A stretch of DNA of 64,000 nt, taken from positions 125,924,001 to 125,988,000 of the forward strand of contig CM059431.1 in the NCBI GenBank assembly GCA_030390025.1, written 5' to 3'. Positions 1-64,000 of the stretch are shown one piece after another. The stretch comes from Squalus acanthias (lineage: Eukaryota). Made by a program: the position numbers and the translations under genes. Position 1 is the stretch's first letter. Every line of letters begins with the position of its first letter. The notes beneath the pieces are model-generated. The model made no database searches. It saw only the letters and a list, made by a program, of their open reading frames with translations, and had not been told where the DNA came from.

Positions 1-873
1 GGGTTTACTGACCGCGGCGGCACGTGGATCCTTCTTCTTTTCTCATCTCATCTCATCTCTTCGGGCCTTCGGTCCAGACACCGTTTACCGACCTTCGGGA
101 CGGTGCACCCGATTTCGCAGCGCGCCACGAGGTCGACCCCAAAAGGGATCAGTGGAACAAGAGAGAATAACGGTCATCTGGGATAAGAGCCAAAAGACGA
201 TTCCAAGCGAATGAAAAGGATAAGAGAGCGATGGACGTTTGGACACTACAGTTATAGTACTGTAATTCCTTATCTCCCGCCCAAACTTAATGTTCATCTT
301 TTGTCATGTTTTGGCGCTCAAACTTCTTGTATGGGGTGGTTCTTGTCGTTAATGGGTTTCGGTGATACTTGTAGCTGTCTAAGTACCCGTTAATATTTCT
401 CCCATTGTGGAACCAGCTAGGAGTCTCCCTGGAGGGGTTTTTGGGGGCCTCCGAATTCTTGCTGTGAGTACCTGCGAACGGCTCTCTCATCGTAGAGCCG
501 TGGGGAATTTGCGTATCAATGTCTTTGGATGGGCCCTTGATTGCTCAGTACAATAGCCCTCGTTTGTGTATGGAAAACCGATTCCAGCACTTATATTTCT
601 TGCTTAGGTGTCAAAAATGCAAAACGATCGCGTTTTGTCTTATATCAATGTATGCTGAGCATTGTCCGATCTTGCTGAAATGTTTATTTGAACGCCATCT
701 TGTCTGCCTACTGAAAGTCTAGAAACTTCTGCCATGAGGCGCGGCGGCCATTTTACAGGCTTCTTGTGTCCGTTTTGAAACCTGACAGCATTTTGCTGAA
801 ATAAAACTGTTTTAACGAATCTGTGTCTCTTTTTCTCGTTATTTCGAAATCGCGATAATTTGCGAATTCTACA
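1..873 (-). mobile_element. Diverged LTR (5' part) of the same family as the 32472-45295 provirus; runs off the left edge
   Basis: Reverse complement begins TGTAGAATTCGCAAATTATCGCGATTT versus TGTAGAATTCGCAATATATCGCGATTT at 32472. It shares collinear blocks (AAATGGCCGCCGC, AGACAAGATGGCGTT, CAAGGGCCCATCCAAAG, CCCTCCAGGGAGA, (GAGAT)n). The flank at 874 is CR1 tail, not a polypurine tract. Confidence 0.88.
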
Positions 874-1403
874 CAGGAGTAGGCCATTCGGCCCCTCGAG
901 CCTTCTCCGCCATTTAATGAGATCATGGCTGATCATCCAAATTCAGTACCCCGTCCCTGCTTTCTCCCCATATCCCTTGATCCCTTTAGCCTTAAGAAAT
1001 ATATCTATCTCCTTCTTGAATATATTTAATGAATTGGCCTCAACTGCCTTCTGTGGTAGAGAATTCCACAGGTTCACCACTCTCTGGGTGAAAAAATTCC
1101 TCCTCATCTCAGTGCTAAATGACTTACCCCTTATCCTTAGACTGTGACCTCTGGTTCTGGACTCCCCCGCCATCGGGAACATCCTTCCTGCATCTAGTCT
1201 GTCTAGTCCTGTTAGAATTTTATAAGTTTCAATGAGATCCCCTCTCATTCTTCTAAACTCTAGCGAATATAAGCCTAATCGACCCAATCTCTCCTCATAC
1301 GTCATTCCTGCCATCCCAGGTATCAGTCTGGTAAATCTTCGCTGCACCCTCTCCATGGCAAGAACATCCTTCCTCATATAAGGCAACCAAAAGTGCACAC
1401 AAT
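874..1403 (-). mobile_element. CR1 LINE 3' end (ORF2 C-terminus and tail)
   Basis: ORF 943-1398 has YEERL..LGLYSLEFRRMRGDLIETYKI and FFTQRVVNLWNSLP, the canonical CR1 ORF2 C-terminus. Confidence 0.93.
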
Positions 1404-1889
1404 GGGCTATTAACTAACTTAGCAGAAATAAACTAATAAACTTAAAAAAAATACACTCACCAGCTACTCACCAATCAGCTCCTTCCCTTGTGCCGATGTC
1501 ACATTTTTACTCTGATGTCACTTTTTCAAAAACTGCCTCTGTTGAGTTGCTGCTGCTCCTTTTAACTGCTCCGCTCTCGCTGTGCTCCCTCCAGGTCTGT
1601 TCCTTCCGGTCTCATTCTACAGGTAAATGGGAAAATGTGTCCACATTCTGCTTCCTTAATATTTTCAAAATAATGGCTGAAGCAGCAAAGCAGAAATTTC
1701 ACATATATTTATTAATCATAAAATCATAGAATAGTACAGCACAGAAGGAGGCCATTCAGCCCATTGAGTCTGCGCCAGAATTAATATTCTTAATTTCAGT
1801 GTTGGTGTTAGAATTACTCTATCTGTCTGTGTGTCTCTGTCTTTATAAGCCTTTTCTGCTTTGGAGATCTGTGACCTGTACACTCCATC

Positions 1890-2408
1890 GGGTCAATATT
1901 CATCCCCTCCGCAAGGCAGGAATGAAGCAGTAGCACATGAAACTATAGCACTTCATTGACTGGCTCTTCCCCGCCAACATCCAGGACTTTACCATTTTGT
2001 TGTAGGTCTTGAAATGGGCTGTCCAGATGCCTGATGGAAACAGATGCAAGCCTCATTAGCCTGTGCAATTCAGGGCCCTATGACGTCAATATGACTCCAA
2101 TATAATTCTGAGCTACCAATGAGTGGAGCATGAGCTGTGCATGCTCGTCCAATTCGTACTTAGATTGAACAGCCTAACCAGTGATCCTTAAAGGGACCAT
2201 TGCAGGCCACACAGAAAAAATACAAAAAATGGCTTTTAAAAAATGGACCCCCTGATGCCTGACCCTCCACAGCTCATAGGCAGCATCGCCTCCCCCATCC
2301 CCCCCCCCCAACCCACTGCACCCCCCCCACCCCGCCCATCGCCCCCACGCCCAATTCACTTACCTGGACTAGTTAGGCTGCATGGTGAATCCGCCGAATT
2401 TCATGCCC
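1890..2408. mobile_element. Probable degenerate Harbinger-type MITE
   Basis: Ends GGGTCAATATTC and GAATTTCATGCCC resemble the other Harbinger TIRs in the window. Boundaries approximate. Confidence 0.4.
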
Positions 2409-2736
2409 ACTCTGATCAACGAGCTGCTCCAAAAGCTAGAGCTACTCACCAACAAAACGCTGATGAGGACCGACTCCCTCTCAATGGAAGTGCTCAAATG
2501 AAAATTGACCCCATATCGTCTATCTCTATATAGCTGGAATGTAACAGCCCCTGATGTTACACCTGTCAATTCCATCACCTCATCTAGTCATGTTCTTCTT
2601 TGGATGCCTCTTGATCAATTGCCATCAACTTTTCCAGACAATAAGAAATCAGCAATGTCCCTTGCGATTTTGATTACAGTGACCAGATCAATGACCCTCT
2701 CATTAGTCCTTCTTGTTGTCTATCTTATTTCCAGCA

Positions 2737-2872
2737 TACAAAAGCAAAATACTGCGGATGCTGGAAATCTGAAATAAAAACAGAAAATCCTGGAAATACT
2801 CAGCAGGTCAGGCAGCACCTGTAGAGAGCGAAACAGAGTTAACCTTTCAGGTCGGTGACCTTTCTTCAGAAT
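2737..2872 (-). repeat. Penelope-derived short repeat with a minimal hammerhead-like core
   Basis: ACTGCGGATGCTGGAAATCTG...ACTCAGCAGGTCAGGCAGCA block, with further copies at ~15290-15420 and ~57740-57880. Minus strand reads CTGAAGA-AAGGTCACCGACCT-GAAA. Confidence 0.55.
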
Positions 2873-3373
2873 TTCCAACATATGTCTTTAGCACCATAAT
2901 TCAAATGCCCACCAATCTTCTTATTTTAGTATTCAACGTCCAATTTCCACGTCTCTACAATCCACGTTGACACTTGAGTATTCTACTTCAACAATTTGAT
3001 TTTACAGAAGCACAGAAATCCTTTCATGTTCTTAAATACTTATTTTCTAACTGTTATACTTCATTTAACTTCTCTGTTACTTCGACCATCTGATGTCATT
3101 AGACAATCGAAGTAACTAATTTTATCTACGTGTTCTATTTCCAAATTGTTCATTCTAAGGTTAATTATCGGGAGGTCTTCCTGCTTTGTGATTCCCATTG
3201 ACTTTGTCTTCTTCAACTTGTATCTTCTCAAGTATCTCTCGTTTCTGTTTGCAATCAGTACAGCACCATCCACCATACGTTGTTTATCAATCTTCCATTG
3301 ATCTTGAGCCCAAATTCTAAATCATTCAGACTTTCTTTCATAATGAATTCAGAGTGTATGTTCAAAAGATTAA

Positions 3374-4087
3374 GGGGGAAAAATTGGGTTGCTTTGTGCC
3401 TCCCGTTAGTGCCCTAAGAGGGCGATAATGGGGCGCAAAGCAACTAGTGCCCGGGTGCGGCGCCGCCCACGCCTCCCGCGAAATTCAGCGGGAGGTTAGC
3501 AGCGGCGCTAACCGGTAGCACCCTGCGGTGCTGCGCCGCCGGCGATGACGTCATCACCGTGCACAGCGCCCCGCTCGCAACCCGGCCACGATGTTCAGGA
3601 GTGCCCCCTGACTTATCGCTGGACGCTATGTCCGACGGGGTCAGGGGGGCCTACCTGCGGCCGGGGAGATGCAATTTAAAGGCGAGGTGCGGGGCGGCCA
3701 TTTTTGTTGCTGGCCACCTGCCAGCGCTCCCGTCCCCGGCCTCCTGAATGGACACCCCCCCACGGAGTGCCGGTTGCGCTCCAAGAGCCCGGCACTTCTC
3801 TTGAGTGTCGGGCTCTTTTGCCGGCACTCCCGATCCCCGGGGGCTCAGCTGGGCCCCGGGTCGCGCTGCGCAAGGCCCCACCTCTTTAAGAATGGGAGGA
3901 AGGCCTGCAATACCGTGGCACGTAGCGCCGCGGTATTGACTCGCAGCACCCCAAGAGGGAAGCGGGGCGCTTTCAGTAGCTTCCCTCTTGGGACGCAACC
4001 ACTCAATTTCCGGCGCAGGGGGCACTAATTTTTTAGCGCCCCGGCGAAGTTAGCGCCCCAAGTGGGGCGCTACTCAATTTTTAGCCC
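3374..4087. mobile_element. Non-autonomous Harbinger/PIF element (MITE)
   Basis: Imperfect TIRs GGGGGAAAAATTG and CAATTTTTAGCCC, flanked by a TAA duplication (3371-3373, 4088-4090). GC-rich interior. Confidence 0.8.
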
Positions 4088-4589
4088 TAAGTGCTATAAC
4101 ACAGACTTGTCTCATTCCTCATCAAATCTTTATCAACTCTTACTGCTGCTTGTTGAACCCAGCAAAGATTGCTAATATGTTTCAAGGATTTCCCAATTCA
4201 CACTCTTTGCAGAACATCAATTAATCTTTCAGGCTTTACCCTTTCAAATGCTTCATCATAATCTATGAAGCATCACTGCACTTCTATTTTAATTTAGATT
4301 TTCAGCTCACAATTCATTCTTGTACCAAATATTTCTTCATGTGTTCCTTTCCCTCTTCTAAAAGCAAATGATTTCCTGCTTAATTCCCAATCCATCTTCC
4401 TTTTTATTCTTTCTAGTATGATTTTTAGCAGCAGAGCATAGCTCCTGAGACTAATGGTTCTATGTTCTCCACTTATTCACATTCTGGGGTTGTAATTTTT
4501 TGGACAGTGTTATGAATATAGATCTGGCGAAGCTCATCAGTTAGGTCACATTATAAAGTTGGATATTTTCTCTACACCAATCTCTCTAA

Positions 4590-7256
4590 TGCGTGGTCAG
4601 CACAGAGTATCGTAAACTGAGTGCACTTAAAACAGAGTTTTAAAACTTGGGCATTTGGAGAGAGTGGGAATTTGGAGCAGAGGGGAAGGAGGTGTTGCTT
4701 TTTGCCTCCAATATTTGGGGTGCGTTGTGTTACAGGTAAATATTTAATTTCATCTACCTAGAACTTAAACTAGATCTGGTAATTAGTTAAAAACTAAACT
4801 GTAAGCTAAGTTAATTAAATACATAAACTTTAATTAGCTAAATAATTAAAACAAGATTATAAAGGGATGCCAGTGCAGGTGGTGTGCCGCAACTGCAGCA
4901 TGTGGGAGTTTGTGGAGAGCACTGCAATCCGAGACAACCACGTCTGCAGTAAGTGTCTGCAACTCGAGGGACTTCAGCTCAGAGTTGTTGAGCTGGAGTC
5001 TGAGGCGCAGACATTGCGGGGCATCAGGGAGTAGGAGAGTTACCAAGAAACTTTGATTCGGGAGGCAGTCACACCCCTTAGGTTAGGTAATAGTACAGAT
5101 CTGGTTAGTGGTCAGGGACAGGAGGGTGTGACTGCAACTCAGGCAGGTAAGGGCACCCCAGGTGCAGTGCTGGAGGAGCCTCGGCCTTTGCCCTTATCCA
5201 ACAAGTATGAGGTTCTTGCTGCCTGTGTGAATGAGGGCAAAGTCTGCAGGGTGGATGAGCAAACTGACCATGGCACCATGATACAGGAGGCCATTCATGT
5301 GGGGGGAGTGAAAAGGAATGTTGTACTGGTAGGGGACAGCATTGTCAGGGGGATAGATACTGTTCTCTGCAGCCGCGATTGGGAGTTCCGAAGGCTGTGT
5401 TGCCTGCCCAGTGCCAGGGTTAAGGATATCTCCTCATGGCTGCAGAAGAATTTGGAGTGGGAGGGGTAGGAGCCAGTTGTCGTGGTCCATGTCGGAAGCA
5501 ATGACATAGGTAGAACTAGGAATGAGATTCTGCTGAGAGAGTTTGAGAAGCTAGATACTAATTAAAAAGCAGAACCTCAAAGGTAAGAATCTCTGGATTT
5601 TTACCTGAGCCACGCTCAAATTGGCATAGGGACAAGCAGATCAGAGAGTTAACTGCGTGGCTCAAAGAGTGGTGTGGGAGGAAGGGGTTTTGATTCATGG
5701 GGCAGTGGCACCAGTACTGGGGAAAGAGGGAGCTGTTCCGTTGGGACGGTCTCCACTTAAACCGGGTTGGGACCATTGTCGAATAACTAGGGCTGTAGAT
5801 AAGGCTTTAAACTAAAAAGGTGGGGGGCGGGGTGGGGGGGGGGGGGGGCGTTGGGGGGATCAGGTGAGAGGAAATTTAGAAATCTAAAGAGAAAAGTCAA
5901 GGCAATGGAGCAGTGTAGCGATTTGGGTAAAGATAAGCAGAGTGTGACAGGAAGAGACAGAGAGTTTAAAGGTAATCGTGCATCAGTGAATAAGATGAAA
6001 GCAGGGAATAATGTTAAAAGGTTAAAACTAAAGGCTCTTTACCTGAATGCACGAAGCATTTGGAACAAGGTAGATGAATTAGTGGCACAAATTGTGATAA
6101 ACGGGTATGATCTAATAGCCGTTACAGAGATATGGTTGCAAGGTGACCAGGGTTGGGAACTAAATATTCCAGGGTACTTGACTTATCAAAAAGACAGGCA
6201 GACTGGAATAGGGGGGCGGGGTGGCCCTGATAATTAAGGATGACAAAAGGACAGTAGTGAGAAAGGATCTTGGCTCAGAAGATCAGGAAGTAGAATCAGT
6301 ATGGGTGGAGATAAGAAATAGCAAGGGCCAGAAAACAATGGTGGGCGTAATTTATAGGCCCCCTAACAGTAGCTATACCATTGGACAGTGAATTAATCAA
6401 GAAATAATAGGAGCTTGTAACAAAGGTAGTACAATAATCGTGGGGGACGTTAATTTGCATATAGATTGGGCAAATCAAATTGGCAAGGGTAGTCTGGAGG
6501 ACGATTCATGGAATGTATTCAAGACAGTTTCCTAGGACAATACATCATGGAACCAACCAGGGAACAGGTTATTTTAGATTTTGTTTTGTGTAATGAGACA
6601 GGGTTAATTAGTAAACTTATAGTAACGGATCATAGAATCATAGAATGGTTACAGCACGGAAGAAGGGCATTTGGCCCGTCGAGCCCATGCCGGCTCTGTA
6701 CAAGAGCACCTCAGCTAGTCCCACTCCACCGCCCTTTCCCTGTAGTCCTGCAAATTTTTTTCCTTCAGATAATTATCCAACTCCCTTTTGAAAGATAAGA
6801 TTGAGTCTGCTTCCACCACCCTTTCAGGAAGTGCATTCCAGATCTTAACCACTTGCTGCGTAAAAAAGATTTTTCTTACATCGCCTTTGGTTCTTTTGCC
6901 AATCACCTTGAATCTGTGTCCTCTGGTTCTCGACCCTTCTGCTAATGGAAACAGTTTCTCTCTATCTACTCTGTCCAGACCCCTCATGATTTTGAACACC
7001 TCTATCAAATCTCCTCTCAATCTTCTCTGCTCTAAGGAGAACAACCCCAGCTTCTCCAGTCTATCAACGTAACTGAAGTCCCTCATTCCTGGAATCATTC
7101 TCGTAAATCTTTTCTGCACCTTCTCTAAGGCCTCCAGGAAAGAGTGATCATAGTATGTTTGCGTTTGAAAGTGACAGTCTAAAGTCTGACACTAGAGTCT
7201 TAAACTTAAACAAAGCCAATTACATAGGTATGAGGGGCGAGTTGGCTAAGGTAGAT
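4590..7256 (+). mobile_element. CR1 LINE 5' portion: ORF1 (Cys-rich motif plus SGNH esterase) and ORF2 endonuclease, degraded
   Basis: CRNCSMWEF..CSKC; VVLVGDSIVRG and VVVHVGSND esterase motifs; YLNARSI, IAVTEIWL endonuclease motifs; several stops. Confidence 0.88.
6631..7135 (-). mobile_element. CR1 3' fragment inserted antisense into the CR1 above
   Basis: ORF 6715-7119 LGLFSLEQRRLRGDLIEVFKI..WNALP with a (CATAGAAT)n tail at 6631. Confidence 0.9.
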
Positions 7257-7697
7257 CAAGCAAGGGGACCAATCCTGGTTCAATGAGGAGGGTAGAAGAG
7301 CACACCAGGAGCAGCACCAGGCGTACCTAAAAATGAAGTGCCATCATGGTGAAGCTACAACGCAGGACCACATACATGCTAAACAGCGGAAACAGCACAC
7401 TATAGACAGAGCTAAGTGATCCCACAACCAACGGATCAGATAAAAGCTCTGCAGTCCTGCCACATCCATTCATGAATGGTGGTGGACCATTAAACAACTA
7501 ACAGGTGGAGGCTCCGTGAACATCCCAATCCTCAATGATGGTGGAGCCCAGCACGTGAGTGCAAAAGACAAGGCTGAAGTGTTCACAACCATCTTCAGCT
7601 AGAAGTGCCAAGTGGATGATTCTTATCGGCCTCCTCCTCAGGTCCCGACCATCACAGAAGCCAGTCTTCAGCCAATGCAATTCACTCCACGTGGATT
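7257..7697 (+). mobile_element. Fragment of a different CR1-group LINE ORF2
   Basis: Translates WWWTIKQLTGG..IPILNDG..KDKAEVF, typical of the endonuclease-RT linker. Confidence 0.6.
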
Positions 7698-7947
7698 TGA
7701 AGAAGAGCAGAGGAGTTCTCCCCGGTGTCCTGTCCAAAATTTATCCCTCAACCAACATCACAAAAAATAGATTATCTGGTCTTTTGTCTCATTGTTGTTT
7801 ATGGGACCTTATGGGGCAAATTGGCTGCCACGTTTCCTACATTACAACAGTGACTACACTTAAAAAATACTTCATTGGCTGTAAAGCATTTTGGGATGTT
7901 CTGAGGCAGTGAAAGGCGCTAAAGAAATTGAAATACTTTCTTTCTTT
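7698..7947 (+). repeat. Deu-domain SINE (SacSINE1-like), 3' part
   Basis: GTTCTCCCCGGTGTCCTG..ATTTATCCCTCAACCAACATCAC..AAATTGGCTGCC..TACTTCATTGGCTGTAAAGC..TGAAAGGCGCTA tail. Confidence 0.7.
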
Positions 7948-10715
7948 AAAAGAATGGTTACTGATAACAAGGTAAGTTTGGGAGGGTTTATGTGAGGCAA
8001 GGGAGAGCCTGGGGCAGGGTAGGCCTAAACTTTCCTTGCGGAGCACTCCTGCTCCTCTGGGCGCCACAAGGAAAGTTTAGTCCTCTTCTTTCCCCGGATC
8101 TTCTTCCCGCTGTCTTTATCTGGGAAAAGCCTCAATGGCTTCCCTGCTCAGGCCACAGTTAAAATTGCAGTTGGGCCCAATTATGTCTTCAGACATTTGC
8201 GCATTTAAAGAAGGGTCCACCAGCTTCAAGCGGGTTTCCTTGCCACCTGCTCAGAAGAGCAGCTTAAAATACAAGACGGCAGCATTGGAACGAGACGTCG
8301 GTGGGTAAGAAACCCAACCTGTTTTAATTAACTGCCTGCCTAGGTTCCCAATTATTCCTTTTGTTCCTGAACCCCTCCACCTTGCTACCCTCCTCATCAC
8401 CTTCAAAACCTTTTTCAAAACTTACCTCTTTGGCAATGCTTTTGACCACCTCTCCTAATTCTTTCCTTCTGCTTCAGCTCCTTGATTTAACTGTAAAATC
8501 AACCCTAGCTTATGAGGCAAAAGTTAGAAGCAGGAGATGGATTTGGTGCTCACCTGCAAGGCAAAAGTTGCAAGGTTTAGCTGGCTATCACTTGTGGAAT
8601 GGGAAGCAGAGCTGAAACCTTGGCTGTGAAATAGATATTCAAGACAAGGGGACAACAGACAGAAAAAAATGATTTCACCTCCTACAGCATTGCTTACTGT
8701 TGGTTACAAATGCTGGTTACCTGAAGAGAGACGAATTCCAGAAACAAATTTCAGTGAAAGAAAAAGCCTAGTTTGTTTCAAAATGAGCTTGCAGGTGCCA
8801 GGAGGGAAACAGAAAGCATTTCATCTCTTCCCTCCGATTTCAAGACCAAATTCAAGTGATAGTGTGATAAGGAGTTTGTTGGCAAATTTAGCAATTCAGA
8901 AGTGAGCAAACACTTGTCAAGGGAAATTTTAGCAGCATCAATCTTCCAGGAATCACATTGTTTAAAATCGTGTGTTCCCATGAGTTCAGTACAATGGCAA
9001 ACAGAAATAAAAACACTGCTTTCATACATTTTGCATATGTAAAGAAGAATTTTACCCCCTCTCCCATGGCTTAATTCAATCATAGTACGGACAAGGTAGC
9101 TGGCTGGTTTGTCACAGCTGGATTACAATATGCTCTACCAAATAGAATCTTATTTGACAAATGAAACTGAGTTTTGTGTTTAGGGAGCTGAACATGTCCC
9201 AGTTTCCATCCTTTGATGGCATCAAACCTACCTACATACTAGTTATAAGCTTGATAGGCATAGCTTCTCTACAGTGAAAAAGCACTGTAACTCCAGCTTT
9301 AAAAAAAACAGCATATTTAATTCATTGTTCTTTGTGTTTTCTTTGAGTTAGTTTGCTGATTTATGTCAAAATGTGGGGCAATTTTATGATGTGTGTTGTA
9401 ATTAACAGGGGGACTTAGATCCTCCATGGCCATTTATTTAGTACGCATACAGCAAAAAAAATAGGTTTGAGCCCACATGTAAAGGCAAAAAATAACTTTA
9501 ATTAACATCATAGCACTTCCAAGCTTCGATGAGTGATTTACTCAGCAGTCAGCCACATGAAATGCCCTGGAGAAAAAGTGATTGACATTTCCCACAATGC
9601 AATCTACGAAGTAGCCAATCACTATAAAGCTAGGTCACTCAATTCCCTCATACATGTTCTCTCTTAAAGGTACAGTGAATTTAAAGAAGAAAAAATACAT
9701 CTTCCTAGATTTTATTTCACTTAATAGTGGTCTTAAAATCTCCCTCTCACAACAATTTTCAAAGCTATGCCCAAAAGATGGAAGCAATGTTTTAACAGTG
9801 CCTTAATGTTCTGAATTGAATATTCTTCTAAGGTATGTTTATAACATTCTACAGCAATTTATATGGTCAGTATATATGCAATAATAATCACAACAGTTAA
9901 ATGTGTCTTTTGTACTAGTTTATATCATATTTGAATATCATACAGCAAGTAATCAAAGTGAGATTTTTTTTGACTTTACTGAAGTAGCTACTTTGTAGAA
10001 CAAGATTATTTTTGACTTTTTTGTATATTTACAAGAAAAAGCATATCATTATGTATGGATGCGGATTAAAATCTGGCAACTGTTTACATGTTAGTGTTGC
10101 TAGTGAACCTTAAGTTGAAAGCACATGCTGAATACAAACCTTACAATGAAAGTGAATGCAATTATTCGATTCTTTGGAAAAATATACATAATCAAATATA
10201 TTGCAAAATTTAAAAAAACTAAAAACTTAAATAAAAAGGTCACTAACCTCATGAAAAATATGTTCATCAAATTCATTTTACAGCTTTAATGTTTCTTTTT
10301 CCAATTTTCTCCCCTCCTTTTATCCTTAAGGTGCTCAAACTGGATGAGTCCAATTCCACACATACAAGCTAGTCTTTGGTATCTCTCCCAAGTGGCCATT
10401 TCTAACGTGTGAGCATAGGTGTTCAGTATCAGCAGGTATTCTATAGAGAATCTGATCCTGTCCTCACTCAACATCCTTGTGTACTTCCAAGAGGGGCTGT
10501 TCATTTACTGACCAGGAGCAGAATCTCTGGCGAATTTCTTTCCCTTTCCTAACTCATGGAAGCTGAGAACAGTTCTGGCACACGTACCACTACCTTGGTT
10601 GAGATCAGCTAACTCAGCAACCAAAGCTAGAACCTTCCTCATCCAATGGCTCTGTTGTATACTTGACAATTCACTTACAAGCCAAACCACCATGGAGTAA
10701 TTTGACAAACCTTAT

Positions 10716-12462
10716 GGGCTGGATTTTGCGGGGGTCAGCGGGCGCGATCGGTGGCGGGTCGGGTGGGAAAGTGCTTTTTTTCCCCAGCAGGTCAGGACCT
10801 CGCTGTGAACCCGCCGCCGCGCACCTTTACCAAATGTTAGGTCTGTCAGCGCTGAGCAGACCCAACATGCAACGGCGGAGGAGGCAATTAAAATCATTAG
10901 TGGTTTGTTTACAGCCACTTATCAATGGTTTTTTTCCCAGCTTTTTGGATTTGACAGGTCGCCCACTGGTTTCCCGCTGTGCTTAGACCTGGTCTGTGAA
11001 GCTGAGGCAGGAGGTCAGTGGCCATTGGATCAGCTGATGAGTTGACAGCTTCAAATGTCAAATCAAAGCCCCCAGCTGATTGACATATGTTCCCTTAACC
11101 ACAAGCTTCTCTAAACTGCATTTCCACTACAGATTCAGGATTCGGCAAGTCTTTACACAAGTCTCCATCCAGTCTGACCTCATTACCTCTCTCACCATTG
11201 ACAGATCACTTCTGTCATCTCTACTTCACCTGCCATCTATTCCATCAGCATGGGTGCCCTTGAAACCATCTCACCTTGGTCCTCAGAATCCCACCATGAT
11301 CAGCCTCAACACCAGCATCACCAGGCACACCAGCAGCACCAACAACAACAACACCAACCTTCTCCGCAATCACCTGATGCTGCACAGGACACAGGGCATC
11401 AGCACCCAACCATGTTGCTGCCCGGGAGGCCAGGGATGGCCTCACCATGGCCAGATTTACTTCACGTGACTCTGTAAACCTTGGCTGTTACATGATGCAT
11501 CAGGTTGGCACCACCCCACACCAACACCACAAAGCATTCCTACAATGCCCAAGCCATTCATCACCATTGCGGGTGGGTACCGTTATGTCTCACCATTCAC
11601 TACAACTCACTAAGCCACTTCCAAAGGTGCACACAAATCTGTCCAAGAATGCAAAGCTTTGAAAATAAGGGTTTCAATGTTTGACACCACATTAACAGAA
11701 ACTTTACATTAACATTGCATAAAGCACCCAAGTGCCTACCCTTGTGTGTTGTTAGTTATTATGATTGGACTAAGATGAGGGGGAGTGTGAGGGGTGGCTA
11801 GTGAGATGGGGAAGTGATAATGTAGATAGAGAGGGATTTGTGGAGGTGCAAGATAAGTTGGTGTGAGTAAGGATGTGCAGGTGTAGGGTAGGGAAGGCAG
11901 AGTGGTGGGGATGTGATGAGAGGCACAGCAAGATGATGTTGAGTATGGCTTTGTACTAACGTTTGTGATCTACTGAGATCATTGAAACATTTGCGGCACT
12001 GCACCCAGGGCCTCCTGATCACATCCCTGCTTGTGCCCTCCTCTGCAATGTGCAACCAGGCTGTGTTGATCTTCTGGGGAGGTCTCGCCCGCCCATGGGA
12101 AGGGAAGAGGACCTCCCTGTGTGCTGTGACTCCCTCCATAAGCATATGGAGGGAGTCATGGGAGAACCTGGGTGTAGCCCTGCACCGCTGTGCAGTGTTT
12201 GTCAGTGTTTGCAGCACCTCAATGCTGTAGAACACTGACAGCACAAATGTCAAAATAAAGTTGACCATGGTCCCTTTAAGGAAACCGGCTGATGACGCAT
12301 CATCAAATGACATCACCCGACCTGCTTCCTCTAATTGGCTGGCAAACGCGCTGGGCGGGCTTAACAAACCCAATCAGGGCCGGGATGGAGACAGCAATGG
12401 GGTTGGGTCCCGCCACCATCATCGCCCGCCACGGACCTGCTGAGGTTCGTAAAATCACAGCC
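10716..12462. mobile_element. Internally deleted Harbinger element with Myb/SANT-like remnant
   Basis: TIRs GGGCTGGATTTT and AAAATCACAGCC, TAT duplication. ORF 11798-12373(-) has PRFSHDSL..REVLFP..W..IA..R.WVQCRKCFNDL. Confidence 0.8.
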
Positions 12463-12805
12463 TATGTTTTTGTTTAGGAAGGAAGATAAGCCAATTGCAC
12501 TGCATACACGCGATTCACGTTTATCCAACTGCAGTCATTATAACAGTACCTCGTCAAAAAGGAATTTTCATTATCCTTACTCTTTTTAAAAATCAGTTAC
12601 AAGTAATTATGTTTAAGTTTTCCAACCTTTTGTCCTTTTCTGACTAATTTTGTGGTTTTCTGCATATTTTGTTTGAAGCAGTGAGCACTTACAACAATTT
12701 CAGAGAAACCGACTTGGAGGATTCAGTAAGGCTGGTAGTTTGAGGGAGATTCATCAGCACATACAGTTGACACAATTGATTAACCTTAATGAGTTAATAT
12801 AGAAC

Positions 12806-13067
12806 TGTTGAGGCTGCCGCGAAACACGAATGGAGGCTGAATCCATATGTGAAAAACAAGAAACTTTAATTCACTGCATGGCACACAAAATGGCTGAGAA
12901 AGCTGCTCCCAGAATTCTCTGGAAAAACTCCCAGAACTCTCTGGGTAAAACCTGAGGCCCCGCCCCCTTCTGCCTTAAAGGTAAGGTGCCTTAAAGGGGA
13001 AGGTGCTGGAAATTTGTCCACAGACGGAGGAGTGGATTATGCCCGTTTTAGGTGGCGATCCGCCACA
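12806..13067 (-). mobile_element. Small solo LTR (262 bp)
   Basis: TGT...ACA termini, 4-bp duplication GAAC (12802-12805, 13068-13071), ATTAAA on the minus strand. It interrupts CR1 sequence (TATAGAAC|CTTAGTTAGG). Confidence 0.72.
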
Positions 13068-13630
13068 GAACCTTAGTTAGGCAACACTTGGAGTACTGTG
13101 CACAGATCCAGTCTCCATATTAAAAAAAGGATATAGAGGCACTGCTGAAGCCATACAAAGATTTACAAGGATGATACCAGAACCGAGAGGTTATAACTAT
13201 CAGGAAAGACTGCAAAGGCTGGGGCTCTTTTCACCAGAAAAGCGAAGGCTATGAGGTGACCTGATCGAGGTCTTTAAAATTATGAAGAGTTTTGATAGGA
13301 TAATGTAGAGAAGATGTATCCACTAGTGGGGGAGTTCCAACACTAGGGGCCATAGATATAGATCGTCACTAATAAATCCGATAAGGAATTCAGGAGAAAC
13401 CTCTTTGCTCAGAGAGTGGTAAGAAGGTGGAACTTGCTACCACATGAAGTAGTTCAGGTGAATAGCATAGATGCATTTAAGGGGAAGCTAGATAAGCACA
13501 GGAGGGAGAAATCAATAGAAGGATATGTTGATATGGTGAGATGAAGTAAGGTGGGAGCAGGCTCGTGTGGAGCATAAACACTGGTATGGACCTATTGGGC
13601 CGAGTGGCTTGTTTCTGTGCTTTAAATGAT
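13068..13630 (+). mobile_element. CR1 3' end, degraded
   Basis: HLEYCAQ, GDLIEVFKIMK and RVVRRWN remnants followed by a CR1 3' UTR. Confidence 0.85.
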
Positions 13631-13673
13631 ATGCAATGATTGCATTTGTTAATTGGACACCCTCAGAAATTTA

Positions 13674-15477
13674 GGCCTAGAAATTGCAGTACGCTGGAAA
13701 TCTGCCAGTGCCACCGCAGGCCAAAGTTAACGGCCGCCCGAATTCATAGTGCAGGCAGCACTGGTATTTTGGTGCTGCCTGCTAATTTAAATTAACACAG
13801 CGCTAAACTTATCATACAATCCTCTTTGTCCGTCCGGTGCTACTCTCAGCAGGAGGCACAATGTAGCGTCGTCATAGCATCCCTGAAGCAAGAACAGCGT
13901 TGTCTTAAAGCAAGGCTGTCATTTTAGAAAACAGTGTCGGTCCCTTTAAGGGAAGGCCTTCTAAAATGAAAAATATATAAATAATTTATAAATAGGCAGT
14001 TTTTAGCCCTTAGAGCTCAACTGCCTTCTGAAAAAAAAAACATTAAAAATAATTCCCAAATGGGAATCTTCAGCTCTTAAAGCTGAATTGCCTTCCGCAC
14101 CTAAAAAAATGGGAAAAATGCTTCAGCACTGTCACAAATGTCTCAACAAGCTAGGGAAGGGGCACCCAAAGTCTCACACGCAGCACTCCAGCTTTGTACA
14201 GGGGGTCAACACTGCAAGAGAGGTCCTCTACCCACAGGGGCCAGGAGGCCCTCCAGAAAGAAGGATGTGGGACCAGATCACCGAGGCCGTCACTGCCAGC
14301 AGTGTCGCCCCCATGACCTGGCTGCAGTGCCCAAAGAAGCTTCATGACCTCAGATGAGTGGTCAAGGTCAGTGAATGCATTTCAAAAGCCATCTCCTAGC
14401 AACTGCACCACTAGCCTCGCACACTGCTCATTGCACGACTCCCCCCCACCATCACTCATCTACCAACAATCTGCACCAAACACGAGGCACACTGCCCATT
14501 CCTAGCCTCACCTCACCCCCTTGGAGGAGACGGTGCAGACCATTCTTGGCAGGGGCATGGCTGAGCCCTTGGCCAGCGGCGGGGCTGAAAGGATACAAGA
14601 TGCTGGTATCCTCATACGTTATCCTCCTTCTTGCATGAACCTCTTGCTTTCCTGCCCTCCCCTCACCACAACTCCACCCTTGTGCCTTCCTCATTTCACA
14701 CACCCAAGAAATCCAGCCTGCCCAGCCAGTCGTTGGCCAAGAAGAGGGTGAGGAGAGTGAAGAAGAAAAAGAAAAAAAAAAACGTTACTCGATCTGACAC
14801 TCCCAGCCACCAACTCCTAGAGGTCATCCTGTAAGGCAATCTGCTGTGTCCCCCACTAAAAGTCAGCAGCCTTCCACCAGCCATGCTGCAGCCACTGGGG
14901 TTGCACTGCATGACATCAGTGGGATAGACAAAGGCACATGCAAGACAGTCACTAAGAGAATGCACAGGGGTGATTAGTTGATTTCTTGATGTTATATTGG
15001 ATCGGCAGATGTATTAACTTGGATTGGAAAATTTGCTATATGGTGGCTTTTATTTCAGCATCGTGGCCAAGAGGACACTATGTAGTCAGTACAAGAGGGA
15101 AGGTAAGGTATGGGACAAATGTTGAAAGGGGAATTGGGATTGTGGTCACTGGTACCGTAGGCGGATGATTCCATCCTGGATATTCTGGCCAGCAATGGAC
15201 TGTCTTGGTTGCATCCTTCCTTCCGCTTCCTCCTCTTCTGCATTTTCCTCTTCTGCGTCTTTCACTTCTGCATCTTTCTCATCCCTCTGCGAGCAGATGC
15301 TGGAAATCCAGCATAAAATGTTGGAAATACTCAGCAGGTCAGGCAGCATCTCGACCTGAGACGTGAACTCTATATCTCTCTCCACGGATGCTGCTGAGTG
15401 TTTCCAGCATTTTCTGTCTTCTCAGAGGCCTTCCTTTACCATCCGAAGCCTTGTAAGCGTCCAGCAATTTCTAGGCC
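13674..15477. mobile_element. Deleted Harbinger element with Myb/SANT-like remnant
   Basis: Perfect 14-bp TIR GGCCTAGAAATTGC / GCAATTTCTAGGCC. ORF 14088-14357 REVLYPQG..MWDQITEAV..WLQCPKKLHDL. TSD not clear. Confidence 0.78.
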
Positions 15478-17184
15478 ACTGATGTTAAGACTCCCTCTTT
15501 ATTGTTCAAAATCTTACTGTGATTCTTAATACATTTTCAAACTAAGTTACTAATGGCAAAACATTTAAAATACTGACAAGTAACAGATTCCCTATTAAAA
15601 TTATGTTTCAAATTGTGATCCTGCACCTTGGAGTTGATTGCACAATACATGCTGCTCTTCCAATTCTCAATGTTTTGCTCCACTTATTATTTCTTAGGCT
15701 GAATTTCAGCTTTACTCATCAAACCATCACATTATTTTATTGAACTGCTCATATAAAAAGTGACAATTTAATACTGACCACAGAATATAATGGGCAAAAT
15801 TAAGTTTTGAGCTTTAATAAGGAACTAATGAGTTGTTAGAATTCAATAGGTGGGTGGGGTGGGGTGGGATCTGTTGGGTAATTAACTATACAAATGGACA
15901 ATTATCAGAGGAGATAGTTATGAATGATGGCCCAATCAACCAATCACCAAGAAATCTTCCCAACATAGTTGTAATAACGTGTGTTAATTTGGACACTTCT
16001 AGTGCATTGAAATGATTCTATTAATTGTAGCTATATTGTTGAATTATACTATCAATAAATGTAACTTCATTCAGTACAATTCAACGTTAAGGCACTAAAC
16101 TATGGTATGATGGTAGATTAAAGAGACCACTTAAGCAATAATGAACAATCACAATTATAGTGGATTGTAATTAAGGACAAAGAGATTAATTGATGAACAT
16201 GACCGTTTTTTAAAACCTGAAGCTGAGGATAGGATTCAGTCACATGAGCCACCTTCCCCCCTTCACTGCCAAATATTGGATACGCAGATTAATACAAAGA
16301 AAAGCAGTTTATTGAAATGCAAAAATAAATATTTAATTTGAAGTGAATTAGGCTGCCAACTATTCAAATATAGAGTGCTGGCCATCATCATGACAATAAA
16401 CATACTCCAGTATGGCTGCATCAATGCTAAATGTGTTATGACATGCCAAGCAAATGGATCCTAAACTATTGCATTCTAACAATTTGCTAATCTCCAATAA
16501 AATCTTTGAAAGTTATGTCTTAGTTAGTCCAATTAACATGTTCCATCTGATTTAATGTTCAGTCTGCGTACAATCGAGACCTTGGCTCAAGGTCTCTTGT
16601 GATTCTTTTTGCTGAAAAAGAGTTCCAAAAACTTCTTTTCAAATTACTAATGAGATTGAAGGTTAAAAATTGAAGTGGGTGTACTACTGGAATAACCAGG
16701 CTGCTGCATTGAATGTCTGCAAAGACTGCCTGGCCTTTGCTGTGAGAGGACCTGGAGGCAAAATGAGCAGCAGGAGCCCTAAGTCTGCTCCCAGAAATTT
16801 TACCACCACCACCCCTGCAGCTGATAGTCAGCAATCCAAATGTGATACCGCCAGGTTTCACATTTGTGGTTCAGAACAGGCATGCTTCACGTAGAAAAAG
16901 GGTTAAAATCACAAAGGCCTTTCAAAATGGCATTATAGAGGCAATTTAGTGCTTGTTAAGGGCCTTAACAGCCTATCCCACCTCTTGGAGGCGGGTCGGA
17001 GTCGGGACCAGCAGACACGATTTAATGAAAATTGCGTGGAGGCGGGATGGAGGCGGGCTTGTGCCCACCCGCCAGTTTTTGCAAATTTAACCCCCCACAT
17101 GCCTCCAAACCCACCTCCACGGGTCAATGAAAATTCTGCCCTACATCTCACCCACGTAAATCCTACAATAATAACAGTAAAAAA

Positions 17185-17767
17185 CAACAATAACTTCCAT
17201 TTATAAATTTCAACAAAGGCGCTTCACAAAGACGGGAAAACCGAGGCCAAACCAAAGAAGAAGAGATTCGGAGGAAGAAAGCTTGGCCAAAGAGTTGGAT
17301 TTTATGGAGGCTTTTAAAAGAGGACAGGTTGTGGAGAGAGGTGTTTAGGGTGGGAAATCCATTGAGTGGGACTTAGAAGGCTGAAGCCACGACCGTGAAT
17401 GATATAGTTAAGGGGATAGAATACATAAGAGGCTAGAATTAGAGGAATGGAAATTTCGGGGTGGAGGGTTATAGGACTGGAGGAGATTAGAGCGACATGG
17501 AGGGGTGAGGCCATGGAGGAATTTAAACATTAGGATGAGAATTTTAAACTTGAGACATTGGGGGACCGGGGGTCAATATTAGGTGACTGTGGACAGATGT
17601 AATGGACAAGTTTGACTTGGTGTGGGATAGGATGTGGGCGGCAGAGTTTTGGATTAGCTGATGTTTACAAATGGTGGAGGATGGGAGGCTGGCCCGATGA
17701 CAATAGGGGTAATTTGTCCGCAGGTGACAAATGCACAAATAAGAATTTCAGCGGCTGATGAGCTGAG
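17185..17767 (-). mobile_element. Old L2 LINE 3' fragment; continues at ~21390-21450 and ~26815-27460
   Basis: Collinear with the better preserved L2 at 22098-24960. LIQNSAAHIL remnant. Confidence 0.65.
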
Positions 17768-20700
17768 GTAAGAACATAAGAACATAAGAAATAGGAGCAG
17801 GAGTAGGCCCTTCGAGCCTTCTCCGCCATTCTATGAGATCATGGCTGATCTTCTGCCTCAATTCCATTCACCGGCCTTATCGCCATATCCCTTGATGCCT
17901 TTACTAGTCAGAAATCTATCGACTTCTGTTTTGAATATACCCAATGACTGAGCCTCCACAGCCCTCTGGGGTAGAGAATTCCAAAGATTCACCACCCTCT
18001 GTGGGTTTCTTCTCATCTCAGTCCTGAATGGCCTACCCTTTATCTTGAGGCTGTGGCCCCTGGTTCTAGACTCCCCAGCCAAGGGAAACATTCTCCCAGC
18101 ATCCATCCTATCAAGCCCTGTAATAATTTTGTATGCTTCAATGAGATCCCCTCTCATTCTTCTGAATTCAAGAGAATACAGGCCTAGTTTACTCAATCTC
18201 TTCTCATACGACAGTCCCGCCAGCCCAGGAATCAATCTCATGAGCCTTCGTTGCACTCCCTCTATGGTAAGTATATCCTTCCTTAGGTAAGGAGACCAAA
18301 ATTGTACACAGTACTCCAGGTGTGGTCTCACCAAAGCCCTATATGATTGGAGTAAGACTTCTTTACTCCTGTACTCAAATCCTCTTGTAATGAAGGCCAG
18401 CATACCATTTGCCTTCCTAATGGCTTGCTGCACCCGCACATTCACCTTCGGTGACTCATGTACAAGGACACCCAGGTCCCTTTGAGCATCTGCATTCCCA
18501 AATCTTTCACCATTTAGGAAATACTCTGCCTTTCTGTTTTTTCTACCAAAGTGGATAACTTCACATTTATCCACATTATATTCCATCTGCCATGTTCTTG
18601 GCCACTCACTGAGCCTGTCAAGATCCCCTTGAATCCTCTTCACATCCTCTTCGCAACTGACACTGCCACCTAGCTTTGTATCCTCAGCAAATTTGGAAAT
18701 GTTACATTTAGTCCCCTCATCCAAATCATTGATATAGATTGTGAATGGCTGGGGCCCAAACACCAATCCTTGCAGTACCCCACTAGTCACAGCCTGCCAT
18801 CCTGAAAAAGACCCGTTTATCCCTACTCTTTGTTTTCTGTCTGTTAACCAATTCTCACTCCATGCTAGTATATTACCCCCAATTCCATGTGCCCTAATTT
18901 TGTTCACCAACCTCTTGTGTGGGACCTTATCGAAGGTCTTCTGAAAATCCAGATACACCACATCTACCGGTTCCCTTTTGTCTACTCCACTAGTTACATC
19001 CTCAAAGAACTCCAAAAGGGTTTGTCAAACAGGATTTCCCTTTCATAAATCCATGTTGACTCTGCCAGTCTTACTATTAGTTTCTAAGTGCCCAGTTATT
19101 GCATCCTTTATAATAGATTCCAGCATTTTCCCAACTACTGATGTGAGGCTAACAAGTCTGTAGTTCCCCGTTTTCTCTCTCCCTCCTTTCTTAAATTGCG
19201 GGGTTACATTTGCTATCCTCCAATCTGCAGGAACCATTCCAGAATCTATAGAATTTTGGAAGATGACAACCAATGCGTCCACTATTCCAATGGTCACCTC
19301 TTTCAAAACCCTAGGATGTAGGTCATCCGGTCCTTGGGATTTATTGACTTTTAGTCCCATTAATTTTGCTAGTACTGTTTTTTTACTAATAATAGTTTCT
19401 TTAAGTTCCTCATTTTCATCACACCCTTGGTTTTCTTGTATTTCTGGGAGGTTTTTTGTGTCTTACTCCATGAAGACAGAAACAAAGTATTTATTTAATT
19501 TCTCGACCATTTCCTCCTTCCCCATTATAAATTCTCCTGTCTCTGACTGTAAAGGACCTACATTTACCTTTGCCAGTCTTTTTCTTTTCACATACCTATA
19601 AAAGCTTTTACAATCCATTTTTATATTTTTCGCTAGTTTGTGCTCATATTCCATTTTCCCTTTCTTTATCAATTTCTTGGTCCCCCTTTGCTGATTTCTA
19701 AAAAGATCCCAATCCTCAGGCTGACTGCTTTTTCTGGCAACTTTATAAGCTTCCTCCTTTGACTTAATACTAGCTTTAATTTATTTTGTTAGCCATGGTT
19801 TGATCACTTTTCCTCTTAGGTTTTTATGCCATAGAGGAATATATCTTTGTTGCAAATTATGCATTATTTACTTGAATGTTCGCCATTGTATGTCCACCTT
19901 CATACCTTATAGTGTAGTCTCCCAATCTACCATGGCCAACTTGTCCCTCATACCCTTGTAGTTTCCACTGTTAAGATTGAAGACCTTAGTTTCAGATTGG
20001 ACTGCATCACTCTCAAACTTAATGTAAAATTCAATCATATTATGGTCACTTGTCCCTACAGGCCCCTTTACTACAAGATTATTGATTAGCCCTTTCTCAT
20101 TACACAGTACCAGATCCAGAATAACCTGTTCCCTGGTTATTTCCTCCACATACTGATCCAGGAAACCATCTCATATGCATTCCAAGAATTCGTCCTCCAC
20201 ACCATTAGTGGTAATTTGATTTGCCCAGTCAATATGTAGATTAAAGTCCCCCATGATTACCATGTTGCTCTTGTCATATGCACTTCTAATCTCTTGATTG
20301 ATACCGTGTCCTACATTACCACTACTGTTTGGTGGCCTATACACAACTCCCACCAATGTTTACCGCTCTTTGCTGTTTCTTAGCTCCACCCAAACTGATT
20401 CCAGTTCTACATCACGATCTGCCAAGCCAAGATCTTTTATCTCTACCGTACCGATCTCATCCCTTATTAACAGCGCTACGCCACCTCCTTTTCCTTTTCG
20501 TCTGTCCTTCCTAAATGTTGAGTACCCTGGAACATTCAGTTCCCAGCTTTGGTTACCCTGCAACCATGTCTCTGTAATGGCAATTACATCATACCCATTT
20601 ACTTCTATTAGTGCCATTAATTCATCCACCTTGTAGCGAATGCTACATGCATTTAGATAAAGTGCCTTCAACTTTGCCTGTTTAATATTTTTCTGCACTT

Positions 20701-21388
20701 TACTGTTGGCCTCTGTTTCTGCTCCCTACTAGTTTTGCTGACTACTTTTCTAACTTGCACTTCCAGCTTTGTTTCTCTCCGTTCTGTGCCCACACTTAGG
20801 TTCCCAGCCCCCTGACAAACAACACTAGCAAACCCCCCTGCGAGGATGTTGGTCCCGTTTCTGCTGAGGTGTAACCCGTCCAGCTTGTACAGGTCCCACC
20901 TTCCTCAGAATCGTTCCCAATGCCTCAGGAATTTAAATCACTCCCTCCTACACCATCTCTCCAGCCACGCATTCATCTGGTCTATTCTCCTATTTCTGCT
21001 CTCGCTAACATGTGGCACTGGGAGTAATCCTGAGATTACTACCTTTGAGGTCCTGCTTTTTAATTTATTCCTAGCTCCCTATATTCTGCTTGCAGGACCT
21101 CATCCCTCTTTCTACCTATGTCGTTGGTACCAATATGGACCACGTCCTCTGGCTGCTCCCCCTCCCCCTTCAGAATGTCCTGAGCCGCTCAGTGACATCC
21201 TTGACCCTGGCACCAGGGAGGCAACATACCATCCTGGAGTCACGTCTGCGGCCACAGATACGTTTATCTGTTCCCCTTACGATAGAATCCCCTATCACTA
21301 TTGCTCTCCCACTCTTTTTCCTCCCCTCCTGTGCAGCTGAGCCACTCGTAGTGCCACGGACGTGGCTCTTGCTGCATTCCTCTGAGAA
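17768..21388 (-). mobile_element. 5'-truncated CR1 LINE (ORF1 esterase remnant, ORF2 endonuclease and RT), degraded
   Basis: ITETWL, GVVYRPP, GDFN, YLDFQKTFDKVPH, FTIYINDL and KFAEDTKL motifs; (AAGAACAT)n tail at ~17770. Confidence 0.93.
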
Positions 21389-22097
21389 ATGATGATGTTA
21401 AGCGATATTACAGAGGTAGAAGTTGGCATTTATGTGATGGAGGTTATATGGAGCTATCAGATCTTGGACTCGGTCTTAGGGAGCGAGAACAGACCACTTC
21501 CATCTGTGACTGGAAAACAAAGACAGTAGGCTAGAAATTCATTGTAGCCCAGGAATGGGCAGTATCTTAAGAAAATGTTGAGAATTAGCACCAGGTGCTA
21601 ATGCTTTAGACTGCACGCAAAATTCATTCTCACTACTCAAAGAAATGATTGGCGCGCTAATTCAAGTCTTAAAGGCCTAGCTCAGTGGCATTACACTCAA
21701 AGGGTGGAGCAATATCGGGTGCAGTCTAATCTCAACTCATCATTGCCACAGGCTTTTCCCAGTAATTAAAGGGGAGGTTCATTGATACTGCAGCACCTCA
21801 TTCTCAGCATTGCTGGCTGTGCAGCTGCCTTAGCAAGGAGAAGCACAACAAGGAGAAGGAGCCGGAGGACTGAAGCAGGTGTCCTCAGGGCAGATCCACC
21901 TCACTCGGGTGGTCAAGGTGATTGAATGCTTTAACAAATGCTACATACCACCATCTGTACCACAAGCTTCACACACTGCCCAAAGCACCACACCGCCAGC
22001 GATCACCCACCAACAATCTCTACCTACCAACACTCACACCCACATCTCACACCTTGCACACAATGACAACTATTCAACTATGGCAGGCACAAGGATC

Positions 22098-24960
22098 AAC
22101 AACAACAACTTGTATTTATATAGCGCCTTTAACGTAGCAAAACATCGCAAGACGCTTCACAGGAGTATCATAAGACAAAAAATTTGACACCGAGCCACAT
22201 AAGGAGAAATTAGGGCAGGTGACCAAAAGCTTGTTCAAAGAGGTAGGTTTTAAGGAGCGTCTTACAGGAGGAAAGAGAGGTAGAGAGGCAGAGAGGTGTC
22301 GGCAGGGAATTCCAGAGTTTGGGGCCTAGGCAACAGAAGGCACGGCCACCAATGGTTGAGCAATTATAATCAGGGATGCTCAAGAGGGCAGAATTAGAGG
22401 AGCGCAGATATCTCGGGGGGGGGGGGGGTGTGGGGCTGCAGGAGATTACAGCGATAGGGAGGGGCGAAACCATGGAGGGATTTGAAAACAAGGATGAGAA
22501 TTTTGAAATCGAGGCATTGCTTAACAGGAAGCCAGTGTAGGTCAGCGAGCACGGGGGGTGATGGGTGAACGTGACTTGGAGTGAGTTAGGCCACGGGCAG
22601 CCAGGTTTTGGATCATGTCAAGTTTACGTAGGGTAGAATGTGGGAGGCCAGCCAGGAGTGTGTTGGAATAGTCAAGTCTAGAGGAAGCAAAGGCATGGAT
22701 GAGGGTTTCAGCAGCGGGTGAGCTGAGGCAAGGGCAGAGGTGGGCGATGTTATGGAGGTGGAAGTAGGCGGTCTTAGTTATGCTGCGGATATGTGGTCGG
22801 AAGCTCATTTCACGGTCAAATATGATACCAAGGTTGCGAACAGTGTGGTTCAGCCTCAGAGAGATGTTAGGGAGAGGGAGGGGTCAGTGGCTATGGAATG
22901 GAGTTTGTGGCGGGGACCGAAAACAATGGCTTCGGTCTTCCCAAAATTTAATTGGAGAAAGTTTCTGCTCATCCAAAACTGTATGTCGGACAAGCAGCCT
23001 GACAATTTAGAGACCGAGGAGGGTTGAGAGAAGTGGTTGTGAGGTAGAGCTGGGTGTCGTCAGCTTACACTAATGTTGTGTTTTTGGATGATGTCACCAA
23101 GGGGCAACATGTAGATGAGAAATAGGAGGGGGCCAAGGATAGATCCTTGAGGGACACCAGAGGTAAAGATGTAGGAGCAGGAAGACAAGCCATTGCAGGT
23201 GATACTACGAGTAGATAGATAAGAATGGAACCAGGCGAGTGCAGTCCCACCCAGCTGGATGACGGTGGAGAGGCGTTGTAGAAGGATGGAGTGGTCAACC
23301 GTGTCAAAGGCTGCAGACAAGTCAAGAAGGATGAGGAGGGATAGTTTACTTTTGTCACAGTCACCAAGGATGTCATTTGTGACTTTGATTAAAGCCATTT
23401 CATAGAAACATAGAATCTCGGAGCAGGAGTAGGCCATTCGGCCCGTCGAGCCTGCTCCGCCATTCAATACGATCATGGCTGATCATCTAAATCCAGTACC
23501 CTGTCCCTGCTTTAATCCCCACAGTACACATATCCCACCCTACCCCCGTAACCCCACATATTTAATTCCCCCTAACATATCCCATCCTATCCCCATAACC
23601 CCACATATTTAATCCCCCCTAACACTAAGGGTCAATTTATCATAGCCAAATCAACCTAACCCACACATTTTTGGACTGTGGGAGGAAACCGGAGCACCCG
23701 GAGGAAACCCACGCAGACACGGGGAGAATGTGCAAACTCCACACAGACAGTCACCCGAGGTCAGATTCGAACCCGGGTCTCTGGCGCTGTGAGGCACCAG
23801 TGCTAACCACTATGCCACCGTGTTGCCCTTTCGATCCTGTGGCAAGGGCGGAAACCTGATTGGAGGGATTCAAAGATGGAGTTGCGGGAAAGATGGGCAT
23901 GGATTTGGGAGGTGACAACACGTTCAAAGACGTTGGAGAGGAAAGGAAGGTTGGAGATGGGACGGTAGTTTGCAAGTAGTCAGGGGTTGTTTTTTTGAGG
24001 AGAGGGGTGATGACAGCAGATTTGAGGGAGAGGGGGACAGTACCTGAGGAGAGAGAATCATTAACAATGGCAGCTAACATGGGAGCCAGAAAAGGAAGTT
24101 GGGTGGTCAGCATTTTGGTGGGAATAGGGTCGAGGAAGCAGGAAGTGGGTCTAATTGACAAGATGAGCGAAAAGAGGTCATGAGGGGATATCGGAGAGAA
24201 ACTGGAGAAAGATGTCAGTTCAGGGCTAGGGCAGGGGGGAGCATTAGAAGAAGTTTGGCCCGGTGGGCTAGGGGCAGGAAGGGAAGTGGCAGAGGCAGCT
24301 GAACCGATGGTCTCAATCTTAGAGACAAAGAAGTCCATGAGCTCCTCACACTTGTTGTCGGAGGTGAGGGTGGAGGAGACAGGGGAGAGGGGTTTAAGGA
24401 GACGGTTAGCAGTAGAGAATAGAAGCCGGGGTTTAACTTTGCATTCCAGAATGATTCTGGAATAGTGAGCAATTTTGGCAGACGAGAGCAGGACTTGATA
24501 ATGCTTTATGTGGTCCAGCCAGATCTGGCAGTGAATGGCTAAACCAGTTGTCTGCCATCTCCGTTCAAGTCTGCGTCCCTTGGACTTAAGGGAGCGAAGA
24601 TGAAGGCCATACCAGGGGTAACGGCCAGGGTGAGAGAGAATAATTGTTTTAATAGGGACTGGGGCATTAAAGCTGGTGGTGAGGGTGTGTTTGAGCAGAT
24701 CGGTAGCTGCAGAAATGTCATGGTGAATGGAGGCCCAAAGGCTGGATGGTTGGGATTTCATAAGTGCAGTTCTAAGACCAGTGGGAGAGAGTTTTTTCCA
24801 GGGGCGGACACAGAAAGAAGTAGGATTGGGGGTGAAAGGAGGATGTGTGCGGAGAGCGATATGAGGAAGTGGTCAGAGATGGCCTTATCTACGATTGACA
24901 CAATGGGAATAGCGAGGCCACGAGAATGGCAAAGTCAAGGGGGTGGCCATGACTATGGGT
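22098..24960 (-). mobile_element. L2 LINE, 5'-truncated and degraded
   Basis: LLDLSAAFDTVDH, GVPQGSILGPLLFLIYMLPLG, SRLDYSN and LDPIPT motifs; (TTG)n tail. Confidence 0.92.
23401..23826 (-). repeat. tRNA-derived V-SINE (HE1-like) with CR1-type tail
   Basis: A/B-box head GGTGGCATAGTGGTTAGC..GGGTTCGAATC; V-domain GGGTTTCCTCCGGGTGCTCCGGTTTCCTCCCACA; near-identical copy at 62561-62994. Confidence 0.85.
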
Positions 24961-26814
24961 CATTAGTTATTAGAATGAATGTGATATGTGTGATATGTTT
25001 ATGCAGAAATGTATTAATGGAGTTTGCAATATTTTGTGGTCTCTCTCATTTCACCTTTGCGCCCAGAAGGACACAGTTATATGGCATGACACAGCGATGG
25101 TATGATGGCATGTGGTGAGCAAAAGGGATCTGGGGTTTAAGTCATCCTGGTGTGAGGCTGGAGGTCTGTTTGGAGGAGGTGGCAGAGTTCTGTATCCACC
25201 ACCTTGGTGATGCGGAGCATTCTAATACAATGCTCCTCACTTAATTGAAGGTAGGAGAAGTGCTGTCAGAATACCCTCGGAGGGTAAGGCCTCCTGGTGA
25301 GAGCCCTGATGTCCCTCCTCATCCCTCTGCGCACATGTTCCCGTATTTCTTGCTGCCTACACTCCCTCTGCCATAGATCCTGGAGGGTGAGGTAGCATGC
25401 CAGTACAGCCCCCATTAATGTTACCAAGTGTAGCAGTTTGAATCTTTGAACAATAAATGTAGCCACGTTGCACTGCCAGAAGATTGCTGATAAAAAAGAA
25501 GCTTGCAATTACTCATAGGAACTGGTCGAGTGGGTGAAACTGACAAGAAATAATTGAAACTAACCTGCCTTGAGATCTGCGAGTGATTGGCCCTGAAATT
25601 CGCCTCTCCGGCTTGCCGCGGGGGTAAGGATCGCGCGCGCACTTACCTACCGCGCCTGCCGTTGACCTCTGGGCCCACGGGAACTTCAGCTCCTGGGCCT
25701 GCTCCAAGTGCCGGCGCGCAGTGCTTGCATGTCGCAGGGGCGCAGTTAGTGCGATGCGTGGGCCATGGAGAGCCAATGGCAGCAGACCATCTTTCATTCA
25801 TAGATTTGACAGGAAGACCTGTCAAATCCATGAATTGAAATCGGCCCCAAAACAACACCTAAACTTCAAATATTTTTTTTTTAAAAACCATCACATTTAT
25901 AAAATAACTATAGTTAAATAAATTAACTACTTTAAACAAAAATTTTAATTTTTGAAAAAATTAAAATACTTTTTAACAGTGCTAAAAATAAACTTACCTT
26001 TCTTTAAAGTATCTAAAAAAGATAAACCTTTTGAAAAAATTTTAAAATTATAATTAATTAACCACTTACCTTGTTGAAAACGGCTCCTGCGCCTCCTTTT
26101 TAAAAGCGCAGGTTCTTCAATACTTACCCTCCCGTAGAAACCTGAAAAAAAACCTAAGTGTGCTGCGTGCGCGCAGCCTCTACCGCGCACGCAGTTCACC
26201 TATGAACCGCCCCCTTCACCAGACCGGAAGTTCCGGTTTCCCGCGCATGCGCAGTGCATGCAGGAAACCGGCACTTCAGGACGCCTTACGGGTGAGTACA
26301 CAGTGCATACTCACCCGGGAAGTGCCGAATTTTTGGCCCATTAATGCTGATGCCTTTAAATAACATTGCTGGAGCCGACTTCCATCAGCTGTGCACCAGC
26401 TCTCCCTGTTGCTGTCTGGTTAAGGCGCAAAGGTAAGTGGCGACAATAAATTTTGCAGATCGGATGCCCAGTGACGTTACGCTCTGCCTGGCATTCAAGT
26501 CCCCGGCGATATCTCGTACTGGCGGCGCAACTCAGGGGGGCCGGATTTGCCTTGCGACGCTTGATTCGCTTCGCCTCGCCCCGGCGCTACTGCATCAGCG
26601 CCCCATTACTGCCCTCTGAAGGTCCTAATGGGAGGCGCTAACCGACCGAATTTTTCCCCCAGTGACTTTAGAAAGATGTACTCATTTAAACCTCAGTTCT
26701 AGGCAGAAAATGTTACCTGCAGATAGATCTCTGTTCAGTCACCAATCACATTTTGTCAGAGTAGCCTCACTAATGTGCAGCTTAGCATCAGACAGCTCGT
26801 GTTTATAGACAAAT

Positions 26815-27460
26815 TAAAGTCAAGGCTTAGCTTAGGGTTGAACAGGACTCTGACGTTGTGAGAAATCTGGTTCCGCCCGAGACAGTAGCCAGGGTGGGAG
26901 ATGGTGAGGGTACGGAGTTCACGGCAGGGGCTGAAGACAATGGCTTCAGTTTTCCCAGTGTTTAGCTGGAGGCAGTTGCAGCACATCCGAGACTGAATGT
27001 TTGACAAGCAGTACAGAGGTAGTGAAGGGGTCAAGTTAGGAGGAGGAGATTGAATAGCTAAGAGAGGAACCAAACAAGAGCAGTTCAACGGAGCTAGACA
27101 ACCGAGGAGAGATGTTACAGGATGATCGTGTAATTGATTGTGTCAAAGGCTATAGAAAGACGTCAAGAAGCACAAGGAGGGACAACATGCCAGGGTCATA
27201 GTCACAGAGAATGTAATTTGTGACTTTAGTTAGGGTAGTTTTGGTGCGGTGGGAGGAGTGGAAACCTGATTGAAGCAATTTCAATCGGAAGTTGAGGGAA
27301 AGTTGGGAGGTGACAACATCTCAAGGCCTTTGAGAGAAAATGTAGTTGGAGATGGGACAGTTGTTAGAGAGGACAGAGCGATTTAGGGTGTGTTTTTTGA
27401 AGAGGGAGCGATGATGGTGGTTTTGAAAGGTAGGTAGACAGTGACTGAGGGAAGGGATCC
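26815..27460 (-). mobile_element. Old L2 fragment
   Basis: CLSNIQSRM..LQLNTGKTEAIVF in ORF 26756-27088. Confidence 0.75.
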
Positions 27461-29782
27461 ATTTAGTTAAAATATTCACTGTTTGCTGGTTTCATAGGTT
27501 CCAGGTACCTTCAGTATGTACCCCAAGTGACACTTATTGATGCTGCAATTTCTTCCAGCCGTATATCTCCGTCCCCCCAACCCCCAACGACTCTATTGCT
27601 CTGAATGAGCCTCTTGGTGCATCCTCCCATTTCTTTGTCCCTCCAGGATCCATGATTGCTGGTTGAGCCTTCAGCTGCCTGAATCTTTCTGGAATTCCCC
27701 CACTAAGTCTCTCCACCTTTCCACTTCTCCTTCAAAAACTATCTCAAAATCAGGAATACTGCCTGATTTTCCCTCCCTAATCAAGGGGGGCAGAGGCTAA
27801 CTCTAGCACCACTGTCACTGTCATTGCTGAGATCCTCCAACTCAGCACAGACCTGATATCAAATCTCAGACCTTCTAGATCTGTACAGCTCAGCTGCTCA
27901 CCACTTAAGCTTGCCGAATTATTGGTAGAACACAAGAACTGATTTCCCCGGGCCACAGACCAAGCTATCGGATCTTTGACTCGGTCTTAGGGAGCGAGAA
28001 CAGACCCCTTCCTTCTGTGACTGGAAAACAAAGACAGTGGCCTAAATTTAAAGAGTTTGGGGGCTCAGAAATGGTCGGGATACCCAGGAGAATGGATATC
28101 CTGCAGGCCTTGCAAAATTAATGGCAGGGCCTGATTTGAATTGGAACCCTCTGTCTCCCGCCTGCAGCCAATCAGATTGAGAGGCTGGCTGGCTGCGGGT
28201 GAGTAGGCCTGCGGCACTAGGCCGCAGCGAGGTAGAGAGGAGGGAAGGAGGGATCGCATGGGGGCTGAGGGGTGGTTGGGTGGGGGGGGGGGCGGAGGAG
28301 CACAGGGAGGGCCGGAGGAGCGGGGGGAGCGAAGGGGACGGTCGAGACCGATAAGAGAGCTGGAGGAGCGAGGTCAGGGCGGGGTGTGGGGGGGAGGGGT
28401 GGCGGTGGTGTTTCATGACTGATCGGGGTCCGGATCAGTAGATCGGGGGCTGGAGGAGCAGATCAGGGGCCAGAGGAGCGGAGAGCAGGGGGGGGGACAG
28501 GAGGAAGAGCTGCGGATTGGGGTAGGTGGCCGGTGGGTGTCTGGCAGATGACATCAAAGGGCGTGAGGAGCAGGGTGGGGAGGCCTGGTGGGATTGGAGG
28601 CCTGGTAGGGATGGTTCAGAGGTCTCGTGTGGGGCTTCTTCGATTGCGGGGGTTGGGTTAGGCAGGGACACTGGATCCAGGAGGTAAGTGTAAAGGCACT
28701 TATTTCCTGGATCCAGCAGTCCTCGCCTTCCATTAACTGGCGGATTTCACAAGGCCTGCGACAGTTAAATTTAAAATGGAGGATAAACCTGAGGCATGCC
28801 AGCCTCATTATAATGATTAAATAGGAGATCCGCCTGTTCATAACCTACTCATGAGTCCATGGTATCTTCATCCATCTCCCTCATCGTTTTCTTTCACTCC
28901 CCACAATATCTCACACCGTAATCGTTCTCCTTCCTTCCTATTTCTAATTGGCCAATCAGTTTTCTACCTAACCTTTTCAATGCTGTTCTCAGCTGAGCAG
29001 TCACACTTTCACATCTGCAAGGTGAACGGCATTTCAACGAGCTTTCTGCTGGATAAGGGATCAGATGTTAAGTTACCATCCGGCCCTCACTTCTTTCCAG
29101 CGGCATCATTCATTGGTGATATTTTACATTTGTGAAAATAAAAACAGTAGCACATATTGTCAAATTCCAACTGGTGACATACATACGCCTGCAGAATAAA
29201 GAGATTTTACTTTCTGATATTTCTTTCACTTTTAACAGAGACCTTTAGAGCTCAGTTCTGCCTGCAGCTGTCATGAATCAGGAGTGTTTTATATTTGTGA
29301 AAGAACAATATAAATTTAGATTTAGAATTTAGAATACAATACAAAATCATTTCAAAATGAAGATCATTGTTACAATGTAAAAAGGGAGCAGAAAAAACAA
29401 TGTCGAGTTCACACATGCACAATTTCATCTTTGAAGTAATTCAGACAAACTGGGGACTATTTCAATCTTTAGAATGTTTTGTACAGGATAAATAATGTAC
29501 AGTTAACAGAAAACAAAAACGACTGGTGTCAGCATTTCAGCTTTACTATATTGACTATTGAACTGTATCAATCCAACAAGCATAATTGCAAACCTACCAT
29601 CATCAATCTTTCCTTGAAAAATTGGACCCCTCCATCCTTTCCAACAATCAAACCATTTCTCGCCTCCATTTCCTCAGTAGGATATTTGAATACTTCATTG
29701 CCACATAACTCCTTACAGTTAGTTTATATTCCACCCACAGCAGCAAAACACTTTTGTCAAAGTCAGTCACAAATGACACTTT

Positions 29783-30531
29783 GGGGTAGAAATTCACGAT
29801 CGCCCTGTTTGGGGTGCTAATTTTTAAAAGTTTGAAAAGTTAGCGCCAGGTGCTAACGATTTCAAACTTTTGAAAAATTCGCCGTTTACACTCCAAGAAG
29901 GAAGTGGAACGCTAAATCAAGCGCTTCACTTCCTTCTTGGAGTGCAATTGGCAGCAGGCGGGGCAGAGACTTCAGCAGTGCTGCACACTGGGTCTTGCAG
30001 CTCTGCTACGTTCAAAGGCTCCTTCTCTTCCTTAAAGGGAAGGGCCAACGCTGCAGGCTCTGCAATAGAAAAATTACCTACCTGGACCACCAAGGCAGCT
30101 GTGATGCCATGTGATCAGCCCAGCGCTCAAGCAGAGTACCGGGCTGATCAATCGCGGGCAGGAACCCGCGAAAAAAACTGCAACAAGAAAGATACGTTTT
30201 TTTTTACTTACCTCGACCACCTCGTCTTTAATCATCGCCCCTGAAGCGGCCGGCCGCCCGATGCATGCCTCCTGCAGCTGTCGGTGTTTTCGACCGGTGC
30301 TGCTGCGGGGAGCGGAAGTCAATTTCCGGTCCGGGGCGATGCGCACCGTGATGATGTTACGATCTCCGGGTGAAGGAGATCGGGGTACAACGCTGTAGTG
30401 CCGCCGCAAAACTCCCGCCGAACATGGCAGGAGTCGATGTCAGCGTCATGCCTGGTTGCAAAGCCATTTGCGCCCCGTTAGCGCCCCCCGGGGGCACTAA
30501 CAGGAGGCGCAAAGAGACCCAATTTTGCTCA
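29783..30531. mobile_element. Harbinger MITE related to the adjacent autonomous-type element, inverted
   Basis: First ~70 bp (GGGGTAGAAATTC..GGGGTGCTAATTTTTAAAAG) match the reverse complement of 58790-58856. Right boundary approximate. Confidence 0.65.
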
Positions 30532-30947
30532 TCTCTAGTTGTCCTGAGGGCATTAGGAAATATGGGGGGAGAAATTCAGCATGCTACCCCCTCCCATTAG
30601 CGCCTGGGGTGGCGCTAACGGGACGCTACTGGGTTTGTGGCGTGATGCGGCGAATCCAACGGCACACACAAAATTCATCTGAGGTTTAGCGCTGGCACTA
30701 ACAGTTAGCGCCTAGGCCTTTAGCGCCTGGCAGATCGTGACGTCAATGAGCTGTAGGAGCGGTATTTAAAGGGATCAACATCCGGTTTCATTTTAGTCAC
30801 CAATGAATGCTGCCTTTTCAGTTTCACATTAGGAAACAACCGTTTTCTGTGAGTTAAGCGTTTCTTACTGTCAGGAGTGTTCTGGCTGACAAAAATTTGT
30901 CACTTTCATTCTGCTAAGATTTCGAAGTCCCACATGTGGTTACGTTA

Positions 30948-31310
30948 ATGGGGGCTGTACTGGCACTCGACCTCACCCTTCGGCATCAACGTCGGATGCA
31001 GCGGAGGCAGAGACAAAGATTGGAAAATGTGGCCAGAGGGAGGAGGGCCAACAGGCCTTACCCTCTCAGTGTATTCCAGGAGAACTTCTCCTACATCAAT
31101 TTATCTGAGGAGCAGTGTCATGAAATGCTCTGCTTCAACAAGGAGGTGGTCACCGAACTCTGCCACCTCCTGCAGTCAGACCTCGAGCCTCAGATCAGGA
31201 CCACCACGGCTCTCTCACTGGCAGTCAAGGTCACCGTCGCCGTCAATTTCTTCACCAGCAGATCCTTCCAGTCTGTAGCAGGAGATATATCTAACATCTC
31301 GCAGTTCGCC
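30948..31310 (+). pseudogene. Harbinger (HARBI1-like) DDE transposase, N-terminal part
   Basis: LSEEQC..F.KEVVTELCHLL..ALSLAVKVTVAVNFF.S.SFQ..GDISNISQFA, cut by the LTR at 31311. Confidence 0.9.
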
Positions 31311-32471
31311 TGAACGGATAATTACTAGTCCTAGCCCCTTTAGGGCTACCCTGGATCAGGCGTATTCCCCAGACGTTCACTTTCAACTAAAGTTTGAGGT
31401 AACCGAATCCTAAAGACGCTTAATTGGGTCTGAAGGTCCAGACTATCTCTCCCTAAAGGAAAGGAACAACCTGAAGATGTTACCGTCCTCCAGATAGCAC
31501 TTTTAATAAGTTTAGCTAGACTCCCCCAGAATTCTGCAACTCCTCACCAAAGAGCGTACAGAGATTGAGTTTGTGAGTTTGATACAGAAGTATTACGTGA
31601 GACAATTCTAAAAATATATAGATTTATTAAAGAACCGACATGTAATTTACAGTTGGTGATTCAATCATAACATTAACAGTTCCAAAAACAGATATCTTTT
31701 ACAATCTTACTATCAGAGATCCTTATTCTCAAATCTTAACTTCGTTACATTTTTACAGTTCTCAGTCTTTATTCCAGGATATCCAGCAAAATCAAATACC
31801 TTTTCATACCTTTGATCCCCGAGGTACAAAAAGTTGTAGACTTACAGAGCTTGCCTCTGAAGACCGAGAATCGCTTTGCCCCTTTACAGCGAATCTGTCA
31901 TCCCACTTGAAAGTTCAATATTTATATCCTTTTTCAGTGGTATGTCCTTTGAAGTTTTCTGCTGATGTAAGCTAATTATCTCTAGTCATTTTTCTGCTGA
32001 CTTCTGCTATTCTTACAGTCAGTTCAGCTGGTAGCTTTAAGAATCGTGTTTCTACCTTTAGGTGTTCGAAGCTTATCATAAAAACGATGTGACAGCAGAT
32101 GCATCTATTTGATGTCATTCTTATCAAGGTCTTCTGTTTGTGTCTTTTTAAGATGTGTAAATTAAAAACACCTCAACCGGGTGCACCATTGTCTTCTCAG
32201 ATACCTCAGCTGGTTGTAATACAGAATCATGTCTCCTGTGTTTCATTTGATTTCATTTTTACGAAGGCATATGTTTCTTAATTTTCTGTGTTTCTTTCCA
32301 AAGTGTTGGTTTAAGACACCTTAACAGGGTGCACCATTGTGTTCTTTCCAAGGCTTCAGAATATCAGGAACCTCCAACCTCCTGTTTCAATAAGGTTATT
32401 GATTCAGTGTCAACAACTTATCCTATCTCAATAGCCTGTATGCTGTTTACAGCTTCTCCATTGTTAGGTTT

Positions 32472-34183
32472 TGTAGAATTCGCAATATATCGCGATTTGT
32501 TTAATAAGGAGAAAACACAAAGTTTCGTTCAAACAGCTTTTATTTCAGTAGAATGCTGTCAGGTTTAAATTGGACACAAGCAGCCTGTAAAATGGCCGCC
32601 GCACCTCGTGACAGAACATTCTAGACTTTTCAACAGGCAGACAAGATGGCGTTCCATCAAACGTTTTTTCAAGATCGATAACGATTCAGCACAGTGAAGA
32701 TAATACACGAGACATTATGGGTTTACAGTATAAACATAGATACTGAAATCGGTCTCCCAGGTACAAAGGAAAGCCATTGTATCGAGTAATCAAGGGCCCA
32801 TCCAAAGGACATTAATATGTAAACTCCCAACGACTCTACGATGAGAGAGCCGTTAGCAGGTAGTTATACAGGACACTTGGAAGCCCCAAACCCCTCCAGG
32901 GAGAACACCGACCGATTTAACAATGGGAGAAATATTAACAGGTACTCAAACATTCATGAGTAGCCCCGAAACCCATTAAGGACGGAGATCACCCATACAA
33001 GACATTTGGGCGCCAAACCCTAAACAAAAGAATGGACATTATAGTTGGGCGGGAAACGGAAGATTTTTGCACTATAATTGCAGGCCCCAAACCGTCCATT
33101 CGCTCTCTTGCCGCGCTTGCTCGCTTGCTGCTTTTATCATCGTGGCTGCTCCTGTGTTTTATCCGGTCGATTCGTAACCTCGTGGCTGCTCCTGTGTACT
33201 CGTAGTTGGGCTTCTGCGTGCCTGTTGCCTCTTCTGAAAAGACTGTTGAACTTTCTGATCCGTTCGGATCTACCTCGTGTCGCGTAACGAAGACCTATGT
33301 TGGTAACTGGCAGCGGAACCAAAGGCCCGAGATGAGATGAGATGAGATGAGAGGAGAAGAGAAGAAGACCATATCCATCGCCACGGTCAGTAAATCCCGA
33401 CCGCGCCTATAGGTCGATCAGCCAAGTTTTCTCGCCAGGAAGTTTTCTTCTTTAAACTTCTAACAAAACATATTGCATCAATGATAACTGGACTGTGCAA
33501 ACACATCGTATCAATGATATTGACAACGGTGCTCCAAGATTAAACTTTGAAGCCCACCAACAGAGGTCTTCACCACAGCGGACGGTCCAGCCTACTAGCC
33601 GGAGCAGCAGAAGCAAGTAAACAAGTGGGACCAGGAGATCTCCTGACCGACACGTGGGAGCTGCGGTGAAAAACATCCGATCAGCTATTCGGAATTTCTC
33701 CGAGTTATTACGAGTGGTGAGCATGAGTCTCGAGATCCTACGAAGCTAGTTTAGGATAGATATTGATAGGGGAGGGTTTAAAGATTAAGGATATTTGTAA
33801 TGTGTGCCCTATTTACGTTGTGCCGTTCGTTCCTCGTTTCCCTAAGATTGACTATAACCGTTTGTAAGATTGTACTGTCATTAATCTGTGCGTATGACAT
33901 GTATTTCATAATTTTAAGTATCATGCAATAAAGATTTTCCATTTCGTACCATTCAAACCAAGTCTACATGAGTTTTATCTCCATTACTGCTCTCGCATCT
34001 AAGTCCAGTGTCTAGAACCGTAAGGGAGAGTGATTCGAACCACTCACAGGTGTGTCTAGTGTTCCCAGACTGGCTGGAGACCAGAACAGGCAACCAGGCC
34101 TAGACCCGCACTGACATACAGGCTGCACAGAGCCGCGTGAATCTCACAGGCTGCGAGACACGCAGGGTCAGGAATCCCTTACA
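32472..34183 (+). repeat. 5' LTR (1712 bp)
   Basis: Direct repeat of 43584-45295. TATAAT near 33073, AATAAA at 33927, (GAGAT)n near 33330. Confidence 0.97.
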
Positions 34184-34187
34184 GAAA

Positions 34188-35999
34188 ATGGCGACCGCGG
34201 CAGGACACTGGCAGCGAGAGGGTAGTGTGTTAGATTTTGGAATGACTGTACGAAATGTTATGCAGGAAAAGATAGCGGATTATGTGTTTGGAAAGGTTAA
34301 TCTAACTAAAAAGTGGATAAGCGAATTGTTAGCGGATAAGAGCCCACTAGAGGCAGCTGAAAGATGGACTGATAGTAAGGAACATAAAAAGGCAGTTGAG
34401 AAAGCAGTCTGGCTTATGTGCTACAAAAGGCAGGTTCAGATTTCAAACCAGACCATTACAGCGCTAACAGCTCGTGTCAGCCATTTAGAGGGAGAAATGG
34501 AGGAGAAGGTTTCTGGAGGGGAGGTGCTCATTAAGAATTTAAATGAGTTACACCAGGAAAGCCAGGAAGTCTCTAGTTACCTTAAAACAAGGATAGAGTA
34601 TCTCGAGTGCCAGGTCACTGAAGCAAAATTGAATGAGAGTAGGATGAAGGAAAGATGTAACCGCCAAGCTGCCCAGATAAGAACTCAAGAAGAGAGCTTA
34701 ATGGGGGTTAGGTCGGCGTATAAGTTGGCCCTTGAGGATAAGTTTCAGGGAGCCGACCATAGCGCCTGCCAAAAAGAGATAGAGAGCCTCAAAAAGGCCG
34801 TGAATAATGCGAACGGCATGGTGTGCCTTATCAATCCGTCGGCGCGCCAGCCGCTAGTAAATGAGAGATTTAGAAATTCCCCACCAAGTAAAGCAGAAGA
34901 AGTAGTAGCCACTGCGCCCTCCGCGCCCCCCAGCTATTCAGAAACCTGGGTTAGGGAGGAAGCAACGGAAGAAACAAAAGAGCCCATTGAAAAGGAGGTA
35001 GAAAAGGGATCGTTGTATCCAGTAACGGGTATTAAAAGGGGCCCGAGCAGAAACGGTGGGGAAGAACCGGGGGATCTCCTCGGACAGCTGGTGTTGCCTC
35101 ACAGTTCACATCAGCTGAGGGCTATGATAAACCACGTAAGGAAGCTGACCGAGATAGACGACCCTTCCGTACATTTCAGGGAAGTTGAGCAAGCCGCAGC
35201 CATTAACGGCTGCGATGATGGGGAGACAGCAAAAATGCTGCTGTTCTCGTTAGACAGCTCGGTCCTTCAGTGTCTCTCAGGCGAGAGCAAGAGGGGAAAC
35301 AAAAGTTATGAGGAATTGAAAAATGAGGTCCTAGAAGTAGTGGGGGCGAACGACGGAGGTCCGTTTGCTAGAGTGGGACAGACAGTGCAGATGGAGGGAG
35401 AACCCCCGAAGGTTTTTGCCGACAGGCTGTGGCCAGTATATGAGCGCAGCTGTCTAGGTGCGCCCGAGCGCGAAGATGTGGAAGGCGCCGCTCTAATTCA
35501 TTGGCTTAGGTGCATAATAGCCAACAGTTTACCAGCCGTTAGAGAGCAGGCAAAAGCCTGGTTCGATCCCAATGACCTCAACCTTACGGAAGAGTCGGTC
35601 TTGAATCGACTCACGTTAGGTTACCGTAACATAAGGGGTATGACGACACGTCCCTTTAAGGGAAGAGTACATGAGGTACGACCCGCAGCCCCGGCTCAAA
35701 GAGAGTGGCATCAGGAGGGTAATCGCGCCCCACAGGCAAGTAATGCCTGTTACGGGTGTGGGAAGACAGGGCACTGGCGCAAGCACTGCAGGAACCCTTG
35801 GAAGGATTCCAAGGATAAAAATCCCGCGGTCCGAGCCCAGGCGCCTGTCCCGCCTAAGGAAGCAAAGGCACCCACCCCTCCCGACGACCTCGAAGCAGTG
35901 TTAGGAGCCATGCGCAAGATGGTTTTGAATGCGCGTGGACAGGTGGCGGTCGCAACCGGCCCCGTAGGTGCCGCAGGACCGTCTAATAGTGCCCCATGA
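34188..35999 (+). CDS. gag: Gag polyprotein (coiled-coil N-terminus, PSAPPSY late motif, capsid-like region, one CCHC knuckle)
   Basis: Open 603-codon frame from the first ATG after the LTR; CYGCGKTGHWRKHC. Actual start codon uncertain. Confidence 0.9.
   Translation: MATAAGHWQREGSVLDFGMTVRNVMQEKIADYVFGKVNLTKKWISELLADKSPLEAAERWTDSKEHKKAVEKAVWLMCYKRQVQISNQTITALTARVSHLEGEMEEKVSGGEVLIKNLNELHQESQEVSSYLKTRIEYLECQVTEAKLNESRMKERCNRQAAQIRTQEESLMGVRSAYKLALEDKFQGADHSACQKEIESLKKAVNNANGMVCLINPSARQPLVNERFRNSPPSKAEEVVATAPSAPPSYSETWVREEATEETKEPIEKEVEKGSLYPVTGIKRGPSRNGGEEPGDLLGQLVLPHSSHQLRAMINHVRKLTEIDDPSVHFREVEQAAAINGCDDGETAKMLLFSLDSSVLQCLSGESKRGNKSYEELKNEVLEVVGANDGGPFARVGQTVQMEGEPPKVFADRLWPVYERSCLGAPEREDVEGAALIHWLRCIIANSLPAVREQAKAWFDPNDLNLTEESVLNRLTLGYRNIRGMTTRPFKGRVHEVRPAAPAQREWHQEGNRAPQASNACYGCGKTGHWRKHCRNPWKDSKDKNPAVRAQAPVPPKEAKAPTPPDDLEAVLGAMRKMVLNARGQVAVATGPVGAAGPSNSAP
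34189..34206 (+). promoter_or_regulatory. Primer binding site, tRNA-Ser-like (imperfect)
   Basis: TGGCGACCGCGGCAGGAC lies 5 nt after the LTR; 13/18 match to TGGCGTAGTCGGCAGGAT (tRNA-Ser complement recalled from memory). Confidence 0.6.
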
Positions 36000-38900
36000 C
36001 TAGAACCAGCACAGCCCGTCTACCTGTGTCCGCTCAGCTATGATGCGTGGAGGCGACCTGTGGTGGAGATGGAGGTAGAGAAACAGAAGGGCAGTTATTT
36101 GTTGGACACGGGAGCTTCTTGCACCATAATCCATACAGATGACCCTTTTGACTCGCCGCTATCTACCAAGGTCCCATTCACGCTGGCAGGGTTCACAGGG
36201 AAAGAACAGGCTGGCACGTTTTCCCTCCCGCTATCCATTCGTTTAGGAACACTTCGCCTTAAGTGGAAGTGTATACTGATGGCATGGCAAAAGGGGGGTG
36301 GAAGAGGTATTCTCGGGTCCGATCTCCTAGCGGGACACGGGATCCTCGTGGACCTCAGAAATCACTGTCTCTGGGGGGCTAAAGGTGAAAAAGGCGAGGT
36401 AATGGTAATTCAAGGGGAGGAAGAAACAGGGGTCCTGTGTACCGTACAGCCATCCGGAGGCTACGACCTCAGGCTTATGGTCGCAGATGTCCCAACGGAC
36501 ATGCAAACGTACGTGTCAGATAATATGCACGCGTTTGCAACCCACAAGCACGATTGTGGGAGGGTGGTCGGGTTTGAGGTCAGCGTAGATGGGGACCCCA
36601 TGACCCGACCCCAAAAGCAGTATAACTTCCCCAAAGAAGCAGAACCCGATATGGAGACAGCAATGTCTTCCTTGGTGCAGCAGGGCGTGTTGAGGCCGAT
36701 AGCCACACACGTGAACTCCCCATTATGGCCGGTTAGGAAGCCGGATAATTCGTGGAGAGCCACGGTGGACTACAGAGTCCTTAACAGTAACATTCCCGCC
36801 TGCGCGCCCACAGTAGCAGCAGTTGCTGACCTAATAGGGAGCATCCCAGCGTCCGCGACCACGTTCACGGTGCTGGATATCTCGAACGGTTTTTGGTCCA
36901 TCCCGCTGCGGCGAGAGGACCAGTACAAGTTTGCCTTTACGTTTAAAGGGCAACAGTACACGTGGAACTGTTTGCCACAGGGTTTCCACAATAGCCCCAG
37001 TATTTTTCATCAGTGTATGGCAGGAAGTTTAAAGGAGTTTAGTCAGCCCAATCAGATAGTACAGTATGTGGATGATTTGCTCCTATTTACGGACTCAAGG
37101 GAGGAGCACGGACCACTACTGGACGAGTTATTGGAGCTGTTAGCGAGAAAGGGTTTTAAAGTAAACCCAAAGAAAGCACGTATCGGTCAGCAGGAAGTAA
37201 AATTCCTGGGACTGACCCTACGCGCTGGGGAAAGAGTCATAGACAAAGCAAGGAGGGAGTCGGTGCAAGAATTACCGATTCCCAACAACGTAAGGGGTGT
37301 GAGGTCCTTCTTGGGACTGACCGGTTACTGCAGGGATTTTATCGAAGATTATGCGGCCACAGCGGCGCCGCTCCTCCGACTCCTCCATAAGGGGGTGGAG
37401 TGGCTTTGGGACGAGGGCTGCCAAGCAGCCTTCGAGAAGTTAAAAAGGGATCTGCAGACCGCGCCAGCCTTAGGGGCCATAGATGGGGGGAAGGAGTTTT
37501 TCCTGGAGGTAGCTGCCAGCGGAGACAGCTTAAGCGCCGTGCTGCTCCAAGAGCGTCACGGCAAGCTGAGGCCGGTTGTCTATTCATCCAGGGTATTAAC
37601 GGATGTGGAGAGAAGTTTCTCCAATTGCAAAAGGCACCTTTTAGCCACGCATTGGGCTGTGAAAAGATCAGCGATCTTCACAGGGCTCTCTCCCATCACT
37701 CTCCTCACACATCACACACCAACTAAGATGCTTCTGGATGGGAGGATTAAAGACAGGACCGTAAGCAGCGCACGCATTGCGCGTTGGACCCTTCTTCTCT
37801 CCCAGTTGGATCTTAGAGTAAAAGGTCTTTGCGAGCCCAGGCTTGCGGCCAATTTGGTATACCCCGGTACAGCCCACCGGTGTTCGGTGGAAGGGGTGTG
37901 GGACGTCAACATAGGTTTATGGGCCGGGATACATCCCACTGGGCGCGAGATTTATGTTGATGGGTCTAGCACAGTGTCTGCTGGCGAGCGACTCACAGGG
38001 TGTGGAGTTTATGACCCTGCGGCAGACCTTGCCCTGGCGATCAAGCTCCCTAGCACCATGAGCGCGCAGCAGGCTGAGCTGTCTGCCGTGGTGTACGTGG
38101 TGACCCACCCAGACATTTTCCCAACCCCATACACGATTTGCTCGGACAGTATGTTCACCTGCAATTCGTGTACGGAATACCTGGCCATTTGGTCCCGCCG
38201 CGGATACACCTCCGCGGACGGGCGACCTTTAACGGTGAAGCCCTTGCTGGAAAAGATCTTAGCCGCAGCAGTAGGGGAGGAAGGGGAGATTTTCATCCAT
38301 AAGGTGAAAGCTCACTCCTCCACAGAGCCCCGTGGGGAGGGCAACCGGCAGGCGGATGCGCTAGCCAGGGAGGGTGCCCGCGACGGCACTTTCTGGAACC
38401 CCTATAGGACCGGACCCATAGCAGCGGTCCGAGGCGGGGACGGGAATACCGGGAACACCAGGGTAGCATTGCCCCTAGACCTTAAGACCGTCCAAGCCCA
38501 GGATCCCGCCCTAAAAGCAGTCCTAAAAACGATTGCTGAGGGGAGGCAGGTAGAAGGTCCGTACAGTACGGCAACCCTCTCAGTTAAGGAAGGCATGCTG
38601 TTCCGCGGGGAGCAGTGGGTTGTGCCGCAGCAGCACAGGAGGGAATTCCTCCAGTTGGCTCACGAGGGACCAGGGGCAGGGCACCCCGGGCCCGAGGTTA
38701 CCTGGCAACGGGTAGAGCAAGCGGGATGGTGGCCGGGGCTCAGGGAACAAGTCCGCGAGTTCTGTGCAAACTGTCTTGTGTGCGCTGCAAACAACCCAGA
38801 CCCCCAGAAAAGGAAGGTGCCCATGGGACACGTAAGAAGGGTAGAGGGACCATGGCAGTCGATACAGATCGACTATATAGGACCCCTGCCCACCACCCAG

Positions 38901-40523
38901 GGAGGTTATAAATACTGCCTCGTCCTGGTAGATGTGTTTTCCAAGTGGGTGGAAGCCTTCCCTTGTCGAACAGCTACGGCACTGGGTACAGCAAAAATCT
39001 TGGTCCGGGAAGTGTTCTCGCGGTGGGGACTCCCCCGTTTCGTGGAGTCAGACCAAGGGAGTCATTTCACCGGCCAGGTGATGCAGAACACCCTCATGCT
39101 TTTGGGCATTGAAGGGAAGTGGCACGTAGCGCACAATCCCCAGTCATCCGGGATTGTTGAACGTATGAACCGGACCCTGAAGGAGAAATTGAGGAAAGAG
39201 ACTAGGAACTCGCCCCAAAAATGGGCGGAAGTTCTGCCTTTAGTCCTCATGGGGGTCCGGGCCAGTCAGTCAAAAAGTACGGGGTACTCCCCGCACGAGG
39301 TAATGACCGGCAGGCTCATGCGAACCCCCACCCATGTGCTAGCCCCGGTGCTCACTGAGGGTCAGCTTCAAGAGATCAGCAGGGACAAGTTCGCCCAAAC
39401 TCTCTTGGAGCGCCTGAAGCAAGTTTATGAGCAGGCGGCTGGGAACATGGGAAGGCAGCATCAGGGCAATCGCTTGTTGCTGGAACCCCGCAAAACGCGG
39501 GAGTGGGAAGTAGGAGACCAGGTCATGGTCAGAAACTACGCCAGAGTAGGGAGTCTGGAACCACTGTATATGGGACCCTACAACATTGTAGACAAGGCGA
39601 GTCCCATGGTTTACGCCGTAAAGGTACCTCGGCGCACTAAGTGGTTCCACATAAACCAATGCAAACTGTACCAGCCGGGTGCGCAGGGGAAAACTACAGG
39701 GGTAAATCCCGCCAATGGGAAAACACAGCCCCAGGTAGGACCACAAGGCACACAGGCAGGCGTAGCAGCTTGCATCAGAGGAAGGGACATCCCGGACGAT
39801 CATGCAGCGTTTTTCTGGAGTTGGGGGTTGGATGACGAAGAACCCAGGGTACCCTGGTCAGATGAGGATAGTGCAGATGAGCATAGTGATGATGACGGGT
39901 GGTTCCTGAGGAACGGTCTGGGGGGAATGGGGCCGATAGGTAGAGATCCACACGGGGTGGACACACAAGCTGCAGGTCCCGACAACAGGAGGGAGGAGCT
40001 AGAGGAGGCAGGGCCAGCCGCTATAGGAGCACAGAGAGTACCAATGTGGTTCCCAGAGATGTGGCCGCCCGCTTTGAACGTCCAGTCCTCAGGGGAGGCA
40101 GAGATCACGAGTGAAGGGCCGCCTGCTGGGCCGAGCAGGGCGGAGCCACGAACTGCCAGCCCCGAGGTTAGGGAGGCGGAGTCAGCGGAGGCGGAGCCGG
40201 CGACTGTGATGGAACCCCAGGTCGTCCCGTTAGAGGTCTCGGAACCCGGTCCGTCCGTCACGGAACCCCCGCCCATAGCAACTCCCCGTAGGTCAAGTAG
40301 AGAACCCCAGCCCAGGAGGATGTGGTCATGTCCCCAGACTGCCCCAAGGCGTAAAATTCAGGTTAAGATAACCCGGGTAGAGACAGGCCACATCGCAGCA
40401 GTAACAGGCTGCGGCAGATCAGAGGAAAGGGTCAGCGCAGCAACAGGCTGCGGCAGATCAGAGGGAAGGGTCAGTGCCCTCCCACCGTCGGGAAGAGCTC
40501 GCAGCAGCCTTCTCAGAATTTAA
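36000..40523 (+). CDS. pol: Pol (protease, RT, tether, RNase H, integrase, C-terminal extension), in frame with gag past a single TGA
   Basis: LLDTGA; LPQGFHNSP and YVDD; degenerate RNase H-like tether; IYVDGSS..SAQQAEL..SDS..GNRQADALA; HHCC; QIDYIG..ESDQGSHF..GIVERMN; GPY. Confidence 0.96.
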   Translation, partial: LEPAQPVYLCPLSYDAWRRPVVEMEVEKQKGSYLLDTGASCTIIHTDDPFDSPLSTKVPFTLAGFTGKEQAGTFSLPLSIRLGTLRLKWKCILMAWQKGGGRGILGSDLLAGHGILVDLRNHCLWGAKGEKGEVMVIQGEEETGVLCTVQPSGGYDLRLMVADVPTDMQTYVSDNMHAFATHKHDCGRVVGFEVSVDGDPMTRPQKQYNFPKEAEPDMETAMSSLVQQGVLRPIATHVNSPLWPVRKPDNSWRATVDYRVLNSNIPACAPTVAAVADLIGSIPASATTFTVLDISNGFWSIPLRREDQYKFAFTFKGQQYTWNCLPQGFHNSPSIFHQCMAGSLKEFSQPNQIVQYVDDLLLFTDSREEHGPLLDELLELLARKGFKVNPKKARIGQQEVKFLGLTLRAGERVIDKARRESVQELPIPNNVRGVRSFLGLTGYCRDFIEDYAATAAPLLRLLHKGVEWLWDEGCQAAFEKLKRDLQTAPALGAIDGGKEFFLEVAASGDSLSAVLLQERHGKLRPVVYSSRVLTDVERSFSNCKRHLLATHWAVKRSAIFTGLSPITLLTHHTPTKMLLDGRIKDRTVSSARIARWTLLLSQLDLRVKGLCEPRLAANLVYPGTAHRCSVEGVWDVNIGLWAGIHPTGREIYVDGSSTVSAGERLTGCGVYDPAADLALAIKLPSTMSAQQAELSAVVYVVTHPDIFPTPYTICSDSMFTCNSCTEYLAIWSRRGYTSADGRPLTVKPLLEKILAAAVGEEGEIFIHKVKAHSSTEPRGEGNRQADALAREGARDGTFWNPYRTGPIAAVRGGDGNTGNTRVALPLDLKTVQAQDPALKAVLKTIAEGRQVEGPYSTATLSVKEGMLFRGEQWVVPQQHRREFLQLAHEGPGAGHPGPEVTWQRVEQAGWWPGLREQVREFCANCLVCAANNPDPQKRKVPMGHVRRVEGPWQSIQIDYIGPLPTTQGGYKYCLVLVDVFSKWVEAFPCRTATALGTAKILVREVFSRWGLPRFVESDQGSHFTGQVMQNTLMLLGIEGKWHVAHNPQSSGIVERMNRTLKEKLRKETRNSPQKWAEVLPLVLMGVRASQSKSTGYSPHEVMTGRLMRTPTHVLAPVLTEGQLQEISRDKFAQTLLERLKQVYEQAAGNMGRQHQGNRLLLEPRKTREWEVGDQVMVRNYARVGSLEPLYMGPYNIVDKASPMVYAVKVPRRTKWFHINQCKLYQPGAQGKTTGVNPANGKTQPQVGPQGTQAGVAACIRGRDIPDDHAAFFWSWGLDDEEPRVPWSDEDSADEHSDDDGWFLRNGLGGMGPIGRDPHGVDTQAAGPDNRREELEEAGPAAIGAQRVPMWFPEMWPPALNVQSSGEAEITSEGPPAGPSRAEPRTASPEVREAESAEAEPATVMEPQVVPLEVSEPGPSVTEPPPIATPRRSSREPQPRRMWSCPQTAPRRKIQVKITRVETGHIAAVTGCGRSEERVSAATGCGRSEGRVSALPPSGRARSSLLRI

Positions 40524-40809
40524 AGGGGCCGCCCTGAGAACGGGCGGCACTGTAAAGTTATTAGGTTAAGTTTTAAGTTTTAGTTCAAGGTTAAGTTTGT
40601 AGTTTTAATAAGGCTAAGTTTGTAGTGTTTTGAACAGAAAACGATAAAATGATGGGAGTTTTAAGGCTAGGTTTAGAGGAAGTCTATTCAGCAAAGGTTG
40701 AAGTTTACGTGAGGCGAGGTCAGGGGACCCGCTCACCCTTCACAACAGCCAGAGACCTTTTTGCGAGGCTGGCTACCTCATTCTATCTGATCACAGGAAC
40801 CAAGGAAGG

Positions 40810-43161
40810 ATGGAACGACTTCTAGTATTGCTCGTGGCAATCGGATGTGGATTGGCCTATCGAGGCCACACCAAGGATGTCGTGGTGTTTGGATGTTCCG
40901 GGGACACGGCCCCCATCGCGGTGGATGGGACCGGAAGACGGAAGGCAGAGGGGACCAGCACCTATTTCCACAAGGGAAGGTGGCCAGGATGGCTGGGAAC
41001 GAACTCAACGGAGTATTCCAGCACATCGGGGTTCGCCTACAAAGAGACTTCTTTAATGTGCCCCAAAGTACGGATCATCGCACCCAGGATCAGCGTCACC
41101 GTCGGCAAACGGATTTGTTTGACCTGTAGTGGGGATGTCCCATTGAGCCGATGGTGGTGGCTGCGAAAGCTGAGCAAAACTATGAGAAACTCTTCGGTCG
41201 AGTGGGAACGACTGGGTAATAATACCCATCGGACAATTACGGGGACAGACGGACAAGTGAAAGTCTGTTGGGACAAATGGTGGGAACCGGATGAGGGGAT
41301 TTATGTATGTATGTGGGGGTCAAAGTACGTTTGCCCCAAAGGCATCTCCATATTTTTTATTAATCAGTGGCAGGATAACGGACAGGGGATGAGGTGGGAT
41401 GCGAGCACCAGGGGGTGCGGAGCCCCATTCTCCCCGATCCCAGTAAATGCCACTGAACTCATTACGCGCCCACGCAAAGCCCCGCCCACGATTCCGGTGG
41501 TTCTAGCTGAGGAAGAAGGGTGCCCTAAAACTAGTAAGGGACCCGGGAACGGTTTGGTACTGGTCCCCACAGACCAGATACTATTTCAGGGGGTACATTA
41601 CGCGGTGGCCTCGGTGATTTTAAATCTCACTGAGGTACGGTTACCAGAGTGGTGCCCCAAAAAGACGGAACAGTTGTATCAGGTCCTGTTGACCAAGATG
41701 TTCAGACAATTTTACGAGTTTGATTTTGCAGAAATTGATAAGGCAAGTTTGTACACCGCACCGCAGGAAGTTTTGGATCAAGTAGGGAGGCAAAGAAGGG
41801 GTTTGGTGAACGATGCGTTCACTGCTTTTAACACAGGGACATCTGTGGTCAACGCTCTAGACAGTGTGGAGCTGCAGACCCAGATTAATGGTTTAAAAAC
41901 ACAGTTAAAAGACATTCTAACAGATGAGAATAAAGTGGTAGGGTCGGGTCTGCATGAGGACCAAGCCATGACTCTCCATTTAAAGGAAATTATAGCAGAG
42001 CTGGAGAAACATGCGCGTACGGTAAATGCCCTGATCAGGGAAGATCGGAATGCATCCGATCAAGCTGCGCAGAACGAGGTGTGCGTGCTTTACGGGGCGT
42101 GGTTACTGGGCGAGGGCCGCAGTAATTTGGAGGATTTAAAACAAGGTTTGGTTCCGTCCTGGATAAGTAACAAACACCTACGGGCGCTCCACCCTTTTCA
42201 GAACGCATTAAGTCCGTGCCAGCTCAGGCTAGCTTCGGAAGCTTACCCAGTCCCCGTGGACTGCGGACGTTCAAACCATACTATTATGGGAATAGTATTA
42301 CGCATGCCGGTTTTGGGCAACACAGCAAAGCCCGCCCCGGTATATCGGGTAGAGAACATTGGTGTCATTCAGGGGGGAGCCCACATTCGTTATGCAGCGG
42401 TTCCACCTTACGTCATCCGCTGGGAGCAAACGATGACAGGTACAGATCTCTCTGGTTGTCGTGGCAGGGGAGCACACATAATACTGTGCCCCCAGCACTT
42501 GAATGCCTTTTTAACACCACAGTGCGGGTTCAGAACGGCTGGCGCCAAGTCCATGAATTGCACCATGGAGGCAATGGCACAAGATCATGTGCCTCCGCAG
42601 GTAGCATACATCGGGGGTGGAACATATTGTGTTACCACTGCAGCGCAACACTACCAGCATGGAAACCGTAGCCGGTGTCCGGTGAGTGACAGCAGTTTCT
42701 GTTTTAAACCCAGGGCTGAAGTTCAAGTAGCACAACAGCGAATTATCCCAATCCCTGAACCATCCACTGTTCATCTCACAGTAAAAGAGAATTTCACCGA
42801 CTTGCAGCGATTTGTCGCACATTTTGGATACCTCATTCCCCCTCTCCCTGAGCATTTAACCAAACTTCTGAAAGCCGTCGCGGTATCACAGAAACATTTT
42901 TATACATTAGAACAGAAAACTGTCGAAATAGGAACAGACATTTTGGACATAGTGGTTCCACCGTGGTGGAATCTGTTCACCAATATTGAAGTGCCTTCAT
43001 GGATCCGAATAGCCTCCCACATTTTAGTCGTCTGTCAAGTGTTTATTGTAGTGTACCTATTGTTCATACATTGTAAAAGAGACAAGCGCCTCACCAAGCA
43101 TGAAAACACGGGAGAGTGGCGAGAACGTTACGTGCGCGTGCACGATGAGAGCACCGTGTAA
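40810..43161 (+). CDS. env: Envelope glycoprotein, 783 aa: signal peptide, Ig-like segment, furin site, F-protein-like fusion subunit, TM anchor
   Basis: MERLLVLLVAIGCGLA signal; RQRR|GLVNDAFTAF; heptad repeat; Cys-rich region; ILVVCQVFIVVYLLFI TM; N-glycosylation sequons; upstream acceptor-like TTCTATCTGATCACAG ending at 40796. Confidence 0.9.
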   Translation: MERLLVLLVAIGCGLAYRGHTKDVVVFGCSGDTAPIAVDGTGRRKAEGTSTYFHKGRWPGWLGTNSTEYSSTSGFAYKETSLMCPKVRIIAPRISVTVGKRICLTCSGDVPLSRWWWLRKLSKTMRNSSVEWERLGNNTHRTITGTDGQVKVCWDKWWEPDEGIYVCMWGSKYVCPKGISIFFINQWQDNGQGMRWDASTRGCGAPFSPIPVNATELITRPRKAPPTIPVVLAEEEGCPKTSKGPGNGLVLVPTDQILFQGVHYAVASVILNLTEVRLPEWCPKKTEQLYQVLLTKMFRQFYEFDFAEIDKASLYTAPQEVLDQVGRQRRGLVNDAFTAFNTGTSVVNALDSVELQTQINGLKTQLKDILTDENKVVGSGLHEDQAMTLHLKEIIAELEKHARTVNALIREDRNASDQAAQNEVCVLYGAWLLGEGRSNLEDLKQGLVPSWISNKHLRALHPFQNALSPCQLRLASEAYPVPVDCGRSNHTIMGIVLRMPVLGNTAKPAPVYRVENIGVIQGGAHIRYAAVPPYVIRWEQTMTGTDLSGCRGRGAHIILCPQHLNAFLTPQCGFRTAGAKSMNCTMEAMAQDHVPPQVAYIGGGTYCVTTAAQHYQHGNRSRCPVSDSSFCFKPRAEVQVAQQRIIPIPEPSTVHLTVKENFTDLQRFVAHFGYLIPPLPEHLTKLLKAVAVSQKHFYTLEQKTVEIGTDILDIVVPPWWNLFTNIEVPSWIRIASHILVVCQVFIVVYLLFIHCKRDKRLTKHENTGEWRERYVRVHDESTV

Positions 43162-43583
43162 TAGGAAAATGGCGTCACTCCCGCTCGCCGCGTGCGCCGC
43201 GGAAGTTTGTACTCATTGTAAATACGTTGGAAACTCGACATGTTTAAGAGTTAGGATTTGTTTATTTTGGTGATGGTGTTGATTGTTTGGTTTTGGGTTT
43301 TGTTTTTCCTTTCCCTGAATAAAAGACAAATATACAGGTGATGCGTGAGGTATCGGCCTGGTTACGCCGGGAAGGAAAACAAGTGGTGTAAGTTTAAGGG
43401 CAAATGATGCCTACGGTGATATAAAATGTGATTTTCTTGGGAAATAAGGACGACACAGAGACCCTAGTTAAGTTAAAATTTATGGGATTAATTTACTGGA
43501 TTCGGAGTGAAATCGAGATAAGATTGCTCACCACTGTGATTTTTGATACGATAAGCGGAGTTATTCGCATCAACAGGAGGGAC

Positions 43584-45295
43584 TGTAGAATTCGCAATAT
43601 ATCGCGATTTGTTTAATAAGGAGAAAACACAAAGTTTCGTTCAAACAGCTTTTATTTCAGTAGAATGCTGTCAGGTTTAAATTGGACACAAGCAGCCTGT
43701 AAAATGGCCGCCGCACCTCGTGACAGAACATTCTAGACTTTTCAACAGGCAGACAAGATGGCGTTCCATCAAACGTTTTTTCAAGATCGATAACGATTCA
43801 GCACAGTGAAGATAATACACGAGACATTATGGGTTTACAGTATAAACATAGATACTGAAATCGGTCTCCCAGGTACAAAGGAAAGCCATTGTACCGAGTA
43901 ATCAAGGGCCCATCCAAAGGACATTAATATGTAAACTCCCAACGACTCTACGATGAGAGAGCCGTTAGCAGGTAGTTATACAGGACACTTGGAAGCCCCA
44001 AACCCCTCCAGGGAGAACACCGACCGATTTAACAATGGGAGAAATATTAACAGGTACTCAAACATTCATGAGTAGCCCCGAAACCCATTAAGGACGGAGA
44101 TCACCCATACAAGACATTTGGGCGCCAAACCCTAAACAAAAGAATGGACATTATAGTTGGGCGGGAAACGGAAGATTTTTGCACTATAATTGCAGGCCCC
44201 AAACCGTCCATTCGCTCTCTTGCCGCGCTTGCTCGCTTGCTGCTTTTATCATCGTGGCTGCTCCTGTGTTTTATCCGGTCGATTCGTAACCTCGTGGCTG
44301 CTCCTGTGTACTCGTAGTTGGGCTTCTGCGTGCCTGTTGCCTCTTCTGAAAAGACTGTTGAACTTTCTGATCCGTTCGGATCTACCTCGTGTCGCGTAAC
44401 GAAGACCTATGTTGGTAACTGGCAGCGGAACCAAAGGCCCGAGATGAGATGAGATGAGATGAGAGGAGAAGAGAAGAAGACCATATCCATCGCCACGGTC
44501 AGTAAATCCCGACCGCGCCTATAGGTCGATCAGCCAAGTTTTCTCGCCAGGAAGTTTTCTTCTTTAAACTTCTAACAAAACATATTGCATCAATGATAAC
44601 TGGACTGTGCAAACACATCGTATCAATGATATTGACAACGGTGCTCCAAGATTAAACTTTGAAGCCCACCAACAGAGGTCTTCACCACAGCGGACGGTCC
44701 AGCCTACTAGCCGGAGCAGCAGAAGCAAGTAAACAAGTGGGACCAGGAGATCTCCTGACCGACACGTGGGAGCTGCGGTGAAAAACATCCGATCAGCTAT
44801 TCGGAATTTCTCCGAGTTATTACGAGTGGTGAGCATGAGTCTCGAGATCCTACGAAGCTAGTTTAGGATAGATATTGATAGGGGAGGGTTTAAAGATTAA
44901 GGATATTTGTAATGTGTGCCCTATTTACGTTGTGCCGTTCGTTCCTCGTTTCCCTAAGATTGACTATAACCGTTTGTAAGATTGTACTGTCATTAATCTG
45001 TGCGTATGACATGTATTTCATAATTTTAAGTATCATGCAATAAAGATTTTCCATTTCGTACCATTCAAACCAAGTCTACATGAGTTTTATCTCCATTACT
45101 GCTCTCGCATCTAAGTCCAGTGTCTAGAACCGTAAGGGAGAGTGATTCGAACCACTCACAGGTGTGTCTAGTGTTCCCAGACTGGCTGGAGACCAGAACA
45201 GGCAACCAGGCCTAGACCCGCACTGACATACAGGCTGCACAGAGCCGCGTGAATCTCACAGGCTGCGAGACACGCAGGGTCAGGAATCCCTTACA
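43584..45295 (+). repeat. 3' LTR (1712 bp)
   Basis: Same length as the 5' LTR; one substitution found by eye (T32782 / C43894). Confidence 0.97.
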
Positions 45296-45666
45296 GTTTT
45301 TAGATTTTCAATCCCAGTTTGTCATGTTACAATAAGGCCAGAATTATTTCAGAGAATGGTGTATTTTTCTGAATATGGCTTATTCCTTCACACAACCCTC
45401 TTGACCAAGAAATGAACTCGAGCATTGAGTCAATGTTACTAATAAGGTTACAATAGCACATTAATTTCATGAAATTCACAAAAGCCTAATCATGTGCTAC
45501 ATGAAAATTCCTTTTAAGTCATCCTAGGACAATGTTTTGCCTTATTTTAAATTGAACACAATTTAAAAGGATGACAGGTACATTGTCATGCAATTACAAA
45601 ACAACATGTACTTAGAATGTCCAATCGGCAGATGTACGTTCTGTAGAGGTGAGTTATTCATATGAG

Positions 45667-46014
45667 TCAAGGAGACGTCATTTGGAAGTAGCTGAAGCTT
45701 GACACGCTGTTCCTTCGATCCAGCGTGTGGACACATTCTTGTTTTCGTAAAGGCCTTGCCAGGCGCTCAGTTGATTCCATCTTCATCCGCGGTGTTTTCC
45801 TCCTTCGTTGAAGTAACTTGTTGATCTTTCTTTGTTTCGGTTGTGGCTTTTCGCGAATCCAATTCCTGAGGCGTTGCCAAGCATCGTGTGGAGGAGTCGG
45901 CGACACCGTCTGACTGACCGTCGTCAGTAGTTCGATCGCATCCATTTCCTGTGTCGTGCTCCAAGCTGGGTCTTGAAAGACAGTGTACAACTGCACCTTG
46001 TATTGTTCCTCCAT
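45667..46014 (-). pseudogene. Possible env leader remnant of the foamy-like provirus
   Basis: ATG-initiated ORF overlapping the pol 3' end where env would start. No recognisable motif; under 300 bp remain before the LTR. Confidence 0.35.
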
Positions 46015-48943
46015 TCCGGTATCCCGCAGGACATCTTTTGAGATTGTCTATGGAGACAGTTTTAAGAATATGCTTGCCATTCGGCTGATTAATATGTATT
46101 TTAACTGTTCTTTTGTTAATAACAGTATGTATTTGAACAGGTTTTTTCCACTTTGGTTTTAAACCAGGTTTTTGCTCAAACTTCTTTTCCTGTACCCATT
46201 CTCCTACTAGGGGTTGCCATGCTTTGTTTGTCAATTTTTTCTGCCTATTTGCCTCCCTTATCCTCTGATCAATTTGATGAATCTCCTCTGTTATTTCTTT
46301 TTTTAAATCTAACTGTCGCTGTCGGGTCAAGGACTCAGAGAGTGCAGAGGCAATAAAAGAACTATGGGTATGCGGTGTATGCATCTCAACCCCATACATC
46401 AGATAATATGAAGTTTTAGGGGACACTGTCCCTGATGCAGATGCGGGCACATTATTAAGTGATAGCTGCACCTCTGGAATGACGGTGGTCCACTTATTTC
46501 CCCTGATTCTCAACAGTTTGACCAATAGCTTTTTTACTTCCTGGTTTTTACGTTCCACCAGCCCCGCTGATTGCGGATGACGTGGCGTGCTGTGCTCTAA
46601 CCCAATCCCCCTTTGTTCGCAGTAGTCTTTGAAGACCTTGGAGACAAAGGCTCCGTCTTTAACAGAGTGTAAGATTTTGGGTGCACCAGCTACAGTAATT
46701 ATGTCAGTAATAGCATTGGCGAGTTCGTTTTCCGAAACAGTTTTTGTGGGGACCAGCCAGCAGAAGGAAGTGCATCCATCTACACAAACGAGAACATATC
46801 TGTATCCAAAAGACGGGGGAAGTGGTCCAATAAAGTCAATAAAGAATTTTCCCATTGGCTCTTCAGCTTTCACAGGAGCCAATGGTGGTAGCTTAATTAG
46901 TGATGATTTATTGATTAAATAGCATGGCTCACAATTTGCCACGTATGTTTTACAGGCCTTAAGCATGCCTGGCCATCAATATAAGGGGGTCAATTTGCAG
47001 AATGTTGTTCTGGCACCACAATGTGCTAGACCTATGCCCTCGTGAGCTTCTTTTACAAGCTGTTCTCGTTTGTGTCTCGGGGGTACTTCTCTGTTTTCCT
47101 TGGGCAACTTAACTAGCACAATACCAGTAGGGATTTCCGAATAAAAGTACTTTGGTGGATATCCTGGTGGATTCTCTTTTGTTGGGTCTAATAGCTGAAT
47201 CAGTTCCTCATCCTGATTAGCTGCCCGTTCTGCCCTAGTGATTACACTAATATTGGCAGGCCTCTCTTGAGGGGATGTCATGCAGACCGAACGTTTCACT
47301 TGTTCATCTGCAAGACTGTTTCCTTTTGAGTGTACTGTCCCAGTGGTATGCCCGTTTACATGAAACACCTGAAAATTCTGTTTCTCCATTCTCGAACGGA
47401 GAATGTCTTCCCACAATGACTTATGTTTTATGGGTTTACCCTTATGATTGGTAAAATTTGTTTGTTCTCAGAAAACTAGATCTTGGTTATATCCTCTTTT
47501 ACAGTAGTCACTATCCGTACAGATTAGTGTGGGTTTAATAGGGTCTGCCTTTTCTAAAGCATACCATAATGCTGCAGCTTCAGCATATTGTGCTGTCTTA
47601 TGGCCAAGGGGTATGGACAGTAATTCTTCTGGATAAAAAGAATAGGAATCTCGAAAAGTCCCTACTACTATCCCCATGCCAACTGAGGATTGTTGGGATG
47701 TCCCTTTTTTAATCGTCATTGAAGATCCATCGCAGTAAATGACTTGATGGTATTCTGTAAGCGGTCTCACAGGCATTTGTCTGATTCCCTCCTCCGTATC
47801 ATCATCCTCCTATGATGGGGAGATGCTCTAAGTCCATTTCCGGGGAGAGGAATTTAAAAATGAGTGTAGGATCATTCAAGAATGATGCCCATTTATCATA
47901 TTGGATCTGGGTGGCTCTTTTTTATGTTGATTAAATACCCAGCTGTTGTAAGTCTGGATAAAACACTATCAATGGCTTTCAAGTGTTCTTGGAGATTGTC
48001 ATGTGACAGATATATGTCGTCCACATAAGAATTGACGTTAGGTAGGTCTTTTAAAAGGTCAATGATGTGGGCTGAAAAGAGAACGGGACTGTTTTGAAAT
48101 CCCTGGGGCAATCTGGTCCAGCAGTGCTGATGGCCATCGGGTCCAGTCATCACTGTTTTTGGCCAATTAGCTTTTTCGATTGGATGTGACCAGAAGCTGT
48201 TTGCCAGATCAATACAAGATTTATATTTTTTCCTCGTGATTCCAGAGAAGGGCTGTGGAATTTTGCTGTTGTGCAGTATGTGGGGCCATTACCCTAGTTA
48301 AGGCTATATAATCGACCACTAATCGCCACCTCCCATCTGGTTTAGCAACACCAAACAATGGTGAATTAGTTCTAGATGACATTTTGAATAAGACACCTTG
48401 TTCTGTTAGTTCTTTGAGCGTTGTTAGCAGATCTATTTTTCCTTTGTGGTCTTGAATAGGCCACTGTTTTTTAGGTTTGTGCCAGCCAGCATCAAATGGG
48501 TGGGGTTTGATGTCTATCTTTCCACATTGATTTGGATGGCGTTGTAGATACGGGTAGTATCTATTAATTAGTTGCTCGAGGAGGTCTTTGCCTCCCCCCG
48601 CTAGGCAAGTTCGATCAAGCTGTGTCCGAACATGTTTTTCCCTGTCATCCTGGTCTGTGGATGCTTCTACAGGTCTGGTTGAGATTTTAAGGTACTGTTT
48701 CATGTCTGGTTGTCTTATAATGAGGGAACAGGTCAATTGTGGTACCAGTCCTACATCTAGGGTCACCGTGATTCCATATATGGTAATAGGTATTTTGTAA
48801 AAATTAATTATTTTGGTTTTGTCTTGTGTGAATCCCCCTAATGGTCTTTTACAAATTGGGCTCCCCAAATCTGTCCACTTAGTTTTTATAATTGCAAGAT
48901 CTATTACAGTGTAATCAGCTCCAGTATCAAACAGGGCCTTCAC
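45767..48943 (-). pseudogene. pol: Foamy-like pol (protease, RT, RNase H, integrase) with stops, frameshifts and an internal deletion
   Basis: LFDTGA; KPDGRWRLVVDY; CWTRLPQGFQNSP; YVDDIYLSHD; YCDGSS..GMGIV..IPLGHKTAQYAE; NQDEELIQLL..GYPPKY; KFFIDFIGPLPPS.GY.YVLV; HPQSAGLVERKN. Confidence 0.93.
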
Positions 48944-49071
48944 TTATGTGTTTGTGGGCAAGGTTGCCAAGGCATAGGGGAATTCAAGAGGCCCTGGCTG
49001 GGTGCCCGGCCTTCCATCCTGGGATTGTTCATCCTCAGGATCCTGAGCTTCATTTGCTGCTTTGTCTTTAA

Positions 49072-50589
49072 TTATTTTAACTGATTTTTGTTCCTCCCTC
49101 TTGGGGGATCATGTTTTCCAGATATCTTAGGGGGTTTGTCGGACATTTTATTATCTTGACGATCCTCCTGTTGGGGTGGACGTTGGTTCTGCCAGGAATC
49201 TTTTTGATCCCCATTTCGGTTTTCCCGGTATCCTCCCGTGGCTCTCTGATAGTTTTGGCCAGTGTAAAAGCTGTCCCCATAGGGAGTCCACTGTCCTTCG
49301 CTTTCCTTTCGAGGTCTAGCCCCTCATCTATCCCATCTTTCCGGGGAGAAATCTTTCTCGTATTGTGGGCGAGTTGGGGGTGTAAACCTTCTGGAATACC
49401 CTCTTGGGGGTCCCGAGCCACGAGTTTGTGTCTGGGCGGGGTGGACTTGAGACTTGGGTCTATACAGTCCTTGTTTCTGAATACCAAAGGTACCTTCTCC
49501 GTTTTTTTTATCCCTAGTTTCTGATCTCATTGTAGGTTTAGTTTGGGGTAGACCTAAGAGGTCATGATTTAATTTGATAATACGATTGACATTATCCCAT
49601 CTTTGTTGGTTATCTCGATAATCGTTTAGAGCACCCTCACAGGCAAGTTTGAGGGCTGTATTTTGGTATTGATTGGCCAGGCAACCATGGACAATGTCCC
49701 AGTTATCCTGTGTAAGTACTTTGCCTAATCTGTAGACAGCTACCAGCCCTTTAGTTGTGGCTGTATTAGTGAGTATTTCCTTGATGGAACCCATTACATG
49801 CCCTCCCTGAGTTGCCGTGAGAACATAGGCGTATATTTGAACCCAGTTGTTACACTGGTTTAATGGGGGAATTAAGTCTGAACTTAGTATCATTTGTAGT
49901 AGTTGCCTCAGGTGTTGGGCATTCCAATCTTGGCAACAGGTTTCCAATTTATCAAGGTTAGTTAGAATCCAGCAGGTTTTTTCCTGGCTGGTGTTTCCTG
50001 GTCTACCACACATTGTGTAGATAGAGCTCAGGTTTACGTGACCTAGGGGCGCAATGTGTGATTGCTGGAGTTGGCTTACTGGGCCAGTAATCATTGCACC
50101 TCCAGCATTTAGATAAGATTGAGCTAGTACCTGTTGGCATTGATTATAATGGATTCTAAGCTGTCTATAGTTTTCTCGAAGATTCTGGTCATTTATTTCT
50201 TCATGAGTTTGCCACCTTAACCGGAATCCATGGCCCCCAGGAGCATAGGCTGCTCCGGGTCCTACTATTCAGCCATGGTTGCCACCACCTTGTTGGGCAC
50301 CGTTCATTAGGCCTCCCAATTGTGCGGGTGTGCACCTTATCATTAAGGAATTTTGTGGATTTGGAGTATTTGTTTGATTATCCCACTGGATATTCTGTAT
50401 CGCCTGGTTCTGGGGATCAACATCAATCGTGCCATGAGTTCTAACGACTCCATCGGTATCAAAGACTTCTATTTCAAAAATTATCACTTGGTTTTGTGGA
50501 GGTACAGGGATAGGATTATTTCCCCTCATAAAGCAATCATTTGAATTTCCTAATAAGAAGACTTGGCCAATTCCGACAGGGTTTGCCAT
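49072..50589 (-). pseudogene. gag: Foamy-like gag (one frame, two internal TGA stops)
   Basis: ORFs 50269-50589 and 49324-50094 are in frame. LTQDNWDIVHG resembles the spumaviral (D/N)NWDLVWG block. G/R-rich C-terminus, no CCHC knuckle. Confidence 0.82.
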
Positions 50590-50832
50590 TTCGTCAGGAC
50601 CTAACCTCGGTTACGGTTTAATATGAACTTTATAAGAAATTTCTAGACCTCAATGGTATATTGAGGGAGGTCTGATTTAAGTTCTACAAGGCCTGATCAG
50701 GGACTTGTTGTCTCTAGAGACTTGAATCTGGGTCTTAGTACCACTGTCAGTAAGACACTCCTTCTATACTTAACAATCTACAAGATGGATATAGATATAA
50801 ATATAAGTATAGGTTCTGTATCAACTCGATAA

Positions 50833-50850
50833 CACACACGTTGGGCGCCA
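50833..50850 (-). promoter_or_regulatory. Primer binding site, tRNA-Lys1,2
   Basis: Minus strand TGGCGCCCAACGTG, 2 nt after the LTR end; 14-nt match to the foamy virus PBS. Confidence 0.92.
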
Positions 50851-50852
50851 AC

Positions 50853-53800
50853 TGAAGGGATAATTACTAGTCCCAGCCCCTTTTGGGCTACTCCAGATCA
50901 GGGGTATTCCCCAGACGTTCACTTTCAACTAAAGTTTGAGGTAGCCAAATCCTAAAGATGCTTAATTGGGTCTAAAGGTCCAGACTATCTCTCCCTAAAG
51001 GAAAGGAACAACCTAAAGATGTTACTGTCCTCCAGATAGCACTTTTAATAAGTTTAGCTGGACTGTAACGTTCCGGATATTATGAGGGTCCGTGACGTCT
51101 CGGACCGTGTTTTCAGAATCCTCAAAGGGGAGGGGGAACAATCACAAGTCGTGGTACACATCGGTACCAACGACATAGGTAGGAGAAGGGACGGGGATTT
51201 AAAACAGGAATTTAGGGAGCTAGGTTGGAAGCTGAGAGCCAGTACAAACCATGTTGTAATTTCTGGTTTGTTGCCGGTGCCACGTGCTAGCGAGTTGAGG
51301 AACAGGGAGAGAGTGCAGATAAACACGTGGCTGCAGGGATGGTGTAGCGGGGAGGGTTTCAGTTATGTGGATAATTGGAGCACATTCTGGGGAAGGTGGG
51401 ACCTGTACAAACAGGACGGTTTGCACCTGAACCAGAGGGGCACCAATATCCTGGGAGGGAAATTTGCTACGGCTCTTCGGGGGGGTTTAAACTAATTTGT
51501 CAGGGGGATGGGAAACAGGGCTGTAGTCCAGGAGCCAGTGGTGAGTGCAGGGAGGTACTGAGGAGGGTATCAAGGTCGCAGGAATGTACCGGCAGACAGG
51601 AAGATGGCTTGAAGTGTGTCTACTTCAATGCAAGGAGCATCCGGAATAAGGTAGGAGAACTTGGAGCGTGGATTGGTACTTGGGACTACGATGTGGTGGC
51701 CATTACGGAGACATGGTTAGAACAGGGACAGGAATGGTTGTTGGAAGTTCCGGGGTATAGATGTTTCAGTAAGAGTAGGGACGTTGGTAAGAAAGGTGGA
51801 GGAGTAGCATTGTTAATCAAGGATAGTTTAACAGCGGCAGAAAGGCAGTTCGAGGGGGATCTGCCGTCTGAGGTAATATGGGCTGAAGTTAGAAATAGGA
51901 AAGGAGCGGTCACGTTGTTAGGAGTTTTCTACAGGCCCCCAAATAGTAATAGAGATGTGGAGGAAGAAATTGCAAAGCAGATTATGAATAGGTGTGGAGG
52001 TCACAGAGTAGTTGTCATGGGTGACTTCAACTTTCCAAATATTGATTGGAACCTTTATAGGTCAAACAGTTCAGATGGGATAGTTTTTGCACAGTGTGTG
52101 CAGGAGGGTTTCCTGACACAATATGTGGATAGGCCGACAAGAGGTGGGGCCACGTTGGATTTGGTACTGGGTAATGAACCGGGCCAAGTGTTTGATTTGT
52201 ATGTGGGAGAGCACTTTGGAGATAGTGACCACAATTCGGTAACTTTCACTATTGCAATGGAGAGGGATAGGGCCATACGGCAGGGCAGGGTTTATAATTG
52301 GGGGAGGGGTAATTATGATGCGATTAGGCAAGAATTAGGGAGTATAAGATGGGAACAGAAACTATCAGGGAAAGGCACAAACAAAAAGTGGAGCTTTTTC
52401 ATGGAGCAATTACTGCGTGTCCTTGATAGGTATGTCCCTGTCAGGCAGGGAGGAAATGGCCGAGTGAGAGAACCATGGTTCACAAAAGAGGTTCAATGTC
52501 TAGTCAAGAGGAAAAAGGAAGCGTATGTAAGGATGAGAAAACAAGGTTTAGTTGGGTCGATTGAGGGGTACAAGGTAGCAAGGAATGAGCTAAAAAAAGA
52601 GCTTAGGAGAGCTAGGAGGGGGCATGAGAAGTCCTTGGCGGGTCGGATCAAGAAAAACCCCAAGGCCTTTTACTCTTATGTGAGAAATAAAAGAATGACC
52701 AGGGTGAGGGTAGGGCCGGTCAAGGACAGTAGTGGGAACTTGTGCATGGAGTCAGAAGAGATAGGAGAGGTGATGAATGAATACTTTTCGTCAGTGTTCA
52801 CCGAGGAGAGGGGCCATGTTCTTGAGGATGAGAGTGTGATAAAGGTGGATAGGCTGGAGGTGGTAGATGTTCTGAGGGAAGATGTTTTAGCAATTTTGAA
52901 GAACCTGAGGGTCGATAAGTCCCCTGGGCCAGATGGGATATATCCTAGGATTCTTTGGGAGGCAAGGGAGGAGATTGCAGAGCCTCTGGCTTTGATCTTT
53001 GGGTCCTCACTGTCCACGGGAATGGTGCCAGAGGACTGGAGAGTGGCGAATGTTGTTCCTCTCTTCAAGAAAGGAAATAGGAATGACCCTGGTAATTATA
53101 GGCCGGCTAGTCTTACTTCGGTGGTTGGTAAGATAATGGAAAAGGTCCTGAGGGATAGGATTTATGACCATTTGGAAAGGGGCAACTTAATCAGGGATAG
53201 TCAACACGGATTCGTGAAGGGTAAGTCTTGCCTAACAAATTTGATTGAATTCTTTGAGGAGGTAACTAAGTGTGGAGATGAAGGTAGAGCAGTTGATGTC
53301 GTATACATGGATTTTAGTAAGGCGTTTGATAAGGTTCCCCATGGTCGGCTCATGAAGAAAGTAAGGAGTTGTGGGATAGAGGGAAATTTGGCCGATTGGA
53401 TAAGTAACTGGCTATCTCATAGAAGGCAGAGGGTGGTGGTGGATGGAACATTTTCGGACTGGAGACCAGTTACCAGCGGTGTGCCACAGGGGTCGGTGCT
53501 GGGTCCTCTGCTGTTTGTGATTTTTATCAATGACTTGTAGGAGGGGACTGAAGGGTGGATCAGTAAATTTGCTGATGACACCAAGATTGGTGGAGCAGTG
53601 GATGAGGTGGAGGGCTGTTGTAGGCTGCAAAGAGACATTGATAGGATGCAGAGCTGGGCCGAAAAATGGCAGATGGAATTTAACCCTGATAAGTGCGAGG
53701 TGATTCATTTTGGTAGGGCAAATTTGAATAAGGATTACAGGGTCAACGGCAGTGTTCTGAGGAACTTGGAGGAGCAGAGGGATCTGGGGGTTCATATCCA

Positions 53801-55516
53801 CAGATCTCTGAAGGTTGCCACTCAAGTGGATAGAGCAGTAAAGAAGGCCTATGGTGTGTTGGCGTTTATTAACAGAGGGTTTGAGTTTAAGAACCGTGAG
53901 GTTATGCTGCAACTGTACAGGACCTTGGTGAGACCACATTTGGAATATTGTGTGCAGTTCTGGTCACCTCACTATAGGAAGGACGTGGAAGCATTGGAAA
54001 GAGTGCAAAGGAGATTTACCAGGATGCTGCCTGGTTTGGGGGGGGAGGTCTTATGAGGAAAGATTGAGGGAGTTGGGGCTTTTCTCTTTAGAGCGGAGGA
54101 GGATGAGAGGCGACTTAATAGAGGTTTATAAGATGATGAGGGGGATAGATAGAGTGGATGTTCAGAGACTATTTCCTCGGGTAGAGGCAGCTGTTACAAG
54201 GGGGCATAACTATAAGGTGCATGGGGGGAGATATAGAAGGGATGTCCGAGGTAGATTCTTTACTCAGAGAGTGGTTGGGATGTGGAATGGACTGCCTGCT
54301 GTGATAGTGGAGTCGGACACTTTAGGAACTTTCAAGCGGTTATTGGATAAGCACATGGAGCACACCAGAGTGATAGGGAGTGTGATAGCTTGATCTTGGT
54401 CTCGGACAATGCTCGGCACAACATCGAGGGCCGAAGGGCCTGTACTGTGCTGTACTGTTCTATGTTTCTATGTAACTCCCCCAGAATTCTGCTACTCCTC
54501 ACTAAAGAGTGTACAGAGATTGAGTTTGCGAGTTTGATACAGAAGTATTATGTGAGACAATTCTAAAAATATATAGATTTATTAAAGAACCGACATGTAA
54601 TTTACAGTTGGTGATTCAATCGCAACATTAACAGTTCCAAAAACAGAAATCTTTTACAATCTTATTATCAGAGATCCTTATTCTCAAATCTTAACTTTGT
54701 TACATTTTACAGTTCCCAGTCTTTATTCCAGGATATCCACCAAAATCAAATACCTTTGATACCTTTGATCCCCGAGGTACAAAAAGTTGTAGACTTACAG
54801 AGCTTGCCTCTGAAGCCTGAGAATCGCTTTGCCCCTTTACAGCGAATCTATCATCCCATTTGAAAGTTCAATATTTATACCCTTTTTCAGTGGTATGTCC
54901 TTTGAAGTTTTCTGCTGATGTAAGCTAATTATCTCTAGTCATTTTTCTGCTGACTTCTGCTATTCTTACAGTCAGTTCAGCTGGTAGCTTTAAGAATTGT
55001 GTCTCTACCTTTAGGTGTTCGAAGCTTATCATAGAAATGGTGTGACAGCAGATGCATCTATTTGATGTCATTCTTACCAAGGTCTTCTGTTTGTGTCTTT
55101 TTATGATGTGTCAATTAAAAACACCTCAACCGGGTGCACCATTGTCTTCTTAGTTACCTCAGCTGGTTGCAACACAGAATCGTATCTCCTGTGTTTCATT
55201 TGATGTCATTTTTACGAAGGCATATGTTTCTTAATTTTCTGTGTTTCTTTCTGAAGTGTTGGTTTAAGACACCTTAACAGGGTGTACCATTGTGTTCTTT
55301 GCAAGGCTTCAGTCTATCAGGAACATGCAACCTCCTGTTTCAATAAGGTTATTGATTCAGTGTCAACAACTTATCCTATCTCAATAGCCTGTATGCTGTT
55401 TACAGCTTCTCCATTGTTAGGTTTTTAGATTTTCAAGCCCAGTTTGTCATGTTACAATAAGGCCAGAATTATTTATAGAATGATGTATTTTTCTGAATAT
55501 GGCTTATTCCTTCACA
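50853..55516 (-). repeat. Foamy-like 5' LTR, split by a CR1
   Basis: Matches the 3' LTR with 14 mismatches in the first 212 bp counted by eye. TATAAA at 54879-54874, GTAAGT at 54798-54793. Confidence 0.92.
51065..54474 (+). mobile_element. Young 5'-truncated CR1 LINE (ORF1 esterase C-terminus; ORF2 with a stop and a frameshift)
   Basis: [64 protein letters not shown] tail; possible ACT duplication. Confidence 0.95.
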
Positions 55517-55520
55517 CACC

Positions 55521-56324
55521 ATCCATTGCTGCATCCTGGAGTTCACAGGGGCTCTCTACAGAAGGAGAAGGGACTACATTTCTTTCCCCATCACCAGAGA
55601 GAAGCAGGACGAGCATGCACGTGGCTTTGCCAGGATAGCGGGCTTCCCCATGGTGCAGGGCGCCATTGACTGCACCCACGTCGCTTTGCAGGCACCCCAT
55701 AACAATCCTGAGATTTTCCGTAACCGCAAATGCTACCACTCACTTAATGTGCAGTTGGTGTGCGACCACAGACAGCGAATCCTCAATGTTAATGCCCGCT
55801 ATCCTGGCAGCAGCCACGATGCCTTCATCCTGCGCCAGACCGGTGTGCCAGCACTCTTCCAGCCACCACATCAAGCTCGTGGCTGGCTGGTCAGAGACAA
55901 GGCCTATCCGCTCTCCACCTGGCTCATGACTCCCCTCCCCAACCCCAACACTTCTGCCCAGCACTCATAGAATGAGAGCCGTCCCGTCACCAGGAGCATC
56001 ATCGAGCAGACCATCGGAGTTTTCAAGCAATGGTTCCACTGGCTTGACCGCTCAGGAGGAGCCCTCCAGTACTCGGCTGAGTGGTTGTCCCTTTTCATCA
56101 TGGGGTGCTGCATGCTGCACAACTTGGCCATCATGAGGTCCCAGCCATTGCCACCAGGCAAAGTGGGACCACATCAGGAGGAGGAAGAGGGAGAGGAGCA
56201 GGACGAGGAGGAAGAGGAAGACGAAGAGGAGGAATAGGGGGAGGAACGAGGGAGGAGGCAGCCACTAAATCGGCCTTCTGGAAGGGTGGTGCGTGACCGC
56301 CTCATCAGACTGCGGTTCCAATAA
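55521..56324 (+). pseudogene. Harbinger transposase, C-terminal DDE part
   Basis: Continues SQFA|IHCCI; GAIDCTHV, NRK.YHSLNVQLVCD, PGSSHDAFIL, DKAYPL, IEQTIG, CCMLHNLA; internal TAG at 55968. Confidence 0.93.
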
Positions 56325-56489
56325 ATTGTACCCCGCATCCCGGTTGCTCACCACATTTCCATCATTCCATCCATTTTGCTTGCCATATCACAGTGCAAAG
56401 CTGAAATGAGAGACAACACAATTTCTGCAAAATTCAATTAATAAATTTATCAACATTCAGTAAACACATATATACAACAACGATATTAA

Positions 56490-58501
56490 CTAATCACCCT
56501 TGTGCAAACCCTTACTTCCCCTCTTTACAGTGCCTTTTCCTAATCTACTGCTCCTATGTAGTCTGTAGCCTGTGGCTGCAGCAGGGCTGGTGGAAGGCTG
56601 CTCAGTGTCAGTGCCAGAGACTACAGATGGCCTTGCAGGACACCCTCGACCAGCTCTCAGCCTGTAAGGCCCGGCTGTAGACTGCACCACCTCAGGCTGT
56701 GCGGCGGCAGTCTGGGCTGGCTAATTGACAGGCAATGGTGGAGTGGCAGTGGTGGGAGCAGGAATGCTGTCTGAGAAGACAGCAGGTTCCTGCTCCACTG
56801 ACACACTGCCAATCCCCCAGGGCAGCATCTCAGCATCCCTACCAATCTGCTGGAGCACAGATTGCTGGCCAGCTGCGACAACGTGAGATTCCCAGTGGAC
56901 TGTGGTGGACCCAGCGATTATGGCAGCAGTCAAAGCTTGCGTGGCATCAAGCTGAGACTGCATGATAGCAGTCTGAGAATCGATGGCACCAAGCATAGAC
57001 TGCATTACGGCACTAAGACGTTGAGTGGCTTCTGCCTGTGCTGCAATGGATACTGCCACATCACCCATGACACGTGGCATGAGGTCTGGGTCCCCACGGT
57101 CTCTCAGGGAGTCCACATCCTTTGCAGACTGACAAGGATGGGCTCCGTGGTGTGCGCAGAGCTCTGTGCAATGTTGGAGGCGGACTCCTCCACGCTCCTT
57201 ACCATTGCCGACAGGCTCTTGGGCACCCTTACCATTGCACCTATCATCTTGGCGTGCATGCCCATCACCCTTCTTGTGAATACCTCCTCATCGAGGTCCT
57301 CATCTGAGTCCTGTGCAGCAGAACTTGCGTGCAAACTCGCCCTCCGGGGAGCTGGCCCCCGAGCTACCCTTTCCCCCGGTCTTGCTGCAGCTCGCACGTC
57401 CCCGGTGCATCACCCAGTGCAGACCCCTCTCCTAAACTTGCCTCTGAAGATCGCGTAGTGCCAGTATCTGAGGTGGTGCCTGCGGGTGAGACATGCAGTG
57501 ACGCGGTGCTTTCTTCCTCCTCCACTTCTCCTGTGTCACTCTCACTGGGAGGCTCAGGGACAGACTGGTCAGCTGGTTGCTGATTACCTGAAAGCATAAA
57601 GGCACAAGATTCGCATTAAGGTGAGGGCACGGGGGAAGGAAGGGAGCAAGGAATGCAGACAGTATAATGAGCTGGAAAGTGGGAAAGGCTTGTGGTGTGA
57701 GGGGGAAGTGGGATGAGAGAAGGCGAGGGGATGAACATATTGGTTCTGCTGAAGGGTTCGACCCGAAACATTGACTCTGTTTCTCTCTCCTCGATGCTGC
57801 CTGACCTGCTGAGTGTTTCTAGTACTTTCTGTTCATATTTCAGATTTCCAGCATCCGCAGTATTTTGCTATTGTGTTGAACATACCGTCGTTGCCCCCAA
57901 GGGGGTCGTCGTCGCTGACGGCCACGGCGCCCACCACCTGGCACCCAATGACTCTCAACACTTGCTCCTCCAGGTCTATAAGCTGTTGGATGTCCGCTTC
58001 ACCCCCGCCTGTTCATTCCTGTTCCCTCCTATTGTAGCCCAACTTGACCAGCAATAGAATGGTAAGTGTATGAGTGACTGTACAGTGTTTGGGAGATGTG
58101 CCTGCCATAGTTGAATAGCTGTGATTGTAGGCAAGGTGTGAGATGTGGATGTGAGATTTAGTAGGTGGAGATGCTTGGTGGGTGAGTGGTAGGGGTGTGG
58201 TGGTTTGTGCAGTGTGTACAGACTGAGGTTCAGATGCTGGTATGCAGGACTTGTTGAAGCATGTACTCACCCTGACCACCCGAGTGAGGTCGTTGATTTT
58301 TTTACGGCACAGTCTGAGGGTCCTGAGGACCACACTGCTGGCCGAGACGTCCTGAGCCACTTCCCTCCACATTGCCCTGAAGACCTGGGGCAATGGCCTC
58401 CTGCCAGTGGCCAGGCACCTTCTTTCGACTGCCGCGACTAATGCCTCCAATGCCTGGGTGCTGAAACGGCAAGCTCTCTCCCTGGGACTGGGATCAGCCA
58501 T
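56490..58501 (-). pseudogene. Harbinger Myb/SANT-like DNA-binding gene, multi-exon, degraded
   Basis: RFSTQALEALV..MWREVAQDV..RT..CRKKINDL followed by a GTGAGT donor (58270); acceptor TTTCAG near 57588; downstream acidic and coiled-coil exon. Confidence 0.8.
57740..57880 (+). repeat. Penelope-derived short repeat inside the Myb gene region
   Basis: CTGCTGAAGGGTTCGACCCGAAAC..GATGCTGCCTGACCTGCTGAGT..TTCCAGCATCCGCAGT; inverse orientation of 2737-2872. Confidence 0.55.
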
Positions 58502-59696
58502 GAGGATAAGAGGTGTAGCTATTGAGTTGCTTGGAGGTCGCCTTCAGAGCCAGCAATGTTGAGAATGAGGTTGTGCTGCATCATCAAGCTCCACTGTAAG
58601 AACTGGAAGAAGCCAGTGTGAATGATGAGTCACGATTGGACTGCACCTGAAATTGGTTATCGCTTTGCGGTTAGCGCCCCGCTCTCTGTGTGTAGCGTCC
58701 TAAGTTAGGTGATTAGTGCTTGATTTAGCGCTCCAGATCTCTCTTGGAGCACTAACAATCAATTTAGCGGGAGGTCAGAAGGATGAGCGCCTGATGCTAA
58801 TTCTCAACTTTTTAAAATTTAGCGCCCCAACCGGGGCGATACCGAATTTCTAGCCCATGTAGTGTGGGACTTGAACCACATGTAGGTCAAACCATATTAG
58901 GGAGGCAGATGCCTTCCCTTAAAGGATATTATTGAACAAGTTTAGTCCTTAATGACAATCCAGAAGCATTCATGGTCATTGTTTCTGGTGCCGGAATTAT
59001 TGAATTGAATTTCACAACTTGCTATGCTGGAATTGTGAACTCAGGGTTGCTCTTCCAGTACCGTAACCACTAGGCCATATTAATATGACTGTCATGCATT
59101 ACCCCTCCTAGTTATCCTCGATCTCTACATGGCCTTCAATAAAGTTTTACTGCTCCATCGTCCTCTACTGTCTCTCATCTGTGGAACACAGCAATAGCAC
59201 GGGCCCTTCATAGTTCCAGCTTGCTGTTGCTAACTAGATGTCATCTCCATAATGTAATGTATGTGGGTAGAACAATAGAAGGACAGAGACACAATGAGTT
59301 GCTGGTCCATGTGCTTGCTTTACTAGGCCAGAGCGCACTGAGCATGCTCATACCAAACCATGTGACAAACCATGTGATAAGGCACAACAATCCCACAGGA
59401 AAAGTGGTCCAACCGTAGCTAACAAGAGAAGTTAAAGATAGCATTAGATCAAAGGAAGAGGGCTTATAATGTTGCCAAAAATAGTAGTAAGCCTGAGGAT
59501 TAAGATGATTTTAGAATTCAGCAAAGGAGGACCAAGAAATTGATAAAGAAAGGGAAAATAGAATATGAGAGTAAACGAGCGAGAGACATAAAAACAGACT
59601 GTAAAAGCTTCCATAGGTATGTAAAAAGGAAAAGATTAGCAAAAGTAAATTATAATGGGGAATAAGGAAATGGCTAAGAAATTAAACAAATACTTT

Positions 59697-62600
59697 GGGT
59701 TCGATTTTGCCAGGCCTGAGAAGGCAGGATTGGAGGCGTGTGAGGTGTTAAAATCACAAAAACGGCGTGCGGGCCCAATCCCGCCTCCATCCCGCCTCCG
59801 AACAATTTTCCCAGAATCGGGGTTTCAGACCCCGTTTCCATCCCGCCTCCAGGAGGCGGGATAGGCCCTTAAGGCCCTTAACAACCACTTAATTGCCTCT
59901 ATAATCCAATTTTGAGAGGCCTTTCTGATTTTTAGACATTTCCCCCATCCTACACGCCTCCTCTGGAACATGCCAGGTAATCCTGGCGGCCTCACAAGTG
60001 GATTGCTTAGTAACAGCTGCAGCTCCACCATTAAAAAGGAGTTTTCAGCAATCATCATTTGCAGGTGGCAGAACTTTGTTGTCTCAGGTCTGGGGGAACT
60101 TTTAGCAGGCCTACTCATTGTTGTGGAAGTTTGGAGCCTGACACCCATCTCCAGTGTGACCTCCTGGGAAACCCCTCTCTGCACCTTGACTGAGCACTTC
60201 CTCAACTGAGGTATATACCAGAAGCATGGGAACCATTTATTTCCTTTCCTCCTGGACATCAGATTCGGACGAAGACCAGCTGTGGCAGCAGCAGAACCAT
60301 GAACAACAGCAGCACCAACAGCAGCAGCAACAACAGGAACGCCAAGCTGCTGCTCACCCACCTGAAACTGCACAGGCCAGAAGGCGCCAGAGCGCGACCA
60401 CATTGCTGCCCGGGATGCAAGGGATGCACTCATGTTGGCCAGATTTGCTTAGCCTGCACAATCAAACACTTTTGTCTTGCACCTTCTTACCAGAGCATCC
60501 ACAATTGACAAGAACCTGCGGATTCCTATCACTCTGACCAGCAGACTGACAATTGAAAGTCGCCCTAAGCCCTCAATGTGGAAGTCCCATTTGCGAAATG
60601 ACACAGGCCACGACTTCAACAGTTTGCCATCAAATCTGTTTATGATATCATGACAAGGATGGCTGGTCCAAATACAATACATCACAGCTCCCAAGTGATT
60701 ACCCTTGTGACTACTTTTGCATTATCTTCCTCTTACGCGTGCTCCTACGTGGTGCTTCCCCTGTGGCTTCAGCAGATGTGGAGGCCCCTTGCTCACTTTC
60801 TTGCTGCTCCTGTCTCGACGCCTTTGGTGGACCTCCTCTGGGGTTGCGAACCTGTGAGGGTTCGGCAACAGTCTGCTGCTCCTGCGGCTATGCAGGGGCT
60901 GAGACGCCCATCTCAGTTGGGTGAGGACTCTGGTGGGGATCTGACCGAGAGCTTTGCAGTGGCATGGTCGTGTGGGCACTTGGAGAGGAGCCCCCACTTC
61001 CTTGTTGTCTGCCACCAACATCCCTCTCATGGGTCAGCCCCACTTCAGAGCTAGCAAGTGGCTTGACAGTACCTTGCTGCACTTCAGGGGAGCCATGAGG
61101 AACCGTTTCTGCACTGGAAGTCCTACTCCAGAGGACTTCCATGAAGGTCTGGTTTCTATGCTCAATAGCAATAGCTGACCATCGCTCCTCAAGAGATGTC
61201 ATTCTATTCTGAACAATGACCATGTTTTCAAGACCCTGGTGACTAAGCTCCTCCATGGCCGTTGCCACCCTCTCCTCTACCGTAGCCATCCTCTCCTCTA
61301 CGGTAGCCAGCCTTACCACGGAGTTAGCCATCCTTTCCACGGAGGTTGCCATCCTCTCCGTTGAGATGCGTTCATGCGCCAATGCCTCCACAAAGGCTCT
61401 GCTCATGTTCGCGATGGACTCCTCCATTCACTCCACACTCACAGCGACCCTGGAGACAAAACCTGCCAGAGACTCCTGCACCTGTTCCTGGAGTTCCAGC
61501 ACCGCTCTCCTTCTGGATGGACCCGGAGGCATAGGGTCGACATGCAGCTGAGCCGAGCTGGCAGAGTCCTGCGCCCACCAACGAGGACTCTCCACTGCTG
61601 TCCCTGTCTCCACCATTTGCTGATGCTCACTTGTGAGCTGTGATACACCAGGTGCCAACACTACTCTATCTCGCGAAGGTCCCACCGAGGTGTGAGTGTC
61701 TGCGCTGGTGCTGGGTGCGCTGAATTCTGCTGACGCTGCGCCCTCAGAGGTTGCAACTTCCTCTGAGGAGTCTGGAAGCTCAGGCTCTTCTTCCTGGACA
61801 GTGGGGACGGGGGCTCTCGATGGTCCTGTGGGGGAGTAAAGGAAAGAGTTAGAGATGTGAGGTCAAGGTTACATGCACATTGAATAGTGCAGATGATCAT
61901 AAGTCAATCTGTTAGAGCATCAGATCATTGACTCATGCAATGTCAGTGAGAGAGATGCCAAACTATTCTTTCACCAGCTTGCTGTGATGTGCCCGTCTGT
62001 CTGTCCGAACCCCACTTTGGAATCCTCCTCAATCCCGGTAAATTCCAGGGCCGCCTCCTCCCAGGTGGTGAGCTGGGCTACTGAGGGTGGCCCTCCTCCT
62101 GTCATGGCTCTTTCCCTCTTATTGTGGGCTCTCTTTTGCTGCAATGAGGGACACAAGTGGAGTTTGAGTGAGAATGAAGGAGTGAGTGTAGAGAATCCAT
62201 AGCATAGATGCTTAGAAGGAAACAAAGGGCCCTCTCTGTGTGTTGTAAGTTGTTGTTGTTGCATCACAGTGATAGGGAGTGTGAGGGCTACATGGTCAAA
62301 TAGTTAAGTGAATGTGACCATAGAGAGAGAGGGAGCAGGGATGTAAGTGTTAAGTGGGATGTGGAGGAAGAGGTTAGCAAAGCAGAGTGCTGGTGAAGAG
62401 AGGCGATGGGGATCAGATTGAGGGAGATGGGAAAGTCAGACTCACTTTTCCTGTGTGGAGAAGGTCATGAAACCTCTTCCTGCATTGCAGCCAGGTTCTG
62501 CGGCTCATCGATATGGAGTTGACCTCCTGGGCCACTTGCAGCCACACAGCTTTAGTCTGCTAGATAGAAACATAGATAGAAACATAGAATCTAGGAGCAG

Positions 62601-63399
62601 GAGTAGGCCATTCGGCCCGTCGAGCCTATTCCACCATTCAATACGATCATGGCTGATCATCCAAATCTCTGTCCCTGCTTTAATCCCCACAGTACACATA
62701 TCCCACACTACCCCCGTAACCCCATGTATTTAATTCGCCCTAACATATCCCATCCTATCCCCATAACCCCACATATTTAATCCCCCCCTAACACTAAGGG
62801 TCAATTTATCATAGCCAAATCAACCTAACCCGCACATTTTTGGACTGTGGGAGGAAACCGGAGCACCCGGAGGAAACCCACGCAGACACGGGGAGAAAGT
62901 GCAAACTCCACACAGACAGTCACCCGAGGTCAGATTCGAACCCGGGTCCCTGGCGCTGTGAGGCACCAGTGCTAACCACTATGCCACCGTGCTGCTGGGG
63001 AGGCTTTTTCCTGCCTGAGGAAGGGAAGAGCACCTCCTTATTCGATCTTGCTCCCTCCACCAGAGCTTGGAGGGAGGGCTCATCGAAGCGTGGAGCACAC
63101 TTTTGCCTGCTGGTGGACATAGTCGATCAATGAATTCCTTACTACAATCACCGTAAAGTTTGTAGTCTCCAGAAGAAGCAAGGATGCTTGCAGGCCTTAA
63201 ATCCAGCAGCATTGATGACATCATTGGAGGCGACTTTCTGTATGTAAAAACTCATTGGGCCAGGGGTTCCCACACGCTGGAAATCAATTGCCCAATTCGG
63301 GGAAAATTGCACTTTTCCCCACTTCACTTCGGAGTCTGGGTCCTGACACGAATGACACCTGACACGCCCCAGCCCGCCAAAACTGGCAAAATCGAGTCC
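59697..63399. mobile_element. Harbinger-family element with Myb/SANT-like gene remnants
   Basis: TIRs GGGTTCGATTTTGCCAG and CTGGCAAAATCGAGTCC (15/17), TSD TTT/TCT. APRFDEPSLQALVEG..KEVLFP at 62995-63120(-); MTGGGPP exon; coiled-coil exon 60888-61685. Confidence 0.82.
62561..62994 (-). repeat. V-SINE (HE1-like) inserted in the Myb exon
   Basis: Near-identical to 23401-23826. Confidence 0.85.
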
Positions 63400-64000
63400 T
63401 CTGTGTCTGTCTTCACGGAAGAAGATGCAAAAAACTTCCCAGAAATAGTGGAGAGGCATGGGTCTAGCGAGAATGAGGAATGAATGAAAGAAATTATTAT
63501 TAGAAAAAAAATAGTACTAGAGAAATTAATTGGACTGAAAGCCAATAAATCCCCTGGACCTGATGGCCGACATCCTAGGATTTTGAAAGAGGTGGCTATA
63601 GAGATAGTGGATGCATTGGTTGTCATTTTCCAAAATTCCATAGATTCTATAACGGTTCCCGGGGATTGGAAGGTAGCAAATGTAACCCCTCTACTTAAGA
63701 AAGGAGGGAGAGAGAAAACGGGGAACTACAGACCAGTTAGCCTGACATCAGTAGTAGGGCAAATGCTAGAATCGATTATTAAGGATGTGGTAACAGGGCA
63801 CTTAGAAATAATAATAGGATTGGGCAGAGTCAATACGGATTTCTGAAAGGGAAATCGTGTTTGATGAATCTGTTAGAGTTTTTTGAGGTTGTAACTAGCA
63901 GAATAGATAAGGGGGAACCAGTGGATGTGGTGTATTTGGATTTTCAGAAGGCATTCGATAAGGTGCCACACAAAAGGTTATTAAACAAAATTAGGGCTCA

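Follow-up and report, generated by a model that had tools for sequence, protein, structure and literature searches.

An unbroken copy of a probable early-branching retrovirus family with a predicted F-type envelope in the genome of Squalus acanthias

Snakehead retrovirus (SnRV) belongs to a clade named Huo, which includes lineage I of the elephant-shark endogenous retroviruses (CmiERV) (PMC12193657; PMC6001957; PMC4422223), and the CmiERVs have been dated to 54-75 Myr (PMC4422223). In the survey of lokiretroviruses (Loki), Table S2 lists six cartilaginous-fish genomes without a presence mark, and Wang and Han left four scenarios for the origin of Env open (PMC7947760). The Env of foamy viruses has been published as an F-like, class Ib fusogen (PMC11468914). 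Invading endogenous retroviruses (ERVi) were described by Wang and Han 2023 as a set of 412 elements, and a skate and a catshark are starred in their table of genomes (PMC10435555). ERV3/ERV-L and ERV4 are characterised by a 5-bp target duplication and a Gag without zinc knuckle (PMC4299795 Table 1). As to the expression of Pol, the readthrough contexts of type II include UGACUA, which alphaviruses are known to use, and the review that describes it assigns different contexts to SnRV, WDSV, SSSV and two ERVs (PMC13517186). Shark ERVs related to SnRV, F-like Envs of both Loki and foamy viruses, and the invasion of cartilaginous fish by ERVs are already on record. In a search outside subscription journals and Repbase, we found neither a published description of the family reported here nor one of an F-like Env in SnRV or epsilonretroviruses; nor did we find there the combination of traits, the scale of the family or the connection of basal lineages through Env.

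The window analysed here, a stretch of 64,000 nucleotides of Squalus acanthias DNA, contains a provirus (32472-45295) with intact LTRs, gag, pol and env (Table 1). We consider it likely that this is an unbroken, early-branching true retrovirus of the SnRV-related grade, and not of Loki, present in thousands of likely young copies that were probably spread by repeated infection, with a predicted Env of the paramyxovirus F type. It resembles SnRV in its PQGFH motif, short spacing between protease and RT, in-frame stop between gag and pol, primer site of the arginine type, single-knuckle Gag with a coiled coil, and homologous Env core. It differs from SnRV in the stop context (UGA-CUAG instead of UAG-GGC), the integrase, the 1.7-kb LTR, the short Env tail, and the absence of both a leader between primer site and gag and a detectable 3' accessory ORF. 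With Loki it shares the gag-pol-env plan, the tether and second RNase H, an F-like Env with an RxxR site, a similar integrase and, in our own comparison, the UGA-CUA junction. Unlike Loki, its RT lies outside the Loki clade and carries PQG instead of PFG, its Gag has a knuckle, it lacks a 400-aa insert between protease and RT, and its Env has an extra arm of 240 aa. Intact proviruses with identical LTRs are also a trait of ERVi (PMC10435555).

Table 1. Features of the provirus, with positions in the window.
Feature	Position	Strand	Remarks
Left target-site duplication, GTTT	32468..32471	.	Present once in uninterrupted paralogous flank
5' LTR, 1,712 bp	32472..34183	+	TG...CA ends
gag, 603 aa, ends TGA	34188..35999	+	Coiled coil at N terminus, capsid-like region, single CX2CX4HX4C zinc knuckle
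Primer binding site, 18 nt	34189..34206	+	Complements 3' end of host tRNA-Arg(TCG); 5-nt spacer after LTR
In-frame gag-pol stop, TGA-CTAG	35997..36003	+	TGA-CTAG in 33/33 full-gag copies
pol, 1,507 aa, same frame as gag	36000..40523	+	Protease DTG, RT PQG and YVDD, tether, RNase H, integrase, 270-aa tail
Tether, Ty3-type RNase H-like, without first catalytic aspartate	37407..37805	+	Pfam PF17919/PF17917
Second RNase H, catalytically complete by motifs	37947..38378	+	Pfam PF00075, E 1.9e-19
Integrase	38622..39671	+	HHCC, D-D-E, SH3
Pol tail, acidic, proline-rich, unconstrained	39720..40520	+	pN/pS 0.84-1.06
env, 783 aa	40810..43161	+	Signal peptide, N-terminal arm, F-like fusion core, transmembrane helix, 10 N-glycosylation sequons
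Candidate immunoglobulin-like domain of Env arm	41071..41310	+	Pfam Ig_3 E 0.58; model pLDDT 45; Foldseek Ig V rows E 0.003-0.015
Env cleavage site, RQRR	41788..41799	+	
Env transmembrane helix	about 43009-43065	+	
Short polypurine tract	43572..43583	+	Adjoins 3' LTR; 2,878 exact tract-LTR junctions genome-wide
3' LTR, 1,712 bp	43584..45295	+	
Right target-site duplication, GTTT	45296..45299	.	Matches left side

The initial annotation had described long LTRs with a single difference, a clean 4-bp target-site duplication, three stop-free genes and decayed neighbouring elements, and all of this holds. Over their full 1,712 bp the LTRs have one mismatch (T32782/C43894). The provirus is flanked by a multi-copy repeat, and an unoccupied copy of this repeat (about 55385-55460) has a single GTTT and so bears out the duplication. 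On the minus strand, a neighbouring pol (45.7-48.3 kb) is split into at least four frames; no viral relative was found for its broken RT, and a frame at 30918-31313 has no Pfam match. The 5' LTR carries TATAAA at LTR position 258 and AATAAA at 1456; transcription directed by this TATAAA would give an R region of great length. CpG is not depleted in the element, with observed/expected ratios of 0.66-0.90 (0.90 in the 5' LTR) vs 0.42-0.45 in the flanks. The Pol domains succeed one another as protease, RT, RNase H-like tether, second RNase H and integrase in the Pfam analysis, and all catalytic motifs are present. The reading of a tether and second RNase H before the integrase as retroviral architecture therefore stands, but since the dual RNase H is common to all retroviruses it is not diagnostic of Loki.

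The spacer, primer site and gag ATG form a junction that is identical in 35/35 copies. The primer is attributed to tRNA-Arg(TCG) because genes for this tRNA occur in both loci scanned and have a 3' end complementary to the primer site; a longer pattern including the tRNA arm has 422 exact matches in the genome. The primer site shares its first two bases with the gag ATG, which has a strong context, so that there is no leader, and the Gag of a skate relative (P0233) likewise begins with MAT. After env, we found no plus-strand ORF of more than 57 codons and no match to the 3' ORF of SnRV.

This element is not a lone survivor, a reading that we rejected on finding thousands of copies genome-wide. 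Exact motifs were counted in the 3.7-Gb genome, which gives lower bounds (controls 0): 2,475 LTR-primer-gag junctions, 2,878 tract-LTR junctions and 1,404 RT 23-mers. These counts, which answer the question of copy number raised at the outset, correspond to about 2,500-2,900 proviruses, about half of them without pol. We examined 36 copies and measured 35, the one dropped being an env-picked copy without a 5' LTR in its stretch (L128 was not used); picking by exact motifs favours young copies. Twenty of the measured copies are full length and 15 are short. Their LTR pairs show 68 substitutions in 59,010 bases, with 12/35 pairs free of substitutions and 24/35 having at most one, and 32/35 copies are each bounded by a 4-bp duplication of their own. 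In 13/20 full-length copies (7/14 of those that were not env-picked), gag, pol and env are all open. Collapse of the assembly, which could have produced the LTR identity, is unlikely, since LTRs are near-identical within copies but differ in length between copies (1,487-2,093 bp) and most copies have a duplication of their own. The short copies share one loss, from protease to integrase, and have a coiled-coil insert that is mostly in frame into the Pol tail, whereas gag and env are kept.

The patterns of variation among copies differ between regions. Among shared variants, pN/pS in the Env core is 0.03 both for 14 full-length copies and for 11 without pol (9 nonsynonymous vs 95 synonymous), compared with 0.02-0.04 in RT and integrase, 0.2 in gag and 0.84-1.06 in the Pol tail. 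The low values show that gag, pol and env have been under purifying selection. The tail evolves near neutrality, yet it is retained mostly in frame in the pol-less copies. Selection is visible in singleton variants, too (pN/pS 0.08-0.3). An env that is under selection while a family spreads usually indicates reinfection, and the low value of the Env core points to this mode of spread, although the selection may date from an exogenous phase now over.

To place the virus, we compared it with SnRV, WDSV, foamy, gamma and alpha/beta viruses and three Loki-type loci. The reference taken as SnRV (L021) was assigned by its RT, and L055 was taken as WDSV. The Loki-type loci were found with the published Loki motif, which is absent from the viral contigs searched, and one of them has an Env matching PF00523. 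The trees contain ERV-L, ERV4, Odin and CmiERV in none of their rows and Loki only as these three motif-picked references, which limits the naming of the lineage. In the RT tree (37 of 72 rows kept), a split with support 98/99 separates Loki and Gypsy from a group of the query, SnRV, foamy viruses and orthoretroviruses, and a quick mixture-model tree of all 72 rows agrees (SH-aLRT 97). The tree of RT and tether (32 rows) also puts the query on the Retroviridae side (99/98). Within Retroviridae, the RT falls in a basal grade with SnRV and amphibian and coelacanth ERVs, where the branching is a polytomy and a group with SnRV is not rejected (p=0.37). SnRV is the best-scoring named RT (42% identity over 290 aa; 216 bits vs 156 for Loki). 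The closest Pol proteins are annotated as 'NYNRIN-like' in frogs, coelacanth and turtles (35-44%), with one unnamed protein at 87%; these, like the closest skate and shark Env and Gag relatives in the database, are annotated only as host proteins. The RNase H tree shows no resolved branching.

Along with the RT placement, the LTR-gag-pol-env-LTR order, the dual RNase H and the tRNA primer site agree with Retroviridae. We rejected Ty3/Gypsy (Metaviridae), because the RT is outside Gypsy and the RNase H is dual, and Spumaretrovirinae, because the RT is outside the foamy clade (100/100) and pol is in frame with gag. By their described traits, ERV3/ERV-L and ERV4 do not fit the 4-bp duplications and the single Gag knuckle. 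The initial annotation had called the element lokiretrovirus-like, while proposing an RT phylogeny that could place it elsewhere. The trees of RT and of RT with tether leave the query outside Gypsy and on the other side of the Loki split, and the label is not supported: rather than a lokiretrovirus, the sequences favour a retrovirus that branches early and has some traits of Loki.

The same annotation had proposed an F-protein-like envelope. We found no significant match of Env to PDB sequences or Pfam, including PF00523, which a Loki Env matches at E 0.002. The model of the ectodomain (pLDDT 71, pTM 0.54) nevertheless resembles the F protein of hPIV3 (Foldseek E 6.5e-12) and that of NDV (VIA Z 12.0, rmsd 10.0 over 385 residues), and the predicted core also aligns with foamy Env (VIA Z 8.8; unrelated rows <5). 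Models of walleye virus Env are among the structural matches. In contrast to foamy Env and the F proteins of paramyxo- and pneumoviruses, the extra module is at the N terminus and not inside, and the signal peptide is cleavable; the RT, moreover, is far from foamy viruses. The N-terminal arm, which is probably Ig-like to judge from weak profile and fold matches, has no match to the N terminus of SnRV Env (0.2%). In profile comparisons, Env matches Loki (98.7%), WDSV (96.2%) and SnRV (95.0%), and foamy viruses weakly (61.7%), but not gamma (1.4%) or beta (0.3%) viruses. The F-like core is thus upheld but its specificity to Loki is not: an F-like Env is also present in SnRV, WDSV and foamy viruses and does not diagnose Loki. 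On these comparisons, F-type Envs would be widespread among basal retroviruses. The relatives of Env are found in skate (75%), sawshark, houndshark, bamboo shark, frogs and coelacanth, and the skate Gag is 50% identical. Those in skate and sharks make it probable that this is, as proposed, a virus of cartilaginous fish.

Can the Loki-like traits be explained by ancestry within Loki, or by recombination with it? We find it very improbable that the element is a divergent member of Loki, which would make it the first from cartilaginous fish. The traits in its favour are those that sit least well with our preferred reading: Loki gives the closest Env profile match, the TGA-CTA hexamer context is common to two Loki-type loci, the integrase is nearer Loki (205 bits) than SnRV (127 bits), and a grouping of query and Loki is not rejected by RT alone (AU p=0.06). 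But RT with tether rejects this grouping (AU p=0.0008), and the RT has PQG where 24/24 published Loki RTs have PFG, PQGFH being found only in SnRV within the supplement of PMC7947760. Moreover, the protease-to-YxDD spacing (320 aa) is that of SnRV (313) and WDSV (303) and lacks the long insert of Loki (712), the Env does not match PF00523 as the Loki Env does, and the knuckle-bearing Gag is dissimilar to that of Loki (profile match 0.7% vs 88% with SnRV, where the match falls in the coiled coil). A recombinant, in which gag, protease and RT of SnRV type were joined to an integrase and env derived from Loki, is unlikely, if less so. Such a history would account for RT and Gag favouring SnRV while integrase and Env favour Loki, and replacement of retroviral domains has been reported (PMC7947760). 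For the integrase, a sister relation to SnRV is indeed rejected (p=0.016), in a tree where CGIN1 is absent. However, this tree is a polytomy in which the integrase forms no clade with Loki, the Env is only 19% identical to that of Loki, and the amphibian and coelacanth relatives carry the same mix, for which shared ancestry is simpler.

The other alternatives concern the spread and the present state of the family. Retrotransposition in germ cells, with env intact only through a recent burst, would fit the very high copy number and the many non-autonomous copies; we nonetheless regard it as unlikely, since the excess of synonymous variants in the Env core contrasts with the neutrality that these copies show in the Pol tail, and 0/35 measured copies, picked by exact motifs, have lost env by deletion. 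We give a little less than an even chance to the possibility that the family no longer exists as an infectious agent, its copies having ages of a few million years at most and looking new because shark DNA changes slowly. The one LTR difference corresponds to 1.3 Myr (0.03-7.4) at 2.2e-10 per year, a shark rate assumed by Han 2015 (PMC4422223), and to 0.13 Myr at a mammalian rate; with 7e-10 per generation it amounts to about 4e5 generations. It may also have arisen as an error of copying during the insertion itself. Against extinction stand the 12/35 copies with unsubstituted LTRs, the selected singletons, which leave little room for accumulated neutral decay, and the scarcity of solo LTRs (78 of the first 100 LTR-end matches listed are paired). 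The last two observations suggest that the family is young. An extinct agent would be compatible with the ancestry and with the past mechanism of our preferred reading. As for the very recent integration that had been proposed, the element is intact and belongs to a young, recently active family, but its timing is only loosely bounded in such a slow-evolving host. More tentatively, an elasmobranch retrovirus of an unnamed early-branching lineage could still circulate, keeping an ancestral kit of class Ib Env, UGA-CUA readthrough and Loki-like integrase.

Under the preferred reading of an early-branching retrovirus spread by infection, the LTR transcript would be primed by tRNA-Arg(TCG). Translation of Gag would start at the ATG inside the primer site, which would put packaging and splice signals in the long LTR or in gag, and Pol would be produced by likely readthrough of UGA-CUAG. 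Env, probably made from a spliced RNA, would be cut at RQRR and fuse membranes as a class Ib fusogen, with its arm as a possible attachment module. The integrase would generate the 4-bp duplications, and pol-less copies with gag and env could be mobilised in trans by those bearing pol.

In a true retrovirus, an Env whose profile connects the Envs of Loki, snakehead, walleye and foamy viruses while leaving out those of gamma and beta viruses favours an F-type Env in the common ancestor, and a tether with an F-like env is insufficient to call a lokiretrovirus. The family also supplies, in hundreds of natural copies that look unbroken, material on a basal lineage about which little is known and which in the literature examined was described in sharks only from fragments 50-75 Myr old. 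It further represents a germline invasion, large and recent, of hosts that mutate very slowly. In the contigs of eight sequencing runs we found no splice joint or transcript start, and empty-site joints in them carry no weight because the flank is a multi-copy repeat. In the runs of organisms E and F, the provirus is covered over 98-99% of its length and the flanks little; a gap in coverage is no evidence, and we claim no transfer between species. Elements that are nearly identical are not confined to one sample, since twenty sequencing runs from ten studies and six organisms contain over half of the sampled words.

The provirus lies within a multi-copy host repeat, of which an uninterrupted paralogue is found 10 kb downstream (54475-55518). 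A frame at 30918-31313, which looks Harbinger-like, had no match in a Pfam search. The window also holds other retroviral remnants (see the table). The minus-strand pol, which looks foamy-like when judged by eye, is broken up into at least four frames, and the LTR relative is incomplete, as the window start cuts through it.

Retroviral remnants and host repeat in the window
Feature	Position	Strand	Content
Broken pol of another retrovirus	45667-48288	minus	RT with YVDD, RNase H, integrase with SH3_11
Older relative of the provirus LTR	1-873	minus	76-80% identity to LTR positions 1-926
Multi-copy host repeat around the provirus	31310-32471 and 45296-45394		

The 5' LTR of the provirus (32472-34183) has its sole TATAAA at position 258 of the LTR and AATAAA at position 1456, signals that would delimit a predicted R region of about 1.2 kb. 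The primer of the virus, tRNA-Arg(TCG), has 422 matches across the genome, and tRNA genes, including those of this tRNA, are found in long tandem arrays with a unit of 1,623 bp (G000:C26:38.99-42.2 Mb).

The frame of env is open 52-53 codons farther upstream in 11 of the 35 measured copies of the family, giving 835-836 aa; in the window's copy, the ATGs of this extension (40649-40810) are in a different frame. Among the loci used for comparison, two Loki-type loci from metagenome contigs (L024 and L025) have an in-frame TGA-CTA gag-pol stop, of which we found no description in those sections of the lokiretrovirus paper (PMC7947760) that we read. Two unnamed Pol proteins (P0012 and P0014) are the first branches on the retrovirus side of the RT+tether tree, with 81/93 support for the remainder.

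The pol-less subfamily (loci L117-L127 and others, G000:C1) has an internal part of about 6.05 kb, in which a coiled-coil insert of roughly 110 codons stands in place of the protease-to-integrase region. Beyond the gag stop, a frame of 370-397 codons is kept in 13 of the 15 pol-less copies.

Follow-up and report, generated by a model that had tools for sequence, protein, structure and literature searches.

A UGA-CUAG stop context between gag and pol of a young endogenous retrovirus from Squalus acanthias, and probable synthesis of Gag-Pol by readthrough

The endogenous retrovirus found in the window (the whole stretch of 64,000 nucleotides of Squalus acanthias DNA analysed here; all features described below lie on the + strand) carries gag and pol in one reading frame, separated by a single TGA followed directly by CTAG. 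Based on this sequence, we predict that Gag-Pol is very probably made by programmed readthrough of the UGA in a type II context. The sequence-only reading of this DNA had proposed the same, and our analysis supports it: readthrough would be the simplest route to a whole protease, the motif has been tested in other systems, and it recurs in lokiretroviruses. Unspliced RNA of the element would be translated from the gag start, and the majority of ribosomes would halt at UGA 35997-35999, releasing Gag. A small fraction of them, probably a few per cent, would put an amino acid at the UGA, as CUAG weakens termination, and in-frame continuation would then yield a Gag-Pro-Pol of about 2100 aa and thereby fix a high Gag:Pol ratio. 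A hairpin predicted 6 nt past the stop may increase the rate. Readthrough itself, its rate and any role of the predicted hairpins are inferred. Readthrough between gag and pol is textbook knowledge, and a few per cent of it is what a retrovirus requires.

The provirus

The element is a complete young provirus with LTRs, target-site duplication, primer-binding site, gag, pol and env. Its 5' LTR (32472..34183, 1712 nt, TG...CA) and its 3' LTR (43584..45295, with a short purine tract just before it) show one mismatch in 1712 nt (32782/43894). The target-site duplication of 4 nt occupies 32468-32471 and 45296-45299, and a second copy of the host repeat preserves the empty site, where the 4-mer occurs a single time. 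The primer-binding site (34189..34206) starts with TGG, 5 nt past the LTR, and presumably matches tRNA-Arg(UCG). The gag ORF (34188..35999) encodes 603 aa from its first ATG and ends in the TGA; the true start is perhaps ATG 34260, which is kept in 4/4 homologues. Gag has one CCHC knuckle (about 35748-35789); Pfam returned zero matches for this Gag, while zf-CCHC was detected in all three Gag homologues. The knuckle speaks against a foamy virus, as foamy Gag is without a zinc knuckle and foamy pol is separately spliced (PMC1224870). The pol frame (36000..40523, 1507 aa) encodes, in this order, protease, RT, tether RNase H, second RNase H, integrase and an acidic Pro-rich tail. The env ORF (40702..43161) encodes an RQRR site, features of F-type fusion proteins and, at the C-terminus, a hydrophobic stretch; its Atlas feature matches (language-model features, 0.93-0.94) are to the Fusion_gly, Baculo_F and Gypsy env clusters, and the Pfam F domain gave no match in Env, so that similarity to F-type fusion proteins may be taken as a lead. 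The layout LTR-PBS-gag-pro-pol-env-PPT-LTR with a target-site duplication and the order PR-RT-tether-RH-IN is that of Retroviridae. The best homologue of Gag comes from skate (50%), the best named homologues of Pol from frogs and coelacanth (44-45%), which points to a cartilaginous fish as host, and near-identical sequence is present in 20 of the 24 listed runs, which stem from 12 studies and carry 8 organism codes.

The gag-pol junction

The letters at the boundary are CCA (35994-35996), TGA (35997-35999), CTA (36000-36002) and GAA (36003-36005), as the sequence-only reading had given them. Its claim that the frame stays open into the protease was also borne out: the stop-to-stop ORFs 34104-35999 and 36000-40523 adjoin in one frame with the single TGA between them, and the remaining two frames are closed over the junction. 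Type II readthrough is defined by UGA followed by CUA or CGG (PMC3159437), in frame between two coding regions, and this is what the gag stop and its context (35997..36003) present. The context had been called an efficient one in eukaryotes, and it is indeed the motif tested in vertebrates and alphaviruses (PMC4132726), which in HEK-293T reporters gave 31% readthrough for OPRL1 and 3.5% for MDH1; deletion of CUAG abolished readthrough, and UGA-CUAG is conserved through vertebrates (PMC4132726). Counter-evidence comes from Tca2 of Candida albicans (Ty1/copia), an unrelated element with a gag-UGA-pol layout likewise, whose junction, taken by itself, did not direct any readthrough when placed in a yeast reporter (PMC2194720). 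The window contains TGACTAG no more often than expected (7 occurrences vs 7.05), but its placement is improbable: the base composition of the element gives a probability of 0.0037 for CTAG directly after a given stop.

Alpha-, beta-, delta- and lentiviruses usually get past the stop by frameshifting (PMC1224870), and frameshifting or hopping would be compatible with a hairpin downstream of the site; here, where gag and pol share a frame, the other frames are closed and no slippery heptamer occurs within 35850-36110, we regard such a bypass as the least probable of the routes considered.

The beginning of pol requires that the stop be bypassed, because the first in-frame ATG (36069, with G at -3 and +4) sits inside the protease fold. 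Residues 16-46 after the stop align to residues 5-35 of HIV-1 protease, with weak single-domain scores and with the spacing from W-x-R-P to DTG exact, and the catalytic Asp codon lies at 36105. The absence of any ATG between the stop and the GTG at 36060-36062, claimed in the earlier reading, holds for the frame of pol, in which there is none, but not for the other frames, as ATGs at 36040 and 36043 both lie 5' of the GTG. The layout, the frame, the motif and a protease N-terminus encoded upstream of the first ATG are established. GTG falls at position 10 of the protease and ATG at position 13, both past the conserved W-x-R-P, and separate initiation would therefore lose the N-terminal strand. 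Pol started separately, be it by termination-reinitiation, by a leaky or internal start at GTG 36060 or ATG 36069, or from an internal promoter, would lack the first 9-12 protease residues, although the G at -3 and +4 of ATG 36069 speaks for it. Two out-of-frame ATGs would be closer to the stop, and Pol that is not fused to Gag would need a different way into particles. We consider such a start very unlikely, even though Loki-Lro has an ATG two codons past its stop (PMC7947760) and Tca2 a minor promoter at the junction (PMC2194720). With the UGA junction it is also clear why automatic annotation breaks these elements in two, an "uncharacterized" Gag and a "NYNRIN-like" Pol whose start lies inside the protease. 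All four frog Pol models with the protease motif (P0013-15 and P0018) are annotated as starting three residues ahead of the catalytic Asp, which is the same annotation artefact as in this element.

Production of Pol or Gag-Pol from a spliced RNA that lacks the stop, in the manner of foamy viruses, would make CTAG a 3' splice site (AG 36002-36003). CTAG does contain YAG, splicing of snakehead retrovirus (SnRV) is complex (PMC12193657), and a coelacanth gene model (P0016) spans the junction. However, the AG at 36003 is preceded by just 11/19 pyrimidines, while a better acceptor-like AG, with 14/19 pyrimidines upstream, ends at 36037; A follows CTA in five of nine lokiretrovirus junctions (PMC7947760), which thus have no AG there; and an acceptor leaves both the identity of the UGA and the in-frame pol unexplained. 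We find the splicing route improbable. Eight contig joints are listed from four runs, two of which are presumed to be RNA; none of these joints ends at 36004 and none has GT..AG ends, which weighs neither for nor against splicing.

Folding of the downstream 150 nt or so, suggested as a check of readthrough, gave a mixed outcome. Two hairpins are predicted in the 154 nt from the stop (-53.6 kcal/mol, z -2.5). The first (36006..36066, about -27 kcal/mol) starts 6 nt past the stop and is unremarkable alone, with z from -0.6 to -2.2 depending on its bounds and a place outside the 12 lowest-z of 180 windows; it may be considered a weakly supported candidate for a readthrough stimulator. The second (36084..36150) lies over the protease active-site codons and reaches z -4.8 (0/200 shuffles) with bounds picked after the fold had been seen. 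Rfam gave eight weak matches, none of them at the gag-pol junction.

Conservation of the stop among copies and relatives

Contigs of four runs (organism codes A, B, C and F) were compared with the element over 33400-37000 at 80% likeness, and the bin 35941-36061 is covered in all four. Among the best 40 of 533 variant rows, the sites at which the element differs from nearly all contigs are 35493, 35853, 36185 and 36412, and no variant falls at 35991-36061. Because sites that differ flank the junction on both sides and none lies within it, a stop private to this copy is unlikely. Conservation of TGACTAG across copies, another check that had been suggested, is compatible with these 40 rows, which show no well-supported variant at the stop; minority variants may still lie among the other 493.

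The stop could nevertheless be a nonsense mutation that this copy or lineage acquired after insertion, the active virus having had one fused gag-pol ORF. Fused ORFs do occur in relatives, namely in eight lokiretrovirus entries (PMC7947760) and in the coelacanth model P0016, where Gag runs into the protease without a stop, by a sense codon or a splice of the gene model. A chance nonsense change is argued against by the youth of the provirus, with LTRs 1/1712 nt apart and all three ORFs open. The stop also stands exactly at the Gag end common to the three homologues, whose ends agree to one or two residues, no majority variant replaces it in the rows just described, and a weak search for longer, fused homologues of this Gag found none. 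We therefore judge a nonsense mutation highly improbable and retain readthrough as the preferred explanation. Scans of three collections, including viral contigs and metagenomes, found no DNA of the element's own clade: the metagenome scan gave six loci at 28-33% identity, and the motif scan of viral contigs gave six loci, none of which this Gag or this Pol matched in tblastn.

Lokiretrovirus junctions

Lokiretroviruses are the sister group of retroviruses such as this one. The supplement of PMC7947760 contains 24 consensus elements made by its authors, in which we placed nine gag-pol junctions by eye. In seven of these nine, gag ends in TGA-CTA, followed by G in Loki-Ofa, Cne, Pyo and Sau and by A in Loki-Bsp, Dcl and Lro. 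The frame continues into annotated pol in six of the seven; in Loki-Bsp it enters a homologous pol N-terminus, and the pol ORF given by the authors begins in a different frame. Loki-Cne has no gag annotated by the authors. The remaining two placed junctions are those of Loki-Tfu (TGN-CTA-A, with a frame break further on) and Loki-Pfl (CTA-A preceded by a sense codon, the ORF being fused). In a further seven entries gag and pol form one annotated ORF (Oja, Sri, Ame, Sme, Str, Npa and Pma); no gag entry was found for six of the others, and all but two of the 24 were covered. The fused entries and the sense codon of Loki-Pfl weigh against the readthrough reading, as do the coelacanth model P0016 and the different stop context of SnRV. 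A TGACTAG near the start of pol in Loki-Lch is out of frame and was not counted. Since these are consensus sequences of related teleost elements, the nine junctions are not independent events, and since lokiretroviruses form a different clade, their motif lends the mechanism support only by analogy. The main text of PMC7947760 makes no mention of a stop codon, readthrough, frameshift or suppression, and file 1 of the Odin supplement (PMC9040795) contains no match to TGACTAG or TGACTAA.

Phylogenetic placement

RT sequences were drawn from a pool of 269 rows, reduced to 241 by dropping 28 near-duplicates, with reference rows labelled by motif or by the names in their sources; the tree has 72 rows, of which 58 are retrovirus-like or the most similar ones and 14 are an outgroup picked at random. 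The RT of this element falls inside the retroviral clade with support 100/97 (96 in a second tree), outside the clade with the lokiretrovirus motif and outside class I, and its fork with P0177, which matches the SnRV RT printed in the lokiretrovirus supplement, is unresolved. A first reading of the element as a lokiretrovirus was dropped, as its RT motif is LPQGF vs CPFGY and the two form separate clades in both trees; the 15 listed of 144 YVDD passages in the lokiretrovirus supplement carry a PFGY-type motif (PFGL in one). AU tests on 30 rows gave p 0.051 (borderline) for the element with lokiretroviruses, p 0.038 for the element with class I (gamma/epsilon), and p 0.49 for the element with its near relatives and SnRV, a union that is thus not rejected, non-rejection showing no clade. 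The RT sequence places the element among basal retroviruses, in the same unresolved group as SnRV, and not with lokiretroviruses or gammaretroviruses. It is plausibly SnRV-like; ERVs of this kind have been described in elephant shark, coelacanth and frogs.

Comparison with known systems

The heptamer UGA-CUAG of this junction is identical to that between nsP3 and nsP4 of alphaviruses and in vertebrate OPRL1, OPRK1, AQP4, MAPK10 and MDH1, and both the MDH1 and the ONNV context begin with 8 nt that match UGACUAGA of the element. As in alphaviruses, a hairpin is predicted after a short spacer, of 6 nt here vs 8-12 nt in alphavirus stimulators, and the alternation of stop and sense codons at the alphavirus site is paralleled by the sense codon of Loki-Pfl. 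Unlike in all these cases, the signal here joins retroviral gag and pol. As in MoMLV, gag and pol share one frame with a single stop that follows the zinc knuckle and precedes the protease DTG, but MoMLV uses UAG with a purine-rich 8-nt spacer and a pseudoknot, whereas this element has UGA-CUAG and hairpins predicted by pseudoknot-free folding; the gammaretrovirus-type (type III) UAG-G with a purine-rich spacer is absent.

This difference from gammaretroviruses, stressed in the sequence-only reading, is real, but it overstates the novelty, because an in-frame UGA at gag-pol has already been reported for SSSV, ZFERV, RMEV and XtERV-S. SnRV, the nearest named virus, also has an in-frame stop there, but in the form UAGGGC. 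The hexamers reported for fish and frog retroviruses are UGAAGA, UGACGA, UGAAGU and UAGGGC, without UGACUA (the XtERV-S context is not among them). The available text of an August 2026 review, in which "loki" has no mention, describes no case of UGACUA at retroviral gag-pol, and we found no earlier report of UGA-CUA(G) there in the literature covered, a scope to which most subscription papers and the elephant-shark ERV dataset of PMC4422223 do not belong. The new part is therefore the CUA(G) context at a retroviral gag-pol junction, apparently undescribed before.

With lokiretroviruses (PMC7947760) the element has in common, besides the TGA-CTA at the end of gag, a tether with a second RNase H and an apparently F-type Env; it differs from them in the RT motif and the separate clade noted above, and the host classes named in the text of PMC7947760 do not include cartilaginous fish. 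One could imagine that UGA-CUA(G) readthrough is an old route to Gag-Pol at the base of retroviruses, inherited from a common ancestor of cartilaginous-fish basal retroviruses and lokiretroviruses, with alphavirus-like switching between stop and sense, and that the UAG-pseudoknot and frameshift systems were derived later. We think this rather doubtful. We hold convergence on a strong cellular motif to be likelier than shared ancestry, because gag and pol are fused in the lokiretrovirus entries from lamprey and frog, and because SnRV is different. Whether the motif is ancestral or convergent matters for how Pol was produced in the first retroviruses. If readthrough operates as predicted, an alphavirus-type signal would join the means by which retroviruses set their Gag:Pol ratio, and would do so in two deep lineages, and the element would offer a compact natural readthrough cassette from aquatic vertebrates.

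The lokiretrovirus consensus elements in the supplement to PMC7947760 take two gag-pol forms, one in which the genes are separated by a stop (UGA-CUA) and one in which they are fused; the main text of that paper carries no remark on this split.

In the provirus, a young endogenous retrovirus, the primer-binding site begins 5 nt past the 5' LTR and overlaps the first gag ATG (34188-34206), and the true gag start may be the conserved Met at 34260. The primer-binding site presumably matches tRNA-Arg(UCG), a near-cognate reader of UGA; this property of the primer tRNA is probably a coincidence. Beyond the integrase SH3 region, Pol extends on the plus strand for another ~280 aa (about 39680-40520) that carry an acidic, Pro-rich tail, and here a short tandem repeat (near 40395-40470) has the lowest folding z among 180 windows. 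Env (40702-43161) has features of an F-type fusion protein, with weak Ig domain likeness in its N-terminal part (E 1.3). These features co-occur in the same retrovirus with a reverse transcriptase (RT) that is not lokiretroviral.

The provirus lies within one terminal repeat (31520-32471 and 45296-45394) of an older minus-strand element, whose other repeat (54475-55518) is 95% identical. Its internal region (45770-50268, minus strand) has Pfam matches to spumavirus Gag (1e-14), spumavirus A9 protease (2.5e-7), integrase and SH3_11, and the element is an endogenous foamy-like virus. It is disrupted by stops and frame breaks, and little space is left for env. The element also harbours internally a plus-strand LINE (51375-54056) with endonuclease and RT and a 721-aa open stretch.

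Follow-up and report, generated by a model that had tools for sequence, protein, structure and literature searches.

The 64-kb stretch of Squalus acanthias DNA analysed here (64,000 nucleotides; hereafter the window) carries a recent endogenous retrovirus whose open env gene is predicted to encode a protein resembling F, the fusion protein that paramyxo- and pneumoviruses carry, likely a furin-primed, trimeric class I fusogen that descends from an old retroviral lineage. We give this reading a probability of roughly 0.78.

A recently inserted provirus

The provirus occupies positions 32472-45295 of the forward strand, and its gag, pol and env are all open. It is bounded by two LTRs of 1712 bp, the 5' copy at 32472-34183 (+; TG...CA, with a TATA-like sequence at 33073 and AATAAA at 33927) and the 3' copy at 43584-45295 (+), which differ by 1 mismatch in 1712 bases. 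The insertion is recent. Comparison of the flanks revealed a 4-bp target-site duplication, GTTT, at 32468-32471 on the left and 45296-45299 on the right, and at a paralogous empty site around 55411-55430 the target motif is present once, which fits a duplication of 4 bp. Contigs at the 3' junction did not settle insertional polymorphism, because the LTR and its flank are both repeats.

A primer-binding site of tRNA-Arg type, read from the sequence at 34189-34206 (+), lies 5 nt past the LTR end and overlaps the gag ATG. Its assignment was scored on tRNAs from metagenome loci, not host tRNAs: among the 18 loci bearing a 3' end complementary to the site, 13 were called tRNA-Arg, 1 was unresolved and 4 received no call. 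No tRNA gene was found in the 64-kb window. gag (34188-35999, +; 603 codons from its ATG) carries a CCHC knuckle, whose match to Pfam zf-CCHC is below the cut-off (E=0.33), and ends in TGA followed by CTAG. pol (36000-40523, +; ORF and domain search) shares the frame of gag and encodes protease, RT, tether, RNase H and integrase. Pol is likely made by UGA readthrough of the gag stop, UGACUAG being a described readthrough context (PMC13517186). A candidate splice acceptor, picked by sequence inspection alone, lies upstream of the env ATG at 40785-40796 (+), and a candidate polypurine tract, short and purine-rich, abuts the 3' LTR at 43572-43583 (+, from sequence). No accessory ORF of at least 150 aa was found between env and the 3' LTR. 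The element thus has the canonical Retroviridae layout, LTR-gag-pol-env-LTR with primer-binding site, polypurine tract and target-site duplication, and its RT falls inside the retrovirus clade.

Architecture of the envelope protein

The env ORF runs from an ATG at 40810 to a stop at 43159-43161 and encodes 783 aa. No RNA record was found among 24 listed runs; two runs guessed to be RNA cover the env region, a coverage that is no evidence of expression. The protein begins with a predicted signal peptide (aa 1-16, 40810-40857, +), identified by eye and coinciding with a model helix at 3-12. Further along, an F2-like part of the fusion core (41521-41787, +; model and structural alignment) contains the conserved Cys238, a GPxxG motif, a long strand and a helix at 284-305; C238 is kept in 12/12 homologues and C282 in 12/13.

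A preliminary description of this DNA had placed a furin-type site, RQRR, ahead of about 450 residues. The motif is indeed present at 41788-41799 (+, aa 327-330), where cleavage would be expected from the sequence, and 453 aa follow it. For comparison, 37 paramyxovirus F proteins have a median of 439 aa beyond their cleavage site, and three of four gamma-type Envs, those in which a site was found by pattern, have 178-197 aa. The description had also noted no CX6CC or immunosuppressive motif (ISD), and neither occurs in the window protein, which in this differs from gamma-type Envs, marked by an ISD and CX6CC in a TM subunit some 180-200 aa long. In the homologue alignment of 35 rows there was a single CX6CC-pattern match (P0049, in a hydrophobic stretch near its C-terminus) and no ISD.

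The residues after the site form a candidate fusion peptide (41800-41865, +; from sequence, pLDDT <50). It is rich in small residues, as had been proposed (10 of 25 are G/A/S/T), but its hydrophobicity is weak, with a mean Kyte-Doolittle value of 0.42 for the post-cleavage segment, where 37 fusion peptides from paramyxovirus F give 0.80-1.40. The model places helices after the cleavage site at aa 353-376, 384-410, 417-444 and 682-711, the first three making up the predicted HRA and central helices (aa 353-444, 41866-42141, +). The heptad repeat described earlier holds as predicted helices, but heptad periodicity taken by itself is barely above chance: in 5000 shuffles of each of the three helices scored, the observed a/d score was reached 241, 2034 and 239 times. 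The Cys-rich region, modelled as a beta region that matches domains I and II of F (aa 477-645, 42238-42744, +; block pLDDT 67-94, structural alignment), bore out its description, since the seven listed cysteines are conserved in the homologues covering each column (22/22 at aa 550, 22/22 at 560, 20/24 at 572, 23/23 at 584, 22/24 at 607, 18/21 at 623 and 18/20 at 631). So did the second helical stretch and the TM helix, which correspond to a modelled HRB-like helix (aa 682-711, 42853-42942, +; pLDDT ~50) and to a TM helix, from sequence and model, at aa ~737-756 (43018-43077, +), after which a tail of 27 aa leads to the stop. The protein thus combines the basic site, fusion peptide, HRA, HRB, TM and ~440-aa subunit of an F-type protein, with an atypically polar fusion peptide.

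Paramyxovirus F is without the ~230-aa N-terminal extension present in the window Env. Within this extension an Ig-like domain is weakly predicted at aa ~89-181 (41074-41352, +), from sub-cut-off Pfam matches and a low-confidence model. Pfam Ig_3 was matched in 4/11 rows (best E=0.0011, below the cut-off), and the region also weakly matches CRTAM (E=0.07). The model of the N-terminus (mean pLDDT 42) gave a best Z of 6.2 (rmsd 3.1, 83 aligned) in a list of mostly Ig folds, while its Foldseek search returned no match under E=0.001, and in the ESM Atlas the N-terminus fell near Ig-type clusters at 0.78-0.79, below the lead threshold. By sequence, an Ig-like motif (B-strand Cys, C-strand Trp, D-x-G-x-Y-x-C) is visible and is kept in a further homologue alignment.

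Predicted fold and relatives of the envelope

The resemblance to paramyxo- and pneumovirus F put forward in the preliminary description is supported, as a predicted fold, by Foldseek, VIA-align and sequence profiles. A Foldseek search of the PDB, one of the checks that the description had proposed, gave hPIV3 F as the best match (1ztm, E=1.3e-11), and 36/36 matches listed are paramyxo- or pneumovirus F. With VIA-align, post-fusion Nipah F reached Z 12.7 (rmsd 5.3, 291 aligned). An independent wide search covered 48,161 chains; its first 16 were all F-type (Z 11.8-6.3) and the first unrelated chain had Z 5.0; foamy Env (8rm0) scored Z 7.9 (rmsd 5.5, 277 aligned), and TM structures of gamma-, beta- or lentiviruses were absent from the best 50 rows. 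Among the predicted structures of BFVD, the matches included lispi/arli-like glycoproteins (E=1.1e-15), lispivirus G, paramyxovirus F, the Envs of WEHV-1 (E=2e-10), WDSV (6.7e-8) and feline foamy virus (8.4e-6), and baculovirus F and errantivirus F-type proteins (E=1.3e-10 to 2.5e-8). F-type Envs are widespread on LTR elements of invertebrates, according to bioRxiv 2023.10.26.564294; the window Pol, however, is retroviral, not Ty3/gypsy.

Residues 245-660 of the model align to F residues ~26-445, at best with Z 11-12.7 and rmsd 5-6, and are predicted to adopt F0's three-domain fold, in which the parts before and after the cleavage site both contribute to the nested domains I-III. The F-like unit had been assigned to the fusion subunit; it does extend through the part after cleavage, but it is not confined there. 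The structural alignments begin at aa 243-245 (nt ~41540), pairing with the start of F2, so that the F core starts ~80 residues upstream of the cleavage site. The same predicted F0 fold over aa 245-660 is shared with hPIV3 (1ztm), NDV (3maw), RSV (3rki) and Nipah (8dmj) F, as is the order of an F2-like piece, a furin site and a ~450-aa F1-like part with HRA, Cys-rich beta domains, HRB and TM. Identity is only 7-16%, however, the window fusion peptide is much less hydrophobic, and the separate attachment protein of paramyxoviruses has no counterpart gene in the provirus, in which the F-like protein is the retroviral env.

Could the match arise from unspecific helices and a region rich in beta strands, modelled with low confidence, in a divergent Env of another type? 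The full model, a monomer, has a mean pLDDT of 59 and a pTM of 0.44, with 363/783 residues below 50, several matches have a large rmsd, and the heptads are near chance. The core blocks (aa 241-300 and 421-650) are mostly at pLDDT 70-94, however, ~290 residues align at rmsd 5-6, a clear Z gap separates F-type from unrelated chains, and sequence profiles, which are model-free, agree with the fold. We consider a spurious match extremely unlikely.

Profiles and folding were needed to see the resemblance. Single-sequence env searches of Pfam and the PDB gave no F match, PF00523 matched neither the window protein nor any of 47 homologues, Baculo_F matched one homologue weakly (E=0.0011, below the cut-off), and in the ESM Atlas the whole protein hit one chordate cluster at 0.84, below the lead threshold. 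The env profile ranked foamy Env first in the PDB (8RM1, E=0.001). Against 400 ORFs of 35 viral loci it ranked highest a WDSV-type env (L035, E=6e-14), a foamy env (L033, 5e-7) and a SnRV-type env (L001, 1.4e-6), whereas gamma-type Envs had E>0.2 and the best reversed-sequence control E=0.07. L001 and L035 align collinearly with the profile from a C-P-x(4)-P-x-x-G motif onward, across both the basic site and the Cys region.

On the ectodomain core, foamy Env scored 25.1 bits, WDSV 19.0, the best paramyxovirus F 18.3 and SnRV 17.0, with a maximum of 7.4 bits over 200 shuffles each and gamma Envs below 0. On the full profile WDSV led with 45.7 bits, followed by foamy Env (22.8) and the best of 37 paramyxovirus F proteins (15.2). 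WDSV Env, the best full-profile match, is collinear through TM and, like the window Env, is without CX6CC and ISD, although it is ~1230 aa long against 783 aa. Its 45.7 bits fell to 19.0 once HRB/TM was removed, and its bias score was high; we therefore gave up the reading that WDSV Env in particular is the closest relative, its lead having vanished in this core-only control. That drop, together with the conflicting rankings from structure and profiles, gives no firm order among F-type envelopes, which at 10-15% identity are too divergent for a trusted alignment.

These results overturn one part of the preliminary description, that the subunit is not a retroviral TM: foamy Env is F-type, and the foamy, WDSV and SnRV Envs score like the best paramyxovirus F. 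A best match to spuma-type Env, which the description had offered as a refutation, does not discriminate, because spumaretroviral Env itself has the F-type fold (PMC11468914). The idea that the envelope is shared with the fusion proteins of negative-strand RNA viruses stands as homology, but not as a specific link, the core scores being comparable. Foamy Env (8RM0/8RM1), which has the best core score, is a retroviral protein with the F fold whose receptor-binding domain is inserted inside the core (PMC11468914) and which has an N-terminal membrane-spanning leader; in the window Env the extra region precedes the core.

A capture from a negative-strand virus (paramyxo-, pneumo- or lispi-like), independent of the foamy and loki Envs and with the Ig-like tip added later, would explain why the best structure scores belong to paramyxo- and pneumovirus F, which stand above foamy Env (Z ~11 vs 7.9), and would suit the lispi/arli-like BFVD matches. 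It also gains from a paramyxovirus F profile (37 F proteins from 50 loci, 13 having failed a length/motif filter) in which the window protein reaches 12.3 bits, while it is missing from the list of a foamy profile (11/12 foamy loci). The env profile nevertheless shows no preference for the best F over foamy Env on either the full length or the core, the window fusion peptide does not resemble that of paramyxoviruses, which is hydrophobic, four further groups of retroviruses have the same fold, and the large inserted foamy receptor-binding domain may itself lower the foamy structure scores. We regard capture as unlikely. Since the foamy, walleye and snakehead Envs match about equally well, an old retroviral origin of the fold is favoured: the window Env likely has it in common with the foamy, loki, WDSV and SnRV Envs through deep descent, rather than through recent capture from a mononegavirus.

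Lineage, mechanism and origin

The closest RT match is at 89%, followed by frog and coelacanth Pol at ~50%, and the named non-shark relatives of env are from frogs, a pattern that fits pol and env travelling together. RT trees were of two kinds, one quick tree and one LG+G4 tree with 25/32 RT matches and 18/35 loci, redundant rows being left out. In the LG+G4 tree the window RT is nested within a clade of 38 retrovirus rows (100/98), both Loki-type rows lying outside. The seven foamy rows group together at 100/100 without the window RT, so the element does not belong to Spumaretrovirinae; the CCHC knuckle of its gag and the frame that gag shares with pol also set it apart from foamy viruses. 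The WDSV RT is on the class I side of the tree. The window RT falls in a basal SnRV/class III-like grade whose branching is weak, in a tree without named ERV-L, ERV4 or CmiERV rows; in neither tree is its clade the sister of SnRV, and the support for that clade, 92/88, falls short of the star threshold.

Among 21 viral loci, SnRV (L001) gives the best RT match (43.5% over 262 aa). Its primer is tRNA-Arg, and the window primer-binding site is also of Arg type. Its Env is collinear with the env profile and, as in the window, is without CX6CC or ISD. The gag end is UAG in SnRV and UGA in the window, and compared with SnRV the window element has LTRs of 1.7 kb, an Env of 783 rather than ~1100 aa with a short tail, and no 3' accessory ORF of 150 aa or more. 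SnRV, whose related ERVs include clade Huo (PMC6001957) and CmiERV lineage I (PMC4422223), likewise has gag and pol in frame with a stop between them.

Lokiretrovirus was our first reading of the element, and it was dropped in view of RT motifs, trees and an AU test. According to that reading, the Env would be the published Loki F-like Env and the host range of the group would extend to cartilaginous fish. The top Pol matches are annotated NYNRIN-like, and NYNRIN is presumably the same gene as CGIN1. The Loki integrase is linked to CGIN1, and lokiretroviruses likewise have an F-like Env, a vertebrate host and a tether plus RNase H (PMC7947760). Loki Env rows also have, by eye, a similar GP-x-x-G-I-V-L core start. 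The tether plus RNase H and the F-like Env are both present here, but neither is exclusive to Loki. Three of four Loki Env rows are complete; they start directly with the core, no N-terminal extension preceding it, and their fusion peptide is hydrophobic. The motifs of the window RT depart from those of the Loki rows and look like the SnRV row in the published alignment. Forcing the window RT together with the Loki-type rows (P0088 and P0097, assigned by eye from RT motifs against published Loki rows) was rejected (AU p=0.0036). Loki was also found in 0/6 cartilaginous fish genomes (PMC7947760). That the element is a lokiretrovirus is thus very unlikely.

By the preferred reading, an F-like fusogen of old retroviral descent, env would be expressed from a spliced mRNA and its product would enter the ER by the signal peptide and form a trimer. 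Cleavage at RQRR would leave both parts together, as in F and foamy Env. The N-terminal extension may bind cells, replacing the separate attachment protein of paramyxoviruses; the post-cleavage peptide would then be released into the target membrane and HRB would zipper against the coiled coil formed by HRA. As the trigger, endosomal low pH would be favoured over a receptor, foamy Env (PMC11468914) serving as the analogy.

That retroviruses carry F-like Envs is already known, having been published for loki- and foamy viruses. Retroviral Envs have been divided into F-type (foamy, loki) and unrelated short-TM orthoretroviral ones, with the epsilonretroviruses unclassified, in PMC11468914 and bioRxiv 2021.11.05.467493. 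Our search, which covered mostly open-access main texts, found no published account of SnRV-like, WDSV/epsilonretrovirus or shark ERV Envs as F-type. This locus and the WDSV and SnRV Env matches suggest that F-type Envs reach well into viruses filed as orthoretroviruses. In one survey of ERVs that are now invading their hosts, Env had to carry a TM motif that could be recognised (PMC10435555), and screens of that kind could miss Envs like the one in the window.

With a structure-guided tree, the origin of retroviral env becomes testable. Tentatively, and at somewhat less than even odds, an F-type fusogen may have been the ancestral envelope of all Retroviridae, kept in this very young family, which would have gained its Ig-like cell-binding tip, as well as in loki-, foamy, SnRV-like and walleye epsilonretroviruses; the short gamma/beta TM of textbook orthoretroviruses would then be a later replacement. 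If true, an ancestral F-type Env would decide between the scenarios for the origin of the envelope that Wang and Han did not settle.

Anatomy of the env frame

The env frame is open from an ATG at 40810 to a stop codon at 43159-43161 on the forward strand and encodes 783 residues, numbered here from that ATG. The preliminary description concerned its 3' two thirds (41500-43161), and took the fusion subunit to be of the paramyxovirus and pneumovirus F type, shared with negative-strand RNA viruses, and not a retroviral TM. The underlying observation is confirmed: RQRR lies at 41788-41799 and is followed by 453 residues (about 450 had been given), the CX6CC and ISD motifs are absent by sequence check, the seven listed cysteines are all present and kept in 83-100% of the homologues covering each column, and the TM helix falls at about residues 737-756, followed by a 27-residue tail. 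Two features had been described too strongly. A candidate fusion-peptide-like segment is present, with a mean hydropathy of 0.42, versus 0.80-1.40 in 37 paramyxovirus F proteins. Helices are predicted at the proposed heptad repeat, but their periodicity is weaker than stated: out of 5000 shuffles for each of three tested helices, 241, 2034 and 239 respectively attained the observed score.

About 230 residues stand ahead of the F-like core. Within them, residues 89-181 carry a Cys / Trp / D-x-G-x-Y-x-C pattern with sub-threshold matches in Pfam and PDB, and a low-confidence model of this part finds Ig folds as its best structural matches (Z 6.2), which hints at an Ig-like domain. The N-terminal extensions of three distant homologues (P0015, P0036 and P0021) differ. 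Since P0015 bears the UniRef name "Ig-like domain-containing" and P0036 has a weak V-set match (E=0.045), an Ig-like tip may be family-wide.

Predicted fold and relation to retroviral envelopes

Searched as a single sequence, env matched no F family in either Pfam or PDB. From 1.84 billion representatives a search recovered 49 relatives, and the model was folded from an alignment of the query with 34 proteins taken from the representative search and a cluster look-up. Its mean pLDDT is 59, with core blocks mostly at 70-94 and the N-terminus and cleavage loop below 50. The Foldseek comparison proposed in the preliminary description placed hPIV3 F first (E=1.3e-11), all matches listed being paramyxovirus or pneumovirus F, and VIA-align superimposed the model on post-fusion Nipah F over 291 residues (Z 12.7, rmsd 5.3). 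A wide structure search that did not rely on Foldseek, run over 48,161 chains, ranked 16 F-type chains first (Z 11.8-6.3, the first unrelated chain at Z 5.0). Foamy Env 8rm0 is one of these 16, with 277 residues aligned at Z 7.9 and rmsd 5.5. The structural alignments start at residues 243-245, and the F unit therefore takes in an F2-like piece ahead of the cleavage site. Predicted viral structures matching the model comprised lispi/arli-like glycoproteins, baculovirus F, paramyxovirus F, WEHV-1 and WDSV Env, a fish filovirus glycoprotein and feline foamy Env.

The exclusion of a retroviral TM did not hold. The best PDB match of the env profile is foamy Env (E=0.001), F-like by cryo-EM (PMC11468914), and the WDSV and SnRV Envs match too. 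Searched against 400 ORFs of 35 viral loci, the profile put on top the env of the WDSV-type locus L035 (E=6e-14), the foamy locus L033 (5e-7) and the SnRV-type locus L001 (1.4e-6), with gamma-type Envs at E>0.2 and the best reversed control at 0.07. By their RTs, L001 and L035 correspond to the rows for SnRV and WDSV in the PMC7947760 supplement, and their Envs align collinearly with the profile through the core and are likewise without CX6CC or ISD. The hhalign probabilities for F-type envelopes were 95, 89 (the F alignment), 81 and 72%, and below 4% for three other retroviral Envs tried.

When the 37 paramyxovirus F proteins were included, WDSV scored 45.7 bits against the full profile, foamy 22.8, SnRV 21.3, the best F 15.2 and gamma no more than 4.2. 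Removal of HRB and TM changed the order (foamy 25.1, WDSV 19.0, best F 18.3, SnRV 17.0 bits; gamma below 0 and shuffles at most 7.4). In reverse, a paramyxovirus F profile found the window protein at 12.3 bits, and the protein was not among the listed matches of the foamy profile. Taken together, these scores set all F-type envelopes at about the same distance and single out no donor. The original interpretation is partly supported.

The provirus and its lineage

The provirus (32472-45295, forward strand) carries gag, pol and env between two LTRs of 1712 bp, each TG...CA, that differ at one base. It is flanked by a 4-bp target duplication whose motif is single at a paralogous unoccupied site near 55420. 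The one LTR mismatch corresponds to an age of about 1.3 million years under the shark rate that PMC4422223 assumes and about 0.13 million years under the mammalian rate, both very rough because they rest on one difference. An older LTR copy at 62-873 (minus strand) is 76% identical and represents the U3-side part of this LTR family. The primer-binding site (34189-34206) begins 5 nt beyond the terminal CA, compared with a 1-nt spacer in L001. It belongs to the tRNA-Arg type: among 18 metagenome loci whose 3' end is complementary, 13 were called tRNA-Arg, these being metagenome and not host tRNAs. The gag ATG (34188, forward strand) overlaps the first primer-site bases, so the entire 5' leader sits within the 1.7-kb LTR. 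Gag ends at TGA-CTAG in the same frame as pol; this is a known readthrough context (PMC13517186), of alphavirus and mammalian kind and different from the retroviral contexts listed there. The TGA-CTAG lies at 35997-36003, and a stem-loop is predicted to begin 9 nt past the first base of the stop codon. Pol contains protease, RT, tether, RNase H and integrase, and runs about 270 residues past the integrase C-terminal domain (39700-40523) as an acidic, Pro/Glu-rich tail with a short duplicated motif.

The provirus has inserted into an LTR belonging to an older endogenous retrovirus of foamy-like type (31520-32467 plus 45300-45394, 45944-50268 on the minus strand, 54475-55518). The two LTRs of this older element are about 95% alike, and its broken pol matches foamy Pol at 37-39% over about 600 residues, with a maximum of 55% in a stretch of RT; the foamy env profile found no env in it. 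Inspected translations revealed LINE-type RT/endonuclease remnants at 17858-19024, 23751-24872 and 51375-53540, one within the foamy-like element.

Lokiretroviruses have a published F-like Env and are reported from 0 of the 6 cartilaginous fish genomes covered in PMC7947760. A lokiretrovirus identity, our first reading, was dropped on RT motifs, tree and AU test. The window RT motifs are closer to the SnRV row than to the Loki rows. In a 44-row tree the window RT lies within a 38-row retrovirus clade (100/98) that excludes two proteins (P0088 and P0097) labelled Loki-type on motif matches by eye; grouping the window RT with the Loki-type rows was rejected (AU test, p=0.0036). It groups with Pol proteins of frogs and coelacanth (92/88) as part of an open basal grade; the foamy clade does not include it, and SnRV is not its sister. 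A second tree agrees in outline. Of the 21 viral loci compared, SnRV has the RT that matches best. SnRV-related ERVs (clade Huo) occur in all major vertebrate groups (PMC6001957) and are also described from the elephant shark (PMC4422223), and cartilaginous-fish ERV RTs are mostly class III (PMC11089739). The element likely belongs to the SnRV-related clade.

Among named env relatives, the nearest come from a skate and a sawshark (65-79% in local pieces), followed by further sharks and by frogs, which makes a cartilaginous fish the likely host. At least half of the env words were found in 20 sequencing runs (X1-X20; nine studies, six organism codes), and contigs 90-100% alike cover all 30 env bins in four runs under four organism codes, a spread consistent with a family shared by several species or with slowly evolving hosts. 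Env-family pieces annotated as host exons (P0005, P0006, P0011 and P0040; Niban, cadherin-related, zinc-finger and F-box) are probably gene-model artefacts.

Proposed entry and meaning

From this anatomy and predicted fold we infer, as the most likely entry mechanism, that env mRNA would be spliced and its product would enter the ER and form a trimer, furin would cut it at RQRR, the N-terminal region, judging from its position, would attach to the cell, the post-cleavage peptide would be released, and HRA and HRB would zip together in the manner of F and foamy Env. On the modelled structure, the window env is a genuine envelope of the F type, carried by a young, basal member of the canonical retroviruses whose frames are open.

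F-type envelopes have already been published on reverse-transcribing elements, namely lokiretroviruses (PMC7947760), foamy viruses (PMC11468914) and invertebrate errantiviruses (bioRxiv 2023.10.26.564294). As far as these accounts go, orthoretroviral Env is treated as a separate class and epsilonretroviruses are left unclassified or unmodelled (PMC11468914; bioRxiv 2021.11.05.467493), and a literature search of incomplete coverage turned up no paper that assigns SnRV-like, walleye or shark ERV envelopes to the F type. The F-type envelope may be ancestral to retroviruses, a proposal we hold tentatively, at somewhat under even odds.

Follow-up and report, generated by a model that had tools for sequence, protein, structure and literature searches.

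The window analysed here, a stretch of 64,000 nt from Squalus acanthias (contig CM059431.1), contains a foamy-like provirus, and it raises the question of whether this copy mainly extends sampling for the history of spumaviruses, as an earlier note on the locus had put it. Three traits set foamy viruses apart from all other retroviruses: they make Pol from a spliced mRNA, need Env for budding and seldom become endogenous. We found the earlier assessment to be an understatement: the provirus is one of hundreds in a family that has lost env and whose gag-pol layout differs from that of mammalian foamy viruses. The elasmobranch host that the note had thought probable is consistent with a genome of 3.7 Gb, with its CR1 content and with the presence of a catshark sequence among the closest named relatives.

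The window provirus, a foamy-type retrovirus that is no longer functional, lies on the minus strand and extends in full from 31311-55516. Both LTRs are present, as the earlier note had claimed, but they fall outside the interval that it gave (45393..50852), which is the internal region only, and a later insertion interrupts each of them. The 5′ LTR spans 55516-50853; its U3 part (54474..55516, minus strand, defined by self-BLAST) and its U5/R part (50853..51092, minus strand) are separated by a 5′-truncated CR1-type LINE (51093..54473, plus strand) that retains the end of an esterase ORF1 and an endonuclease-RT ORF2. The 3′ LTR spans 45392-31311. Its U3 start (45296..45392, minus strand, TGTGAAG first), set from other copies, is 96% identical to 55421-55518, and its main part (31311..32471, minus strand), comprising the rest of U3, R and U5 and ending in TTCA, matches 50852-51064 and 54475-55432 at 93-95% in self-BLAST and, compared with other copies, is short of ~37 nt near 31520. 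The divergence between the two LTRs is 0.048. The insertion between the two 3′ LTR parts is a young, unrelated, non-foamy ERV of 12.8 kb (32472..45295, plus strand) with a GTTT duplication and LTRs of 1.71 kb that differ at 1 of 1713 sites. Its gag-TGA-pol and env frames are open, and in the RT-connection tree it falls outside the foamy clade, together with frog elements. For its env, a PDB search returned no match and the Atlas one match at 0.84; an assignment to the lokiretroviruses was rejected, the Pfam fusion-glycoprotein match being absent.

The boundaries of the foamy provirus are of the foamy type. The claimed 4-bp target-site duplication is present in an imperfect form, with CGCC on the left (31307..31310) and, by comparison with it, CACC on the right (55517..55520); the two differ by one transition, at a CpG, and other two-LTR copies carry an exact 4-bp duplication in 19 of 25 cases. 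The proposed tRNA-Lys primer-binding site (50837..50850, minus strand), which follows the CA of the 5′ LTR after 2 nt (GT), is indeed complementary to the 3′ end of tRNA-Lys(CTT) of the host genome, but over 14/18 nt only, as in the family at large; complementarity rises to 17/18 in one env-bearing copy. The 3′ polypurine tract (PPT; 45393..45402, minus strand) adjoins the LTR with a GGG/GGTG-TG border as in foamy viruses, and GGGG-TG or GGTG-TG was seen in 41 of 52 borders. No bridging contig for the orthologous insertion in other samples was found among the matches listed.

The coding region contains all the motifs that the earlier note had read from it, namely DNWDIVHG in Gag, YVDDIYLSHD in RT, GMGIV..IPLGHKTAQ in RNase H and DEELIQLL..GYPPKY, all on the minus strand. 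The gag gene (49016..50589, minus strand) encodes a capsid domain of the foamy type, a YXXLGL site that reads HDLLGL and a G/R/Q-rich tail; the reported lack of a zinc knuckle was borne out (no CCHC), and glycine and arginine make up 22% of the C-terminal third. The pol gene (45767..49012, minus strand) encodes a protease with DTG, RT, RNase H and an integrase with SH3. Pfam identified Gag_FV_central (PF20672, E 1e-14), Spuma_A9PTase (E 2.5e-7) and SH3_11 (E 8e-10); the best PDB match was PFV integrase (E 3e-65, the next family at E 3e-10), and Gag matched PFV Gag 5M1H (E 1e-5). Both genes are broken, gag by stops near 50270 and 49325 and a frameshift near 49107, pol by stops near 48945, 47469 and 46977 and frameshifts near 48245 and 47811, with ~570 nt near 47915 missing relative to most copies. 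An 11-nt purine run in integrase (46181..46191, minus strand) lies where foamy viruses have their central PPT, as judged by an alignment with PFV Pol; it differs in sequence from the 3′ PPT and is not a copy of it.

In the RT-connection tree, built without coelacanth, reptile or CFEFV references, the window and its family fell within the foamy clade (support 100/99). The placement of Pol outside the spuma clade, for example with ERV-L or epsilon-like viruses, which the earlier note had named as the contrary outcome, did not occur; the ERV-L comparison consisted of one stork row of unnamed type, which sits outside the foamy clade. A class-I-like grouping of the family Pol was rejected (p-AU 5e-6) against rows taken as class I on account of their MLVIN_C domain and of a Gag-Pol name from a fish. 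The family formed a subclade with mammalian foamy viruses and newt and catshark sequences (96/97), and the teleost and chimaera sequences lay outside it. Within the subclade, the branch uniting the family with a 1687-aa relative had support of only 89/91. Word-based protein searches returned simian foamy Pol as the only named foamy reference.

The window provirus lacks env, a loss that the earlier note had missed: the pol stop and the PPT are 372 nt apart. An env stub of ~92 codons from the N-terminal leader region (45739..46014, minus strand) overlaps the 3′ end of pol and is cut ahead of the membrane anchor. It is followed by the family-wide deletion junction (45705..45738, minus strand), in which ~34 nt of internal env lie between two deletions, the left break being 29 nt past the pol stop, and by a remnant of the stretch between env and the 3′ LTR (45403..45704, minus strand), the end of a putative accessory region, 76-80% identical to its counterpart in env-bearing copies. 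The stub frame in locus L034 continues into a transmembrane stretch and a Foamy_virus_ENV match; a foamy-type Env is deleted in the window copy and its subfamily, and PF03408 scores above the cut-off in close relatives. The same junction was found in 58 of 60 stretches with both arms (including the window and one duplicate), with identical spacing in 52; of the two exceptions, one was a locus that bears env and the other an env-less junction carrying an insert. None of 60 gag-selected loci contained env, and in the integrase tree the env-bearing copies grouped apart as a single clade (0.996). Splicing was rejected as the source of the deletion, since neither break has a GT donor and the second has a 5-nt microhomology. 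A 144-codon frame 3′ of env in one env-bearing locus, without a Pfam match, survives only in shorter form in other env-bearing loci and is absent from the window copy; a search for Tas/Bet gave no match.

Exact matches to the env junction numbered 268 in the genome (control 0). The pattern recovers 45 of 65 known env-less loci, which gives ~390 env-less copies, compared with seven env-bearing loci that are 84-93% identical in gag-pol. Env-less copies outnumber their env-bearing source by ~50 to 1, and env is lost in ~98% of proviral copies. Exact matches to the LTR U5 end numbered 2,769 (control 0), and for the most part these represent solo LTRs, flanked by 4-bp duplications that differ between sites: 15 of 20 sampled matches were solo LTRs with a 4-bp duplication, in a sample biased because the pattern came from an env-less copy. 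LTR divergence was 0.030-0.093 in env-bearing (n=5) and 0.012-0.090 in env-less copies (median 0.032, n=38). The env-less copies form a long ladder of subfamilies, their LTRs 20-25% diverged from env-bearing LTRs, and two-LTR copies lie on at least 20 large contigs. The family thus shows one common env deletion, independent integrations and copy numbers far above the env-bearing kin, the features of an env-less megafamily. Among gag-pol-complete env-less copies, shared changes in the RT core were 0 N/5 S against 58/17 for singletons (p 0.001); purifying selection was clear in this core but weak overall, with none in gag and integrase, a pooled p of 0.06 and a star-like tree.

The junction between gag and pol (49013..49015, minus strand) is in frame with both genes and flanked by a hairpin on each side. 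Its codon is a TGA stop in 48 of 65 other copies and a sense codon in the window copy. In the 27 copies with modal gag-protease spacing, it is the sole common stop in the gag frame, the other two frames are closed ahead of the protease, and no Met occurs between the junction and the protease. The 1687-aa relative has a single open Gag-Pol frame. At the level of gene layout, a separate pol gene with its own frame and start was absent. Because gag and pol share one frame across the TGA with no Met before the protease, the arrangement points to readthrough: Pol is likely made as a Gag-Pol fusion, unlike that of mammalian foamy viruses, in which it is made apart from Gag from a spliced pol mRNA (PMC3185757). 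No local fold within 3 kb is more stable than the junction hairpins, yet they do not exceed what base composition predicts (z -0.6 to -0.9). Single inherited lineages of stop-to-sense alleles were not supported (12 changes against 12.6 in shuffles, in a poorly resolved part of the tree).

Some subfamilies are further deleted. Gag-selected copies kept the RNase H-integrase region in 36 of 37 cases and RT in only 17, and integrase-selected copies kept the leader in 10 of 15 and gag in none. What these subfamilies retain, as foamy vectors do, is the leader and the 3′ pol region, the two packaging elements (CAS-I and CAS-II) of such vectors (PMC5035957, section 2.2), and the pattern would fit a bipartite packaging signal. 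None of the listed holders of family sequence is recorded as RNA. Four possibly RNA-derived runs contain family sequence and the joints of the gag-RT deletion, from which expression does not follow.

Overall, we consider it probable that this dead provirus belongs to a family with one env deletion that likely spread in the germ line by intracellular retrotransposition and likely made Pol by TGA readthrough. An env-bearing foamy virus entered the germ line, where seven env-bearing loci remain. One descendant then dropped nearly all of env through two deletions at short microhomologies that spared pol, as the junction records, possibly by RT template switching. Since foamy capsids assemble and reverse-transcribe within the producer cell and do not bud without Env (PMC3185757), the env-less genome would have returned to the nucleus and re-integrated; the hundreds of proviruses each have their own 4-bp duplication. 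Non-autonomous subfamilies without RT or gag-RT were copied in trans, and the leader and 3′ pol region that they kept may serve packaging. Most insertions were later reduced to solo LTRs, and the window copy gained the LINE and the other ERV in its LTRs. A review points out that only primate foamy viruses may retrotranspose within the cell (PMC3814592, PMC3705263), which counts against our explanation, as do the weak purifying selection and the unexceptional stability of the hairpins.

Alternatively, the env-less genomes may have been defective particles that received Env in trans from a co-circulating infectious foamy virus and reinfected the germ line, a route raised for fish elements by Aiewsakun and Katzourakis (PMC5512871, section 6). 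The overlapping LTR divergences mean that an infectious helper could have been present, and the further-deleted subfamilies prove complementation in trans. However, the excess of env-less over env-bearing loci, the diverged ladder of env-less subfamilies and the unmixed positions of the two kinds in the integrase tree make this route quite improbable. Host-made duplicates, whether segmental duplications or LINE-made processed copies, are largely refuted and scarcely credible, because each locus has two full LTRs and its own, mostly exact, 4-bp duplication, on at least 20 large contigs; the tandem pair at L095 and some matches on unplaced contigs with identical frames, which may be assembly duplicates, are what such an origin could account for.

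Retrotransposition as we propose it could also have operated with a spliced Pol mRNA, using an acceptor 3′ of the TGA and either a start codon supplied by an upstream exon or initiation at a non-AUG codon. AG dinucleotides occur in the stretch from the TGA to the protease motif, the nested ERV has a UGA-C context that the family TGA lacks, and the packaging pattern is foamy-like. We nevertheless regard splicing as unlikely. Neither a Met nor a pol frame of its own that overlaps gag is present, and PFV tolerates an in-frame Gag-Pol fusion (PMC3185757). In 15 of 65 copies the stop carries G or C as its third base, yielding open fusions, compared with 3.4% variation at adjacent non-CpG sites. The four possibly RNA-derived runs show no such joint, in contigs unable to show absence.

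Env-less ERV megafamilies were reportedly described by Magiorkinis et al. in 2012; ERV-L, IAP and MusD are examples in which, after env was lost, copy numbers rose greatly and non-autonomous derivatives appeared. The dogfish family resembles them in all three respects, but lies inside the foamy clade, and its env-bearing source lineage persists in the same genome. Foamy Gag carries no membrane-targeting signal, and therefore no change in Gag would be needed for env-less spread. An endogenous foamy virus of cartilaginous fish (CFEFV) has reportedly been described by Wang, Chen and Cui (2023); its likeness to the env-less family is by title only, and the catshark protein of the same subclade, 45% identical over RT, is from Scyliorhinus torazame. 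Our search of literature listings and of the papers cited here by PMC identifier, the 2023 CFEFV text not being among them, turned up neither a high-copy foamy family without env nor a foamy gag-pol in a single frame. The family shares with mammalian foamy viruses (PFV, SFVs, FFV) a Pol with 38-39% identity across 92% of its length, the foamy capsid and protease families, a missing Cys-His box, the tRNA-Lys primer-binding site, the 4-bp duplication, the GGG-TG border, a foamy Env in its relatives, and the retention of leader and 3′ pol in deleted copies. It differs in its single-frame gag-TGA-pol, its loss of env in ~98% of proviral copies, the lack of a Tas/Bet match, a central purine run that does not copy the 3′ PPT, and the 14/18-nt primer-binding site. 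Endogenous copies of mammalian foamy viruses are described as rare (PMC10581153, PMC3386198). The fish and amphibian elements AciFLERV, AliFLERV, NviFLERV, CoeEFV and CmiFLERV share the wider clade, a G/Q/R-rich Gag tail, the 4-nt duplication and the GGGTG border; such elements carry env and are termed high-copy at 9 and 23 elements (PMC5512871, PMC5210030).

An in-frame gag-TGA-pol lineage within the foamy clade makes the order in which foamy traits arose testable, and the deleted subfamilies offer a natural map of the RNA segments required in cis. The env-less family is a natural counterpart of PFV retrotransposition in culture, and it extends the rule of amplification after env loss to spumaviruses. 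Tentatively, and against our own leaning, early foamy viruses may have made Pol by readthrough fusion, with spliced pol arising later and the two-part packaging signal being older; the lineage might then be the first natural foamy virus turned retrotransposon, with thousands of insertions.

All of the gag and pol motifs quoted in the earlier note were found on the minus strand of the internal region (window 45393-50852). Pfam recognized a foamy capsid domain, spumavirus protease, RT, RNase H, integrase and an integrase SH3 domain in the window copy; the best solved relative of its integrase was PFV integrase (E 3e-65), and its gag read-through matched PFV Gag (E 1e-5). Self-comparison confirmed both LTRs but located them outside the range first proposed. 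The 5′ LTR (55516-50853, minus strand) is split by a 5′-truncated CR1 LINE (51093-54473), and the 3′ LTR (45392-31311, minus strand) holds a 12.8-kb ERV. In a piecewise comparison of the pair, 58 of 1254 sites differed (K2P 0.048). The expected 4-bp duplication was present at the outer ends, although imperfectly (CGCC versus CACC), and the PBS did match tRNA-Lys(CTT) genes of the same genome, yet over only 14 of 18 nt. The window copy is a dead provirus, because both genes contain stops and frameshifts and approximately 570 nt of pol, kept by most copies, is absent. Its pol stop lies only 372 nt from the PPT. Degraded sequence that we take to be Harbinger-like transposase surrounds the provirus (30900-31310 and 55520-56300).

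In an IQ-TREE phylogeny of 30 RT-connection rows, chosen out of 172, the window copy and its family fell inside the clade of all foamy and foamy-like rows (support 100/99). A 96/97 subclade united the family with simian and feline foamy viruses, Pleurodeles, Scyliorhinus torazame and an unnamed 1687-aa protein; teleost and chimaera rows lay outside it. A FastTree of all 172 rows agreed with this placement. The earlier note had named a Pol outside the foamy clade as the outcome that would speak against it; grouping the family with four class-I-like rows was rejected (p-AU 5e-6), in a tree built without coelacanth, reptile, bird and CFEFV sequences, where a single stork row on a long branch is at best the stand-in for ERV-L. 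CFEFV is, reportedly, an endogenous foamy virus of cartilaginous fish. By phylogeny, the window element is a real endogenous foamy virus, one that departs from the subfamily in its Pol-expression layout and has lost env.

The 3.7-Gb genome contains many such copies. All 150 scored candidates of an integrase search reached at least 86%, and a gag search gave at least 151 matches, from 150 scored among 264 candidates. In contrast, foamy Env was found at six loci by Pfam (a strict first look) and at seven by direct protein search; gag-pol of the six env-bearing loci examined was 84-93% identical to the window. No env was detected at the 60 gag-selected loci. Among 60 stretches holding both arms of the env-deletion junction, the short spacing occurred in 58 and was identical in 52. 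The deletion is compound, with a first break 29 nt past the pol stop and a second that falls on a microhomology of 5 nt; some 34 nt of internal env survives between the two. The junction pattern had 268 exact genome matches (control 0) and finds 45 of 65 known env-less loci, giving an estimate of ~390 env-less copies that may include some assembly duplicates. The U5-end pattern had 2,769 exact matches, and since a similar pattern found only 45 of 105 known ends, the total of LTR ends may exceed 6,000. Sampling 20 of these ends gave 15 solo LTRs flanked by a 4-bp duplication; all 20 ends lay nearest to env-less types, which the pattern itself favours. Two-LTR copies carried distinct duplications (exact in 19/25), and the foamy LTR was abundant in all four DNA runs (four organism codes). 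In an integrase tree, five env-bearing rows formed one clade (0.996) separate from 71 other rows. Solo LTRs of the family also sit inside other family members, including env-bearing ones (L037, L032, L085). At L031 (6595-7029, minus strand), a 144-codon frame with a Cys cluster lies 3′ of env and is shortened in other env-bearing loci, which suggests that loss may have been stepwise, with the accessory gene preceding env.

Gag-to-protease spacing was divisible by three in 32 of 53 copies (mode 783 nt). The 27 modal copies share a single common stop in the gag frame, 28 codons upstream of DTG, with no Met in between, and the remaining two frames are closed ahead of protease. At the junction codon (window 49013-49015), 48 of the 65 other copies read TGA, 8 TGC and 7 TGG, with 2 reading otherwise. 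Both env-bearing copies retaining it are alike in context, which indicates that the in-frame gag-TGA-pol layout is older than env loss. The simplest reading of these frames is that Pol would be made by TGA readthrough; splicing past the gag stop could supply it instead. According to PMC3185757, mammalian foamy viruses do not make a Gag-Pol fusion, although PFV tolerates an in-frame one; the unnamed 1687-aa relative has Gag-Pol as one frame. Hairpins flank the junction codon. When 600 windows covering 3 kb were folded, the eight with the highest stability all lay there, a stability accounted for by composition. Between the two hairpins, only the third base of this stop is unpaired. In 15/65 copies it is G (7) or C (8); these copies are scattered over the tree, with few of them in the main RT-deleted clade. 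Candidate explanations are an error site of RT, editing, and selection in favour of fusions. A frame of ~150 codons (window 49077-49526, minus strand) overlaps the gag tail, has no common stops in the 27 copies and ends ahead of protease.

Additional shared deletions mark out two kinds of subfamily, one lacking RT (27 loci) and one lacking gag-RT (14 loci). Of 37 gag-selected copies whose 3′ end could be seen, 36 kept the RNase H-integrase stretch and 17 kept RT; of 15 integrase-selected copies, 10 kept the leader and none kept gag. The pattern of what is kept fits CAS-I and CAS-II, elements described for foamy vectors (PMC5035957). Most copies share a PBS (window 50833-50850) with only a 14-nt tRNA-Lys match, and the env-bearing L038 has the 18-nt form. 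None of 100 listed among 239 tRNA-like genome matches fitted the 14-nt variant better. As plus-strand copying of the tRNA should normally restore a full PBS, the family may prime or transfer strands in an unusual way.

The nested ERV (32472-45295, plus strand) is young: its two LTRs differ from each other at 1 of 1713 sites. Its gag-TGA-pol is open (631 + 1507 codons), its Pol is 51% identical to a Xenopus element, and its 819-codon env frame contains a furin-type site and weakly matches an Ig domain (E 0.58). Its family is likely younger than the foamy family, because its LTR was covered in one of four DNA runs versus four of four. A reverse-strand fragment (window 222-873) is 76% like its LTR and represents an older relative. 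PMC7947760 served as comparison literature for this nested element.

Cartilaginous-fish foamy-like ERVs are already known (PMC5512871, PMC6955096, PMC10699275), fish families of 9 and 23 elements were termed high-copy (PMC5512871), the GGGTG border and 4-nt duplication are described (PMC5210030), and foamy endogenisation is termed rare (PMC3386198, PMC10581153); further references were drawn from PMC12386078. In the literature searched, with coverage short of the three most relevant papers, no env-less foamy megafamily or in-frame foamy gag-pol was reported.

Taking age as K/2u, an illustrative rate of 1e-9 per site per year would put the window copy at ~24 million years; slower shark rates would make it older. 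We counted against retrotransposition the overlap in LTR divergence (env-bearing 0.030-0.093, n=5; env-less median 0.032, n=38) and selection on shared changes that was clear in the RT core only (pooled p 0.06). Additionally, intracellular re-integration is perhaps peculiar to primate viruses (PMC3814592). Foamy budding strictly needs Env, and PFV re-integrates within producer cells (PMC3185757 and PMC3705263). On these grounds, loss of env would turn a foamy virus into a retrotransposon with its Gag unchanged.
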